In this document: one piece after another, positions 1-64,000 of the stretch
Position numbering within the stretch: the stretch's first letter is position 1
Layout of the letters: each line of letters begins with the position of its first letter
Assembly: GCA_030390025.1 (NCBI GenBank)
Contig: CM059432.1
Span: forward strand, 95,172,001 to 95,236,000
Reading direction: 5' to 3'
DNA length: 64,000 bases
Source of the DNA: Squalus acanthias
Lineage: Eukaryota
The notes under the pieces: model-generated
Seen by the model: only the letters and a program-made list of their open reading frames with translations
What the model was told of the DNA's origin: nothing
Databases searched by the model: none
Made by a program: the position numbers and the translations under genes

Positions 1-939
1 CTGGCAACAACAGATGAAATAGTAGTTTTGTGCCCTGCCTGTCCACCTTCGGAGACTGAAGACAATGGACTGGAATTCGCTGAGACGGCTATACTGGCGA
101 TGAATGCCATAATTAATACCGTTGTACACCTCCAGTGGGGAACTGACGCCAAAATTTGCTGGAGAAGTGATTAGAATATGCTGCAGCAACTATAGCAGCG
201 AATCGGAAGTAGCGCGAGTTGCGCGACCAATGACAAAAGTAAAAACCCATATGGTGCAAAAGTCTTAGGAAATTATGGAGCGGCGTAAGTAATGGCTGAA
301 GTTACTTAAGCCATAATTTTCTATTATGTGTCGTAAATCAGGTCTGGTGACGTAGCTGCGCCATACAATAACACAAATCTCCAGCAATGGCCATTTACCA
401 TTAAAAAAAATTGTATTTGATAAATATACAGGTGCTGTATGAATTAACGTGATATTGAACTTTCCAAGGCTCTTGAGATGACCATTGCATTCTCACTATT
501 TCTGAAAAACAGTAATGAAATTACACCAGGCTTCTTAGTAAGGTTCGCGATTAATTTATGACTTGGGACTTGCAATATTGTGCTTTGTTCTTATCCTTCC
601 ACAGCTTTTGTGAGGGACAGTGGCTGCAGTTTGATTTCTTTGCTGATTAATCCTATTCCAGATCCCAGAACTCGAGCACAAAACAACTACAACACAGTAA
701 TGTGTATCTCTAGATACATGTAAAAAAGAAAACTTTTTTGAATTCTTGATAGGATGTTACCAATAGATGAGAATGTTATAGCTGGGAGACTCAAAAAGGA
801 CACAATAAATGTCATTAATTATCTTAGACTATCTTGTATTGTCTCACTGAAGCGAGGGCAAAAAATGTGTTAATAATCCCAGTGCAGATGTTTGGATATT
901 TACCATTTTTTGCAATAAATATAGTAACCATTTTTGCCT

Positions 940-1060
940 ATATAACGGTTCTTACATTACAACAGTGACTACACTTCAAAAGTAATTCATTGACTATAAA
1001 GCGCTTTAGGACGTCCTGAGGTCGTGAAAGGTGCTATATAAATGTTTGTTCTTTCTTTCA
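940..1060 (+). mobile_element. 3' fragment of DeuSINE (SacSINE1-like)
   Basis: ttacaacagtgactacacttcaaaagta...aaagcgctttaggacgtcctgaggtcgtgaaaggtgctatataaatg matches the tail of the full copies at 13.8, 24.1 and 50.2 kb. Confidence 0.8.
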
Positions 1061-1143
1061 TTCTTTCTCTCTTTCTCTTTCTCTCTCTTTTTTTCTCTCT
1101 TTCTGTCTCTCTCTTTCTCTTTTTCTTTCTCTCTTTCCTTCTT
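1048..1143. repeat. CT-rich low-complexity tract extending from the SINE tail
   Basis: Imperfect (TC)n/(TTTC)n run. Confidence 0.85.
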
Positions 1144-2063
1144 CAGTATATATTTACTATATTAATTAACTGAACAATAAATGTTATAAAGATATGACAG
1201 ATATACATCATATAAAATTAAATTCAAATGTTCAAGGTTACATATTTCTAAGTTGTTATTTTGCATTGCTTCTAAACCTCTGTATATTACACTGATGGTG
1301 CTTTATTTAGTGACATTCTTATTGTTCTTACTGACTTACAAATTCAATGCTTAGTTACTTGCACTGATTTACAGATTTATAACACTCAAGATCCTGAGCA
1401 GGTCAAAATGCTAGTGATAATTTTTCTGAACTGGTAGATTGGGTGTTTGTGTGCACACAAGCTGTTCTTCCATAGAGTACAAAGATTCGCAGCTGCTGAG
1501 AAAGATAAACAAATCTATTATGGCAAGGAAAATGTCACATTGTTTTCTTACAGGGCAAACCTGTGGTACCCAAGCCAGAGAATGTATCTGTAACACTTCT
1601 AGAAAAGGTGAAGGAAATCACTGTCAGAATGGAGAACTCAACGAGATATACTTTTGAAACTAAAATAGTTCTTTCAATTCTCACAAGTCCATTTTTACTT
1701 TTTTGCAAGTTGGCCATTCATTTCTTCTCTGTCATGTTTCCCCAGAGGTCCCTGCTTTCTCCTCCTGTCTTTGGGCAGGGAGTTAAATGAGGTAGTTCTG
1801 TTACCTGCTTGCATTCTATTAATGTCCTAGTGTCTCCCTAATTGTGTCCAGGTGAATAGTTATTCCAGTTATGGTGTTGCTGATTGCCCACTTCAGGCAC
1901 AGTGCCCATTGAGGATACCTAATGTTGATTAATGAAGTCAGTACTCTCTCTCCTATGTAAACTCAGTGTTAATGAATAGAAACTCCGTAAGCTTACATTT
2001 TGTCATACTTTCAGAGCTTGGTGTGAAGCAAAAGATGTGCCTAGACAAAAAGATGACTCCTCA

Positions 2064-2237
2064 GGTGTAATTAAACCTAACCCGCTCAGCGAGAAACTGG
2101 CAGGATCGGATTGGTCGGCCATTTTACACCCTGTTCGATTTTACTTTCCATTCACTTCAATCTGGTGATGTGTAAAACGGGCAGCCAATCCGATCCTGTC
2201 AATTTCCCACTGAGCGGGTTTGATTAAAATGACCCCC
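2064..2237. mobile_element. Palindromic MITE-like element
   Basis: The arm aacccgctcagcgagaaactggcaggatcggattgg...ttttacac is an imperfect inverted repeat of gtgtaaaac...ccaatccgatcctgtcaatttcccactgagcgggtt. Confidence 0.75.
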
Positions 2238-5079
2238 TTCATGTAAAGACCTTCATGAAGAACTGCATTTTCCAGAAGAGCGTGTACCCTTAAGGTTGGA
2301 TTTTCCTGATCCTGCCCCTACAGCGTTGGGGTGGGACTTTTGCCTGCTGCCCTGACCCCACCATGACCCCAGCCCAACATCCTGATTTGGGGGTCATTAG
2401 ACATTTATGGCAGCCCCCTGGCAGAATCCCCACCAACAAGTGGCAACTTGCCTGCGGCTGACAGGAATACCTGGCCGGTGCTGCTGTGGGACTGCCACTG
2501 CAGCAGCAGAAGAGGTGGGATCCAAATTAAAGGTATAGAAGACGCCTGAAGACCTCAATACATCTCCCACCGTAGGCCTTATCTCTGGGCCTCATTGGAA
2601 GGAGGGGAGGCTTCTACCAAACCCTCCATTTGCCACATGTAGGATCATTCCCACCACTACCCCATGCAAACTTCCAGGCTTTACCTGGTGGTCCCGAGGA
2701 GTAGCAGAAACAGGGGCAGATAGAAGGGCAATAGGCTGCGAACCCAGGCACTGCCTCCATTGTTATTTGCATGTAGGGGTGCTAAAAGGGATGCCAGCGG
2801 TGGTCCTGGTATGGGTGGTGGGAGGGAAATTGGCGTCAGGGTAGTGAGGCGGTGACAGATCTTGTCACGCAACTTTGCTCACTTTTTTATTGGGCAGGAT
2901 AGCTGCACTACGTTGAAATTTATTAGCTCTATAAATTAGTTGCTTATTTACTCCAAGCTTAACTCATTTTTTGTTTCATAATGGCTGCCAACTTACTGTG
3001 GTTACAAACCATTCATCCTTCTCAACCAGTTGTTAAGCTTTGGATTATTTACATTGTATCAGACATATATAACATGGGATGAATCTATAACTGTAATCAA
3101 TTATTGATGAAAAATTCTAACTCCTGTGATTTATAACATCAACGGTAAATATGGTTAATGCCATTTGTAGATCTTGAAAATGCATTAAAATGAAAATTTT
3201 CAATTCTATCCTATGTAAGCCTTGTAAAAAGATCCCTAACTATGACACTTTGTTTAGGTTGGAAACTTTAAATGAAGAACTGATTTAATGACTTGACTGT
3301 GGTCTGTTCACAGAGAGATGAAAACCCAAAGTAGGCACCAGGCCAATGAGGAGGCGTTCACATGATCTGTTAAAGATTATCCAGTATTTAATACTGCCGC
3401 CCACATTCTCCTAAATCCTGGCAGCCAGACTGTAATGACTAATTCAATTCAAGCTAACCAAACCTCAGTAGAACCTTACAGATTCCACATGACTGTCCCT
3501 CATACCAGCATCTTAGCAACAAAGGAATGAATCAAAAACAGAAGTGAGCTGTGCACTTTAACATCAGAGCCCACTTTGAAATACTTCAATTAACACATCT
3601 ATGTCTGCGTAGCACTCCATATTAGAAATTAATCATACCTTTAAAATGTAACATTCCACCTCCACCGCCCCCCCACCACCACCCCTGTGTTATTCCGGTT
3701 CATCCTTCACATGCTTTTTCTTCAGCTGAACAGACCACAGACTTCTCCATGGCCTATAACACCAATAATTTTGTGCAGTTAGTGTATGGGGTGAAGGAAG
3801 GTAACTCTGAAATATGCACTGCTTTAGCGTAAAATGCCTCAAGGCCCCTTAAGCGACTCAACCCTCATCAGAATATAACTTTATATGAAACATTCTTCAA
3901 TCAATCCTGATCCTATTTTTTAACAATCCGTCACTGATAAGGTTTTGCATCCAATTCTCCATGTCCTTTATAGTATTTATGTATTTTAATATTATGTTTA
4001 ATACTAGTAAGATGTATTTTATTTCAGCTTATAAGCTTGAAATGCTCAGAAGCTAGTGACGAAGCTGGTGCCAGAACTTACTGTCTCGCCACATATTTTG
4101 TGACAAGGAAAAGGAGAGTTTTCAATCATTTAGAAGAATTCAACACAACCAAAACTTAATATGGGTGAAAGTTAACTTAGTTTAAAGTTTCTCACATCTA
4201 TAATGCATCACATGAGGAGAAAGCTGCATCCCCCATTGAAAACTCTAATTTCTCCCACTTTTTAATTTGCCAAACAGTGCCTTGCTGCATTCTGGAAGAT
4301 TTTTGAAAAGCTTAAGCCTTGCATAAAATTTAGGCAGCCATTCCTTTTTTATCCTATTCTTTTTCAGGAAATCGTATCAGTGAATGGGGGGAGGGGTAGT
4401 GAGATACATCCCATGTACTGACTCAGAAAACTTAGAAGCAGACTTTATTTGGTAGCTCAGCTGTTTGCTTAAAAACTTGACAATGAAATCGAGATTGTCA
4501 GCATTTCTCCATCCCACCCAGTATCTGAGCTGAGACTCAGCATAAATAACACTGATGAACATAAGTGTCAGCCTCATTAGAAACTGGAACCTTCAAGCAC
4601 TGCAAAAATGAACTGCACAGGAAAACGCTTGAGGCCTCCTGCGACCAGTGGGCACCGCAGGGAACAGAGTGTCTGATAGACACACACAATAACATTATTT
4701 GGCTTCCTTTAAATTAGACTTTATGATGAAATTATTTTATTAGCTGTGCCTTTTAAAACAAAGGGACACATGCAAATTTGTTTCTCTGTGTCATCTTTAT
4801 GGATCAATTGAAAAAGGCATACCTTTGCAAAAGAGCTGGGCCTTAACAATAAGGTTTTCATAAGTGGTCCATGAAAAATTTACTTTTGCTAACCTTTGAT
4901 ATTTGCATTGAGAGAAAGTTGCAGCAAATGAAATGGCAAGCAAACCTGCTGTAACCTGAAAATACAAGAATTGCCAAGGCAGGAAAATCAATGTGAAAAT
5001 AAGGTTATGATGGGATAATTTTTGTGCTAGTAAGCTGTGAAGTTTTAGTTCATCAAATACCATCAGTGCCATTGTACAT

Positions 5080-6570
5080 ATTTGGGGATCCCCAAGCCTT
5101 GGCTCTTGTCAATAGCTATGGTGGAGTCATAGCTCTTATCACCAATTCACACCTTGGCCTCTCCCCCGCCCCCCCCCGCCCCCACTTCTCTGGTATCACC
5201 TCTTCCTTTAAGCAGCTCAGTCTGTTCCATCTCTTCTGCCTCTCATTTAAATCCTTGTCATGTCCTACCCTCCCAAGCCGAATGCCAACTTCCTCATCGA
5301 GATGTTTTCCCTCTCTTTTCCCTTAGCTAATGCTCTGTGTCTCCTTATCCTTGGTGACTTCAATCTACACCTAAAGACCCTTATTTATCTCTTTTACAAC
5401 TTCGGTGCCCTCCTATTCTCACTCAATGCCATCCTTCTCATAAACTTGCCCACACATACCTATGGTCACTCTCTCGACCTCACCATCTTTCATGGACTCT
5501 CTGGCCCTAAGGTCTCAATAACTGGCAAGGTTTTCTCAAACACTTCTTTGTTTCCTTCACCATCCATATTGGCTTACCTCTCCCACTTCTATCACCTTCA
5601 CGATCTGCATTTTGAAAACAATATCCTCCATTTCTGTCACTAATTCAATCTCAAGCTCCCAACTCCCTCTTCTATGGTTCTTCCTCCACCAGAATATCTC
5701 TGCTGCTATGGACCTGCTTAAACTGTTAGCTTGTCTGTCTGACATCAACTTGCGAATGAGCCACAACTTCCTCCAACTGAACATTGGGAAGACCGGATCC
5801 ATCATTTTCGGCCCCATTCCCTCGCCATTGATTCCATTCCCTTTCCCAGCCATTTGCTGAGGCTGCACCAGAACAGGCAAAACTTTGGCATCCTATTTGG
5901 CCCTGACCTGAGCATCAAACCCCACATCCTATCCATCATCCAAGACAAACTATTTCCACCTTTGCAATATTGCACAACTCTGCCCTATCTCTGTCACTGG
6001 AACTCTTATTCATGCTTTTTGATCAATTTAATGCCTCCTTTCTGCCTTACCATCATCCACCCTCTGTAAGCTTATCCAAAATGCAGCCTGAGTATCCTGT
6101 CCTGAACTGCGTCCTATTCACCCAACATCTCAAACCATGCACCTAACTCCTTGTCCCCTAACATATTACATTTAATCTCCTTGTCCTCATCTTCAAATCC
6201 CTCCATGGCACTGATCCACTCTATCTCTGCAACTTCTGCTAACTTTATGTTCTATTCCTCGGCACCCTTAGGTCCTCTGACTCTTTTTTGCGGCCCCACT
6301 CCCTTTGCTGCACCATTGGTGACAGGAGCTTTCAGCTGTTTTGTCCCCACTCTCTTGAACTCCTTCCCTAAAGTCCATTGCCTCTCCACCTCTCTCTCTT
6401 CTTGAAAGCTTTCTCAAAGCCTTTCTTTTTGACCAGGATTTCAGTCACCCCCACTTCCACCCTCTAATCTTTCCCTCCATGGCTCGCCATCTGTTTCCCA
6501 ATCTATTTCTATTTGTCAAGTGCAGTGAAAGGTTTGTAGGTTAAAGGCACTATCTAAATGCAAGTAGTAG
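5080..6570 (+). mobile_element. Degenerate L2-clade LINE with internal deletions
   Basis: Endonuclease remnant LILGDFNLH...PTHTYGHSLDL, RT C-terminal remnant CLSDINLRMSHNFLQLNIGKT, L2-type tail aaaggcactatctaaatgcaagtag. Confidence 0.8.
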
Positions 6571-6999
6571 CAGTAGTAGTACCTAAGCTCTCTGAACTTG
6601 TGCTCATGAGGAGAGGATGTGCACTCTATGTTGGGCAGAAATAAACTTTACCTGTGTAGACTTCACAGAGCCCAGTTTAGAGACTGTTACATATGGTGAT
6701 GGGTCTCTGCACATCAGACACCCTTACTGACTGATAAGTATTCAGAAACTGCAGAGTGGCTAACATGAACCCAATAATGTCATGAATTGCTTTCATGACG
6801 CTTTTAGCAAACCATTCTTTCAAATGCACATTGGTTCCTGGGAACCTATATCAACAGCAAATGAATGTCTTGCTATTGAGCTTTCTCCAGATCTCACTGG
6901 GTCAGTAGCACAATTACTGAAACCCAGAAACTCACCTTACTTTTATTTGTTATATGTTTATGTCACACATTGCTTTTGCTTTTGATCCAGTCCATAGGT

Positions 7000-7868
7000 T
7001 ATAGACAGGCTAGGTGAGTGGGCAAACATTTGGCAGATGGAGTATAATGTGGGAAAGTGCGAGGTTATCCACTTTGGCAGGAAAAATAAAAAAGCAAACT
7101 ATTATTTAAATGGAGAGAGATTACAAAATGCTACAGTTCAGAGGGACCTGGGGGTCCTTGTGCATGAAACACAAAAAGTTAGCATGCAGGTGCAGCAAGT
7201 AATCAAAAAGGCAAATGGAATGTTGGCTTTTATTGCAAGGGGGTTGGAGTATAAAAGCAGGGAAGTCCTGCTACAACTGTACAAGGTATTGGTGAGACCA
7301 CACCTTGAGTACTGCGTACAGTTTTGGTCTCCTTATTTAAGGAAGGATATACTTGCATTGGAGACAGTTCAGAGACGATTTACTAGGTTAATTCCAGAGA
7401 TGCGGGGTTTGACTTATGAGGAAAGGTTGAGCAGGTTGGGCCTATACTCATTGGAATTTAGAAGAATGAGAGGTGATCTTATCGAAACATATAAGATACT
7501 GAGGGGGCTCGACAGGGTAGATGCAGAGAGGATGTTTCCCCTCATGGAGAAATCTAGAACTCGGGGGCATAGTCTCAGAATAAAGGGTCGCCCTTTTAGA
7601 ACTGAGATGAGGAGAAACTTCTTCTCTCAGAGGGTCATAAATTTGTGGAATTCTCTGCCCCAGAGAGCTGTGGAGGCTGGGTCATTAAATATATTTAAAA
7701 TGGAGATAGACAAATTTTTGCAAGATAAGGGAGTGAAGGGTTATGGGGAGCGGGCTGGGAAGTGGCTTTGAGCCCTAGATCAGCCATAATCTTATTGAAT
7801 GGTGGAGCAGGCTCGAGGGGCCAAGTGGCCTATTCCTGCTCCTATTTCTTATGTTCTTATGTTCTTAT
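7000..7868 (+). mobile_element. CR1 LINE 3' end (5'-truncated)
   Basis: ORF 7037-7771 with LYKVLVRPHLEYCVQFWSP, RRMRGDLIETYKI and FFSQRVINLWNSLP; 3' UTR ending in (ttcttatg)n. Confidence 0.95.
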
Positions 7869-8289
7869 GAGGATGCTACTGTTTAAAATTTCTGCAACTG
7901 ATTTTTTCCAAAGCACTAAGCTATAATAAAAGCATTATAGTTTTGAGTAATCTGACAGCTATTTGCACAGAAGGATTGTTTTAGAAAAGGCAGTTTCTTC
8001 CTAAAGTGTACATTCTTATCTCCTACTTATTCCACAGGTGGAGTTTGTCATTAACTACTTTTATCCGCATTCATCAAAATGCAGTAGTTAAAGTGCAATT
8101 TATTAAGAAGGGCTACTCACCACTCCCTTGATGCTTGTGTAGCTTTGAACTCACCCCTCCAATGGTTGACCCTGCCTACAGCTTTGGATACTGCTCCTGC
8201 AACCTTGCAAGCTTGAGCACAGAGTTTGGAGACAGAGCTGGATAAATCGAAATCGGAGTGGATCGCAAGCAGGGTGGAAGAATCTGGCG

Positions 8290-10135
8290 ATAATAGGAAT
8301 TGGTGGAGAGGAGGAAGGCAGTTTCTCATGTCCAACTCAAAAGGAGGACTCTAAGTTAAGTATCTAGATATAGTTTCTTTGTGTTTAGTATCTCTGTGGT
8401 TCTTGTTAAACTTGAGTAATATTTTGTCTATTTTCTCTCTAAGTTAGGGCAGTGGGTTAAACTAAAGTTTAGCTAGTAGTCTATTAAATAGAGGCATGGC
8501 AGGGCACCTCAGTTCCATTGAATGCACATCCTGTGCCATGTGGGAAGTCCAGGATACTTCTTGTGTCCTGGACAACCACATGTGCAGGAAGTGTCATCAG
8601 CTGGAGGAGCTCGAGCTCCAGATTTCGGAGCTTGAGCAGCGGCTGGCGTCACTGCAGTGCAACCGCGAGACTGAGAGCTTCGTGGATAGCACATTTCAGG
8701 AGGTGGTCACCCCGCAGCTTAAGAGTTTGCAGGCAGAGAGGGCATGGGTGACTGCCAGACAGTCAAGGAGCACCAGGCAGGTAGTGCAGGAGTCCCCTTA
8801 GTGCATCTCGCTCTCCAACCGGTATTCTGTTCTGAATACTGGTGAGGGCGATTGTTCCTCTGGAGAGTACAGCCAGAGCCAAGTCCACAGCACCATGAGT
8901 GGCTCAGCTGTACGGGGGGGGAGGAGGAAGGTCAGAAATGCAATAGTGATAGGGGATTCAATAGTTAGGGGAACAGACAGGTGTTTTTGCGGCTGCAGAC
9001 GTGACTCCAGGATGGTATGTTGCCTACCTGGTGCCGGGGTCAAGGATGTCACTGAGCGGCTGCAGGACATTCTGAGGGGGGAGGGTGAACAGCATGAGGT
9101 CGTGGTCCATATCAGTACCAATGACATAGGTAGAAAGAGGGATGAGGTCCTGCAGGCAGATTTTAGGGAGCGAGGAAAGAGATTAATAAGCAGGACCTCA
9201 AAGGCAGTAATCTCCGGATTACTCCTGGTGCCAAGCACTAGTGAGTACAGAAATAGGAGGATAGAGCAGATGACTACGTGGCTGGAGAGATGGTGCAGCA
9301 GGGAGGGCTTTAGATTCCTGAGGCATTGGGACCGGTTCTGGGGGAGGCGGGACCTGTACAAGCCGGACGGGTTGTACCTCAACAGGGCCAGGACCAATAT
9401 CCTCACGGGGAGGTTTGCTAGTGCTGTTGGGGAGGGTTTAAACTGGCTTGGCAGGGGGATAGGAAACTGAGCGTAGATTCAGGAGGGAGAGAAGCAAAGC
9501 TGGAGATGGAAGGCAGTAAATTAGTAAGTGAGTTTGGGAGGCAGAGGAAACAAAGGCTAGAAAATAGACAACAAATGGGATTGGCCATGCTTAATGGTAT
9601 ATACTTCATTGCAAGGAGTCCAGTGAATAAGGCAGATGAGCTGAGGGCACAGGTAGACATGTGGAAGTATGATGTCATAGCTATTACTGAAACATGGCTG
9701 AAAGAAGGGCAGGAATAGCAGCTCAACATTCCTGGTTACAGGGTTTTCAGACAAGATAGAGAGGGCGATAAAAAGGAGGGATGGGGTCGCAATATTGGTT
9801 AAAGAAACAATTACAGCTGTAAGGAGTGATGATATGTTAGAAGAATCATCAAATGGGTTGAACTGGAGAACAGTAAAGGGGCAATTACACTGCTGGGCAT
9901 GTACTATAGATCCCCAAATAGTCAGAGGGAGATAGTAGAGCAAATATGTAAGCAAATTTCTGAGAAGTGCAAGAACATTAGGGCAGTAATAGTAGAGGAT
10001 TTCAACCACCCAAACATTAACTGGGATAGAATCAGTGTAAAAGGTATAGAGGGCGCAGAATTCTAAAAATGCATTCAGGAGAACTTTTTAAAACAGTACA
10101 TAGTAAGCCCAAAAAGGGAGGGGGTAGTTCTGGAG
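8290..10135 (+). mobile_element. CR1 LINE 5' part: ORF1 (CxxC..CxxC zinc finger, leucine zipper, SGNH esterase) and ORF2 APE endonuclease start; 3'-truncated
   Basis: CTSC...CRKC followed by a heptad Leu run (8496-8801); IVIGDSIVR and CLPGAGV esterase motifs (8895-9470); YDVIAITETWL endonuclease motif (~9670); internal stop codons. Confidence 0.9.
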
Positions 10136-10955
10136 GTCATGCAGGTGAGCCTGTCCCCCGCTGGTTAAGTTGCTGGCGCCGGTTACGCACCACCTTTTCC
10201 TGCAAGAGAAAGGAAATTGTGTCGGTGAATGTGGTGCAATGTGTTTAGGTGATGTGCCTGTCATGGTTGAATAGCTGACAGTGTGCTCATGCTGTGAGAT
10301 ATGGGTGTAAGGCTTGCAGCAGTGGTAAGTGTATGCGGGTGAGGTGAAGCTATGAATGTGAGGTGTGAGTTGTGTTTGGTAGAGATTGTTGATAGGTGAA
10401 TGATCGGGGTGTGGTGCATTGAGCTGTGTGCGAGGCTAATGGTGCAGATGGTGGGATATTGCATTTGAAGATGAATTCACTGACCTTGACCACTCGTGTG
10501 AGGTCATTGAACTTCTTCCTGCACTGGGTCCAGGTTCTCGGGGCTACACAACTGGCATTTACCACAGTAAATAGTCCGTTGCCTGGAGGGCTTCCTAGAC
10601 CCCTGTGGAAAGAAGACCTCTCTTCTGCAGTTAACCTCCTGGACCAAGGCCTCCAGTGCTGCATCGGACAACCTAGGTGCACGCTCCCTCCCCTGTTGTG
10701 CCACCAATGTTCTCCCAGCCACTTCAATCACCTGTTGCAGGCAGAAGCCTTTAAGTAGTGCAGACTAGCTTTAATTGGAGCTAGTCTTGCACGAACTTGG
10801 GCCTCCTGCTGAGCGTTCAGCCACTCAGCAGCATGTTCAGTGCTGGGCTGAACGCTACAATCATGCTAATCAGCAGGCAGTGCTCCTAACGGGTGCGGTT
10901 AATCGCTCATCGCGTTCCCCGCATCCGTTTACAGGCCTCATCCAATTTCATGGCC
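10136..10955 (-). mobile_element. Harbinger fragment: TIR plus Myb/SANT gene exon 1, intron and start of exon 2
   Basis: RERAPRLSDAALEALVQEV...RTWTQCRKKFNDLTRVVK followed by a gtcagt donor; terminus ccaatttcatggcc at 10955 resembles the other Harbinger TIRs. Confidence 0.85.
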
Positions 10956-11109
10956 ATAGTATTTGAAGTATTTTTGTTTAGTAAAGTTGAGTAAAGAAGG
11001 GTAGAAAAATCACAACTGAGAAAGTAAAAAAAGTCCTAAATTGTGGTCAAATGCTTGACTCCATATCGAGTTACATTTGTTAATTTATACTCATTTTGCA
11101 ATAACAAAG

Positions 11110-13452
11110 CAAGGCCAGGGGGAAAGGGTAGCTCGGGGACCAGCTCCCTGGAGGGTGAGTTCTGCTGCACCCAACGTCTGAGTGCTGCATCGGAAGTTCA
11201 GACCGCTCTCATGCAGTCTCAGCTTGAAACCCCCCAAGCTCTGATTGCTGCCATTGTGGCTGGGTTTACGAGTGTCGACCGGGACTTGCAGGGTGTCGCA
11301 GCATCCCAGCAATCTGCCCTCCATCAGATTGCTAGGAATGCGGAGGTTCTGTCCCGGGGGAGTGGCAGTGGATCAGTGGAGCAGAATCCTGCTGTCCTCA
11401 CTCAGGATGACGGCATTCCTACTCCCACCTCTGCCACTCCGCCATTGCCCTCGCCGCTGTCTGTCATCCAGCCAGCCCAGACTGCTGCCGCCCATGCCGA
11501 GGTGTTACAGTCTACAGCCGGGCCTTCTAGGTTCACAGCTACTCGAGGTCGTCCTGTAAGGCCATCTGAAGTCTCCCCCATGGAAACTCAGCAGCCTTCC
11601 ACCAGCCATGCTGCAGCCACAGGAGGAGCACTTCGTAGGAGCATGAGAGTAGGAAAAGGCACATGAACAACAGGCACTAAGGGATCGCACAAGGGAGATT
11701 AGTTAATATTTTTGCTGTAAATATGTGTTCAGTGATTTTCGATAAATTTATAAATTTTGTTTGGAATGTTTGTTTTGTGGTGTCTCTCCTTTCAGCTTTG
11801 TGCCCAGGAGGATGCTGTCATATTCCGTGACAGAGGGATGGTATGATGGGGATGTGGTGAGCAATGGGGATCTGGGGTTTCATTCATTGGAATCGGAGAC
11901 TGATGAGGCGTTCACAGACAGCCCGTCTCCCTCGTCCTCCTCCTGAGGTGGTGCCACAATCTCTGGTGGCAAGGGCTGCGCCCTCATGATGGCCAAGGTG
12001 TGAAGCATGCAGCAGACCACCACGAAATGGGACACCCGCTCCAGCAAGTACTGGAGGGCTCCCCCCGAGCAGTCAAGGCAACGGAACCGTTGCTTCAGTA
12101 GCCCGATGGTCTGCTCGATGATGTTCCTGGTGGAAACATGGCTCTCATTATATGAGTGCTGGGCACGAGTGTTGGGGTTGCGGAGAGGAATCATGAGCCA
12201 AGTGCAGAGCGGATAGAACCTTGTCTCCGAGCAGCCACCCTCAAGTTTGTTGTGGTGGCTGGAAAATTGCTGGCACACCGGACTAACACAGGATGAAGGT
12301 ATCATGGCTGCTGCCAGGATAGCGGGCATTGACATTGAGGAATTGCTGGGCATGTTTGCACACCACCTGCACATTAAATGAGTGGTAGCCTTTGGGGTTA
12401 TGGAAGAGCTCAGGATTGTTATACGGCACTTGCAAAGTCACGTGTGTGCAGTCGATGGCGCCCTTCACCATGGGGAATCCCGCTATCTTGGCAAAGCCAC
12501 ATGCGCGCTCAGCCTGCTTCTCGCTGCTCAGAGAGAAGACAACGTAGTCCCTTCTCCTGGTGTAGAGAGCCTCAGTGACCTCCTGGATGCAGTGATGGAC
12601 GGCGAACTGGGAGATGTTAGCTATGTCTCCTGCTGCAGACTGGAAGGATCCACTGGCAAAGAAATTGAGGTGACCTTGACTGCCACTGGGAGAGCCGTGT
12701 TTGCCCTGCTCTCAGGCCACAGGTCTGGTTGCAGGAGGAGGCAGAGTTCTGTGACCACCTCCTTGGTGAAGCGTAGCCTCCTAATATACTGCTCCTCGCT
12801 TAAGTGGATATAAGAGAAGTGCTGTCAGAAGACCCTAGGTGGGTAAGGCCTCCTGTTGAGAGCACTCCTGGCACTCCTCCTCCTCCCTCTGCACGCATCT
12901 TCTCCCCTTCTTCGCTGCCTACGCTCCCTCTGCCGAAGATCCTGGAGCGCGAGGTCGACTCCCAGTACAGCCCCCATGACTGTGAGCAAAATAATGAAGG
13001 CGTTCTCCACTTGCCCCAACACTCCCTGTTACCTTAGAAGCTTGAAAGAAGTTAATAAAGCTGCTGGAGTTGCAGAAAGTTTTTACAGAGCCAGTCAAAC
13101 TGAACAAACATGTCAACTGCAAGTGATTGCTGATGATCCCTTTAAATATCACTGCTGGAGCCTCCTTCCTGCTTGTCAACGCTTGCTCAGCTCGTCATAG
13201 TTAAGGCATCAGTAGAGCAGCGAAATCCAATGTAGTAGATCGGGCGCCAAGTGAGCGTTGCACACTCACTGACATGACGATCTGCTTAATTTCAATCATT
13301 TCAGCGATCACTTCTATCGGCAACGCTGCCGGCCACCCCAAAATGGCGGCCATCGCGGGACCCACTGCCAGCTGGCGTAAGAGTGGCGGCTGCCATTATT
13401 TCGCCCGATTGTGGCATTAACAGGTGCCGCTAAACCCCCTAATTTCTAGGCC
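11110..13452 (-). mobile_element. Harbinger transposon: Myb-gene 3' part (+) convergent with a frameshifted transposase (-), TIR at 13452
   Basis: Terminus ctaatttctaggcc; transposase motifs listed in the next feature; + strand ORF 11043-11666 ends in ALRRSMRVGKGT, like other copies. Confidence 0.9.
11880..12977 (-). pseudogene. HARBI1-type DDE transposase, frameshifted
   Basis: RRPYPPRVF, GAIDCTHV, KGYHSFNVQVVC, ARYPGSSHD, NIIEQTIGLLKQRFRCLD and VVCCMLHTLAI spread across several frames. Confidence 0.93.
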
Positions 13453-13842
13453 AAAGTTTTTATATACCAGGTATACTGATAGAAACCATTGAATAGTTTT
13501 GTTTCTCCATTGCAGTTAAGACCTGTTAAGTAAAACTTTTTATGATGTTATAAAGGCATCTCTAATGTTCTGAATTTCCTCGTAAAATTATAAAGAAGCT
13601 TATTGCCTTCTGCATGTTTTCTAGGGAACTAAAGATAAGTTTTAAATAAATCTAATACTGATAGGTGGGGCACTGGATGGTGCAATTCCTTGTAACTCCA
13701 GCACCTGGGTTTGAATAAGCTTGAAACTGTGGGCGAAAGTTCTTTCTTGTCAGCTGGGAGAATCCACACAAAATGAGTTTGACAAGCTCCACCCAATTTG
13801 ATACCAAATTGACATTCTGACTCAGAGGCACCATAATAAAGA

Positions 13843-14276
13843 TAGAACTTGCATTTATATAACAACTTTCACGACATCCCAAAGCGCATAATAGCCAACT
13901 GTACTTTTGAAGAGTAGTAATATAGGGAAATGTGACAGCCAATTTGCACACAGCATGGTCCCACAAACAGCAATGGGAAAACAACCAGATAATCTGTTTA
14001 GTGATGTGGATTGAGGGATAAATATTGGCCAGGACACCTGCAAATTTTCCTGCTCTTCTTCGAATAGTACCAAGGGATCTTTTACATTTCACTGAGAGGG
14101 CAGACTCTTGGTTTAACATCTCATCTGAAAGATGGCACTTCCAACAGTGCAGCACTCGCTCAGTACTGTACTGAAGTGCCAGCCTGAATTATGTGTTCAA
14201 GTCTCTGGAGTGGGACTTGAACCTGCAACTTTCTGACTCAGAGGCAAGAATGCTGCCAGCGAGCCAAGGCTGCCAC
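13843..14276 (-). mobile_element. DeuSINE (SacSINE1/AmnSINE1-like), near full length
   Basis: tRNA-like head, Deu-domain-like core (gatgagatgttaaacc...gtcctggccaatattt) and L2-like tail. Confidence 0.85.
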
Positions 14277-14694
14277 TTAAGAATGCGTATGTACACAATA
14301 GTAAAGTTCATAGGCTGGAGTTTTCTGCTTGGGTATTAGCCTAGCCAGCCCATGATTTCCCCCCTATTCATTTTAATAGACAGGAAAGTCGCAGGCTAAC
14401 AAATGCAAAAGCAGAAAACCCTGACCATATGGTTGAAGTGAGGGGCTCTTCTGAGGTCAGAGTCCAAAGTACATTATTGAAGCAGAGCAGAGGGAGATTT
14501 ACTCTGCATCCAATCTTGCTATAACTTGGGGCTTCTTGACGCTGACACCGGTACCCTGATTTTATGACACCAGCAGAATCTGTGCTGGGAATGGATGGCA
14601 GCTGAGCTGTCCCACAGCACTCCGAGCTAGCTGTGCCCAATTTTGTGTGGTCAGTTCATTTGAATAATTAGCATAAACTCCCAGAAAAGCTTTA

Positions 14695-15587
14695 GGGGGA
14701 AAAATTCAGTTGGTTGTGCCTCCCGTTAGCGCCTTAAGAGGGCGCTAATGGGGCGCAAAGCAACTAGCGCCCGGGCACGGCGATGTTTGCACCGCTCGCG
14801 AAATTAACTAGATATTTTGCGGCGGCACTAAACACTACCGCCACGATCTCCTGCGCCGGCAGATCGTGACGTCAGTCGAGTGCGCAACGCCCCGGTAGCG
14901 CCCCTGAGCGGATATTGAGTGGCGCCCCCTGCCTTACCGCCTGCTGCTAGCAACGACAGGTTGAGGGGAGCGTTTTGCAGTCAGGAAGGGACTGGGGGAG
15001 CGCTATTTAAAGGCGACCGCTTCCTGCCTTTTATTGTTGGTGACATTTTTGAACCACGCATTCTGAGAGAGAGAGAGAGAGACTTCTGCAGAGATTCAAC
15101 GCTGTGTGAAGGAGTTTTGGGTACTGAGCAGCACTTTGCAGGTTCATTTTGATTTGCACTTCCTTGTATCGATTTAGAAGAGACTGTGGGGGCTGCACTC
15201 TGAGCTTTTTCCCTGGGCCTCTCCATTGTTCTTTCCAGCAGATTTGATGTACAGGTCTGTCCAGGCCGAGATTCAAGGCTGCAATGAGCAGGATGTGGAT
15301 GGAAAGCAAGATCAACCCTCCCCTTTAAGAACTGGCCGGCGCCATTGTGTGTGTGTTCCATTGCTGACTGACATCACATGAGCTTTGCCAGCGCTCTGAG
15401 GTAGCGCCTCGCTCCTCGGCCTTTGCGCCTTAAGACAGGTGTGAAGCGCCTGATTTAGCGCTCCAATCACCTCCAGGGTCGATAAAAGTCAAGTTTGCAG
15501 TCGGAGGCGATAATTAGCGCCAGGCGCTAATCTTTGCGCCCGGCCGATAATTGCGCCCCAAACGGGGCGATACTGAATTGCTCCCCC
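14695..15587. mobile_element. Non-autonomous Harbinger element (MITE-like) with TIRs and TTA TSD
   Basis: TIRs gggggaaaaattcagt / actgaattgctccccc (14/16 match), flanked by tta at 14692-14694 and 15588-15590. Confidence 0.9.
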
Positions 15588-15749
15588 TTAGTCTTTTGTT
15601 GACCATTAGGCTAACTCGGTGTGCAAAATCTGGTTAGCAGCTCAAATTTAAAGAGATGCATTCCCTTAAATGTAAGTGGAAGCATTGAGGGTCAAATATT
15701 GTTTCAGCCTTTAGAAACCTTTTACATTGAATAAGATAGAAATTAAAAC

Positions 15750-16098
15750 AGGAAAGCAGGCTGTTCAGCCCAACCTGTGTTGGTATTTATACTCCACACG
15801 GGCATAATCCTAATCTCATGTTCCCACACTATTCCAATATTCCTCCAAACACTTATCTAACCTATTATTTAACGCTTCAGTCACCAACTTCAGTCGTGCA
15901 TTCCACAGCCTCATAACCTTTTGTGTAAAAAATTCTCCTGCTCTCTGTCCTAAATCTGTTAATTTAATCTTATATAAATGTCCCCTCATTGCAGACCCTT
16001 CAATCACTGGAAACAGTCTGTTTCTATCTACACTGCCCCATTCTTCATAACCTGAAACATCTCTATTAAATCACCCCATAATTTTCTGTTCTAATGAG
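15750..16098 (-). mobile_element. Degenerate CR1 3' end
   Basis: RGHLYKI...FFTQKVMRLWN remnant in ORF 15816-16007. Confidence 0.75.
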
Positions 16099-18098
16099 AT
16101 ACAGAGGAGGAGGTAGGTCCTCTACCCGCGGGGGTGGGGTGGGGGTGGGGTGGGGGGGGGGTGGAGGAGGCCACAAAGGCAGCTAATGCGGCGCAAGTGG
16201 GAGGAGATCACCCGGGAGGTCACAGCCGGGAGCCCTGGCCCCAGGACATGGCTCCAGTGCCGCAATAAATGTAATGACTTGACTCAAGTGATCACGGTAA
16301 GATCCCACCTCACAAACACACTTCTCAATAACTGAACACCACCATCAGCATCACAACCTCGACACACTTCATCCATTATCTAAATGTACACTGAAATTCA
16401 AACAGTTCACACTATTGCATCCTTCACAGGCACTACTCACACCTCAGACAAATCTCACAGCTCTTCAACCATGTAAGGCATCACACAAACACACCTGTCA
16501 ATACACTCATCCATAATCACCACTCTTTCTCTTCCAGGAAAACACATAACAGGTGGCAGCAGGACCTAACCAGGGGAGGTCAACCACGCCTACTTGACAT
16601 CACTCCCCTTGAGGCGGTAGTGCTGGCCGTGATCGGGAGGGGAGTGGGAGAAGACGTGGCCAGAGGCAGAGCAGGGGCCATATCACCTAGAGGTATGTGG
16701 CCACTCCAGCTTCCTTACAGATGCACAACTATTCCTGATCCCTAATCACCCATAGCTGTCTTCACTCCCAAGCACCATTTGGTCTCATCACACACATCCT
16801 CCTATAGTGGCTACTCGCGCTGCACCCTAACCCTTCCAGCACTATCATTGTAGGCCCCCAGGAGCAAGGTCCACCTCACCCCCCCACCCACCCCCACCAC
16901 CTGGGGCAAGTCCAAGATGAGCAACAGCCACCTCGCGCACCACCCCCCCCCCCCTCCCCCAGAGAAATAGGAGGAGGAGGAAGAGGAGAGTGAGGAAGAA
17001 TGCACTGTGTCAATGGCTACCACTGTTGCAGGCACCAGCTCGGAGACCGGCACCACACGTAACTTAGAGGCTAGGTGCTGGTGCTGCTCTGCCTGGCCTC
17101 ATCTTCTCCTCCAATTCCTCATGCAGAGCAAGGGGGACCCCTAGCTAAATGCCCATGACCAAGCACTCCTTTTCTCCTGGTGACTCCTATAAAGTGTCCA
17201 ATTAGGTGGAGTAGCACAGCACTCACTCTTTTTAGGTGAGGTCCTGAGAGAATATCCAGGAAATATATTGAAGTGTTGGTGAAGCCTTGGCAAAGTGTCC
17301 CAGAAAGTCTCCCGATGTGTCTCAAATGTCCTCTTCAACTGCAGTGTAGTCGGTCGATCTCAATCAGCAAGTGAACAGTGAAAGCTGAGCATGGCTTTAA
17401 GTAGCGCTCAAAATACTCAGCAAGGACTTGTTTACTCCTGTTCAGCTGGTCAGTGTTAATATTTTATTCAAGTACAATAGTACTTATACAACTCATCAAT
17501 TACATAGTAAATCCATTACATTCATTGACCACAATAAAAAAAATAAAGCCTTGAGAACAGCTTTATGGTTAACAATATAAATGCAATGATAAATTTTACA
17601 AATAAATCAATAATGTTTACAATACAAATACCCTTAAATAGTCCCACACAAACTTTATAGATTTAAAATAATAAATCTCAAAATAAATTCTACATAAAAA
17701 AACCAGTTTAACACCACAGTGTACAAATCACATAGCACCATCATAATTCAATTAAATGCTACAAATATACTACTTTCAACCAAAGAAAAAACTAACACTA
17801 TTTCAATAAACCAAGAAAAAACCCGTTTCAGCTGGTCGGTGTTAGGAGAGGTCGTTAAATGAATCGTTACCCACCAAAATGGCGTGCAGCTTCTTTAATG
17901 AGTGCTAGCAGGCAATTTAATTGTCAATCAGAAGCTTAACGATCTGCTGGCAGCCATTCCTAGCCTGCGCTTCAACTCCTTTACCAAGATGGCCTCTTGC
18001 GCGAAATGTGGGCTAAACCGGTGTTACAGCTTAAGACCACATCTTGGCCACGTCGGAGGCTCTTTAGCACCTAAAGTATCCAGCAAAAATCACCCCCA
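16099..18098. mobile_element. Old rearranged Harbinger remnants (Myb/SANT pieces on both strands, TIR-like end near 18098)
   Basis: RKWEEITREV...RTWLQCRNKCNDLTQV then gtaaga donor (16150-16280, +); a second Myb-like piece at ~17050-17400 (-); end caaaaatcaccccc. Confidence 0.65.
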
Positions 18099-18313
18099 TG
18101 TTCTCTAACCATATTGACACGACATCAGCCTCTTTTTTGTGTACATCAGTCCCCTGTAGAGCATATATTTCCTCCTTCATTAATATTGCCACTCCTCTTC
18201 CTTTCTTACCTATTCTGATCCTCCAAAAAAATATAACTTGATATGTTTATTTTACACTCCTGCCCAGTTTGCATCTAGATTTCTGTTACTGCTATTAAAT
18301 CTATGTTCATGCA

Positions 18314-19389
18314 ATGGTCAGAAAACAGAGAGTAGGAATAAACAGGTCATTTTCGGGTTGGCAAGCTGTAATTAGTGGGGTATCACAAGGATCAGTGCTT
18401 GGGTCTCAGCTATTCACAATCTATATCAATGATTTGGATGAGGGGACCAAATGTAATATATCCAAGTTTGCTGATGATACAAAGCTAGATGGGAATGTAA
18501 GTTGTTAGGAGGATGCAAAGAGGCTTCAAGGGGATATAGACAAGCTAAGTGAGTGGGCAAGAACATGGCAAATGGAATATAATGTGGAGAAATATGAAGT
18601 TATCCACTTTGGTAGGAAAAATAGAAAAGCAGGGTATTTTTAAATGGTGAGAGATTGGGAAATGTTGGTGTTCAGAGGGACCTGGGTGTCCCTGTACACA
18701 AATCACTGAAAGTTAACATGCAGGTACAGCAAGCAATTAGGAAAGCAAATGGTATGTTGGCCTTTATTACAAGAGGATTTGAGTATAAGAGTAAAGATGT
18801 CTTACTGCAATTATATAGGGCTCTGGTGAGACCACACCTGGAGTATTGTGTACAGTTTTGGTCTCCTTACCTAAGGAAGGATATACTTGCCACAGAGGGA
18901 GTGCAACGAAGGTTCACTAGACTGATTCCTGGGATGGGGGGATTGTCCTATGAGGAGAGATTGAGTAGACTAGGCATATATTCTCTAGCGTTTAGAAGAA
19001 TGAGAGGTGATCTCATTGCAACATACAAAATTCTTACAGGGCTTGACAGGGTAGATGCAGGGAGGATATTTCCCCTGGCTGGGGAGTCTAGAACCAGGGA
19101 TCATAGTCTCAGAATAAGGGGTCGACCATTTAGGACTGAGAGGAGGAGAAATTTCTTCACTCAGCGGGTGGTGAATCTTTGGAATTCTCTACCCCAGAGG
19201 GCTGTGGAGGCTCAGTCGTTGAGTATATTCAAGACAGTGATTGATAGATTTTTGGATATTAAGGGAATCAAGGGATATGGGAATAGTGCAGGAAAGTGGA
19301 GTTGAGGTAGAAGATCAGCCATGATCTTATTGAATGGCGGAACAGGCTCGAGGGGTCGAATGGCCTACTCCTGCTCCTATGTTCTTATG
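18314..19389 (+). mobile_element. CR1 LINE 3' end (RT, 5'-truncated)
   Basis: QGSVLGSQLFTIYINDLD...KFADDTKL; ORF 18655-19305 same family as 7037-7771; tail ctatgttcttatg. Confidence 0.95.
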
Positions 19390-19429
19390 GTCATGGTAGT
19401 CAAGGGAAGGTCACATATCAGATTTGGCC

Positions 19430-20560
19430 CGAATCTCTCTTGCAGCCAGCAATGTGTTGTTCTCTACTTCTTCAAGTTTCTAGTCCTCTTGCAGATGTCT
19501 TTGTTCCTGATGGGTCCTTCATCTTCAGGGTCTCCACGTGAAGGCCTCTTTGTAAAGCAAAGTTGTGCAGCAGGCAGAACACTACCATGCTCGTCGAGAC
19601 CCTCGCTGGACCATACTGCAGGATGCCCCTAGATCAGGCACCTAAAGTGCACTTTCAACATACCTATAGTTTGTTCAGTGATGATTTTGGTGGATGAATG
19701 ATCCTCATTATAGCATTGCTCAGCTGGGTTCCTGAGAAAGCAGACAGGTGTCATCAGCCAAGTCTGTAGAGGATAACTTTTATCTCCCAGGCGCCATTGG
19801 CAGAGCTGCCTTTCTGAGTTAAAAAGTGCTGGCACTGTGGACTGTCTTAAAGTAAAGATATTTTGGCAGCTGTCAGCAAAAAGAGCATTCACCTGCATGA
19901 TAGTCTTCTGCTGGTGGTAAGTAAGCTGCACATTGACAGAATGGTCTCCTTTTCTATTACATCTGGCCTTTGATAAAGGGAACATATATGGCCATATGGC
20001 TGCCACCTATGACTCCTTGGACCATTGGGGAATCCTGCCATCTGGTAAAATTGCAGTGTTCTGTCTGTTAGCACCAGTTGTTCAAGGGAAAGCTCATGAA
20101 ATTGCTAGTTCTAGAGAACAATGCATACTTGTCTTGCTTAATGCATCTGTGGAGAGCTGTTTGCCTTAGGTTATAGATATCCCTTGTGGCAGCCTAGAAT
20201 GACCAAATTCCATAGAAGTTAAGGGAAATAGTGAACTTTGTCCCAGTAGTAGCCTGGAATGACTTCAAGCAATCAAAGTTATCAGTGGCAGTTACCTTAA
20301 CAGTCACTGCCAGAACAGTGCATACAGCAGACATGTGCTGTAGGTCTGCTTGCAGCATATGATATTACTTGGTAAAAAGAAGCATCCCCAGGCACTGCTC
20401 TTTGGGTAAATGCAGATAGGAATACTTGGCCTGGTGAGGGGATATTGGCAGGTGGGTGCCTTGCACGTGTGGTACTGCCTCACAAACTTGATCTTCTTCT
20501 GTTGCTCCTCTTCTTCCAAGAAGCAAAGATAGAGGAGCATCCCCAATGGAAAACCCATAA
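19430..20560 (-). pseudogene. Degenerate Harbinger transposase
   Basis: RKGDHSVNVQL, LGDKSYPLQTWLMTP and ITEQTIGMLKVHFRCL in ORF 19629-20006. Confidence 0.85.
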
Positions 20561-21589
20561 TGACCTGTCTGAAGAAGGGTGGGTGGGGGGGGGGGGGGTG
20601 GTAAGTGGTATTCCTTCAACAAACAGCACAAAGGCAGATGGCAATATATATAGCAACAGTGCAAAAAACAACAAAAATAACAGAATAATAAGGTTTTAAA
20701 AGTAACAGTTACTGAGTAAATTTACTTCTACCTTCAGGGTAATGCCTAGCAACCTTGGATGCCAGTTGTATACTGACATGACTAAGACTCAGTGGAAATG
20801 AAGGCTAATGAAACATCAGATGTTGCCATGTCATTCCTGCCTTATTCAGTTGTGTCCCACCAGCAATGGGTGGCAAGGCTGTATTGTGGATGAGGATCTG
20901 CTGTAATGGATGCCTACTTCTACCATTCAGATTACCACTCTGAAATAGGGTGGAACGCAACAGAATATCTAGACCATGGAGTCTATTATATAGAATTTCA
21001 GTTCACTTTTATCAGTCTGGGCTGGCTGGCTGACAGGCAGCGACAAGGGCAATGGCGGAGTAGCAGTGGTGGGAACAGGAATGCTGTCATCCTGAGAGAG
21101 GGAGCAGGGTCCTGCTCCACTGAACCACCGCCACTTGTTGGAGCAGCTTTTGGAACCAGTTCCAATTTGTTTTCAAGTATTTAGCACTGTTTTACATTTC
21201 TGTTGAGTTACAGAGCCAAAACGTTATCTTGGTTCCATGACTCAGGTCAGTAAAATGTTCTACTTTGGAACAAGATGTAAGTGGTCATCATGACACTTTG
21301 TAAGCTGAATAATCCTTGTATTTCGCACATGGTAAGTAACAAAAGTTTATTAATTATTGTTTTTTCAGATCACATGATAGGACATTCACAATGGCCAATG
21401 ATGGAATAGTCACTTTACTTTATGAGTAAGACAGATAAATATCTCATGAGTGACAAATCAGCAGTGAGTTATAAAGGTCTACCTTGTGAGTGATGTAAAC
21501 TGGGTATGATCCCCTGTTCATCTTATTCTCTAAACACCTCTCTAGCATACTCCTTCCTTTCTTGCATAAGAAGGTCACGCACAACTTGA

Positions 21590-23790
21590 GATTGGAGGCT
21601 TACTGGAGATGCTAGGTACACTGGGCTGTCAGCCAGCAAGCTTGCGCACAATGGCTCATAGCATGGAGGAGTCCAGCTCCAACTTGTGTCAAGGCTTTGC
21701 GTAGAGCATGGAGACCATTCTGTCTAAGATGGAGTAAGCAGTCAGCTTCATGAACAAGACAGTGGCACCCACCATGATGGAGCTTCTGACAGTTTCAATG
21801 GCAGCTCACACTGCGCCATGAAAGCTCAAACAGCTGCCATCTTGGCTTTAGGGCCAAGTGTTGACAGGGGCTTCCAGAGCATCACATCACTCCTGCACTC
21901 TGTTCTCATGCAGAGCCGTAGGAGTGCTGATGCGCAGTCCCAGGAGAATAGACTTGGCTCCATGGGAGAGGCACCTGCTGTCCTCTTTCAGGAAGACAGG
22001 ATGCCTGCCCCCCCCCCCCTCCACTGCCTACTCTGCCAGTTAGTGTTAGTGTTAGCTGGGCCGGACTGATCCCACTCATGCCAAGGCGCTATTGTCTTCA
22101 GTCAGGCCCAAAGCTGCTTGATGTCGCCCACCACGGCCATTTGAAGTGGCCTCAATGGAAGTGCTGCAGCCTTCCACCTCCCAAACTGTAGCCACTGGGG
22201 AAACAGTTCAAAGGAGCACTAGAATAGGTAAGTGAGCACAGTAGACAGACATTAAGGGCTTGTGCAAGGATAATTCTTAATTATTATTAATTATTTCTGC
22301 TAACTATTAGGCACAGATGGAATTGAGTTGTTGGATAAATTAGTTTTTTGTTTTGGATTTGGTGTGGTTTTTTATATTTGTAGTGAAATGAGGGAAAGAC
22401 CCATAAGGCTGGACTGAAGGGAGGCAATCGGATGGTGGTATAAGGACAGTGGTGATAAGAATTGCGGAACTGCTGATGTATTGGTGATGGGAGAGATGGT
22501 TCACGTGAAGTGCTCTTGGATGAGCTGCCCTTTGAGAGCTCTAGCAGCTAGGCGCTCCTGCTCTTCCTCATTGTCATGCGGTTCCTTCTCCTCCACCTCC
22601 TCCTACTGATCCTGCTGCAGTTCTTGCTGCTCAGCTGATGACAAGGGCTGGTCCCTCTTGATGGCAAAGTTATGCAGAATGTAGAAGACGACTACAAATC
22701 TAGATACTCACTCAGGGCTGTACTGTAAAGCTCCTCTGGAACGGTCCAGGCAATGGAAGTGCTGCTTGACTATGGCGACTGTTTGTTAGGAGATGTTTCT
22801 GGCGCCAGCAAACCTCTCATTGTTAGTCACCTCTGCACCTGCGCCTGGGTTCCTGACAGGAGTCATGAGCCAAGTCTGAAGTGACTACACTTCAAAAGTA
22901 CCTCATTGGCCGTAAAGCGCTCTAGGACATCCTGAGGTCGTGAAAGGCATTATATAAATACAAGTTATTTCTTGCTTTCAACTACTAGCCAGCCTGTAAC
23001 CTGACGGCCTGGTTGAAATAAAGATGGCACAGAGGATGGGTGCAGGTTGAATGCATCATGACGGCTGCAAATAACCGGGCACAGACCTGCATGATGCACT
23101 GCATGTGGTTGCAAACAAGCTGGACATTGAGTGGCATCGCTATCCATTCAGAAAGATGCCAGGCTGGTGAGGGGAGCCAAAAGGCAATGTGGGTGTAGTC
23201 TATGCCAGCTTGCCTCCTGGGAAAGTCTGCAATGCAGGCGAAGCCCAGTGCTCTGTCATCCTGATTCGCTCTATCTATGGGAAAAGAGATGTAGCTGTTC
23301 CTCCTGGTGTAGAGAGCCTTGGTGACCTCTTTGATACAGCGGTGGACTGCAAACTGGGAGATGCCACTGATGTTACCTGCTGCAGCCTGAAAGAAGCCTA
23401 CTGCATAAAAGTTAAGGGCCATGGTGACCTTGACACCCACACGTAGTGCTGTCTATGCCCTGGCTGGAGGCTTGACTTGTGGCTGCAGCAGGTGACATAC
23501 CTCTGTGACTGCCTCCTTTGTGAAGCAAAGGCACCTGAGACATTCCTCCTCAGTGAAGTTCATGTTCACCCTGAAGACCCGCTGTGGGTATGGCCTTCTG
23601 CACAGTGCGGTCCTCCTGCCTCTTTTCCCAGCTGCTCTTGTTCTCTCCTGTCTTCTTGGCTGCTGCCCCCCCACCATCCCGCACCCCCCCCCCCCACCCG
23701 CCTTCCCCCCCCCCCCCCCCCCGGCCATCTTCTAGCTCCCAAGACAGTCCTGCTAGACCACCTATGACTACAGTGAAACTGTTTTGAAAG
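21590..23790 (-). mobile_element. Degenerate Harbinger: Myb-gene 3' part (+, ~21.6-22.27 kb) convergent with transposase (-, ~22.5-23.77 kb)
   Basis: RRPYPQRVFR, VKVTMALNFYAVGFFQ, GISQFAVHRCIKEVT, GIDYTHI and LNVQLVC; + strand remnant similar to 11043-11666. Confidence 0.85.
22881..22975 (+). mobile_element. DeuSINE 3' fragment inserted in the Harbinger transposase
   Basis: gtgactacacttcaaaagtacctcattggccgtaaagcgctctaggacatcctgaggtcgtgaaaggcattatataaatacaag. Confidence 0.85.
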
Positions 23791-24104
23791 CAACCAAAAG
23801 TAGTTCTGCACCTATCTCTGGTCTCACTTAAGGCTTGTTAATGTTTAGCATATCACCTCTAGGTTTGTGCTTATAATCCAAGTTCAATAGCCTCCTTGCA
23901 TCTACATTGTTATGCCACTCAACATTTTAAAGACCTGAATCATGTTTCCCCCAATCTTCGTTTTAGTGTCACCTAGATGCAGGATAAAGCTTCCACCACA
24001 CCACCTGAACAATGGCGGCGAATTTCCTTGCAGTTTCACCCACTTTGGAAGAACCACGGAAACCCCATAAAAAACATCAGAAACGCAGAAATAAAAGACT
24101 TGAA

Positions 24105-24500
24105 AGACTTGCATTTATATAGCACCTTTCATGGCCTCAGGACATCCCAAAGTGCGTTACAGCCAATGAAGTACTTTTGAAGTGTAGTCACTGTTGTAAT
24201 GTAAGAAACACGGCAGCCAATTTGCACACAGCAAGCTCCCACAAACAGCAATGTGATAATGACCAGATTGTCTGTTTAGTGAGGGTGGTTGAGGGATAAA
24301 TATTGGCCAGGACACCGGGGAGAACTCCCCTGCTCTTCTTCGAAATAGTGTCATGGGATCTTTTCGTTCACCTGGGAAAGCAGACGGGGCCTCGGTTTAA
24401 TTTCTCATCTGAAATACGGCACCTCTGACAGTGCAGCACTCCCTCAGTACTGCACTGGAGTGTCAGCCTAGATTTTGTGCTCAGGTCTCTGGAGTGGGAC
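24105..24500 (-). mobile_element. DeuSINE lacking most of the tRNA head
   Basis: Same core and tail as 50185-50652. Confidence 0.88.
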
Positions 24501-25560
24501 AAAGGAAGGGGAGGTTGCACAAGAGGCCAGAGTTGGAGGAAGACAGAGTTCTGGAGGAAGGTTGTAGGGCTGGGGAAGGTTACAGAGATAGGGAGGGGTG
24601 AGTCCATGAAAGGATTTAAACATGAAAATTTTAAATTGGTGTTATTGGGAGACCAGTAGCCAATATAGGTCAGTAAGGATAGGGATCATGGGTGAATGGG
24701 AAATGGGCAACAGAGCTGAAGTTTATGCAGATGGGAGGACAGCCAGGAGAGTATCGGAATAGTTGAGTCTGGGGGTGACAAAGGCATGATTGAGAGTTTT
24801 TAGCAGCAGCTGAGCTGAGGTGGGGCACAGATGGGCGATGTTACAGATGTGGAAGTAAGTGTTTTTTGTGATGGAGAGGATATGGGGTAGGATGGTCAGC
24901 TCAGGGCCAATCAGGATGCTGAGGTTGGTAACAGTCTGGTTCAACTTGAGACAATGGCCAGTATGTTGATGAGGAAAAAGAGAGGGCCAAAGATAGATCT
25001 TTGGGGGACTACAGAGTGGGGTCGAGTGTGGTGGTGGGATGAGAAGCCATTGCTTGAGATGCTGTGCCTACAACAGGATAGCTAAGAGTAGAAACATGCA
25101 AGCAATGGCAATCCCACTGAGCTGGACAATGGAAGAGAGGCATTGGAGGAAGATGGTGTGGTCAACCATGTCAAAGGCTGCAGAGGGGTCAAAGAGGACG
25201 ATGAGGAATAGTGCATCAGTCAAAGTCACAGAGGTTGTCATTTGTTACTTTGATTAGGGTCATTTGCGGTGGCAGAAGTGGAAACCTCGTTGGAGAGATT
25301 CAAACGTGGTGTTGCGGGACAGATGGGCAGGGATTTTGGAGGCTACAATGCGCTCACAGACTTTGGAGATGAAGGGGGTGGTGGTTGGAGAAAGGGCAGT
25401 AGTTTACAAGGACAGAGGGGTCAAGGGTAGGTTTTATGAGGAGGGTGATGATGGTGATTTTGAAAGGGAGGGAGGCAGTACCTGAGGAGAGGAAACCATT
25501 TACAATGTCAGTTAGCAGGGGGGCTAGGAAGGACTGTAACAGGTTTAAACATTGAAATAA
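24501..25560 (-). mobile_element. Degenerate L2 LINE fragments
   Basis: LNHAFVTPRLNYSDTLL and PTLDPSVLVNYCPFSN remnants. Confidence 0.75.
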
Positions 25561-26060
25561 CATGGAGATGAGGCAGAAATGATGTCACGGTGCCTCCTGC
25601 CTCATTTTCCTCTATTTATAGTGGGTGCATGCCTAGTTGGGGGGGTGTCGGCATAAGTGGGTCATAGCCCTTGTGCCCTGCCCTGCTCAGATCAGACGAT
25701 GTGAGCAAGGCCTGGGTGCAAACTTGTGACCAGTCAGAAGGCAAGTGTTTTTGATCCACAGATGAGGATCAGAGCTTCAGGCCCTTTGGCTGCTGTTTTT
25801 TGGACACCCATCATTGCTGCTGCATGCCTGAAGTGCCCACAGCAGCGGTTGGATTTCCACCTGCATCTCCTGCCAAAGAGCTAGGATATATCAGGCCAAT
25901 TTAATTGACCTGAACCCACAAATATTGGTGGGATGAGGTCAGGTGGAGTGCGCTTTTGGTGCGGTGCGCCTGACTTGTGCCCCATTGGAGGGGAAGATAG
26001 GAAAATCGTTCCCACCATCTTTTGTACCATAACAATTCAAGTGAACTTAATATTAAGAAG

Positions 26061-28032
26061 TAAAAACAGAAAATGCTGGAAATCCTCAGCAGGTCAGCCA
26101 GCATCTGTGGAGAGAGAAACAGAGTTAACGTTTCAGGTCTGAAACGTTGGGCTGGATTTTCCGGGGGGTCAGCGGGCGCAATCAGTGGCGGGTTGGGTGG
26201 GAAAGTGGGGTTTTTCCCCAGCAGGTTGGGACCCCGCTGTGAACCCGCCGCCACGCGCCTTTCCCCAATGTCGGGTCTGTGAGCGCTGAGCAGACCCGAT
26301 CACAGCAGCGGGGAACCCAATTCAGGTCATTATGACTTTGTTTAGAGATGATAAAGAGTACATTTGAGCTCACCGTTTGATTTGACGTGCTTGCCCACGG
26401 GGTCCTCGCTGCTCGGGGATCATCTCTGTTAAGCTGAGGCGGGAGTTCAGTGGCCATTGAATCAGCTGTTGAGTTGACAGCTTCAAATGTAAAGTAAAAG
26501 CTCCCACCTTACAGAAATATCTTTCCTCAGCCACAAGCTCTTCCTCACTGCATTTCCACAACAGATTCACCATGCTGCAAATCTTTACACAAGTCTCCAT
26601 CCTGTCTGACCTCATTACCCCTCTCACCATTGACAGATCACTTCTGTCATCTCTACTTCACCTGCCATCGATTCCATCAGCATGGGTGCCCTGTATACTC
26701 TCTCACCTTGGTCCTCAGAATCCAAGCACGAATCAGCCCCAACACTTCATCACCAGGCACACCAGCAGCACCAACAACAACACCACCAACCTTCTCTGCA
26801 ATCACTTGATGCTGCACAGGACACAGGGCATCAGCACCCAAGCACATTGCTGCCCGGGAGGCCAGGGATGGCCTCACCATGGCCAGATTTACTTCACTTG
26901 ACGCTGGCTGCCACATGATGCGCCAGGTTGGTACCACCCCACACCAACACCATAAAGCATCCCTACAATGCCCAAGCCATTCCTTTCACATTCATGACCA
27001 TTGCAGGGGGAGGTGGGGGGGGGGAGAAGGTACAGTTATGTCTCACTATTCACTGCAACTCATGAAGCCACTTCCAAAGGTGCACACAAATCTGTGCAAG
27101 AAAGCAAAGTGTTGAAAATAAAGGTTTCAATGTTTGACACCACATTAACAGAAACTTTACATGAACATTGCATAAAACACCTAAGTGCCTACCCTTGTGT
27201 GTTGTTAGTTGGTATGATTGCACTAGGATGAGGGTGAGTGTGAGGGTTGGCTAGTGAGATGGGGAAGTGATAATGTAGATAGAGAGGGATGGGTGGAGGT
27301 GCAAAGTAAGTTGGTGTGAGTAAAGATGTGCAGGAGTGAGTAGGGAAGGCAGAGTGATGAGAGGCACAGCAGGATGAGGTTGAATGTGGCTTTGTTGTAT
27401 TAACGTTTTGTAATCTACTGAGATCATTGAAACGTTTGCGGCACTGCACCCAGATCCTCCTGACCACATCCCTGCTTGTGCCCTCCTCTGCAATGTGCAA
27501 CCAGGCTGTGTTGATCTCCTGGGGAGGTCTCTTCCACCCATGAGAAAGGAAGAGGACCTCTCTGCGTGCTGTGAATCCCTCCATAAACATATGGAGGGAG
27601 TCATGGGAGAGCCTGGGTGCAGCCCTGCACCTCTGTGTAGTGATTGTCAGTGTTTGCAGCACCTCAATGCTGTAGAATACTGACAGCACAGATGTCAAAA
27701 TAAAGTTGGCCACGGTCCCTTTAAGGAAACCAGCTGATGATGCATCATCAAATGATGTCACCAGACTCGCTTCCTCTAATTGGCCGGCAAATGCGTTGGT
27801 CGGGCTTAACAAGCCCAATCAAGGGAAATTCATTTCAAAGGCTGGAACGGAGACAGCAGCGGGGTTGGGACCCGCCACCGACGTCGTCCGCCATGGACCC
27901 GCCGAGGTCAGCAAAATTGCAGCTGTTAACTCTGTTTCTCTCTCCACAGATGCTGCCTGACCTGCTGAGTATTTCCAGCATTTTCTGTTTTTATTTCAGA
28001 TTTCCAGCATCACCAGTATTTTGCTTTTGTAG
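26061..28032. mobile_element. Miniature fold-back Penelope-like insert (two inverted pLTR ends, ~195 bp without the nested element) with 13-bp TSD
   Basis: 26061-26148 and 27925-28032 match the terminal repeats of the element at 29223-30416; taatattaagaag is duplicated at 26048-26060 and 28033-28045. Confidence 0.88.
26149..27924 (-). mobile_element. Non-autonomous Harbinger (Myb/SANT exon retained, transposase core deleted), nested in the Penelope insert
   Basis: Imperfect TIRs gggctggatttt / aaaattgcagct; 3-bp TSD gtt; APRLSHDSL...WLHIAEE...RIWVQCRKRFNDL in ORF 27189-27818. Confidence 0.88.
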
Positions 28033-29286
28033 TAATATTAAGAAGGTTTCTTAACTTTAATTAAAAATTAGCGAATCATTCTGTACAATGCCATTTCTGA
28101 GGCTTGCAGTCTTCTCTTCTTAGGGAGTAATCTATCGATTTTACTACATGGGATATCCCCTATTTACTTAAAACTTCCTGATCAGTCCTTACAGTCACTA
28201 CATTTTTGAAGTCTTTTTACACTTCAAGGCACTCTTTTCCTTTCCGTATATAGCTCATTTACTTGTGACACAGTTTTCCCACTTTCTAAACACTGTTCAA
28301 AAGCAATCACACTGAATTTAATAACATGTATTAACACCCTTGTTTAAAATGAACATTTCTTTTCACAGGTTGTGAATAATCTGATTTATATATGTCAAAT
28401 GCAAAATTATTGTAATTTAACTATGAATCATCTGGAAAATAAGTCTGTAAGAGGTCAGCTTCTTCCAAAGCTAATTAATTTTTCCTGTTGGTTGGTGCCA
28501 ACTTTGGTCACCAAAGTGATTTTCGTTGAAAGCTGTCGGAGGCCACTGTTTGACCTCTGTATAACTCCCTCACCTAGAAACCTGTTTCCTGTTTTAGAAG
28601 TTCATACACTGAATTCTAAACATCCTTTCACATTATTCAGAAATAAGGTAATGTTATACTGGTAAACTGTTCTCAACGGTCCAATCCATTGTCAACTATC
28701 AAATATATCACTGTAGTCTGTTGATTTCCTATTTAGACATTTATCAACGATGACAGCTGCAAAATTCTTGCCAGACTTGCTTCACAGCTCCTGCATTTAT
28801 GTAAATGGATATTATTTTTAATTTTAACTCAGCCCATATTTTATATATGCGGCACTTTATACATAATGTTGGGATTTTATAATTAGGTTGTGCAATTGAA
28901 CAATTTCCACACAATAAATGTGTAATCAATTTCCATAACACAACTCCTCAGCACAAACATTGACATTTATGTATTTGGGCTGCTGGTCCAAAGTATTAAG
29001 TGACCAGATACTTGAATTCCCAGTTGCTTTTAATTCACAGAATTTTGTGTATGGTTGTTGGTGGTCCCTGACTCATTACTGCTGGTTGGACCTGGAAGCT
29101 AAACTGTAAATAGTGTGTGGGAATTGATCTGCCGTTTGAACTTTTATGCAAAGAAGTTATTTGTGTGCAAAGACATACTTAACAAGAAGTTACCTTTAAG
29201 AACAAGTTATTAAACTACTTGAAATAACAACAGAAAATGCTGGAAATACTCAGCAGGCCAGGCAGCATCCGTGGAGAGAGAAACAG

Positions 29287-29323
29287 AGTTAACGTTTCAG
29301 GTCTGGGACCCTTCATCAGAACT
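29287..29323 (-). ncRNA. Minimal type I hammerhead ribozyme motif
   Basis: Minus strand reads agtt-CTGATGA-agggtc cca gacct-GAAA-cgtt-aact: conserved core, stem II, palindromic ACGT stem III and 4-bp stem I. Confidence 0.8.
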
Positions 29324-29492
29324 GGAAAAAGCTGGAAATGTAACAGATTTTAAGCAGGTGCAGAGGCAGGGAGAGGGGGGAGGGGAGGGGAGGATCTGAA
29401 GGAATAGTCTGTGCTAGGGTAGGAGGCAGGAAAGATAAAATGTTGCAAATGGGGATGGCAAAATCATACAGCCTGAAAAATGGGGGCAGGGC

Positions 29493-30239
29493 TTATAGTC
29501 TGAAATTGTTGAACTCGATGTTGAGTCCAGAAGGTTGTAAAGTGCCTAATCGAAAGATGAGGTGCTGTTCCTCGAGCTTACGTTGAGCTTCATTGGAATA
29601 GTGTAACAGGCCGAGGACAGAGCGATCAGAGTGGGAGTGAAGCGGAGAATTAAAGTGACAGGCGACCGGAAGCTCGGGGTCACCCTTACGGACTGAACGG
29701 AGATGTTCCGCAAAGCGGTCACCCAATCTGCGTTTGGTCTCCCCAGTGTAGAGGAGACCACATCGTGAGCAGCGAATACAGTATACTAAATTGCAAGAAG
29801 TACAAGTGAATCGCTGTTTCACCTGGAAGGAGTGTTTGGGGCCCTGGACAGCGGGAAGGGAGGAGGTAAAAGGGCAGGTGTTGTATCTCCTGCGCTTGCA
29901 CGGGAAGGTGCCGGGCGAAGGAGAGAGGGTGTTGGGGGTGATAGAGGAGTGGACCAGGGTGTTGCGGAGGGAGCGGTCCCTTCGGAATGCTGAAAGAGGA
30001 GGGGAGGGGAAGATGTGTTTGGTGGTGGGATCACGCTGGAGGTGGCGGAAATGGCGGAGGATGATCCGTTGAATGTGGAGGCTGGTGGGGTGAAAGGTGA
30101 GGACAAGGGGAACCCTATCGTGGTTCCGGGAGGGAGGGGAAGGGGTGAGAGCAGAAGTGCGGGAAATGGAACGGACACGGTCAAGGGCCGTGTCAACCAC
30201 AGTAGAGGGGAATCCTCGGTTGAGGAAAAAGGAAGACAT
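29493..30239 (-). CDS. Penelope ORF C-terminus: RT thumb/linker and GIY-YIG endonuclease (partial, open frame)
   Basis: FLNRGFP, RVPLVLTFHP, NLVYCIRCSRCGLLYTGETKRRLGDRFAEH, PVACHFN and EQHLIFRLGTLQPSGLN. Confidence 0.9.
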   Translation of the reverse strand: MSSFFLNRGFPSTVVDTALDRVRSISRTSALTPSPPSRNHDRVPLVLTFHPTSLHIQRIILRHFRHLQRDPTTKHIFPSPPLSAFRRDRSLRNTLVHSSITPNTLSPSPGTFPCKRRRYNTCPFTSSLPAVQGPKHSFQVKQRFTCTSCNLVYCIRCSRCGLLYTGETKRRLGDRFAEHLRSVRKGDPELPVACHFNSPLHSHSDRSVLGLLHYSNEAQRKLEEQHLIFRLGTLQPSGLNIEFNNFRL

Positions 30240-30281
30240 ATCTGCACCTGCTTAAAATCTGTTACATCTCTAGCTTTTTCC

Positions 30282-30318
30282 AGTTCTGAAGAAGGGTCCC
30301 AGACCTGAAACGTTAACT
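30282..30318 (+). ncRNA. Minimal type I hammerhead ribozyme motif
   Basis: agtt-CTGAAGA-agggtc cca gacct-GAAA-cgtt-aact. Confidence 0.8.
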
Positions 30319-31409
30319 CTGTTTCTCTCTTCACGAATGCTGCCTGGCCTGCTGAGTGTTTCCAGCATTTTCTGTTGTTACTTCAGATTTCCAGCATCAG
30401 CAGTATTTTGCTATTGTATTAAACTACTTGAGTTCATCCTCACTCGAAAAGGACTTTTTTACTATATTGTTTGGAACTATAAAGTTCTGAAAAAGGCTTT
30501 TAGATCTACTTCTCATTGGACATGCCATCTTTCTGCATTTATACGGACAGTCAGGGGTTGATTTTCACTGCCTCTGCCGAATGGGAAAAGAGTCGTACTG
30601 CTCCAGAAATCATGGTGCTCAACCTACCATCTCATTCTTGCTCCTGATCCATTTGCTGCCATTTCCAACCTGTCCTGGCAATGGGCAGCCAGAGCACCTA
30701 GCTGTTTCAGGTGGTGTCATTAAGGCATGCAAATCGGGGTTCTATGATGTAGGCAGGGCCCCAATGCAATTTTCATGTACCAATAAGGGGAACTTGCACT
30801 GCGCTCGAACCAGTGGTCCTTAAAAGGTCCTTTTGTGTGTCCCCCACCCCCACCTATCCTCCAGCTTGTTTCCAAATCATTTGAAAAAGCAAAGAAAATC
30901 AGAAATTAAGACACACTTTCACTTGCACTGAAAGAATCCTACTGACGCATATTGAGGAAGTGATCACAGGGACAACTTATTCTGGCACTCCTTTTAGAAT
31001 TCATTGAGTAAAGACTCCAGCAGATTCTATGAAAATCCATTGGTACACTTGGGTGATTTTATTACTTATACAGGTTTAGGAGCTACCTTCCAAATTCCCC
31101 AGTGAGCATGAAATGGTACGAAACCAATGATTCTGGTTGTTCTTGGAAGGAAGTGCTTGAGTGTTATATCTCAAGTAATGGAGAGGATTCCTGTGGGCAT
31201 TTATATCTATGGTGTACTCGCTCGACCAGCAATCATCCATAACAATTACTTCAGTGAGCATCTCATAATAATTCTTACTGTAAATTTAGTCTGTACGGTT
31301 TATGCTGCCTTTCCTCGTAAATATGGGAAACAAGTCCTACTTCTTATCTATATTTTAACCATGTACTAGAAGTTACTATTGGTGATGCCACTATGTGAAT
31401 GCTTATAGC

Positions 31410-31690
31410 CCCGAGTCAAATTCCTCAAGGTGGATAAGTCATCGGGCCCTGATGGCATGCACTGTAGGCTGTTGAAAGAAATCAGAGAGGACATGGCAGA
31501 GACTCTGGCCACAATTTTTCAGCCCTCCTTATATATGTAAATTGTACTCTGGTATTGGAGAGTAGCCAATGCTCAAGAAGAGAGAGAAGGATAAAACAGG
31601 TAGATTGCTCCAGCAGAGAGCTGGCAGAGACATGGTGGATTGAATAGCCTCTTTTTGTACTGTAAATTTCTATGGCTTTATGATTCTAAT
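31410..31690 (+). mobile_element. Degenerate CR1 fragments
   Basis: gtggataagtcatcgggccctgatggcatgcac...gaaagaa (KSxGPDGxH motif) followed by a CR1-like tail. Confidence 0.6.
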
Positions 31691-31794
31691 TGATTTGGTT
31701 AACTGGCGGTCTGTGCCTAGAAATTCCATAACACAAAAAAACTGGCACAGGCACCACTATGCAAGATATGTCCGTGCCCGATCAAAAAGCGCAC

Positions 31795-32062
31795 CATCAT
31801 CCCTTTTGTCTTTTAATTTCTTCTGCCTTCAATCCTAGCACAGGCCTTCCCTTTTGTTCTTTCCTCCCCTCCCCCCTCCCCCTGCCCCTGCACTTGCTTA
31901 AAACCTGTTACATCTCTAACTTTTTCCACTTCTGACGAAGGGTCGTCGACCTGAAATGTTAACTCTGTTTCTCTCTCCACAGATGCTGCCTGACCTGCTG
32001 AGTATTTCCAGCATTTTCTGGTTTTACTTCAGATTTCCAGCATCCGCAGTATTTTGCTTTTG
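31795..32062 (+). mobile_element. Solo Penelope pLTR with a degenerate hammerhead (31928-31964)
   Basis: Matches 30241-30416; CTGACGA-agggtc gtc gacct-GAAA-tgtt-aact. Confidence 0.85.
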
Positions 32063-32667
32063 TATTAATGTTTTTTTAAACCTGTGTGAGTATACTTTGC
32101 TTTAAAAAACATTTAAATATAACTCTTTTTCAAATTATTTCTGTGGCAAATAAATACCAAAACATCACAGTCCAAAACCCTTTGCTCAAGTTAGTTGAAT
32201 CTCAGCTGTCTTTGCACCCTCACTCTTCAAAATAATCCCTGGTTCTAGAGTTTGTGGCAATCTTGGAAATATTATCACAGTTTTTTTTTATCTAGCCCCT
32301 TAAGAATCTTGAATACTTGAATGATGTGTCTCCAGAGCCTTCTCTTTTCCCCTGTAAACAAACCCAGGCTCTTTAAGCTCTCCTTGTAGCTCATATGCTT
32401 TAAGCTAGGTATCAGTTTGGTTGCCGTTTTCTGCACTGTCTGGATATCATTGCTGTAATATGGTGACCAGAATTATACACAATGTTCCAGGTGGGGTCAT
32501 ACCAGTGCATTGTGCAGACTCATTATCACCTCCGAGGATTTGTGATCTATCCCTCTGGCTATACATCCTAACAGCTGGGCAGCTTCCCTCACTGCTGTGC
32601 AAACTACTCTGTTGGTTTCAATAAGCTATCCATCTTGTGGCCTTTCCCTTACAACACTGAAAATGAT

Positions 32668-34933
32668 CACCTGGAATTTCCATGGGTATTCTCCCGATCT
32701 CCTGCTGGAGCTTTGGTGGAAATTTGCAGAAAAGACAGCGTAAATGTCTGTTTACACTTTATCTACAGCGTTCCTGCCGGCCGTCTGCTGAACTAATGGT
32801 GGGAGATTTGGAGTGCGCTGCGGAAATTCCATCCCTAAGGATTTATGGTGGGGCTTCTGAGGAAGAGTCACGGTAGCTGTACCTGAGAGAAGTTTATTTC
32901 GGTGGAATGTGACTGGAAAAAAATTGCCGGTTTCAACTGGAGCTAACGGCCGCTGAAAATGGCCGCAACGTTAACGGGACAAAATTGGTCTCGGGGGGCA
33001 GGAGTTTGTTGGCGCAGCTCTTACCTTCTGTGCGACGCCATCCTGGTGGCGTTGCTGGAGGGATCCGGGACGAAGTTCCCGTCCAGGTACGGTGTTGGAG
33101 CTTCACACAGCCTCTGGGAGCGAGGCTGTGGAGCTCGCAATGAATTGTGGGCAATGAAGAGGTCAGAGAATTAAAGGGGCCATGCACACTGAAGCAGTAC
33201 AAAATAAAATCAAGTGAAACAATGTAGTTTTCAGCCCTTTCTGCCTTTAAAAAATATTTAACATTAAAAAGAAGTCCCTAATGTGAATATTCAGCTCTTC
33301 AAGCTGAATTCCCTTCCTAAACTCAACAAATGGGAAAACTGCCTCAGCACTAACACAAATGGCTCAGCAAGCCAGGGAAGGGGCACCCAGGGTCTCGCAC
33401 GCAGCACTCCAGCTTGGTGCAGGGGATCAACACTGCAAGAGAGGTCCTCTACCCACAGGGGCCAAGAGGCCCTACAGAAAGAACGATGTGGGAGTACATC
33501 ACCGAGGCCGTCACTGCCAGCAGTGTCGCCCCCACCACCTGGCTCCAGTGCCCAAAGAAGCTTCATGACCTGAGATCACTGGTCAAGTTAATTGAATGCA
33601 TCTTCAAAAGCCAGTCTCCTACCAACTGCACCACTAGCGTCACACACTGCTCAATGCATGACCCCCAATCACTCACCTACCAACAATCTGCACCAATCAC
33701 GAGGCACATTTCCCTTGAAGGAAGCGGTGCTGGCCATTGTTGGCAGGGGCATGGCTCAGCCCTTGGCCAGCGGCGGGGCTGAAAGGATACAAGATGCTGG
33801 TATCCTCATACATTATCTTCTTTCTAGCATGCACCTCATGCTTTCCTACCCTCCCGTCATCACAACTCCACCCTTGTGCCTTTCTCATTTCACACACCCA
33901 AGAAATGCAGCCTGCCCAGCCAGTGGGTCAACAAGAAGAGGGAGAGGAGAGTGAAGAAGAACACAAACACTCTCAGCCACCAGCTCCTCAAGGTCAACCA
34001 GCAAGGCCATTTGCAGTGTCCCCCACTGAAAGTCAGCAGTCTTCCACCAGCTATGCTGCAGCCACTGGAGTAGCACTGTGTGATATCAGTAGGGTAGGCA
34101 AAGGCACACACAAGACAGTCACTAAGAGAATGCATACGGGTGATGAGTTGATTTCTTGATGTCATATTGGATGGCGACATGTATATAGGCTGGATTTGAA
34201 AGTTTGCTTTGTGCTGGCTTTTATTTCAGCATCGTGGTCAAGAGGACGCTGTGATGGCCAGTAACAGATGGAAGGTAAGGTGTGGGACTAATGTTGAAAG
34301 AGGAATTGGGGTTGTAGTCACTGGGACCGCAGGTGGATGATTCCATCCCTGATGTCCCGGCTACAAAGGTGCTGTCTGGGTTGCATCCCTCTGCTTCCTC
34401 CTTTTCTGTGCCTACAAGCGAATGCTGTAAATGTAAAATGACAGCATAAAATGCTGGAAATACTCAGCTGGTCAGGCAGCATCTTGACCTGAGACGGGAA
34501 CTCTGTTTTTCTCTCCATGGATGTTGCGTGACCTGCTGAATATTCGCAGCATGATCTGTCTTCTCAAAGGCCTTCATTTACCATCCAAGCCCTTGCAAGC
34601 ATCCAGCAGCACTCCCTGCACAATTAAAAAACTTTTCACATCTATTGCAGCAAGCCACCACTTCAATAAAAAAAAATTAAATTCCAAAACCTTGTGTGTG
34701 TCCCTTTAAGAGGTTCAGACAGCGCCTCTGTCAGCCTGCTTGCATGCCAATTGACATCAACACGCTGCCATTTCTTCTTTTAGGGCGCTACCAGTTATTG
34801 GCAGTGCAAAGGGGGATACGAATATTGTGGCCACCGCAGGACTCGCCACCAGCTGGTGAAAGAGCGGCGGCCACCATTTTATCGCCATTTCATGGCGCTA
34901 CAGAGTGGCGGTAAGTAGATGAATTTCCAGCCC
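32668..34933 (+). mobile_element. Non-autonomous Harbinger with Myb remnant and an embedded Penelope palindrome (copy A)
   Basis: MWEYITEAV...TTWLQCPKKLHDL (33414-33590); end gaatttccagccc; Penelope pLTR-derived inverted repeat at ~34420-34552; left boundary tentative. Confidence 0.8.
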
Positions 34934-35241
34934 AATGACTTAACATTTAACTAATGAGGAAGTTACTAATATCACACAGCACAATTTCAAAATAATTATG
35001 ATTATCTTTGACTATATTTGAGCTCAGCATCTTAGAAATAATAGAAATAATAATACATTATTTATTTTTCCTAATTTTGGTAATATTATTTTAACAGTTT
35101 TCATCCCTTAAGTAAATGTTTTATAGTGTATTATAAGCTGTCACTACTTAGTCACTGGTACTGTAGTACTATAATTGTTTTTCAAGGTGGGTGAAGCACT
35201 GCCTTTTTCAGCTGGTCAATCTAATGACCTATTCTCACTAT

Positions 35242-37075
35242 TGCCTAGAAATTGATTACCTTAGCGTCGGCCATTAACGCTGGTTTTCTTGAAAAAATGG
35301 CAGCTGCCTCACTTCGGGCCGCTTCCAGCGCGGAACACGGCAGCCGCCATTATGGCAAGGGCCATAGCGCTGCCGTTGACAGCGCTGGCCTCTGAAATGT
35401 AAATTAGCAGATCATGACATCAATCGGCGTGCAACGCCTGACTTGATTCCACGATTGCTAACTTGGACATTTTCGCTCATCATTCAACTGGGTCCTAAGC
35501 ACGCACAGAAAAGCGTGCGTGAAGCAGCCCTGCAGCAACTCAGTCAGCACTTCTTAAATGGACACACACCTCTTTTAGGTAAGTTTGGATTTAAGCTTTT
35601 GGACTTTAAAAAAATATTTTATTGAAGTAGTGCTTGGTGCAATAGATGTTAAAAGTTTTTAAGTGTGCAGTGAGTGCTGCTGGATGCTTGCAAGGCTTTG
35701 GATGGTAAAGGAAGACCTCTGAGAAGACAGAATATGCTGGAAATACTCAGCTGATCAGGCATCATCCGTGGAGAAAGAAACAGAGTTCACATCTCAGTTC
35801 GAGATTCTGGCTGACCTGCTGAGTATTTCCAGCATTTTCTGCTTTTATTTCAGATCTCCAGCATCCAATCGCAGAGGGAAGAGGAAGAAGCAAAAGAAGA
35901 AGTCGCAGAAGAGGAAGACGCAGAAGAGGAAGAAGCAGAAGAGGAGGAAGCGGAAGGAAGAATGCAACCCAGACAGCCCCTTTCTGCCTGCCATATCCGG
36001 GATGGAATCATCCGCCTGCGGTCAACCACTGGCTGGGCAGGCTGGATTTCTTGGGTGTCTGAAATGAGGAAGCTGCAAGGGTAGAGTTGTGATGAGGGGA
36101 GGGGGGAAAAGCAAGAATTCCATGCTTACACCATGTGCACCTTGTAAATCAGAAGATATTGTGGGATGCGGGGAAGTGGGATGTGAGAAGAAGGATAATG
36201 TATGAGGATACAAGCATCTTGTATCCTTTCAGCCCTGCCGCTGGCCAAGGGCTCAGCCATTCCCCTGCCAAGAATGGCCTGCACTGTCTCCTCCAAGGGG
36301 TGAGGTGAAGCTAGGAATGGTACAGATTGTTGGTAGGTGAGTGATGGGGTGGGGGGACGCGGCGGTCGTGTAATGAGCAGTGTGTGAGGCTAATGGTGCA
36401 GTTGGTAGGAGACGGCTTTTGAAGATGCATTCACTGATCTTGACCAGTGGTCTTAGGTCATGAAGCTTCTTTGGGCACTGGAGCCAGGTCATGGGGGCAA
36501 CACTGCTGGCAGTGACGGCCTCGGTGATCTGGTCCCACGTTGTTCTTTCTGGAGGGCCTCCTGGCCCCTATGGGTAGAGGACCTCTCTTACAGTGTTGGA
36601 CCCCTGCCCAAAGCTGGAGTGCTGCATGCGAGACCCTGGGTGTCCCCTTCCCTGGCTTGTTGAGCCATTTGTGTTCGTGCTGAAGCATTTTTTTATGTCT
36701 GGAAGGCAGTTGAGCTTTAAGAGCTGAAGACTGCCATTTCGGAATTATTTTTAATGTTTATTTTTTTCCAGAAGGCAGTTGAACTCTAAGGGCTAACGAC
36801 TGCCTATTTTTAAATGATTTTTATTTTTTTGCATTTTAGAAGGCAATTCTCAATGACAAGCTAGCTTTAAGAGAATGCTGCCTCGCTCCAGGGACGCTAT
36901 GGCCACGTTACATTGGGCCTCCTGCCGAGACAACACTGCAGGTTTTGCGCTGCGCTAATGTAAATCAGCAGGCAGCACCAAAATACTGGTGCTGCCTGCG
37001 CTCTTTTGTGGGCGGCCGTTAACTTCAGCTCACGGTGACACCGGCAGATTTCCGGCCTAATTGAATTTCTAGACC
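35242..37075 (-). mobile_element. Non-autonomous Harbinger, same family (copy B), inverted relative to copy A
   Basis: TIRs tgcctagaaattga / ttgaatttctagacc; TWLQCPKKLHDL (36253-36492); Penelope-derived palindrome at ~35733-35865. Confidence 0.85.
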
Positions 37076-37751
37076 AGAAGCCTAGATAGATCTATTGATA
37101 GATGAGCACTTAATGCGTTTGTAGCACATTCCTCTGTCTGTGATTTTAACACAGCCGTTAATCCATTTATTTTAAATGGGTTAATGTTTTCACTAAAATA
37201 CCAGACAGAGGACTGCCAGTATGCATTCGTGCACTAATATCACCAACAGTAATTTCTAGGCTTACATATTGTGAGAGGATGCTTTGAAACCAATACCAAA
37301 GCAAAGCATGAAAAAGTACTATATTGTAGGAAGTAACTGATTGTCTCTCGCCTTTGTTTAATTACCAGACATAGCATCCAACTGAATCCACTGCTGTTCA
37401 TTTGTATACAATGTCTGAATACCTGATGGATAAGAATTCAGACAGATGTCTATTAGCCTTGAGAGATACCCAGCTGTTACAGGACTGTTTGGGATACACA
37501 TTCTGGATTGTAACCTTCAGTAATTATTTTCCACGCGAGTCCACGCCATTCTATTCATACTGAGATTAAGTTCAAACATAGTTTGGAATTACAAAACTGT
37601 TCTAGGGAGGACATGTTAGGTATCTGTGTCTCAAACTTTTGCTAGAGAAGTTCTGTGTCATCTTGTAGAATCTTGAAAGACTGTGAACCTTCCCGAATGG
37701 GCTTCAAGAGGATTATTAGCAACGAACATTTGTTGGAAATTTAGAATCTTT

Positions 37752-38301
37752 GCGGGTGATTTTCAATTGCCGGCCACCCGGCTGTCACCTGAGAAACAGA
37801 TGGCCAGCAATTGAAAATCAGAGTTGCAGGGCGGGGGAGGCACCTTGGCTGCCCCGTTAATGCTCAAAGCTCACCTGATGCGATTTTTAGGCGAGCCTGT
37901 AAATGGGCACCCACCTGAGGTAGCGGGGAGGCTGCTTAAATATGCAAACTGGGGTCCTGCGTCGGTTGTAATTGCAATTTTCGGGTACAAATGAGTGGAG
38001 TACGCACTCTGCACGCTGTACCCATTTGTAACAGGTGTTGAGCCGCCTAACCAGCGCTCCTTTAATGGCCTCTCAAAAAATGGCCAAGGAGACTTTTAAT
38101 TTTTCTGGTGGGCCCAGGAGGAGTAGCAGTCCTCTTTCTGAGCGTCCCCCTCCCAAAACTCAGGCCTGTGCTGCAATGGGGCTCCTGCTTGGTGCCTGCA
38201 GCTTGCTGGCAATATGTTCATGACGCTTGGTCCAAAGCGTGGGTGGTGCAACCGCTCTGCTGATTGTGCACTCATTTTGGATGCTGCTTGAAAATTGCAC
38301 A
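37752..38301. mobile_element. Harbinger-type MITE
   Basis: Ends gggtgattttcaa / ttgaaaattgcac; GC- and CpG-rich island in AT-rich flanks; internal hairpin at 37758-37820. Confidence 0.55.
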
Positions 38302-38551
38302 ACTTATCGCCTGGGTCTGCAAATGCCCTTACAGAGATGCATGAGTTTAACCATTCACTTAGTGCATTTTATTAGTTTTTAGGAGCTGAGGACTGCTGAC
38401 AATGCATTTTGTGTCTCAAAGCACCAATTTATATACACATCTGCCAGTCCAAGTAGGCTTCTGTTTGCAAGTTAGTCAGTAGATGCTTTTGTAAAAACCC
38501 CCTCAGCTGTCTTTTTTCCTGTAATTCTATTCCTCTGAAGCTACAAATATT

Positions 38552-40750
38552 GGGGGGAATTTTAAACCGCCCACGACAGACGGGGGAGGGTCGACGTGAA
38601 ACTTGACGCCAACCTGCCGCAAACGCGCCTACGTCCAGTTTAACCGCGGTGGGTTTGGGGGCGTCCAAGTAACCCGCTCTAGAGAAGCGGGTCCATGATT
38701 ATATTATGTTAGTGAGGCTCAGTTCCTCAGATTTTGGCAGCCATTTAAATTTAACACTGGCGGGCTGGGTTTCCCAGGGCTCAGGGAACTCGGCAGCTAA
38801 AGGGAGGCGGGAGCAGCCAGATCCAGCAGGTGAGTGCTTTTTACAGCACTACCTGTGAGCCAGGAGGAGTCAGAGTGCTTTGCCCAGTTCCTCAAGCAAA
38901 CCTTCTGCCGCGATCTACCTCCCTCCCCGCGATTTTCCAACCCCCCAACTATGCCCCAATCTTTCCCTTCCACCCTCCCTCCTTGCTGCCGTGCTTTGAG
39001 CCCACCCCCCACCCCACCCACCACCACCATGTCCCGATGCTTTCTGATTGCCAGGGACCATCCCCAACGATAAGGCCCGAAACTGGGCGCGAGGATCACG
39101 ATGCGCAATCAACCCGCGCCCATTCAGAGGTCTGCAGGCAACACGCAAATTTCAGGCTGCCTGCTGATTAGCATGATTGTAGCGTTTAGCCCAGCGCTGA
39201 ACATGCTACTGAGTAGCCGAACACTCAGCAGGGGGCGGGCCCAAGTTCATGCGAGGCTAGCCCCAATTAAAGCTAGTCTGCACTACTTAAAAGGCAATCT
39301 GCACCTTTTAATGGGGAGGTGCCTCTGCCTGCAACAGGTGATTGAAGTGGCTGGGAAGACAGTGGACAACAAAGTGATAATGATGTCTAAACAGGGGAGA
39401 GAGCATGCACCTAGGTTCTCCGATGCAGCACTGGAGGCCTTGGTCTGGAGGTCAACTCCAGGAGAGAAGTCCTCTTTCCATAGGGGACCAGGAGGCCCTC
39501 CAGGCAACAGATCAGAGTGCAGTGGGAGCACATAGCCACTGTGGTAAATACCAGCAGTGTAGCCCTGAGGATCTGGATCAGGAAGAAGTTTAATGACCTC
39601 ACACGAGTGGTCAAGGTCAGTGAAATCATCTTCAAATACCGTATCCCACCATCTGCACCACCAACCTCACACAATACTCAATGCTCCACACTCACCTCCC
39701 AACAATCTCTACCAAACACGACTCAAACCTCACATTCATAGCTTCACCTCAACCACACACACTTACCACTGCTGCAAGCCTCACACCCTGAACACTCTGT
39801 CAGCTATTCAAACATGATAGGCATACCACCCAAACACATTGCACCACACTAATTGACACACTTACTTTTCTCTTGCAGAAAAAGGTGGTGCATAACCGGC
39901 GCCAGCAGAATTTAGCCGGCTGGGGAAAGGCTCGCCTGCATCACCAGACATTGGAGGAGATGGTGCTGGCCATTCTTTGCAGGGGCATGGCTGAGCCCGT
40001 GGCCAGCGGCTTGGCTCAAAGGATACAAGTTGCCGGTATCCTCATACGTTATTCTCATTTTCACATCCCACTTCCCCTCATCCCACAATCCCTTCTGATT
40101 TACAATCTGCACATGGTTTAAGCATGCAACTCTTGCTTTCCCCCCGTCCCATCACCACAACCTTACCCTTGTGCCTTTCTCATTTCAGATAACCAAGAAA
40201 TCCAGCCTGCCAGCGAGAGCTTCAACAAGAAGCGGGAGAGGAAAGTGAAGAAGAAGAAGAAACATGGTCACTCGATTTCACACTGCCAGCCACCAGCTCA
40301 GATACTGACACTCCGCGTACCTTAGACGATAGGTTAGATGCGGAATCTGCACGTGGAGAGTCACCGGGCACGAGTGGGCAGCAGCCAGGGTAGGGAGAAA
40401 GGGTAGCACAAGTGCCAAGGCCCCGGAGGGCGAGGTCGCACACGAGTTCCGCAGCACAGGATTCAGATGAAGACATCGCTGGGGCAGCCTACAGAAGGAC
40501 ACTGATGGGTATGCACAATGAAATGCTTGGTGTATTGCAGGCCTACCAGAGAGCGTGAATGCATTGTCAAGGAACATGGTGGAGTCCATGGTTGCCTCTT
40601 TCCTACTGCTTCCTCCTCTTCTGCTTCCTCCTTTTCTGCTTCTTCCTCTTCCTCCTCCTCCTCCCTCTGCGAGTAGCTTGTCCCTTTTGCTGCCTCTGCT
40701 CCATCTTCATATCATGCTGCAGCCCAAGGGGGACTGCAACTAGAACCCCC
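38552..40750 (+). mobile_element. Harbinger element(s): TIR-like start, three-exon Myb/SANT gene (39380-~40590) and deleted transposase remnant on the - strand
   Basis: REHAPRFSDAALEALV...QWEHIA...RKKFNDLTRVVK; GT-AG introns at 39616-39878 and 40036-40188; possibly two nested left ends (38552 and ~39074). Confidence 0.85.
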
Positions 40751-41354
40751 CCGGTGTGCAACGCTGATTTGACGCCAGCGCTGTCTTTTTCATCATCATT
40801 GCTGGAGCTAACGCCCTCTCTTAACCTCACACGGCTGAACATGCATTCAGCAACAGGAAGGACCCCCACCAACGCTATTTAATGGGATCATCACCAACTT
40901 TCAGGTAACTTGCCTTTTGATTTTTACTGGTGCTGTGTAAGTTTGTGGAAGTGTTTGGAGCTTTCCAGAGTTGTTTAAAGTTAGTGAGGTGACAGGGAGT
41001 GGTGCTGCAAGTGGAGAAGGCCTTGCTTCTGACTTCAAGGGTTCTGGTCAGATGACTTGCTCCCAGTCATGGGTGCTCTAGTTGTCATCCACCTTGGCCT
41101 GCAGCATGACAGGGAGATGGAGCAGAGGCAGCAAAGAAGAGAACAAGCAGAGGGAGGAGGAGGGGGAAAAGAGCTCTCAGCAGGAGGCCTTACCCACCTA
41201 CGGTCTTCCGAGAGCAATTCTCTTACCTCAATCTGAGCCAGGAGCAGTGTGTGAGGCATCTGTGCTTTACAAAGGAGGTGTTCACAGAACTCTGCTACCT
41301 CTTGCAACCAGACCTGCAGCCTCACTCCAGGGCAAGGGCAGTGCTGCCAGTGGC

Positions 41355-41818
41355 TTCTTTTTTCGTTCAAGGGATGTGGGCATCGCTGGCAAGGCTAGCA
41401 TTTATTGCCCATCCTTAATTGTCCTTGAGAAAGTGGTGGAGAGCCTCCTTCTTTAACTGCTGCAGTCCATGCTTCTTTGTAGTGGTTTGGTACAACTGAG
41501 TGGCTTGCTAGGCCATCCCAGAGGGCAGTTAAGAGTCAACCTCATTGCTGTGGATCTGGAGTCATATAGGCCAGACCAGGTAAAGATGGTGGATATCCTT
41601 CCCTAAAGGACATTAGTGAACCAGATGGGTTTTTATGACAATCCAACACTTTCATGGTCACCATTACTGACACTAGCTTTTTATTCCAGATTAATTTAAT
41701 TAAATAAATTAAAATTCCCCAGCTGCCTTGGTGGGATTTGAACTCACGTCTATCCAGATCATTAGTCCAGGCCTCTGGATTACTAGTCCAGTAACATAAC
41801 CACTATGCTACCGTACCC
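41355..41818 (-). mobile_element. tRNA-derived SINE with a LINE-derived 3' tail
   Basis: Head ggtagcatagtggtta (A box) and gagttcaaatccc (B box); tail gggcaataaatgctagccttgccagcgatgcccacatcc matches the LINE end at ~43612-43652. Confidence 0.88.
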
Positions 41819-43062
41819 TGTGAAGGTGACTGTAGCCCTGAGTTTCTTTGTGTCGAGATCCTTCCAGGCTGGAGCAGGCGACATCCGTCACATCTCCCAG
41901 TTTGCCATCCATTGCTGCATAAGAGAGGTGACAGAAGCTCTTTATGCCAGGAGAGGGGACTTCATTGTCTTCTCTCTGACTAGAGAGAAGCAGGCGGAGC
42001 GTGCATGTGGCTTTGCCAGGATAGCAGACTTCCCATGGTGCAGGGCTCCATCGACTGCACGCACGTGGCTTTGCAGGCGCTGCTTCTAAATGTTGAGATG
42101 TCTCGCTACCGCAAAGGTTTCCACTCGCTGAATGTGCAGTTGCTGTGCAACTATTCTTAGGACATCATGCTGGTGAAGGCCCAGTATCCTGGCAGCAGTC
42201 ATGATGCTTTTATTCTGCACCAGTCCGCTGCTCCCTTGGTCTTTGAGCCATCAAGACAAACCAGAGGGTGGCTACTGGGCGACAAGGACTATCCCTTGAC
42301 CAACTGGCTTATGACTCCGCTCCGCAACCCAACCACACATAGCCAGCATGCGTACAACAAGAGTCATGCTGTCACACGAAACATCATAGAGCAGACCATT
42401 GGGGTACTGAATCAATGGTTCCGCTGCCTGGATCGCTCTGGAGGAGTCCTACAGTACTCACCGGAGCATGTGTCTCAAATATAGAATCATAGAATCATAG
42501 GAAATTACGGCAAAAAGGAGGTTATTTGGCCATCATGTCTGTGGCCGAAAAAAGGCTATCCAGCCTAATCCCACTTTCCAGCTCGTGGTCCATAGCCTTG
42601 TAGGTTACGACACTTCAAGTGCATATCCAAGTACTTGTTAAATGTGATGAGTGTTTCTGCCTTTACCAATCTTTCAGGCAGTGAGTTCCAGACTCCCACC
42701 ACCCTTTGGGTGAAAAAAATTCTCCTCCACTCCTCTCTAATCCTTCTACCAATTACTTTAAATCTATGCCTCCTAGTTATTGACCTCTCTGCTAGGGGAA
42801 ATAGGTCCTTCCTTTCCACTCTATCTAGGCCCCTCATAATTTTATACACCTCAATTAAATCTCCCCTCAGACTCCTCTTTTCCAAAGAAAACAACCTCAG
42901 CCTGTCCAAAGAAAACAACCCCAATCTTTCCGCACAGTGAAAATTCTCCAGTCCTGGCAACATTCTCGTAAATCTCCTCTGTACCCTCTCCAGTGCAATC
43001 ACATCCATCCGGTAATGTGGTGACCAGAACTGTATGCAGTACTCTAGCTGTGGCCTAACTAG

Positions 43063-43672
43063 AGCAGGTCAGAGGCTGGGTATTCTGTGGCGAGTGAATC
43101 ATATCCTGACTCCCCAAAGCCATTCCACCATCTACAAGGCACAAGTCAGGAGTGTGATGGAATACTCTCCACTTGCTTGGATGAGTGCAGCTCCAACAAC
43201 ACTCAAGAAGCTCGACACTCTCTAGGACAAAGCAGCCCGCTTGATTGGCATCCCATCCACCACCTTAAACATTCACTCCCTCCACCACCAGCACACCGTG
43301 GCTGCAGTGTGTACCATCTACAAGATGCACTGCAGCAACTCGCCAAGGCTCCTTCGGCAGCACCTCCCGAACCCATGATCTCTACCGCCTAGAAGGACAA
43401 GGGCAGCAGGCGCATGGGAACACCACCACCTGCAAGTTCCCTTCCAAGTCACATACCATCCTGACTTGGAAATATATCGCCATTCCTTCATTGTCGCTGG
43501 GTCAAAATTCTGGAACTCCCTACCTAACAGCATTGTGGGAGTACCTTCACCACACGGACTGCAGTGGTTCAACAAGGCGGCTCACCACCACCTTCTCAAG
43601 GGCAACTAGGAATGGGCAATAAATGCTGGCCTTGCCAGCGATGCCCACATCCAATGAACAAATTTTTTAAAA
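43063..43672 (+). mobile_element. 3' end of a second CR1-group LINE family, 6-bp TSD
   Basis: TIYKAQVRSVMEYSPLAW...WNSLP; aactag duplicated at 43057-43062 and 43673-43678. Confidence 0.88.
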
Positions 43673-43862
43673 AACTAGTGTTTTATACAGTTCTAGCATA
43701 ACCTCCCTGCTCTTATATTCTATGCCTCGACTAATAAAGGAAAGTATCTCGTATTCCTTCTTAACCTTCTTATATACCTGTCCTGCTACCTTCAGGGATC
43801 TGTGGGCATGCACTCCAAGGTTCCTCTGTTCCTCTACACTTCTCAGTATCCCACCATTTATC

Positions 43863-45326
43863 GGGCCAAAAATTGCGGTCAGTGGCATAGCTCCAGAGTA
43901 CGCCACCGACCTACGAAAAGAATGCGTACTTACCTTGAGCGAGGCCCGGAACAGAGACTTCCTCTTCAGTGCTACAGAGTTCTGTGCAGTGTATGACATT
44001 AGGAAGGCCAGGAGCACAGCATACAGCCTATGCATAAGGGAAGACATGCCCACAAAAGTTGCCAAACCCAAGCCACACCCACACCCACAGAAACTTCTCT
44101 CACTCTCTTCCATTGAAATTACATTTTACAAACTATTATAAACTTCTAAAAACTTTTAATTAAACTGGTACTTGGACTTATTTCATATATCTGCACTTTG
44201 TTTTATTTTTTCATCCAAACTCACAATTTATTAGTCCCTATGTATACAACTTCCTGTTTAGATGCTCAGTAAAGATCTAACACTCCTACAAGTAATGTTG
44301 TAGAACTTCAGAAAGAGATTCCCAGCTATATATTCAATGTTAATTTTCAGGATGAAAATATATTATTCAGACCTCATTTAGACTGGTAACAGATTTTCCT
44401 TGTTATAGATACATTGTATTGTTATGTTCATTTTTGAGTTGAAAGGACAGAATTGGTCACTGAAATCTGATAAATGTTCACTTTATTTAACTTTCTTATT
44501 CAATTTCCCAAGTAATTAAAATGAATCTCAACCAACAAAAAATGGTTCCTCCACCAAAACGTGCACAATATACCATCCACTGTTGATAAATCAGCCTAAA
44601 ACCGTCTAATCGTCTGTGTGCTGGATTCTTTGTTCTAACATAAAACATCATCACAAAAAGTTTTATTCATCACACACAAACCTCACAGGATGAATGAGAT
44701 TATTTTCCTCTGTATATCCATAAAATCAATTCAAACAGCTCTGCAGTCAGTTCCTGTTAAGCGAGTAGTCTGTTTGCCACATTTTCTCCACCAATATTCA
44801 TGAACCTTTTTTATTGCAAGTGACAGATATTTTCTCAGTGGCTTTTTACTTAAAATTGCTTTGTAGCATTGTTAAGAAAACATGTAAGAGGGAGCTTAAT
44901 ATACATTATAAATGCTGTGAACCAGAAACGGGCTGCGGACTAATCATTTTGCAATGCATTTCCAATCAAAATCGATTGATAAGATTGTAAACGGTGCTCT
45001 CCTGTGTGTCTTGTATCGGGGAAATGCAAAGTGGTGATTTTTCAACTGAAGATCTTTTAAGATGTAAAACAGGCTCCTGCGCCTGCTTTCACTAACTGTA
45101 AGAAAAACGTCCATAATTGCTGGGCAGTTGGTGGGCAAATAGCCCAACTCTGCGCCAGCAATTGATTTTTCCATGGCGATGTGGATGATCTGTCAAGGCG
45201 TACCTTGACAGATCGCAAGTTCGGGATTTAGCGCATGCGGAAATCCCGAACTTGCAGTATATTTCAAAGGCAGTATGACGGCATACTATCAGAGTATGCC
45301 TTCATACCTACTGCAAAATCCAGGCC
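43863..45326. mobile_element. Non-coding Harbinger-type TIR element nested in the CR1
   Basis: Ends gggccaaaaattgc / gcaaaatccaggcc; the CR1 sequence is continuous across it (ccattt-atc ... att-gtgtattccc). Confidence 0.7.
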
Positions 45327-47579
45327 ATTGTGTATTCCCTTGCCTTGTTTGCCCTCTCCAAATGCATTTCCTCACACTCCTTCGGATTGAATTCCATTTG
45401 CCACTTTTCTGCCCACCTGACCAGTCCATTGATAACTTGCTGCAGTCTACAGCTTTCTTCCTCACTATCAACCACACAGCCAACTTTTGTATCATCTGCA
45501 AACTTCTTAATCATGCCCCCTATATTTAAGTCTAAATCATTGATATATAGCACGAAAAGCAAGGGACCTAGTACTGAGCCCTGCAGAACCCCACTGGAAA
45601 CAGCTTTCCAATCACAAAAACACCAGTCGACCATTACCCTTTGATTCCTGCCACTGAGCCAATTTTGTATCCAACTTGCCACTTTCCCTTGGATCCCATG
45701 GGCTTTTACTTTTCTGACCAGTCTGCCATGTGGGACCTTGTTAAAAGCCTTGCCATATAGACTACAGCAAACGCGCTACCCTCATCGACCTTCCTTGTTA
45801 CCTCCTCAAAATATTCAGTCAAGTTAGTCAGACACGACCTTCCCTTAACAAATCCATGCTGACTGTTCTTAATTAATCCATGCCTTTCTAAATGATGATT
45901 AATACTGTCCCTCAGAACTTTTTCCAATAATTTTCCCACCACCGAGGTTAGGCTGACTGACCTGTAATTACGCAGTTTATCCCTTATTCCCTTTTTAAAC
46001 AATGGCACAATGTTAGCAGTCCTCCAGTCCTCCGGCACCAGCCTGTAGCCAGAGAGAATTGGAAAATGATGGTCAGAACCTCCGCTATTTCCTCCCTTGC
46101 TTCTCTTAACAACCTGGGATACATTTCATCCAGGTCTGGTGATTTATCTACTTTCAATGATACTAAACCCCCTAATATTTCCTCTCTCACTATGTTTATC
46201 ACATCCAATATTTCACACTCCTCCTCTTTAACTACAATGCCTACACTGTCCCTCTCTTTTGTGAAGACTGACGCAAAGTATTCATTAAGAACCATATCCA
46301 CGTCTTCCGCCTCCACACACAGGTTAACTTTTTGGTCTCTAATAGGCCCTACTCTTTCCTTAGTTATCCTCTTGCTCTTTATGTAGCTATCAAACATCTT
46401 TGTGTTTTCCTTGATATTACTTGCCAATATTTTTTCATGCCCTCTCTTTGCTTTCCTAATTTCCTTTTTAATTTCACCCCTTCACTTTCTATACTATTCA
46501 GAACTGAATACAGGTTAGAGAGCAAGATACACTCAGGGAACTCCTGCACTACCTACCTGGTCCTCCTTGTCTGTCTGGTGGTCACCCATTCTCTCAGCCT
46601 CGCGGATGCACTGCAGTGACGCCAGCTGCTACCTAAGCTCCAAAAATAGGAGCTCGAGCTCCTCCAGCTGATGACACTTCCTGCACACGTGATTGTCCAG
46701 AACATGAGAAGCGTCCTGGAGTTCCCATATGGCACGGGATGTGCATTCGACAGGACTGAAGCGCCCTGCTATTTATTAGACTACTTATCAGAAATAAACT
46801 AAGACTTGTCCCTGATCTGGACAAAAAAAAACTCACCAGCCATTCACCAATCAGCTCCTTCCCTTGTGCTGACGTCACTTAAGTGGTTTTTACCTCTCTC
46901 CTTGACGCTCCCGAGCCCTCTCTCTCTCCTGCTGATTTTTACTCTCAGGCCACTCTCTCGCTCCTGCTGCTTTATACTCCTTTCATGGTGATCTGCTGTA
47001 TCCTCCACAACCTGGCCATCGTGAAGGCACAGCCCTTGCCACCAGCGATACGGCCACAAGCTCAGAAGCAGGAGCAGGAGGAGGAGGAGGAGGAGGAGGA
47101 AGAGGAGGAAGAGGAAGAGGAGCAGGAGGAAGGTTGAGAAGATTAGAAGGAAGAAACGAAGAAGCATTTAAAAAATTTTGTATATTGCACAAAGACAAGC
47201 TATATTGTTTGAATTAACTGAGTCTTCTCATAACTATTACTCAGTTGGTTCACTTGCTGTCTGTAAAATAAAGCAACTTAACAATTTATACCTGGCCTCA
47301 ATCTACCAAGTGTTTTCTCGTTCCACCTTTGAAAAGATTGGACAGATACATGCGACAGCATGTGTGGAAGACATGTTCAGATTACAAAGGGTTTTATTGT
47401 TAACATCCTTGAGTTACGCAATTGTATATATATAGGCAAAAAGGAAACTAGTTTTCAAGTGAGTTATGTCAGTAGATAATAAAACAGACTACTAGTCATT
47501 AACACAAAGCACAGATTATAAACAGCAGAAAGCCAATGAAAAGGCTTCTTCAGCCATTTTAATCAGGCACATAATCAGA

Positions 47580-48325
47580 CAACAACAACTTGCATTTATA
47601 CAGCACCTTTAATTTAGTAAAATGTCCCAAGGTGCTTCACAGGAGTGTTATCAAACAAAATTTGACATCGACCCACATAAAGAGATATTAGGACAGGTGA
47701 TCAAAAGCTTGGTCAAAGAGGTCAGTTTTAAGGAGCGTCTTAAAGGAGGATTGAAAGGTAGAGAGGTGGACAGGTTTAGGAAGGGAATTCCAGAGTTAGG
47801 GCCTAGACAATTGAAGGCGCGGCCGCCAATGGTGGAGCGTTTAAAATCGGGGATGTGCAAGAGGCCAGAATTAGAGGAGCGCAGAGCTCTTGAAGGGTTG
47901 TAGGGCTGGAGGAGGTTACAGAGATAGGGAGGGGGCGAATCCATGAAGGGATTTGAAAACAAGAATGAGAATTTTAAAATCAAGGTGTTGCCAGACCAGA
48001 AGCCAATGTAGGCCAGCAAGCACAGGGGTGATGGGTGAACGAGACTTGGTCCCAGTTAGGATATGGGCAGCAGAGTTTTGGATGAGCTCAAGTTTACGGA
48101 GGGTGCAAGGTGGGAGGCTGGACAGGTGAGCATTTGAAGAGTTGAGTCTAGAAGTAAAGGCATGGATGAGGGATCAGCAGCGGATGAGCTGTGGCGGGGC
48201 AGAGTTGGGTGATTTTATGGAAGTGGCAATAAGTGGTGGAGTGAATATAGGGTCGAAAGCTCATCTCAGGGTTAAATAGGATGCCAAATTTGTGAACAGT
48301 CTTGTTCAGCCACAGACAGTGAACA
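47580..48325 (-). mobile_element. L2 LINE 3' end
   Basis: PPYLCNLLQPYNPSRALRSS...TIGGRAF; tail aaaggtgctgtataaatgcaagttgttgttg. Confidence 0.88.
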
Positions 48326-48350
48326 TAAGTTCCAGTGTTGTGAAGATGAC

Positions 48351-49974
48351 ACGCGCCTTTCCCAATGTCGGGTCTCTCAGCGCTGAGCAGACCCGACACG
48401 CAGCGGTGGGGGACCCAATTAAGCTGATTATTGCCTTGTTGACAGATCATTAATAATACATTTAACCTTACCTTTTCTCTTTAATTGCTCGCCCACAGGG
48501 TCCACGCTGCTCGGGGATGACATCTGTTAAGCTGAGGCGGAAGTTGAATGGCCATTGAATGAGCTGATTACTTGACAGCCTGAAATGTGCTATAAAAGCT
48601 CCCACCTCACAGCTATTCACTTTCCAAGCTCAGAAGCTGTTGCTTACTCCATTTGGAACGCAGATTGAGCTTTATAAACAGGCTGCAAGTGTTTGGAGCA
48701 AACTCTCTATCCAGTGTCACGTCATTGGAACAACCTCACTCACCATTGACAGATCACCTCTGTCATCTCAACTTCACCTGCCATCTATTCCATCAGCATG
48801 GGTACTGTTTGTACTGTTTCACCTTGGTCCTCAGAATCTGACCACAATCAGCCCCAACACCAGCAGAACCAGGCACACCAGCAGCACCAACAACAACACC
48901 AACCTTCTCTGCAATCACCTAATGCTGCACAGGACAAAGGGCATCAGCACCTGAGCACATTGCTGCCCGGGAGTCCAGGGATGGCCTCACCATGGCCAGA
49001 TTTACTTCGCTTGACACTGTACACCCTGGCTGCCACATGATGCGCTAGGTTGACACCACCCCACACCAATACCATAAAGCATCCCTACAATGTCCAAGCC
49101 ATTCCTTTCACATTCATCACCATTGCGAGGAGTACCGTTATGTCTCACCATTCACTGCAATTCACTAAGCCACTTCCAAAGGTGCACACAAATCTATCCA
49201 TGAATGCAGAGTGTTGAAAATAAAGGTTTCAATGTTTGACAGCACATTAACAGAAACTTTACATGAACATTGGATAAAACACCCAAGTGGCTACCCTTGT
49301 GTGTTGTTACTTGGTATGATTGCATTAGGATGAGAGTGAGTGTGAGGGGTGGCTAGTGAGATGGGGATGTGATAATGTAGATAGAGAGAGAGGGATGGGT
49401 GGAGGTGCATGGTAAATAGGTGTGAGTAAGGAGGTGCAGGGGTAGGGTAGAGAAGGCAGAATGATGGGGTTGTGATGAGAGGCACAGCAGGATGAAGGTG
49501 AGTGTTGCTTTGTACTAACATTTCGTGATCTAACGAGATCATTGAAAAATTTGTGCCACTGTACCCAGGTCCTCCTGATGACATCCCTGCTTGTGCCCTC
49601 CTGTGCAATGTGCAACCAGGCTGTCTTGGCCTCCTGGGGAGGTCTCTTCCGCCCATCGGAAGGGAAGAGGACATTCCTGCGTGGTCTGACTCCCTTCATA
49701 AGCATATGGAGCAAGTCATGGGAGAACCTGGGTGCAGCCCTGCACCTCTGTGCAGTGATTGTCAGTGTTTACTGACAGCACAAATGTCAAAATAAAGTTG
49801 ATTATGTCACCAGACCCGCTTCCTCTAATTGGACCGGCAAACGTGCTGGGTGGGCTTAACAAGCCTCATCAATGGAAAGTAATTATGGACAGCGGGATTG
49901 AGCCAGCAGCGGGGTCGGGACCCGCCACCGACATCGCCCGCCACGGACCCGGCGAGGTAAGTAAAATCGCGGCC
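48351..49974 (-). mobile_element. Second copy of the non-autonomous Harbinger family at 26149-27924 (left end missing)
   Basis: Colinear similarity throughout; VLFPSDGRKRPPQEAKTAWLHIAQE...RTWVQWHKFFNDL; TIR aaaatcgcggcc. Confidence 0.88.
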
Positions 49975-50184
49975 AAAAAGTTTAAACTATATTGGAAAGT
50001 TAGCTGCTCATTGCTGTATAGAAAAATAAACCACATTTATCACTTTATTTCTATATAGCTGTACATGAAGTATGATGTCATATATGCCCAATGGAATGAT
50101 GTTAGATGGACAGATAGGGATTGACTCCAGAAAAACATATACCTGATCTGAGCAAAAAAATTTCAACTGAACAAAGAAAGGAAG

Positions 50185-50652
50185 AAGAAAGAGTTGCATT
50201 TATATAGTGCCTTTCATGACCACCGGACGTCCCAAAGTGCTTTACAGCCAATGAAGTACTTTTTTTTAAGTGTAGTCACTGTTGTAATGCAGGAAACATG
50301 GCTGCCAAAATGCGCACAGCAAGCTCCCACAAACAGCTATGTGATAATGACCAGATAATCTGTTTTAGTAATGTGGATTGAGGGATAAATATTGGCCAGG
50401 ACACCGGTGATAACTCCCCTGCTCCTCTTCGAAATGGTGCCATAAGATCTTTTACGTCCACCTGAGAGAGCAGATGGGGCCTCGGTTTAACGTCTCATCC
50501 AAAAGATGGCACCTCCGATAGTGCAGCGCTCCCTCAGCACTGCTCTGGAGTGTCAGCCTAGATTTTTGTGCTCAAGTCTCTGGAGTGGGACTATGAACCC
50601 ACAACCTTCTGACTCAGAGGCGAGGGTGCTACCAAGTGAGCCACGACTGACA
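50185..50652 (-). mobile_element. DeuSINE (SacSINE1/AmnSINE1-like), full length
   Basis: Head gtggctcacttggtagc...gggttcatagtccc; core gatgagacgttaaaccgaggcccc...ggtggacgtaaaagatc; L2-like tail. Confidence 0.88.
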
Positions 50653-52599
50653 AACCACTTCCATAGTACATATTTCCTGATCCAAGCAAAACAGAATCCA
50701 AAATCCTCAACCAAGCATAAAATGGAACACAATTATCTGGCCTTTAACACTCTGGCCTGAATATAGCTAATCCACTGCCAATTTTCACTGATAACATTGT
50801 TATACTGTAGCTACCAGTTTGACATTGATGTCTCTGTTACATTTTTTGGCTTTTACTCTTGTTACTTTTTTCAAATTCAGCATCTCAGCCCCTCCCATAG
50901 GCACGCCATTGCTCCCTATGTCCAAAAGTGTACCTTTACTTGCCCAATGGCTAGGTAACTAAGATTTATTAAACAGTAAATGGATAAATGAACAGAAACA
51001 TTGACACACTGTAGATATGTTGATAGAGTGAGATGAAGTGAGGTGGGAGGAAACACCTGTCTGGACCAGTTGGGTCCAATAGCCTGTTTCTGTGCTGTAA
51101 ATTCTATGTAGATTTACAGTTGATACTGGCTTAATTATTCCTCCTTGGAAAGTAAAAAATAATCGTCATGTAAATGTAAACTGGACCAGATATGGAGTCC
51201 CTGAATGTTAACCTTTATGTAAAAGTTTGTTGCTAACCAGCCATAGAGTCTATCTGGCCTATCTCTCCCTCTCTCTCTGATGTCTTTAGCTGGACTACTC
51301 AATTGAAACAAGAATGGCTGAGAAACTCTTAAACCATCTATTGAGACAAAGGACATCCAAACATGTGTCTTCCAAATTCAAAATAAACTACCAATGAAAT
51401 ATATATGCAAACAAAACCCACAAATGCTTGTTTTCGAATTGAATGGGTGGACCCTCCCTCAGCTACCTGACATGGACACAAAATAAGCTCGGCAATTTTC
51501 TGTGAGTGAACCTGTTTTTTCACCCCATATGTACTGTAACTGCAAGACATAAAACAATACCATGACACATCATAAACAAAAATGGTTCATCTTTGTCACA
51601 GGCTCTTTAGAGTGTTAACTTATATTGCCAGCTCCACAACATTCTCTGGTCAGTAAAAGGTGCATTCATGCAAGCATGTCTGTATTGAGCTCTACTCACT
51701 ACAGTCCAAATACTGGTTACATTTTTAATGTTAGTAATGAGCTCTCTGATAACTTAAAAAGGTTAAAAATTAAGTTTAAAAAGTTCACTTTGCACTGATT
51801 GTAGTAATAGTGAAGCTGGTGTGAAGTTAAAGTGGTATAAAACTATCTTCTTAAGGTGGTCTCATATCATTTGCAAAAATGCAATGTGACATCAGCTTTG
51901 ACAACTTCATTCCTAGGTTATATCATAAAGTTTGCATGGATATGAAACTGAAACAGCTTCATATTAATTTAGAATATGCTGGTCTATTACAGGCAGTAAC
52001 AATTTAGAAAGTTTGTCATTCTTGTGCCATATATATGTTTTCTGTATTGGATTTCCAATTTTATGTATTGATAAGGAATTGCTGATTAATTACTAAACAG
52101 GCAGTGGTAGAAAGATATACCACTGAATTACTTTTTTACTTGCAGTTTTATGAAATCCAGAATTTAAAATAACCCTAATCCAAGCATAATATGCCATGGT
52201 AAATTCATCACACCTTTATAGAAGAATTCAACTTTCAATTTCCCAATTATAAAAATCTTAAATGTTGAACAGCAATTATGTTATCAATCAGTATTCAAGA
52301 TTTCCTGCTAACTGACGTTAATAGTCAGCAGTCTTTAGTGCTTGGTATTACTAAGCAACAGAGCACATAGTGGCTGTTAATATCAAACCATAGTAGTTTG
52401 TGAAAATAGGTGGAAACACTTCCCTCATTTAAAATAAATACAATGCAACAGTATATAACAACTATTAACTGTAGTTTGGGGGTTATTGGTTCGAGGTAAA
52501 CTATTAAATGTGCAGCTCCCCCCTCATCAGCTTCAGAAGTGATCACTGTTCATTGTGCCTTATATCTGTCTTCAGGGATTATGAACATTCTCTGGCGTA

Positions 52600-55500
52600 T
52601 CTGGAACTCTCGGGTCAATAGTTTACCACTATAGCTCTAGACTGTAAACAATATTTGTATTATTCATTCGAATTCACAACATCGTATTCTAAAACAAGTA
52701 ACTTCTGACAACGTCCTGACAATGAAACATAGGAAATGTTATCAAATTGGAATTTTCCTTCCACCCAGGATTTGGCCATCCTGTGAAACAACTACACAAG
52801 TCGGAGGTCACAACTATCAGTGACACTGTGACTATTTTTTATTTTACCCAGGGACCCGACGAAAAAGAGCAGAACACTTTCTGACTACAGAACAGAAAGA
52901 CTAACTTTCTGTAAGTCAGATAGGAATGTACTTAACCAAAAATTGAGACAACGGATCAAAAGAATGTTCCGTTTAAAGGATTATTTTGTATGGAAGAAGA
53001 AAGCACTAGCTGCTTGGTTTATATCTGCAGTGGGAATAATGGAAAGATAAGATGACCTATGACAGTACTAGCGCCATCTCTATCTTTGCTCATTCTCCTT
53101 GTTTACCTTCCGTAGAACATGGGAAGATACGATATTCCGTTTACTTGTATATATTTGGATTTAGACAAAACGTGCGCATTAAATGGCATCTAAAGATGAA
53201 GAATGTGTTAAAAAAATTATAAGAGACTATACCATCTACTCACACACAAAGAGAATATAAAAACAAAAGTCTGGGTCGGTTGAAATGTAACAAGGGAAGA
53301 AGACACTTTTATGGGGAGCAGATTGAAAGCAATGGTTATATCAATGGGCTACAAACTTTTTACGGAGCTGTAGGAAATGTATTGAAAAATCTAACGAAAT
53401 GCTTCCATTTTACAAAATATACACCGTGCCACTTGAGTCTGGCATTAGTGTAAAGTCAATTCAGGGCCCAAATGAGTTAAAACTACACTTGCCAATTGTT
53501 TCATTACGCTTATCAAAATATAATTATCCACATTATTCGATTTTCAGGAATAATTGATTGCCATGTAATAGTACTTTTGTAAAATAAAACACCTGAACAT
53601 TTATTTATTTATCGTATTCTTCCAATAGCTGAAATACTTGAATCCTATTTTTGTGTTGAAATGTAAGAATAAGTTGCCTTTGTAGGTGTTTTTCATTGTA
53701 AAAAGAACATAGTGAATTTTGAAATGACACACTTGTACTCGCGGGAACTTCATGTGTTATTACAGACACTTCATAGATATTCGATACACATTAGTATCAA
53801 ATTAGACCTTTTTGCATTGATGGTAATATTGTAAATCTTTGCCACTAACATTTCCAAATATTTTACTAGTGATTCGTTAAAACGCTCTGTTTTAACGAAT
53901 CATTATGTTTGCAGCATCACACAATGAATATATCTGTGTGTATAGATCCAAAAAAGTACTATCATGATTCAGTTGGTGTTGTCAACATGATTTGTTGAGG
54001 CATCTGTTCGTCTCACCTGTAACGTTGGCACTGAGTAATTATAGTGCTCACGGAGGTTTAATTCAGCTTGGCTCTTTCATGTAACTATTTTTTAATTAAT
54101 ATTTATAAATGTAAAGACCTGCAACCTGCTTCGAAGTGTGTAGTTGAGAACGTTAAAAACAGAAATTGGACCGCAAACGTTAGATTCCGAAGACGACTCT
54201 CGATTTCACTCACGAGTAAACCTTAAAATGTAAACCGACCATTGCTTTTTCACCCCAGGAAGTGGCTCAGGTTGCAGTCTTATACATTACTCCAGTTATA
54301 TTTGTAAACAGATAATTATATATATATATATATATATAAAATAACAGCCCTGTATTATAGAGATTAAAATGACGAACCCACAAGTGTGAACTGCGTAAAA
54401 TACTTACAAGGAAGCTGTGTCAATAATTACTTGTAATTATATATAAATATAGCCTCATTAACAGCACTGCGCGGAAAATAGTTATCCATTCATCACTATT
54501 TGTTTAATTTGCCATTAATGACTCATTAAAGCTTCTTTCTCAATAAATATATGAGCGATGGCAACAGACATTACACCATTTTGCTATTTCTACTTTAAAA
54601 CCTGCAGGGTCAAATCTTCAACTGTTAAGTGATGTGGGTATTTTGAAAGTTGGGAAGGGCATTCAGTACTTGGCGGACTAAGAAAAAATTATCCTCTGGA
54701 AAATTAGAGAAACTTTTCCATGATTATTTTTTTAAATGTCTAATCCCTTTCATGAAAAAGAAATCGTTTGAAGTATCATCAACCTGATCAACCCACCAAC
54801 ATTGTCTTCAGATATATTTAACATAATAAAGGAGCCGCTGATTCAAAATTCCTCAGTTTCAGCCTATAAAATTGGGATTTAATATCCGAGCTAATAAGAT
54901 GAATAATTTTCGCATTAAGGGCGTTAAATTTATCTTCGGAGTTAAAATTCAGACTAAGTGGCTAGTCCCAAATTACGTTACATAAGGCAACATCCTCTGC
55001 TCTGTCAATCATTTGTGTTTCCAATTTTATTTGGTTATGTATAAATGGCGAGCACCATCACACTGAGCAATATATGTTTCCATAGAAAAAATTCATTCAA
55101 TTAGCCTAAAAGTGCTATCGCTACTTTTTCTTATTATTTTGTTGTATTTCTGATTAAGGAAAGCGATGCTTTGTAACAAAACGTGAATTGCGGCAAACTG
55201 TGTATTTGTGAGTCAAAAAATCATTAAAAAGATAGTGTAACCTGTACTTTCTGCACATTTTTCTGTTCAGTACCAAACACATCATCACTCAGATTAATAT
55301 TCACTGAAACTATAGCACGATTGTTTATGCTTTCAGTACTTTTGGAAACCCTCTATAATTTTAAAAGGAACCCGCCGTTGCTTTATCTAAAATATTATTA
55401 AAAATATCTTCACTTCTCTACTAGAAGGTATTGGTAGAGGTTTTATGTAATCAATACTTGTTGGATCCAAAAGAACCTCCGGATTGCTAAACAGACTGCG

Positions 55501-58500
55501 ATACCTGATGAAGGGGATCGTAGTTTAAAATCATATTCAGTTCACTCGGAGACCACTACACTTTATTTATCACCGTATATGACAATACAACACGCCGCCC
55601 CTATTAATTTTAAATCTGATTGTATATTCGAGGAAAGTTTTGAAAACAAAATTATGCGTTTACTTGACTGTACTGAAGTGATATCGACATATTTCCACTG
55701 CATGTTCTATTAAATGTGGCAAACTAGAACCAGAAAAGAGAAACACTCTTGAAATTGACAATTAGATTATTTCAATGACACCCGCATATTTACATTATAA
55801 GCGAAATTATGAACAAACCCGTTTCAACTTGGTCACACACACAAATTGCTGATCTGGAATTCGGATATGGCATTCGCATTAATAATTATAGTGTTTCGCC
55901 AGTTTTAATTATAATGAAAGATGTTTTTCAAAAGTTAAACTACCATTTTAACTCACTGTAATATCAAAAATGGCTGTGCGCAATTTGGCTCAAGGCAGCA
56001 GGAATCTACAACTGAACCAGTGTAATGGTTGAGGACAGAAAATATTGTTGGCTTTCCGGTTCTTAACCGAAATTTTCATTTTTCAGTGTTGACTGCATTA
56101 CAGAAAGTTGGGGAATTCAAGTAACGAAGATGAATTATATAACGGCTGGATTTAAAACTAATTTGTCATATAGTAGAGCCGCAGCCTGAAAATAGGTTTT
56201 CTAATTATGTTGCTAAACCGTAATGTACACTGAAAACGTTGTCAAATGGGAAACTTTTATACCTTTTAGTTTAAACTGTGCGTGTCTCCAAACGAATAAA
56301 TAATCCATAAGGAAACACGAAGTATTGTTAGCCGTTTAATCATAATGGAACTAGAGCATGGTTCATTGGAAAGCACTTCACCAGGTTTAATCTCATTTGT
56401 TACAGTAAGACACATGGCTTAATGGGAGACCTGAACACAAAATGAAACATTAAATAATATTTTGTATATACCCAAACAGCGCACTGACTTTGACATACTA
56501 GGTGGATTAAATTCTGCTAAGACCCAACTGTAAATAATTGGGGAATGTGAATGTTGTGATGCTATTTTCCTTTCTTCCCTGCAGCCTGTTAAAATGTGAG
56601 AGAGCTCTCGGATGGGGAGACAGTTCGGCGTCCAACGTTCATTCCTGTGTGCCATTCTTTAACACTGCTATCAGAGGAGAACACACACAGCTTGTTCTGT
56701 TTAGTCCAGTCACCTCATCACTCTTCTGCTGACCGCGGCAGCACAACAATCTCTACAGCTCCGTGGAACCTGTAGCCGTCCTCCGCTGCAGGAAAGAGCC
56801 AGTCACTAAACCCAGTGTGAAATTCTCAGCCTTCCTCTTCTGCGCAAAAAATAAGCAGCCACCCTTCACAGCTGGGCGACTCGTTTCAATCATCGACAAC
56901 ACGAAACAGTCAGAATTAAACTGAGCAAAACTATACACACCGCTCGGCAAAAACAGTTACATTCCCATTTTCAAGGTAATATAATCAATTCCTCTTTGTA
57001 TAATATCAGTTACGGTATGCCACCCTTTACAGAACCAAGCAGACTTCTTCAGCGCTAAAAGTAATAATCCGATTCCCATTTAGAAGATAACACACCGGCC
57101 TATCTTAGAAACCAAGTTACTTAGAAAGATCCATGAGAACTCATTATCCTTCTTTTGCGTGAACATTAGAAGCTACAAGGATATAGCTACTTATACGAAG
57201 CTGCATCCATATGTCAATATTATTTTGCCATGCGTTAGAGGGATAATCGCTGTGAACACAAACCGCGCAGCCACTTGCTATTTCACTGAACGAATATGCA
57301 AAATGCAGTTCTATGCATCAGTCAAGTACTGTAAAGCCAGTGAGCATCAACTGTCTGGCCTCAGTACAAGCTCCACACCAGTGTGCGAGTGTTATGTGTA
57401 CATATACATACATATGTATAATGAACTTTACATGTACTAGATTCAGGTAACTATTTCTCTGTAGTACCAATATATGTACTATATTAATTTTAATACTCCT
57501 GACAACGAAATCCTAGACCTTTTTTCTGATCGCCTTTTTTTAGCTCTGTTTTTGATGCTGAAAAAGGTGACCTAAATGTTACCTCAAACTTAATAAACTA
57601 GTCATTGCTGATTAGTGGTCTATTTATAATGCAGCCAGATCGCAAACACACAGGTCTGTCTTAATTTCACCAAGGAGACGCAAGTCAGCCTTATATATAT
57701 ATTGTCGTCCCACAATTTCAATCAAAGCCACTTAGCCACTGACGTGATTATTTGACTAATTGTTTATTTCAATTTGCACTTTGTTCAATGTGCAGTTTGT
57801 GTAATGAATCCCGGGAGTAAATTATCACTTACTTTTAAAGGTTGAAAGAAGGATCCCTGGTAAGGCAATGGAAGGTGTCAGGCCCCTGACGCCGAGATGG
57901 TTTAGCTAAACCGACAGACCTTTACAAATGGTTCGAGTGCAGTCGCAGACAAATTAACAGGACAGACTATTAATTAATAAGTGCTTCTTATGCAACAAGC
58001 GGCGATACAGAAAGATTTGTAACTCCCTCGCAGGACTGGACGTAAGGATTTTTGAAAACTGATAACGAAATCAAAAGCATGTCTCGGAAAACGACTATTG
58101 CATAATGGTAGCCGCATTGCAAACCACTTAAGTGTCGGAATTAAATGTCCACATTACCAGCGATATGGTGGCGCTTGAATATCGATATTTCTGAAAGTGT
58201 AACGGCAGTATCGATCGGGCTTTGTGTGGGATATTCCAGCGGGCAATTGAGATAGCTGCATTGATGCTTTTTAATAAGCCAGGGTTGCTGTCAGTAAGAA
58301 GCACAGAGGCTGAAAACTCTTGCAGAAAGGGATAGAAGGGATTTTGAAAGATCGAAATCAAACTGTACTTTACGGTTTGGGGCTACGTGTATTCTGAAAA
58401 TATGAATACATTGGCAGTGTTATAATAATATAGTCCTGGTTTATAGTAAGCGATCAAAACGCACGGATCTGCTTGTAATTGACTGGAACAGATTAGACTT

Positions 58501-61304
58501 CCCTAGTTGTTTCCCTGTTTTGTTTTGTTTTGAAAGGTTTCTATTCACTTGTCCACTGCTGACACTGGTTCTACACAAATGTTTACAAAAGTAAAATAAA
58601 TGGATAAACCCGTTAAACAGAAACCTCGTTCTCTTGAAGCGGTTGCCTTTGGTGAAGTTGTGCTGGGTTTTTTTTATGGGCGCTTTTATTTAACTCTGAA
58701 ATTGCAGACTTCCGTGTACCTAATACAGCTCGAGGTCTCTCCGAAAGCCGGGCAGTTCCGCCGGCTTGGCTCAGATTGATGAAAGAAATCTGAATGCCGA
58801 ACTGCACACCTGACCTCAGGGCAACCGAGTTATTTTAACCGTGCAACGTTTTTTCTCCCCGCAGGGGCCGCTTAATCTTTTACAAGATAATGGAGGCAAA
58901 GCAATAGAGCAAACTAGCGGCATGGTTAGCGCCTACGTAACGTTGCATAATATGCCTTCAAACGTATTCGTTCCAAGTAGTTAGCGCCTAAAAACTACTG
59001 AAATCGACAAAACCAGACAGGTGCAATGTGTATTTACCAGCCCTGAAACAGCGCACTAGAATGCATATTTTTTATTTAGCACACGATTACAAAATGTCTA
59101 CACGAGTTTTAGGTCGGTGTCACATTCTTCTCCCCGAAGGTAGTCTATAATGTGTTACTTTTAGTTAGGGTGTATAAGATCGGAGTTCAAAGAGTCTGCT
59201 GTCCCTTTCTTCACTCAATCATTTTCACATTCTCTCCCTATTTATCTCTTTCTATCTGGCACCCTGTCTCTGATTCCCTCAGTCTTTCCGTCTCTACCTA
59301 TCTATGGGACTGGAGATATAAGCGAGACGTGTGGAGAGCTTACTGTCTTTCTGTGGGCCAGTTCTGCTGGGGTCATGGTGTATGTTAGGGCTGGCACCGC
59401 TGTGGAGGCGCTGCAGAGTCTGTGTTTAGTCAGCACTGTGTGAATCCAATCAGGATCTCCAGTTTTCCAGTGAATTGTGTTCAAGGCGCTGCCTCCTCTC
59501 AAATAGCCCGGCAGAGAGCAGGGACACGCACTCTACCACCCAGCACCTAGACACACTGGTCTTAAGACACACTGGACTTCTGCAAACACCTAACTGATGG
59601 CAAACCACTATTAGGTCGGCACCTTTCTTTCCGCACTCTTTCAGATGCTGAGCGGTCTGGTTCAAGTGTAGAATGACGGCGGTGATAGTACTTGGATGTT
59701 TTGTGGTTATTTATCGTGCGTTTAGTTCTTATCTATTATAGTTCTTATCTCGGAGTTATCTTACTCTAGTCTGGCGTAACTAAGACATATTACTTACTGT
59801 TCGTTTTGGGCCTATCTATATCGATGTGTGGTTTCTGTAATTTCTGACGAACTTATCTTTAGAAACCTCAGCGCTTTCGCTACTATGGAAAACTAATTAC
59901 TTTCGAGTTTACAAGTTGCCGATTTGTCTCGATCAGTTCCGTCGAGGTGCCTAGTTATTAACAGGGACTTCTAAGGACAGGTTAGGTCGCATTTAATGTA
60001 GCACCTACGTTAATATCATTTTATAAATTGAAATCTTCAAATAGCGCTGTGTTGGGACAAGGCGGGGGGGCGGGGGGAAACGCCAGAGGCGAGGTTGCAG
60101 CATGTTTCCTCACACGCTTGTCTTGTGGACTCGGTTAGGAAGGAATGCTAATGATTGTTTAAACCTAAAACTTAAAGGCAGACTTTGCGATGGTTCCGAT
60201 TGGTATCGTGTAAAAATCAATGTCTGTAAACCAGGTGGGTAAAAGGTACAATGATAAATGGAAAAGTCTGCGTGGAATGATGTTGCTACACAGTACATTC
60301 TCTCCCTCTCTCTCTCCGTTAACCTTATGGGAATTTTAACTTCCCACTGTTTAATTTTAAAGCCGTCTAACCTTTTAAAAAGATGGGGGTTGATTTTTTT
60401 CAGTCTATGGCGAACCCACGGGCGCCGGCTGTTTTAGGATCATGCTACAGTTTGTTAAAGAGCAACAAAAGGATTATATTCGATATCTGATGTAAAGTTA
60501 ATTTAAATGCAGAGCCCCACGCTGTATCGGGGAGTCAATACAGTTGGAGCCAAATTTAACACTTAAAATGACACTGTCTGGTTGACTTTGTTGAGAAGCG
60601 CCACTGGCTTCTGGCTGACTCTAGGGATTATATGCCACAAGCTTCTGCATTTCATAAGGACACTTTACAATAGTCTGATTTAAGCCACGTGTGGTCACCA
60701 AGATAATCATTTGTAACTTCTGATATTAAACTGGACGTTTTCACTTTCCAATAACCCAGTGTCTTTTAGATTTAATTGTATTCTTACTTTGGACACCAGT
60801 GATCTCTTCATATCGGGACTAATTTAAAAGGCCACTAGTGACTAGTTCATGATTATAATCACTATGCAATTTTGAGAAAAAATAAATTTCATTGAAAAGT
60901 CATAAAGCTTTAAAATGACGTATTCGGCGTAACTGCATAAAGAGTCTCCCAAAGGAGAAACGCCGTGAGTTACTTTTAATACATTTTATAAATCAGTAGG
61001 TCAATGATTCTTCGACTCTTAACCATTTTATCACATTACATTGTGTTGAAAAAGAACAGACACGCCAAATTGCTCGGACGGTTTGTTTTTTTAAAAGATA
61101 TTTAAGTGTCTGATACTATTGTTCCCTTTGTCTGGTGGGCGACGGTACGATAATATGAGACTTGAGTTAATTTAATTAGCAACTAACTGGAGAATGGCTC
61201 TCTTGCTGTGTGTGTTTTTCTACCTCCCTCCCTCTCCCCCCTCTCTCTCTCTCTGTTATTGATTCTGTACACTTACTGTGTGTTTCTTTTGGGCTGATCT
61301 CCAG
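52600..61304 (+). promoter_or_regulatory. Transposon-poor, CpG-retaining GATA6 upstream/promoter/intron-1 region
   Basis: No recognisable TE copies. CpG dinucleotides are visibly more frequent than in the unique DNA upstream. Adjacent to the GATA6 coding exon, whose acceptor implies an upstream non-coding exon. Confidence 0.6.
59683..59858. promoter_or_regulatory. Cluster of WGATAR (GATA-factor) motifs
   Basis: tgatag at 59683; ttatct at 59729, 59745, 59756 and 59853; ctatct at 59812. Confidence 0.5.
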
Positions 61305-61340
61305 GACCGCACTTTGGCGTTTGGACTCCTCAGAACCTGG

Positions 61341-62214
61341 ATGGACCTGAATGAACCCGACTGGTCAAACGTGGCAAAACACCTAACATCAAACGGGCTG
61401 AGCTCACCGGCTGACCAGCCTTACCTAAAGTTTGCTGGTCGCCACCACAGTGGCGGAGAGGGAAGCTCGGGATCAGAAGAAAGCTTGAGATTAGCGGGAT
61501 CCTCGGTTACCAATCTGGACACTGATAGGAACCACCTTCTGCAAGGGAGGTCAGTAGACGCCTACGTCCCCTTTGGCCACAGCTCGGAAGAGCTCGCAAC
61601 TTTTATTACGGATCTGGATCAAACAGGCAAACTGTTCCTGTCTAGAGGAATAAAGAGGGAATTTGTGACACATCCATCTATTGAAATGTACCAAAGTTTG
61701 CCTGTGGCAGCTGCCCAGGGTCCGAGTACCTACCCGCACGATGTTCCCAACAATTTCATGCACTCCAGTACAAGTTCTCCCGTCTATGTTCCTACCACCA
61801 GGGTTAGCTCCATGATCCAGAGCATCCCCTATCTCCAGGGCAGCGGATCGAGCCAACAGAGTCACCCCGTTACTAACCACTCGGTCTGGACTCAGCCTGC
61901 CACAGAAAGCTCAACCTATAGCTCTAGCAGCCCTCATCATATGGTTTCCAGCAGATTCTCCTTCTCCCCGAGCCCACCAATTTCAAACGGAGCTGCTCGA
62001 GATTCCGCCTACAGTAACAGTCTGAATATGAATGGCAGAGATCAGTACACTAGCCCTTTGGCCAGGCCTCTTAATGGATCTTACCCCAGCCCTTACACTT
62101 CTTACGTTGGACCACAGTTGACTTCGGCTTGGACTGCAGGGTCTTTTGAAAACTCAATGCTGCATAGCTTGCAGAGCAGACCTACAACTATGCCTGTCCG
62201 GGGACCCAATGGAG
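61341..62214 (+). CDS. GATA6: GATA6 first coding exon (N-terminal transactivation region; the zinc fingers lie beyond the window)
   Basis: The ORF contains the GATA4/5/6 N-terminal motifs MYQSL, SSPVYVPTTRV, PYLQ, RFSFSPSPP, RPLNGSYPSPYTSY and FENSMLHSLQ. An in-frame 115-codon extension (MDLNEPDWS...) precedes MYQSL, as is typical of GATA6. Acceptor after a pyrimidine tract: ctccag|G at 61304/61305. Phase-1 donor G|gtaagt at 62214/62215. Confidence 0.93.
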
Positions 62215-64000
62215 GTAAGTCAACCCTCTCAGTGTGTTACTTTTGCATTGTAACCGGCAGTCATTTACGTATCAACTCATATTTGTTCCACCCTCGTGGG
62301 CCTGTTTACAGCCTGAAATTGTGTTCTTGTTCTTTGACTTTAAAAATCTTGCAAACTTTGTAGTTTAGCATGTTTCTCTTGCCTGTGAAGCCGATCAGTT
62401 CCTATTGCGAATACCTGGCCTCTCATTACATTCTTTGATTTCTCAGGAGCGTTCATAGCTAAGGAATTTCTGCCTCGCGTTTAATAACAATGGAACTAAA
62501 GTCTTTCGTTCTGTTATTACTTTAACTCTTGGTGTAGTCTAGTAGAAAAGGTAGGAGTCAGGTGTTCATAATATGTGACTGTAATTTAGCCAGTGTTCTT
62601 GGGCAACATATATCATGTAATCAACAGTAAACAGTGGTAGGAACTTACAGGTAAAAGCCACGAAGTCAGCAAGAATCAATGCAGCGGATATAATCAGAAC
62701 AAAATGGGAGCTTTATAATTTAAGATTAGTTCACTTATTGTGTATTCGTTCAGTGAAGATGACCTTATTAGCATCTAAAAGCACAAACTATTAAAAGTAT
62801 CGAACAATTATAAATTATTAAATATGTCAAACTTTGCTAACATACAAGTATATTCAAGAACAATGTAGAAGATAAAACATTGTTATTAAGGTTGCGGGTA
62901 AATCTAAATCATAGACTATCAAAGGTGATGGAACATAAGAAGAAACATCATCAGGTTACATATCCGTAGACATCCAACAATACTGAAATACAGAATTGGG
63001 AAACGTACAGAAACTACAGCAACAGAATTAGTATATTAAACTGAAATGGCGAAGCCACCTGTCAAGCACTTACCACCCAATTGTATGAATTTAGCAGGAT
63101 TGTTTCCTCTTTGATAAATTCACAATGACACATTCTGTCTCACAGCTCTCATTCGAATATATTTGTAACGGAAGATTTTTGCTGATTAACTCTGCAGTAA
63201 CTGTATTTTGTTGGATAAAATGCTGAAATAATAAATCATGCAAAGCTGTATAAAAATGTAACAGTTTGCGAACGCCGTAAATGCATATTCTGGTAAGCAA
63301 AATAAAATAATAATTATAAGAACTTTAGATTTTTACTCAGCGAGGAGCTATATTCTTGTATCAGGTCACCATTGAATTGCCTGTGCAATGACACTTGAGT
63401 CTTCAATCATCCTCAGTGTATCATATCCTGGAATTAATACTGAATTAGACTGCAGTGTCTTTTATATTATTAAACGATTACTTATATTTTGGAAATGTAC
63501 ATGTATTGATCGCCCAGAAACTCAACAGATGCCTACATGGGGTGAAGTAGATTGTATCTGAAACAGTTGCTGACACACACATCTCTATAATACACACACA
63601 TATAACATGTAATTCTGTTTTCTAGTCCACCAAATAGTAGCGAAATAATCCGAAAATTATATTGTAGTTCTGGTTGTGATGTTTTTGGCTTTTAAAAACA
63701 TTTCATTTCTTTACATGATCATGTGAGCTCCTAAAATCAAACGAGGTGGACCTGCAGATCCCCTGTTTTAATTTGCCAAATAATTGTAAAGTGATAATAA
63801 CATCGTACAGTCTCGCTAAACGAAATCCAAAATGCTGTATAATTTATTAGTCATATCCTGGTAAGATCCATCCGCCTTTGACAATGGGAAACAATAAGAT
63901 TTGAAAGGGAAAATGAACTCTCAAGGGGGACACAATTATATTTTATAAAGTAAAAACGTCAGCGGTGTCTAACATCGATAATCTTAAAGCAATCGCCAAC

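Follow-up and report, generated by a model that had tools for sequence, protein, structure and literature searches.

A probably old fold-back copy of a Penelope-like retroelement carries two opposed minimal hammerhead motifs, most likely inert, near a shark GATA6 gene

A Penelope-like element in Squalus acanthias carries one minimal hammerhead ribozyme in each of its two inverted terminal repeats, which raises the question of whether such motifs can act at the place where the element has come to rest. From an analysis of the whole 64,000-nt stretch of DNA around it (hereafter designated the window), we consider it very likely that the unit is an old, dead-on-arrival fold-back copy whose hammerheads are passengers and inert here, with its priming, catalysis and absolute age inferred. 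This reading is built on the anatomy of the unit, the identity and opposite orientation of its motifs, the divergence of its arms and the computed trapping of the motifs.

Two inverted arms of 145 nt each, at 29220-29364 and 30241-30385, differ at 7 positions, and the whole unit is framed by target-site duplication (TSD) copies at 29208-29222 and 30417-30431 that are identical (15/15), as a sequence-only reading of this DNA had already noticed. The last 3 nt of the left TSD also match the element, so the element boundary is ambiguous by 3 nt. The unit and its relatives in the window are as follows.

26061-28032: copy A, a family insertion
29208-29222, no strand: left TSD (15 bp), last 3 nt also fitting the element sequence
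29223-29364, minus strand: tail-less pseudo-LTR at the native 3' end, in the same sense as the open reading frame (ORF)
29287-29323, minus strand: minimal type-I hammerhead in ORF sense, predicted cut between 29291 and 29290
29365-29492, minus strand: native 3' region from stop codon to repeat arm, partly common with copy C
29493-30242, minus strand: 5'-truncated ORF with the end of the reverse transcriptase (RT) region, linker and GIY-YIG domain; stop codon 29493-29495
30241-30383, plus strand: inverted 5'-truncated second pseudo-LTR copy, antisense to the ORF
30282-30318, plus strand: minimal type-I hammerhead antisense to the ORF, predicted cut between 30314 and 30315
30384-30416, plus strand: 33-nt tail, present only at the right end
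30417-30431, no strand: right TSD, identical with the left TSD
31812-32062, plus strand: solo copy C, tailed, with a degenerate hammerhead at 31928-31964
Copies D and E: short fold-backs, paralogous to each other, that lie within copies of a different repeat

The unit has no upstream direct (tandem) repeat. Copies A, C, D and E together with the main unit make five family insertions within 10 kb, and the homology with copy C extends over 29225-29440 versus 32026-31812 at 84% identity.

The coding fragment gives the identity of the element. Its frame is open from 30251 to 29493 on the minus strand, without a stop or frameshift, and 249 of its codons belong to the element protein, as its C-terminal part. 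The match to the Pfam family GIY-YIG (PF01541) had an E value of 4e-4 and 21.1 bits, below the cut-off of 22.6 bits. A search for longer proteins returned 14 matches, the best four being shark and ray proteins with 61-66% identity at 96-100% query coverage; 66% identity over the full query was seen with a shark protein joining RT and endonuclease (RT-EN). The RT family PF00078 was found in 5 of the 14, lying upstream in these relatives, and the RT core is missing here. In a 12-sequence alignment, the linker C115-x4-C120-xx-C123 (CX4CxxC) precedes the endonuclease. A CX2-5CxxC linker between RT and EN marks Neptune and Nematis (PMC8557442), and this motif is the single character from which the clade label is taken. 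Two residues depart from the family majority: Cys120 of the linker is Tyr, and Ile166 is Thr, by which YIG reads YTG. Thus, the GIY-YIG frame described by the sequence-only reading is indeed open, but it comprises only the C-terminal 249 codons, lacks the RT catalytic core and carries substitutions at conserved residues.

Collectively, the unit is a 5'-truncated fold-back copy of a Neptune/Nematis-type Penelope-like retroelement in a shark. It resembles the elements treated in the consulted portion of Craig et al. 2021 (PMC8557442) in having a C-terminal GIY-YIG behind the RT, the family linker, 5' truncation, an adjoining inverted truncated copy that produces terminal inverted repeats, and a tail at one end; an inverted 5'-truncated copy with a 30-40 bp tail at one end is described there as typical. 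The shark unit differs from them in lacking the RT core and the tandem upstream repeat and in having lost one linker cysteine. In Drosophila virilis, the Penelope form flanked by inverted repeats is given as the most frequent one (PMC2377424, in part).

The Penelope-like identity with a minimal hammerhead in each terminal repeat holds, since the motifs lie inside both arms, flanking the GIY-YIG frame. Both 37-nt motifs consist of a 4-bp stem I, CUGANGA, an extra A, a 5-bp stem II, GAAA-CG-UU and the returning strand of stem I, and they differ from each other solely at position N7. The core is complete in both (C3-U4-G5-A6-N7-G8-A9, G12-A13-A14, A15.1-U16.1 and H17), and the extra A before stem II supplies the unpaired base between 9 and 10.1. 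Both motifs, and copy C as well, close stem II with a G10.1-U11.1 wobble (one loose-end consensus of run X9, described below, has A at 10.1), in place of the highly conserved G10.1-C11.1 pair, which the published descriptor does not demand. A structural descriptor built on the constraints of the shark motif gave exactly 2 matches in the 64 kb and 0 in 300 dinucleotide shuffles. A looser pattern gave 3, the third being the degenerate copy at 31932-31960, against a chance mean of 0.45 with 0 of 100 shuffles reaching 3. In Rfam, no hammerhead family matched between 28500 and 31200 at E values up to 5, where the only two matches were at chance level. A hammerhead search, the check that the sequence-only reading had proposed, is therefore positive for both motifs by descriptor and negative by Rfam family; the two inverted intact cores themselves, at 29287-29323 (minus) and 30282-30318 (plus), are borne out by the specificity of the descriptor. 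In folding, the motifs did not stand out from shuffled sequences (z-scores of -0.68 to +0.55), and no locus with a 22-nt motif of the repeat turned up in either metagenome_contigs or viral_contigs.

The cleavage after GUU at 30314 that was predicted before agrees with standard hammerhead numbering. U17 is a weaker cleavage site. Stem III is, as had been stated, a palindrome only, but the ACGU at 15.2-16.2 can be extended to AACGUU, 6 nt rather than 4. The active dimer geometry was computed at -8.5 kcal/mol and, with added A14-U17 pairs, at -10.9 kcal/mol; since these pairs lower the dimer energy, they would compete with the active core. The homodimer in active geometry lies 8 kcal/mol above the best fold.

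The motif type and the fold-back layout are already published, as the consulted portions of PMC4209133, PMC8557442 and PMC11167929 describe. Minimal hammerheads occur in the repeats of fish Xena, Poseidon and Neptune elements (Cervera and De la Pena 2014, PMC4209133), and the same source, as far as available, reports opposite-strand hammerhead pairs 100-700 bp apart in Schistosoma. The shark motifs share with those minimal hammerheads the type-I core, the palindrome-only stem III at 15.2-16.2, the 4-bp helix I, the unpaired base between 9 and 10.1 and the location in terminal repeats. They differ in that G10.1-U11.1 replaces the highly conserved G-C pair, stem II has 5 bp compared with 7-8 bp in Schistosoma, U17 lengthens the palindrome to 6 nt, and a distance of about 960 bp separates the two motifs. 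The term shark was not found in the available part of supplement file 2 of that paper. Non-LTR retrozymes, reported in the one chondrichthyan sampled, likewise have a type-I hammerhead, one related to Penelope pseudo-LTRs, but they are described as non-coding head-to-tail tandems with two ribozymes per RNA, whereas the shark unit is inverted and derived from coding sequence (bioRxiv 10.64898/2026.07.22.740005, in part). The unit was rejected as a non-LTR retrozyme on the ground that its motifs lie on opposite strands around a coding fragment.

How the fold-back may have arisen is proposed here from its anatomy and from an Anolis element studied in vitro. Within AT-rich DNA, the two strands would be cut by the GIY-YIG domain at points 15 bp from each other, and reverse transcription, on a pseudo-LTR copy from one source, would be primed by each free 3' end. 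One end would prime at the start site at the end of the tail, yielding a cDNA of 176 nt, and the other 33 nt further in, yielding a cDNA of about 1,020 nt that reaches into the ORF; the two cDNAs would then be joined at 30241-30242. The hammerheads would be carried along as passengers of the terminal repeats, and in the tandem RNA of the source they would probably have cut as slow dimers assisted by a protein or a partner, as judged from other species. In the Anolis carolinensis Poseidon element PAc (Frangieh et al. 2024, PMC11167929, in part), two RT start sites delimit the tail, cutting and extension take place on both strands, and the RT works mainly on unprocessed RNA. The shark unit is like PAc in its tail-adjacent hammerhead, its AT-rich target with ATT, its two end types that differ by the tail and its copies that read through the ribozyme site. 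PAc belongs to a different clade, however, and its RT starts without homology to the cut DNA, in contrast to the 3-5 nt at both ends of the shark unit that fit target and element alike, which is either microhomology or a target preference. The same alternative, microhomology or a preferred target, applies to the first 5 nt of the right TSD, which reappear after the tail of copy C and, at 4 of 5 positions, after that of copy A.

Both arms share variants that are absent from copy C, namely in the stem II loop and at a site near 30347, which points to one source for both. The alternative of two separate events, with a solo repeat in place first and a second insertion or a local inversion or conversion beside it later, appears very unlikely. 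It would fit the tendency of Penelope-like elements to insert into or beside earlier copies (PMC6765202, in part) and the density of the family here, with its 5 insertions in 10 kb. Two events would, however, have to account for the single 15-bp TSD around the whole unit, for arm variants missing from copy C and for the pattern of one tailed and one tail-less end, which recurs in 3/3 independent fold-backs of the window.

In both cDNAs, synthesis went past the scissile bond, so the RNA that was copied was either uncut or religated. The same holds for 6 of the 7 independent 5' ends that the window offers when D and E are taken as one case. Of these 7 independent cDNA ends in the window, 3 lie inside stem II (30300-30305) and 0 at the scissile bond. 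Very unlikely, in our estimate, is a different role in this shark family, in which the hammerhead serves less for cutting than as a structural hub of transposition: two repeat RNAs joined through AACGUU, and kept uncut by A14-U17 pairing, would feed a dimeric RT that primes both ends of one staggered break. If true, it would yield the one-tail fold-backs seen in 3/3 cases and could explain the stops in stem II.

The sequence-only reading took the open frame and the perfect TSD as signs that the insertion is probably young; this we reverse, as the insertion is probably old. The arm divergence is 7/145 or 4.8% (95% interval, 2.0-9.7%), although the two arms possibly come from two different templates and this value is therefore no clean clock. 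Contigs of four public runs (X5, X6, X8 and X9, from organisms A, B, C and D, respectively) were aligned over 29365-31150, and one single-copy right-flank contig was taken per run, the last letter of the record being the last aligned letter. The contig of X5, another sample of organism A, carries 3 substitutions in 763 nt and ends in the tail at 30388. In X6, X8 and X9, the compared sequence is about 755 nt long and shows 16, 17 and 36 substitutions, respectively; these contigs end at 30394, 30394 and 30393. The overlap with the tail is thus 29 letters in X5 and 23-24 in organisms B-D, under the 31-letter bridging rule, while an empty site would match 4 of 23 tail letters. The orientation in record coordinates follows our reading of the alignment table, and the comparison covers the right junction only. 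On a plain reading of these contigs, the insertion would be older than the split of the organisms whose flanks diverge by 2.1-4.8%. With the pedigree mutation rate given for another shark, 7e-10 per generation (PMC10587355, in part), the age would be 15-34 million generations (range, 7-171 million), an uncalibrated figure that is probably too high and that conveys no more than a very old age.

The supposed marks of youth are weak signs: at 4.8% divergence, 48% of 15-bp TSDs would still be perfect, and at 2.4% divergence the probability of a stop-free frame is 0.70. The changes at conserved residues of the linker and of YIG also speak for age. Two points weigh against an old insertion. If an indel rate is assumed, the probability that the frame would have stayed fully intact drops to 0.17; and at least 16 differences between the ORF and the family majority (24 element rows listed) divide into 8 synonymous and 8 non-synonymous (P 0.03-0.15 versus neutral), a split indicating that some of them were inherited from a source element under selection rather than acquired by decay.

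The fate of the motifs at the locus was analyzed by folding. The arms form a duplex computed at -260.9 kcal/mol, and when the whole element is folded, 36 of the 37 positions of the motif are paired with the distant arm (P 0.95-1.0) whichever strand is taken, stem II having a probability of about 1e-18 or lower. The two motifs lie on opposite strands and hence cannot share one RNA or dimerize in cis, and whichever strand is read through, transcription reaches the complementary arm first, by which the motif would be trapped in the 145-bp duplex. Thus, of the expectation that transcripts from either strand would include one ribozyme and fold into a long hairpin, the hairpin is retained and the free ribozyme is not, the motif being swallowed by the arm duplex. 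Metazoan motifs in the literature depend on a partner or a protein, and no intact same-strand partner exists inside the element. On these models, the ribozymes at the locus are most likely inert. The models omit tertiary contacts, proteins and transcripts that start between the arms, and they would probably score even working minimal hammerheads poorly, so the family motif is not shown to be dead.

That the insertion is young and its ribozymes are active here, cutting read-through transcripts of either strand, is accordingly extremely improbable. The intact cores, the perfect TSD and the open frame would suit it, as would the near-identical family copies that still exist somewhere; but the tail junction in three other species, the arms differing at 7/145, the lack of a same-strand partner within the element and the stem II probability of about 1e-18 or lower all speak against it. 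Known relatives do so as well: in the available part of PMC4209133, cleavage of a single minimal Schistosoma motif was undetectable and dimers cleaved little, and the consulted portion of PMC11167929 reports that the Anolis motif required protein and that no reads ended at the cut site. Among the 24 loose-end rows listed, there was none at 30314/30315, which is no evidence against cleavage, and a search of runs gave, among the matches listed, none recorded as RNA, which is uninformative on expression.

The remaining way for the right motif to act involves its surroundings. A GATA6 exon starts at 61341 on the plus strand, is 95-96% identical to shark GATA6 proteins and lies 30,925 nt from the element, in agreement with the distance of about 30 kb upstream given earlier; an ESM Atlas search with the GATA exon gave matches that were all under 0.9. 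Distance is all that ties the element to GATA6. A scan for sigma-70 promoters and terminators was disregarded, the host being a vertebrate. One may nevertheless imagine an old but partly co-opted insertion, in which the right repeat, pointing toward GATA6, starts or lies in a plus-strand RNA without the left arm, and its free hammerhead pairs with that of copy C, 1.65 kb downstream, or in which the fold-back itself serves as regulatory double-stranded RNA. We regard this as highly improbable. The Drosophila virilis Penelope repeat has an internal promoter (PMC2377424, in part), the insertion has apparently been retained in four organisms, the arm motifs differ at N7 only, and copy C is on the same strand. 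However, chance is enough to account for a motif that differs between the arms by a single change, at the free position N7 (P 0.13), and where genomes evolve slowly, retention is what neutrality would predict. If the right motif has a partner on its own strand, it can only be copy C, in which a stem I pair is broken and the palindrome decayed. The active dimer of the two was computed at -0.5 kcal/mol versus -20.7 for the best fold, and in a transcript of 30241-31990 it is less favorable than the ensemble by 29 kcal/mol. Even in the isolated right repeat, stems I and II fold together with a probability of about 4e-7. If the right repeat did drive a self-cleaving RNA toward GATA6, this would amount to the co-option of a ribozyme in the neighborhood of a developmental gene; in this analysis, no supporting evidence for such an RNA was found.

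An old fold-back with passenger motifs, the reading preferred here, places the unit among very many shark Penelope-like copies that display features published in 2014, 2021 and 2024. In the consulted portions of the literature found on Penelope hammerheads and on Penelope in sharks, we saw no description of this shark family. The alignment of the four public runs shows that the family is very abundant in all four organisms. Summed contig depth, which is not a copy number, was 2-9 million over the repeat versus 8-16 on the unique flank, and 6,537-11,956 aligned contigs per run represent near-identical family copies at 99% or more. A joint of 29365 with 30241 on opposite strands is present in the aligned contigs, and the commonest 3' loose ends among the rows listed are at 30376 and 30380, adjoining the tail-less end. 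Joints at 30302-30306 were set aside because the variant stem II loop here would halt alignments anyway. Given its abundance, the family could serve to find out across the genome whether the hammerhead of a template is ever cleaved in vivo. The present unit, which has a complete TSD and both types of end, is itself a clean example of a fold-back.

The 5' ends of cDNAs of Penelope-like copies in the window were compared with the hammerhead motif of the focal element, a 5'-truncated fold-back insertion.

Features of the window
26061-28032: copy A, a very short fold-back of the Penelope-like repeat, with a 13-14 bp target-site duplication (TSD)
31812-32062, + strand: copy C, a solo Penelope-like repeat with tail
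34422-34559 and 35727-35865: decayed short fold-backs of the Penelope-like repeat (n = 2)
26135-26152, 34486-34559 and 35727-35800: cDNA 5' ends inside stem II
61263-62360: GATA6 first coding exon, ATG at 61341

The window holds seven independent 5' ends of cDNAs, three of which stop inside stem II of the hammerhead (equivalent to 30300-30305); this pattern was spotted post hoc, and two of the three stops come from a single insertion. These stops lie 9–14 nt past the scissile bond, that is, the predicted cut at 30314/30315, at which none of the seven ends stops. The fold-backs at 34422-34559 and 35727-35865 occupy the identical site within two oppositely oriented copies of another repeat, and therefore they probably represent one old insertion that was duplicated together with its host element.

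A Harbinger-type element of 1.8 kb, which spans about 26149-27924 and has a Myb/SANT-like match (E 0.003), interrupts copy A, and the sequence duplicated by this insertion is the 3-base cleavage triplet of the copy A hammerhead. In copy C, around which no TSD was evident, the hammerhead is mismatched in stem I, and its palindrome carries a CpG-to-TpG change. The bases immediately following the tail are similar in three independent insertions, namely TATTAA (30417-30421), TAGTAA (28033-28038) and TATTAA (32063-32068), reflecting either a real tail about 5 nt longer or a target preference of the endonuclease.

In the right flank of the focal element, a raised depth of aligned public sequencing-run contigs (100–320 versus 8–16) marks 30685-30924 as an additional low-copy repeat. 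Further mobile-element remnants lie at 6998-7768, 18625-19302, 8802-9467 and 11883-12437. They comprise two C-terminal LINE reverse transcriptase fragments and one esterase-like ORF1 fragment, which we take from their translations to be of CR1/L2 type, and part of a Harbinger-type DDE transposase that matches Pfam DDE_Tnp_4 (E 2.6e-12). The first coding exon of GATA6 encodes a long N-terminal extension.

Follow-up and report, generated by a model that had tools for sequence, protein, structure and literature searches.

Two decayed Harbinger copies sharing a Penelope-derived fold-back in Squalus acanthias

Described relatives of the chimera

A DNA transposon with retroelement sequence inside it is exemplified by Ricksha of the human genome, which is described as a TIR transposon combining 79-bp TIRs with a 3' portion of HERVL together with MLT2B (PMC1431705, PMC3531169), and which is said to be labelled MuDR in Repbase (PMC5753468). 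The 64,000-nt stretch of the Squalus acanthias genome analysed here, which we refer to throughout as the window, holds two Harbinger copies, A and B, that resemble Ricksha as there described in carrying a captured retroelement 3' end inside TIRs, probably amplified along with the transposon. Unlike in Ricksha, the carrier is a PIF/Harbinger element, a 138-nt fold-back of the Penelope pLTR stands in place of an ERV LTR as cargo, and the family of A and B keeps remnants of both the Myb gene and the transposase. An earlier note on this DNA had suggested a possibly undescribed cross-class hybrid; "undescribed" can apply at most to this particular family, the kind being known from the published descriptions of Ricksha (PMC1431705, PMC3531169).

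In their Harbinger parts, the window's elements are comparable to zebrafish Harbinger3N_DR, to rice mPing and to the parents of these, Harbinger3_DR and Ping/Pong, with TIRs, a Myb-like gene and a DDE_Tnp_4 transposase all found among the window's relatives. Elements of the Harbinger3N_DR and mPing type are reported to depend on both proteins in trans (PMC2836001, PMC9179366). Unlike them, copies A and B carry a foreign retroelement cargo where the ORF was lost, and the conserved TIR core is about 12 nt long. As to cartilaginous fish, the portion of the literature cited here reports that no Harbinger was found in the elephant shark and proposes other species for examination (PMC9179366). The best protein relatives of the window's transposases are shark proteins annotated as "putative nuclease HARBI1" (P0001-P0014; up to 70% on the query), with P0001 matching the window copy at 11.9-12.8 kb at 74-83%, and they have the same acidic C-terminal tail. 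These proteins are database gene models of transposases, and nothing links them to A or B as helpers.

For the cargo, the relevant comparison is with EN+ Penelope-like elements, in which an inverted, 5'-truncated copy is described as adjoining the insertion, with a tail of 30-40 bp at one end only (PMC8557442, PMC11167929). The fold-back of A and B corresponds to this usual structure of a 5'-inverted insertion, as set out in the cited account (PMC8557442), and the window contains two further inverted Penelope copies, flanked by TSDs that measure 15 bp in one case and 13 bp in the other; one of the two has a GIY-YIG frame. Unlike intact inverted insertions, the cargo is without hammerhead core, TSD and tail end. 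The hammerhead core motif, read against a consensus and not through an Rfam match, occurs in three intact pLTRs of the window (at 30286, 31932 and 29319) and is absent from both cargos; an Rfam search over 25900-37300 at E up to 5 returned 6 matches, all far below gathering scores and none of them a hammerhead. The cargo of A has no TSD of its own, and that of B only a chance purine word. With core, TSD and tail end gone, the cargo would be expected to move only within Harbinger.

Layout of the two copies

Copies A and B are decayed, mutually inverted and 308 nt apart, and each has lost about 1 kb of transposase (Table 1). The order of parts is the same in both: the TIR and subterminal region on the transposase side come first, the hairpin and the acidic C-terminal remnant follow, and the convergent Myb gene is last. 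The context that had been described earlier for the hairpin, between the subterminal region and a C-terminal remnant and with Myb exon 1 kept, is thus seen in both copies.

Table 1. Features of copies A and B and of the sequence between them (positions in the window)
Feature	Position	Strand	Remarks
Copy A, decayed non-autonomous Harbinger	32908..34933	+	Myb on +, transposase remnant on -
Myb exon 1 of A	33359..33587	+	frameshifted; splice donor lost, as compared with copies at 39.6 kb and at 10.5 kb
3' part of Myb gene and region between convergent genes, A	33927..34317	+	deleted in B
Transposase C-terminal remnant of A, with stop codon	34318..34421	-	from ORF list and alignments
Penelope pLTR fold-back in A	34422..34559	.	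arms 34445-34483 and 34520-34558
Copy A: TIR, subterminal region and transposase 5' UTR, the last with an intron-like stretch	34560..34933	-	
A-B spacer, single-copy	34934..35241	.	depth 11.3, 32.2 and 8.9; records 12, 18, 28
Copy B, decayed non-autonomous Harbinger	35242..37075	-	Myb on -, transposase remnant on +
GT..AG intron-like stretch, transposase 5' UTR of B	35579..35670	+	read against copy at 40.9 kb; directly upstream of cargo
Penelope pLTR fold-back in B	35727..35866	.	arms at 35728-35766 and at 35803-35841; the pLTR tail, unpaired, ends at 35866
Transposase C-terminal remnant of B	35867..36024	+	tandem repeat (15 nt, acidic) at 35878-35956 and some 20 more codons
Myb exon 1 of B	36439..36668	-	frameshifted, one stop, splice donor lost

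The boundaries of B are given by a 12-nt TIR core at both ends (35242 and 37075), and the match of other contigs to this copy starts at 35243, in one contig after 1,633 unlike letters (records 19-21). Copy A has an inner TIR ending at 34933 and a degenerate outer one (at 32908), with its outer end somewhere in 32890-32945. The start at 32668 that had been given for the element is ruled out, and that position was rejected as the end of the family: 32687-32890 is essentially single-copy in the runs, and multi-copy depth begins only after 32891. The segment 32668-32835 resembles a separate small relic lying outside copy A. The 3-nt flanks of B do not match (TAT and AGA), and those of A read AAT and AAT only with the degenerate TIR at 32908 chosen post hoc; no empty-site joint for either copy is among the 15 of 2,941 joints listed. 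The spacer between the copies is orthologous in the related organisms that bear the labels B and D, and the A-B locus is shared by orthology among related organisms.

No strong match to a DDE core was found within 32600-37200, while window copies homologous to the remnant and the 5' UTR have DDE_Tnp_4 matches (E 4e-18 to 4e-11); in the copy at 11.9-13.0 kb, about 1,030 nt lead from the ATG to the acidic stretch. The remnant aligns with the C-termini of the shark Harbinger transposases P0001 and P0008, with scores to which low complexity contributes, and in A its acidic stretch has been shortened by a private deletion. On the other side of the cargo, 34560..34933 of A shares 63% identity with the terminal part (13258-13465) of a near-complete copy, and the donor of its intron-like stretch has been deleted; the stretch in B is a putative intron. 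Towards the Myb gene, 33981-34362 of A is 68% identical to 11536-11928 (E 3e-52), and Myb exon 1 of A matches the Myb frame at 27300-27719 in BLASTP (E 2e-9). Against Pfam Myb_DNA-bind_5 both copies fall below the cut-off (E 0.018 in A, 0.017 in B), with a relative in the window above it (E 1.7e-5).

The fold-backs of A and B align over 138 columns without a gap, at 81% identity. What had been called a palindrome is a hairpin and not a perfect palindrome, with 39-nt arms and a 36-nt loop in both copies and with a 25-nt unpaired tail; each arm represents only the last 65-75 nt of the pLTR, and the arms are 78-94% identical to five ordinary pLTR copies of the window. The claim that the fold-backs sit at the same position in both copies was borne out, with identical breakpoints and a shift of 1-7 nt from the coordinates first noted. 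That position is about 20 nt upstream of the expected transposase ATG in A and B: the 51 nt preceding the cargo align gap-free with the near-complete copy at 40997, within its 5' UTR (29/51; 0 of 20,000 shuffles as good), in an alignment that stops 21 nt before the ATG of that copy.

Origin and probable spread of the cargo

Taking the comparisons together, we consider it probable that A and B are old non-autonomous Harbingers with one shared 138-nt 5'-inverted Penelope insertion standing where most of the transposase gene would be, and belonging to what is likely a multi-copy family that carried this insertion passively. In one Harbinger, a heavily truncated Penelope copy with the inverted end usual for such insertions would have landed some 20 nt ahead of the start codon of the transposase. 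Then or later, a deletion may have taken the last ~20 bases of the pLTR tail with any TSD, together with about 1 kb of transposase sequence as far as the acidic stretch at the C-terminus, perhaps by way of GCAG microhomology. Keeping its TIRs and subterminal regions, the resulting element would have been copied in trans by the transposase and Myb protein of autonomous relatives, the two proteins whose requirement for the mobilisation of non-autonomous Harbingers is reported as established (PMC2836001). The lineage would then have diversified, acquiring different termini and different Myb-side deletions; A and B would have landed 308 nt apart before the split of the organisms labelled A, B and D, and all parts would have decayed neutrally since. 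Both the trans-mobilisation of the A/B family and its copy number are points that we infer.

The cargo in A and B has a single origin, as follows from the same breakpoints, the gap-free alignment over all 138 columns and two derived letters common to both cargos, against all three intact pLTRs compared. Spread beyond these two copies is a matter of the two joints that the cargo makes with its carrier, of which junction 1 is the Harbinger/pLTR joint on the 5' UTR side, and junction 2 that of the pLTR tail with the acidic remnant. A contig of a related species, record 30 of run X9, spans 35634-35883 and so covers junction 1 as well as the two arms, across which it aligns with 3 gaps; at 39 differences in 253 (85% identity) it is more diverged than the orthologue of the same run (41/477, 91%; Fisher p 0.006). 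Record 7 of run X13 likewise extends over junction 1 and the two arms, at 39 differences and 14 gaps; it is possibly the orthologue of the locus and indistinguishable from it, because no long orthologous piece of that run is among the matches listed. Also in X9, a joint leading from the pLTR arm to the Harbinger 5' UTR in register has a depth of 484 against a single-copy depth of 8.9 (54-fold), and its 22 intervening letters match A at 15, B at 16 and the ordinary pLTR at 6. Summed over the bins adjoining the cargo, depth reaches about 3,300-7,400 times single-copy in three runs, which cannot be read as a copy number. At a point 5 nt into the pLTR arm, depth follows that of the Harbinger bin (ratio 0.63-0.82, CV 0.11) more closely than it does that of the pLTR bins (CV 0.36 and 0.41), both comparisons being weak at n = 4.

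The flanking Harbinger parts are thus multi-copy, junction 1 occurs outside the range of orthologous divergence, and A and B likely belong to a multi-copy family carrying the cargo. The earlier proposal, in which the hairpin was captured a single time and amplified afterwards as transposon cargo, is supported by the shared breakpoints, the two derived letters and junction 1 in relatives, where it is more diverged than in the orthologue or at high depth; the non-matching flanks of B count against it. Within the window, the junction motif matches A and B only, and neither a third junction-crossing copy from the window's own species nor a whole third copy with its flanks is among the 32 of 358,499 pieces listed; JGI metagenome contigs gave no match to the motif, a result that is uninformative for a vertebrate repeat. 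Joints from 34484 to 35811 (9 contigs) are fold-backs without visible context and were left out of the counts, and no weight was given to the lack of loose ends at junction 1 among the 24 of 13,653 loose-end rows listed.

Junction 2 is properly demonstrated in A and B only. The X9 piece passes it by just 17 letters, below the 31-letter rule for bridging, and the X13 piece has 50 unlike letters after the hairpin, so that the transposase deletion may not be common to all carriers. Elsewhere in the window, at 40590-40750, another N-to-C transposase deletion is present with no hairpin, from which it follows that such deletions arise independently of Penelope. These features, and the bridging of junction 1 alone outside A and B, would suit a history in which the hairpin did not take over the place of the gene and the cargo spread first in the 5' UTR of ORF-bearing elements, A and B being one later deletion derivative in a family defined by junction 1. 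We judge this unlikely, given that A and B both pass from the pLTR tail directly into the acidic remnant, that the 17 letters of the X9 piece beyond junction 2 follow B, and that no sequence combining hairpin and ORF was seen among the contig pieces listed.

The relationship between the two copies invites a second alternative. Their interiors are 81-88% alike and their termini only 63-72%. CpG decay was rejected as the cause of the divergent termini, in which transversions outnumber transitions, and a simple one-master family would not explain this pairing of similar interior and divergent ends. Ectopic gene conversion or inverted duplication of the hairpin-bearing interior between neighbouring Harbinger subfamilies, with the chimera more or less confined to the locus, could produce such a contrast between inverted copies 308 nt apart, and would fit both the non-matching flanks of B and the 5 of 22 letters at which A and B agree together against the high-depth X9 joint. 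We think this decidedly unlikely. The divergence of the X9 piece significantly exceeds that of the orthologue, and the X9 joint has a depth far above single-copy; A and B share the letter at 0 of 7 testable near-private columns; and their interior identity does not exceed the 80-88% (median 84%) at which 27 further contig pieces among those listed match A or B, as for unrelated copies. The pair is therefore probably not a local duplication. The 5 of 22 letters do place A and B closer to each other than to the X9 joint variant, as members of a sister subfamily or through shared local history, and conversion between A and B could have occurred on top of a multi-copy family.

Standing of the family and of its hairpin

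The A/B family, as favoured here, is real, old and non-autonomous, carries a passive cargo and is ordinary in kind; it is probably uncatalogued in print. By title and abstract start, we found no literature report of a Harbinger/Penelope chimera, a search outside which most subscription papers and Repbase Reports lie, so that a catalogue entry may exist; nor did papers on DNA transposons with retroelement cargo, read in this way, describe it. The chimera would be useful as a repeat-library entry: automatic annotation would divide its copies into Harbinger and Penelope and count one old insertion many times. With the shared junction as a clean marker, a Harbinger lineage could be dated in several related species, and the similar interior set against dissimilar termini offers a case in which the replacement of ends between Harbinger subfamilies can be tested. 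Accepted views on the movement of either class are unchanged, unless small RNAs from the hairpin appear.

Such RNAs would be expected had the hairpin been retained for function, with the transposase promoter driving its transcription downstream of the 5' UTR intron to yield dsRNA against the Penelope terminal repeat. It is located just past the intron-like acceptor and its predicted folds are stable (z-scores -5.5 to -6.7; for each of the 4 strands, 0 of 200 shuffles did as well). Any recent inverted duplication, however, would be equally expected to fold stably, and the intron donor is deleted in A. In the stem, 30 of 39 Watson-Crick pairs remain in A and 33 of 39 in B, and no compensatory changes were found in the fold-backs of the two copies; differences fall at 13/78 stem positions and 13/60 in loop and tail (p 0.51), so that the stem has been kept no better. 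Selection on the stem was rejected for want of compensatory change and extra conservation. We regard retention for function as extremely improbable, and the cargo as likely passive and decaying neutrally. That the Harbinger promoter and 5' UTR intron form a hairpin-RNA cassette against the terminal repeat of Penelope, which is among the most abundant retroelements of the genome, a cassette spread to hundreds or thousands of sites with termini changing for mobility, we take to be very improbable; if true, the cassette would be a case of one transposon class arming itself or its host against another.

Insertions of Penelope that hit a preferred site in separate Harbinger copies independently, which the extreme abundance of the pLTR repeat might favour, we credit least of all, and for A and B they are largely refuted by identical ends, inversion point and loop length, by the shared derived letters, and by the window's other inverted Penelope insertions, which have quite different breakpoints and TSDs of their own. 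One pLTR pair in the window flanks a GIY-YIG frame (E 4e-4).

Anatomy of the two Harbinger copies

The window is shark-like vertebrate DNA, rich in repeats: among proteins, 'putative nuclease HARBI1' models from shark and ray are closest to its transposases. Copies A and B are related and lie inverted to one another (33241-33926 = 36778-36026; 34316-34408 = 36034-35936; 34392-34693 = 35892-35593 in a self-comparison); going by the sequence of their TIRs, transposase ancestry and Myb remnant, they are non-autonomous PIF/Harbinger elements. Near-complete copies of Harbinger (11.9-13.5 kb and 40.8-42.5 kb; DDE_Tnp_4, E 4e-18 to 4e-11) served as anatomical references. Against them, copy B reads, from the transposase-side TIR inwards, subterminal region, intron-like stretch (GT..AG), 5' UTR and hairpin, followed by an acidic repeat and ~20 codons. 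Its 5' UTR aligns gap-free with the reference at 40997 (29/51 identical; 0/20,000 shuffles as good), ending 21 nt before the reference ATG. The acidic repeat and codons resemble the C-termini of the shark transposases P0001 and P0008, with scores inflated by low complexity, and a DNA match of copy A 33981-34362 to 11536-11928 (E 3e-52) places the transposase remnant independently of those scores. Both copies lack ~1,030 nt of transposase coding sequence. Myb exon 1, convergent in both, is frameshifted and has lost its splice donor in each, and the Myb side of copy A holds 390 nt absent from copy B. Contigs of all four public runs used below (at least 1, 3, 1 and 2) carry a Myb-side deletion of 380 nt (33941-34322) unlike that of copy B, so more deletion variants of this lineage exist. 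The family start at 32668 proposed in the earlier note falls instead in a separate relic that is single-copy in the runs.

Positions of features in the window
Feature	Position	Strand	Remark
pLTR fold-back, copy A	34422-34559
pLTR fold-back, copy B	35727-35866
GT..AG intron-like stretch, copy B	35579-35670
Compared termini	34701-34933, 35242-35559, 32890-33240, 36780-37075
168-nt relic	32668-32835		TIR-like ends; adjoins copy A; also in organisms B and D
Truncated Penelope insertion	29220-30422		TSD 15 bp
Second Penelope fold-back	26057-28039		TSD 13 bp; interrupted by Harbinger (~26149-27923)
Near-complete Harbinger	10135-13452		Myb 5' part (10135-10958) inverted relative to remainder; transposase 74-83% to P0001
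Decayed Harbinger transposases	19544-20424, 22636-23593	minus
Harbinger complex	39000-42500
Cargo-free transposase deletion	40590-40750	minus	N-to-C; adjoins next
Inverted, interrupted transposase	41069-42480	plus

The Penelope fold-back and its capture

The pLTR repeat of the window is Penelope-like, as judged from a textbook 5'-truncated insertion in which an inverted pLTR pair flanks a 252-codon open frame (GIY-YIG E 4e-4, just under cut-off). Three window pLTR copies contain, by motif reading, a hammerhead-type core, which matched no model in Rfam; by the same reading, the core is absent from both cargos. The Harbinger interrupting the second Penelope fold-back sits on the stem-III side of this motif, a nesting reversed with respect to copies A and B.

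That both copies carry a fold-back at the same position, as had been noticed earlier, is confirmed over 138 gap-free alignment columns at 81% identity. The geometry is alike (arms 39 nt, loop 36 nt), with 30/39 stem pairs intact in copy A and 33/39 in copy B, and both fold far better than shuffled sequence (z -5.5 to -6.7). The arms correspond to the pLTR 3' end (78-94% to five window pLTR copies). The two copies have the same outer junction on each side, invert at the same point and have loops of equal length, two letters common to both cargos differ from 3/3 intact pLTRs compared, and the other inverted Penelope insertions of the window have unlike breakpoints, each with its own TSD. Independent insertions are therefore very unlikely, and the sequences argue for one capture. 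No compensatory stem changes were found between the cargo arms, stem and non-stem positions diverge equally (13/78 vs 13/60, p 0.51), and the cargo bears no sign of function in its sequence; that it is a dispersed anti-Penelope hairpin-RNA cassette seems highly improbable.

Evidence for copies beyond the locus

Assembled contigs of four public runs, from 21 listed, served as outside data: X2, X6, X9 and X13, from organisms A, B, D and E. The X2 contigs are 99.8-100% identical here, apparently from the window's own species, and so are not independent evidence. Contigs from organisms B and D cover the inner TIR of copy A, the spacer and the inner end of copy B at 92% and 91% (contig pieces listed as records 18 and 28), which makes the locus old.

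Several observations indicate further copies. X9 record 30 (35634-35883) contains junction 1, between Harbinger 5' UTR and pLTR, together with both arms; it has 39 differences over 253 positions, compared with 41 over 477 in the X9 orthologue of the locus (Fisher p 0.006). A second contig piece with junction 1 and both arms is X13 record 7 (39 differences, 14 gaps); the pieces listed include no X13 orthologue to set against it. In an X9 joint, 22 letters lie between pLTR arm and Harbinger 5' UTR, of which 15 match copy A, 16 copy B and 6 an ordinary pLTR; the joint's depth of 484 is 54-fold the single-copy value of 8.9, which would roughly translate into ~700-2,800 carriers if copies are 8-12% off consensus and 54 keep the 31-mer unchanged. 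Bins beside the cargo reach summed depths of 3,300-7,400x single-copy in three runs, taken as an order of magnitude only, since summed depth is not copy number. Across the four runs, depth at a point 5 nt into the pLTR arm tracks the Harbinger bin (CV 0.11) better than the pLTR bins (CV 0.36, 0.41). The 81-88% likeness of copies A and B to each other does not exceed what 27 further listed contig pieces show to one or other copy (80-88%, median 84%, without 5 own or orthologous pieces), which points to further copies; 14 near-fixed high-support sites were examined, with 8 rows (7 columns) in the shared part, and copies A and B are the same at 0.

These sequence comparisons point to fold-back-carrying Harbinger copies beyond this locus. 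At 5/22 letters, copies A and B share a letter that the high-depth X9 variant lacks, implying the same subfamily or some shared local history. No third junction-crossing copy in the window's own species was found among 32 of 358,499 pieces listed, nor a whole third copy or empty site among the contig pieces and joints listed. Among those pieces, junction 2, between pLTR and acidic transposase remnant, is crossed by at most 17 letters (short of the required 31), and X13 record 7 has 50 unlike letters there. Copy B-type termini occur with other flanks in records 13-15 and 19-21, whose contigs stop before the hairpin. Of the earlier proposal of a single capture followed by amplification as DNA-transposon cargo, the capture holds for copies A and B, and the amplification is supported by the junction-1 contigs.

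Proposed origin, precedent and termini

Hitchhiking is the simplest account of the cargo's spread. Passages of PMC8557442 and PMC11167929 describe Penelope-like insertions as often being 5'-truncated, beside an inverted copy and with a 30-40-bp tail at one end. An extreme 5'-truncated, inverted insertion may have landed in the transposase 5' UTR, and a deletion, perhaps guided by the GCAG at both its ends, would have begun in the pLTR tail and ended in the acidic stretch of the transposase; this fits the longer arm, which ends ~20 nt before the usual tail end, and the missing TSD. The cargo-free N-to-C deletion at 40590-40750 is similar. Since TIRs and subterminal regions are retained, copies could be mobilised by the transposase and Myb protein of intact relatives, by analogy with the non-autonomous Harbinger3N_DR and mPing, moved by both proteins in trans (sections of PMC2836001).

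The hybrid had also been suggested to be possibly undescribed. Targeted literature searches of titles and abstract starts turned up no report of Penelope cargo in a Harbinger, and a term search of a retrozyme preprint (10.64898/2026.07.22.740005, 2026) gave no occurrence for 'Harbinger' or 'DNA transposon', but the kind is known. Ricksha, a TIR element with a captured 3' part of ERVL per Repbase and Dfam (excerpts of PMC1431705, PMC3531169), is likewise a DNA transposon amplified along with a captured retroelement end; an excerpt of PMC5753468 labels it MuDR, and part of PMC6446971 gives further references. Passages of PMC9179366 report no Harbinger in elephant shark and call for more cartilaginous fish.

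The termini of copies A and B are 63-72% alike, with transversions in excess, versus 81-88% for the interiors. Their inner termini are 66% and 70% identical to the 13-kb reference, at least equal to their mutual likeness, and copy B-type inner termini have ~1/15 the depth of bins beside the cargo. This suggests that one shared interior is combined with ends of different kinds, with local conversion, rapid divergence or replacement of the ends as putative causes. The 3-letter flanks of copy B do not match, and those of copy A match only with an outer TIR picked afterwards. The window holds at least 9 Harbinger-derived segments; the three letters outside TIRs at 13452, 10958, 20975 and 26149 (TTT, TAT, CAT, GTT) and at 34933, 35242, 45326 and 49974 (ATT, TAT, AAT, TTT) end in T in all eight cases, unlike the TAA/TTA TSD reported for mPing.
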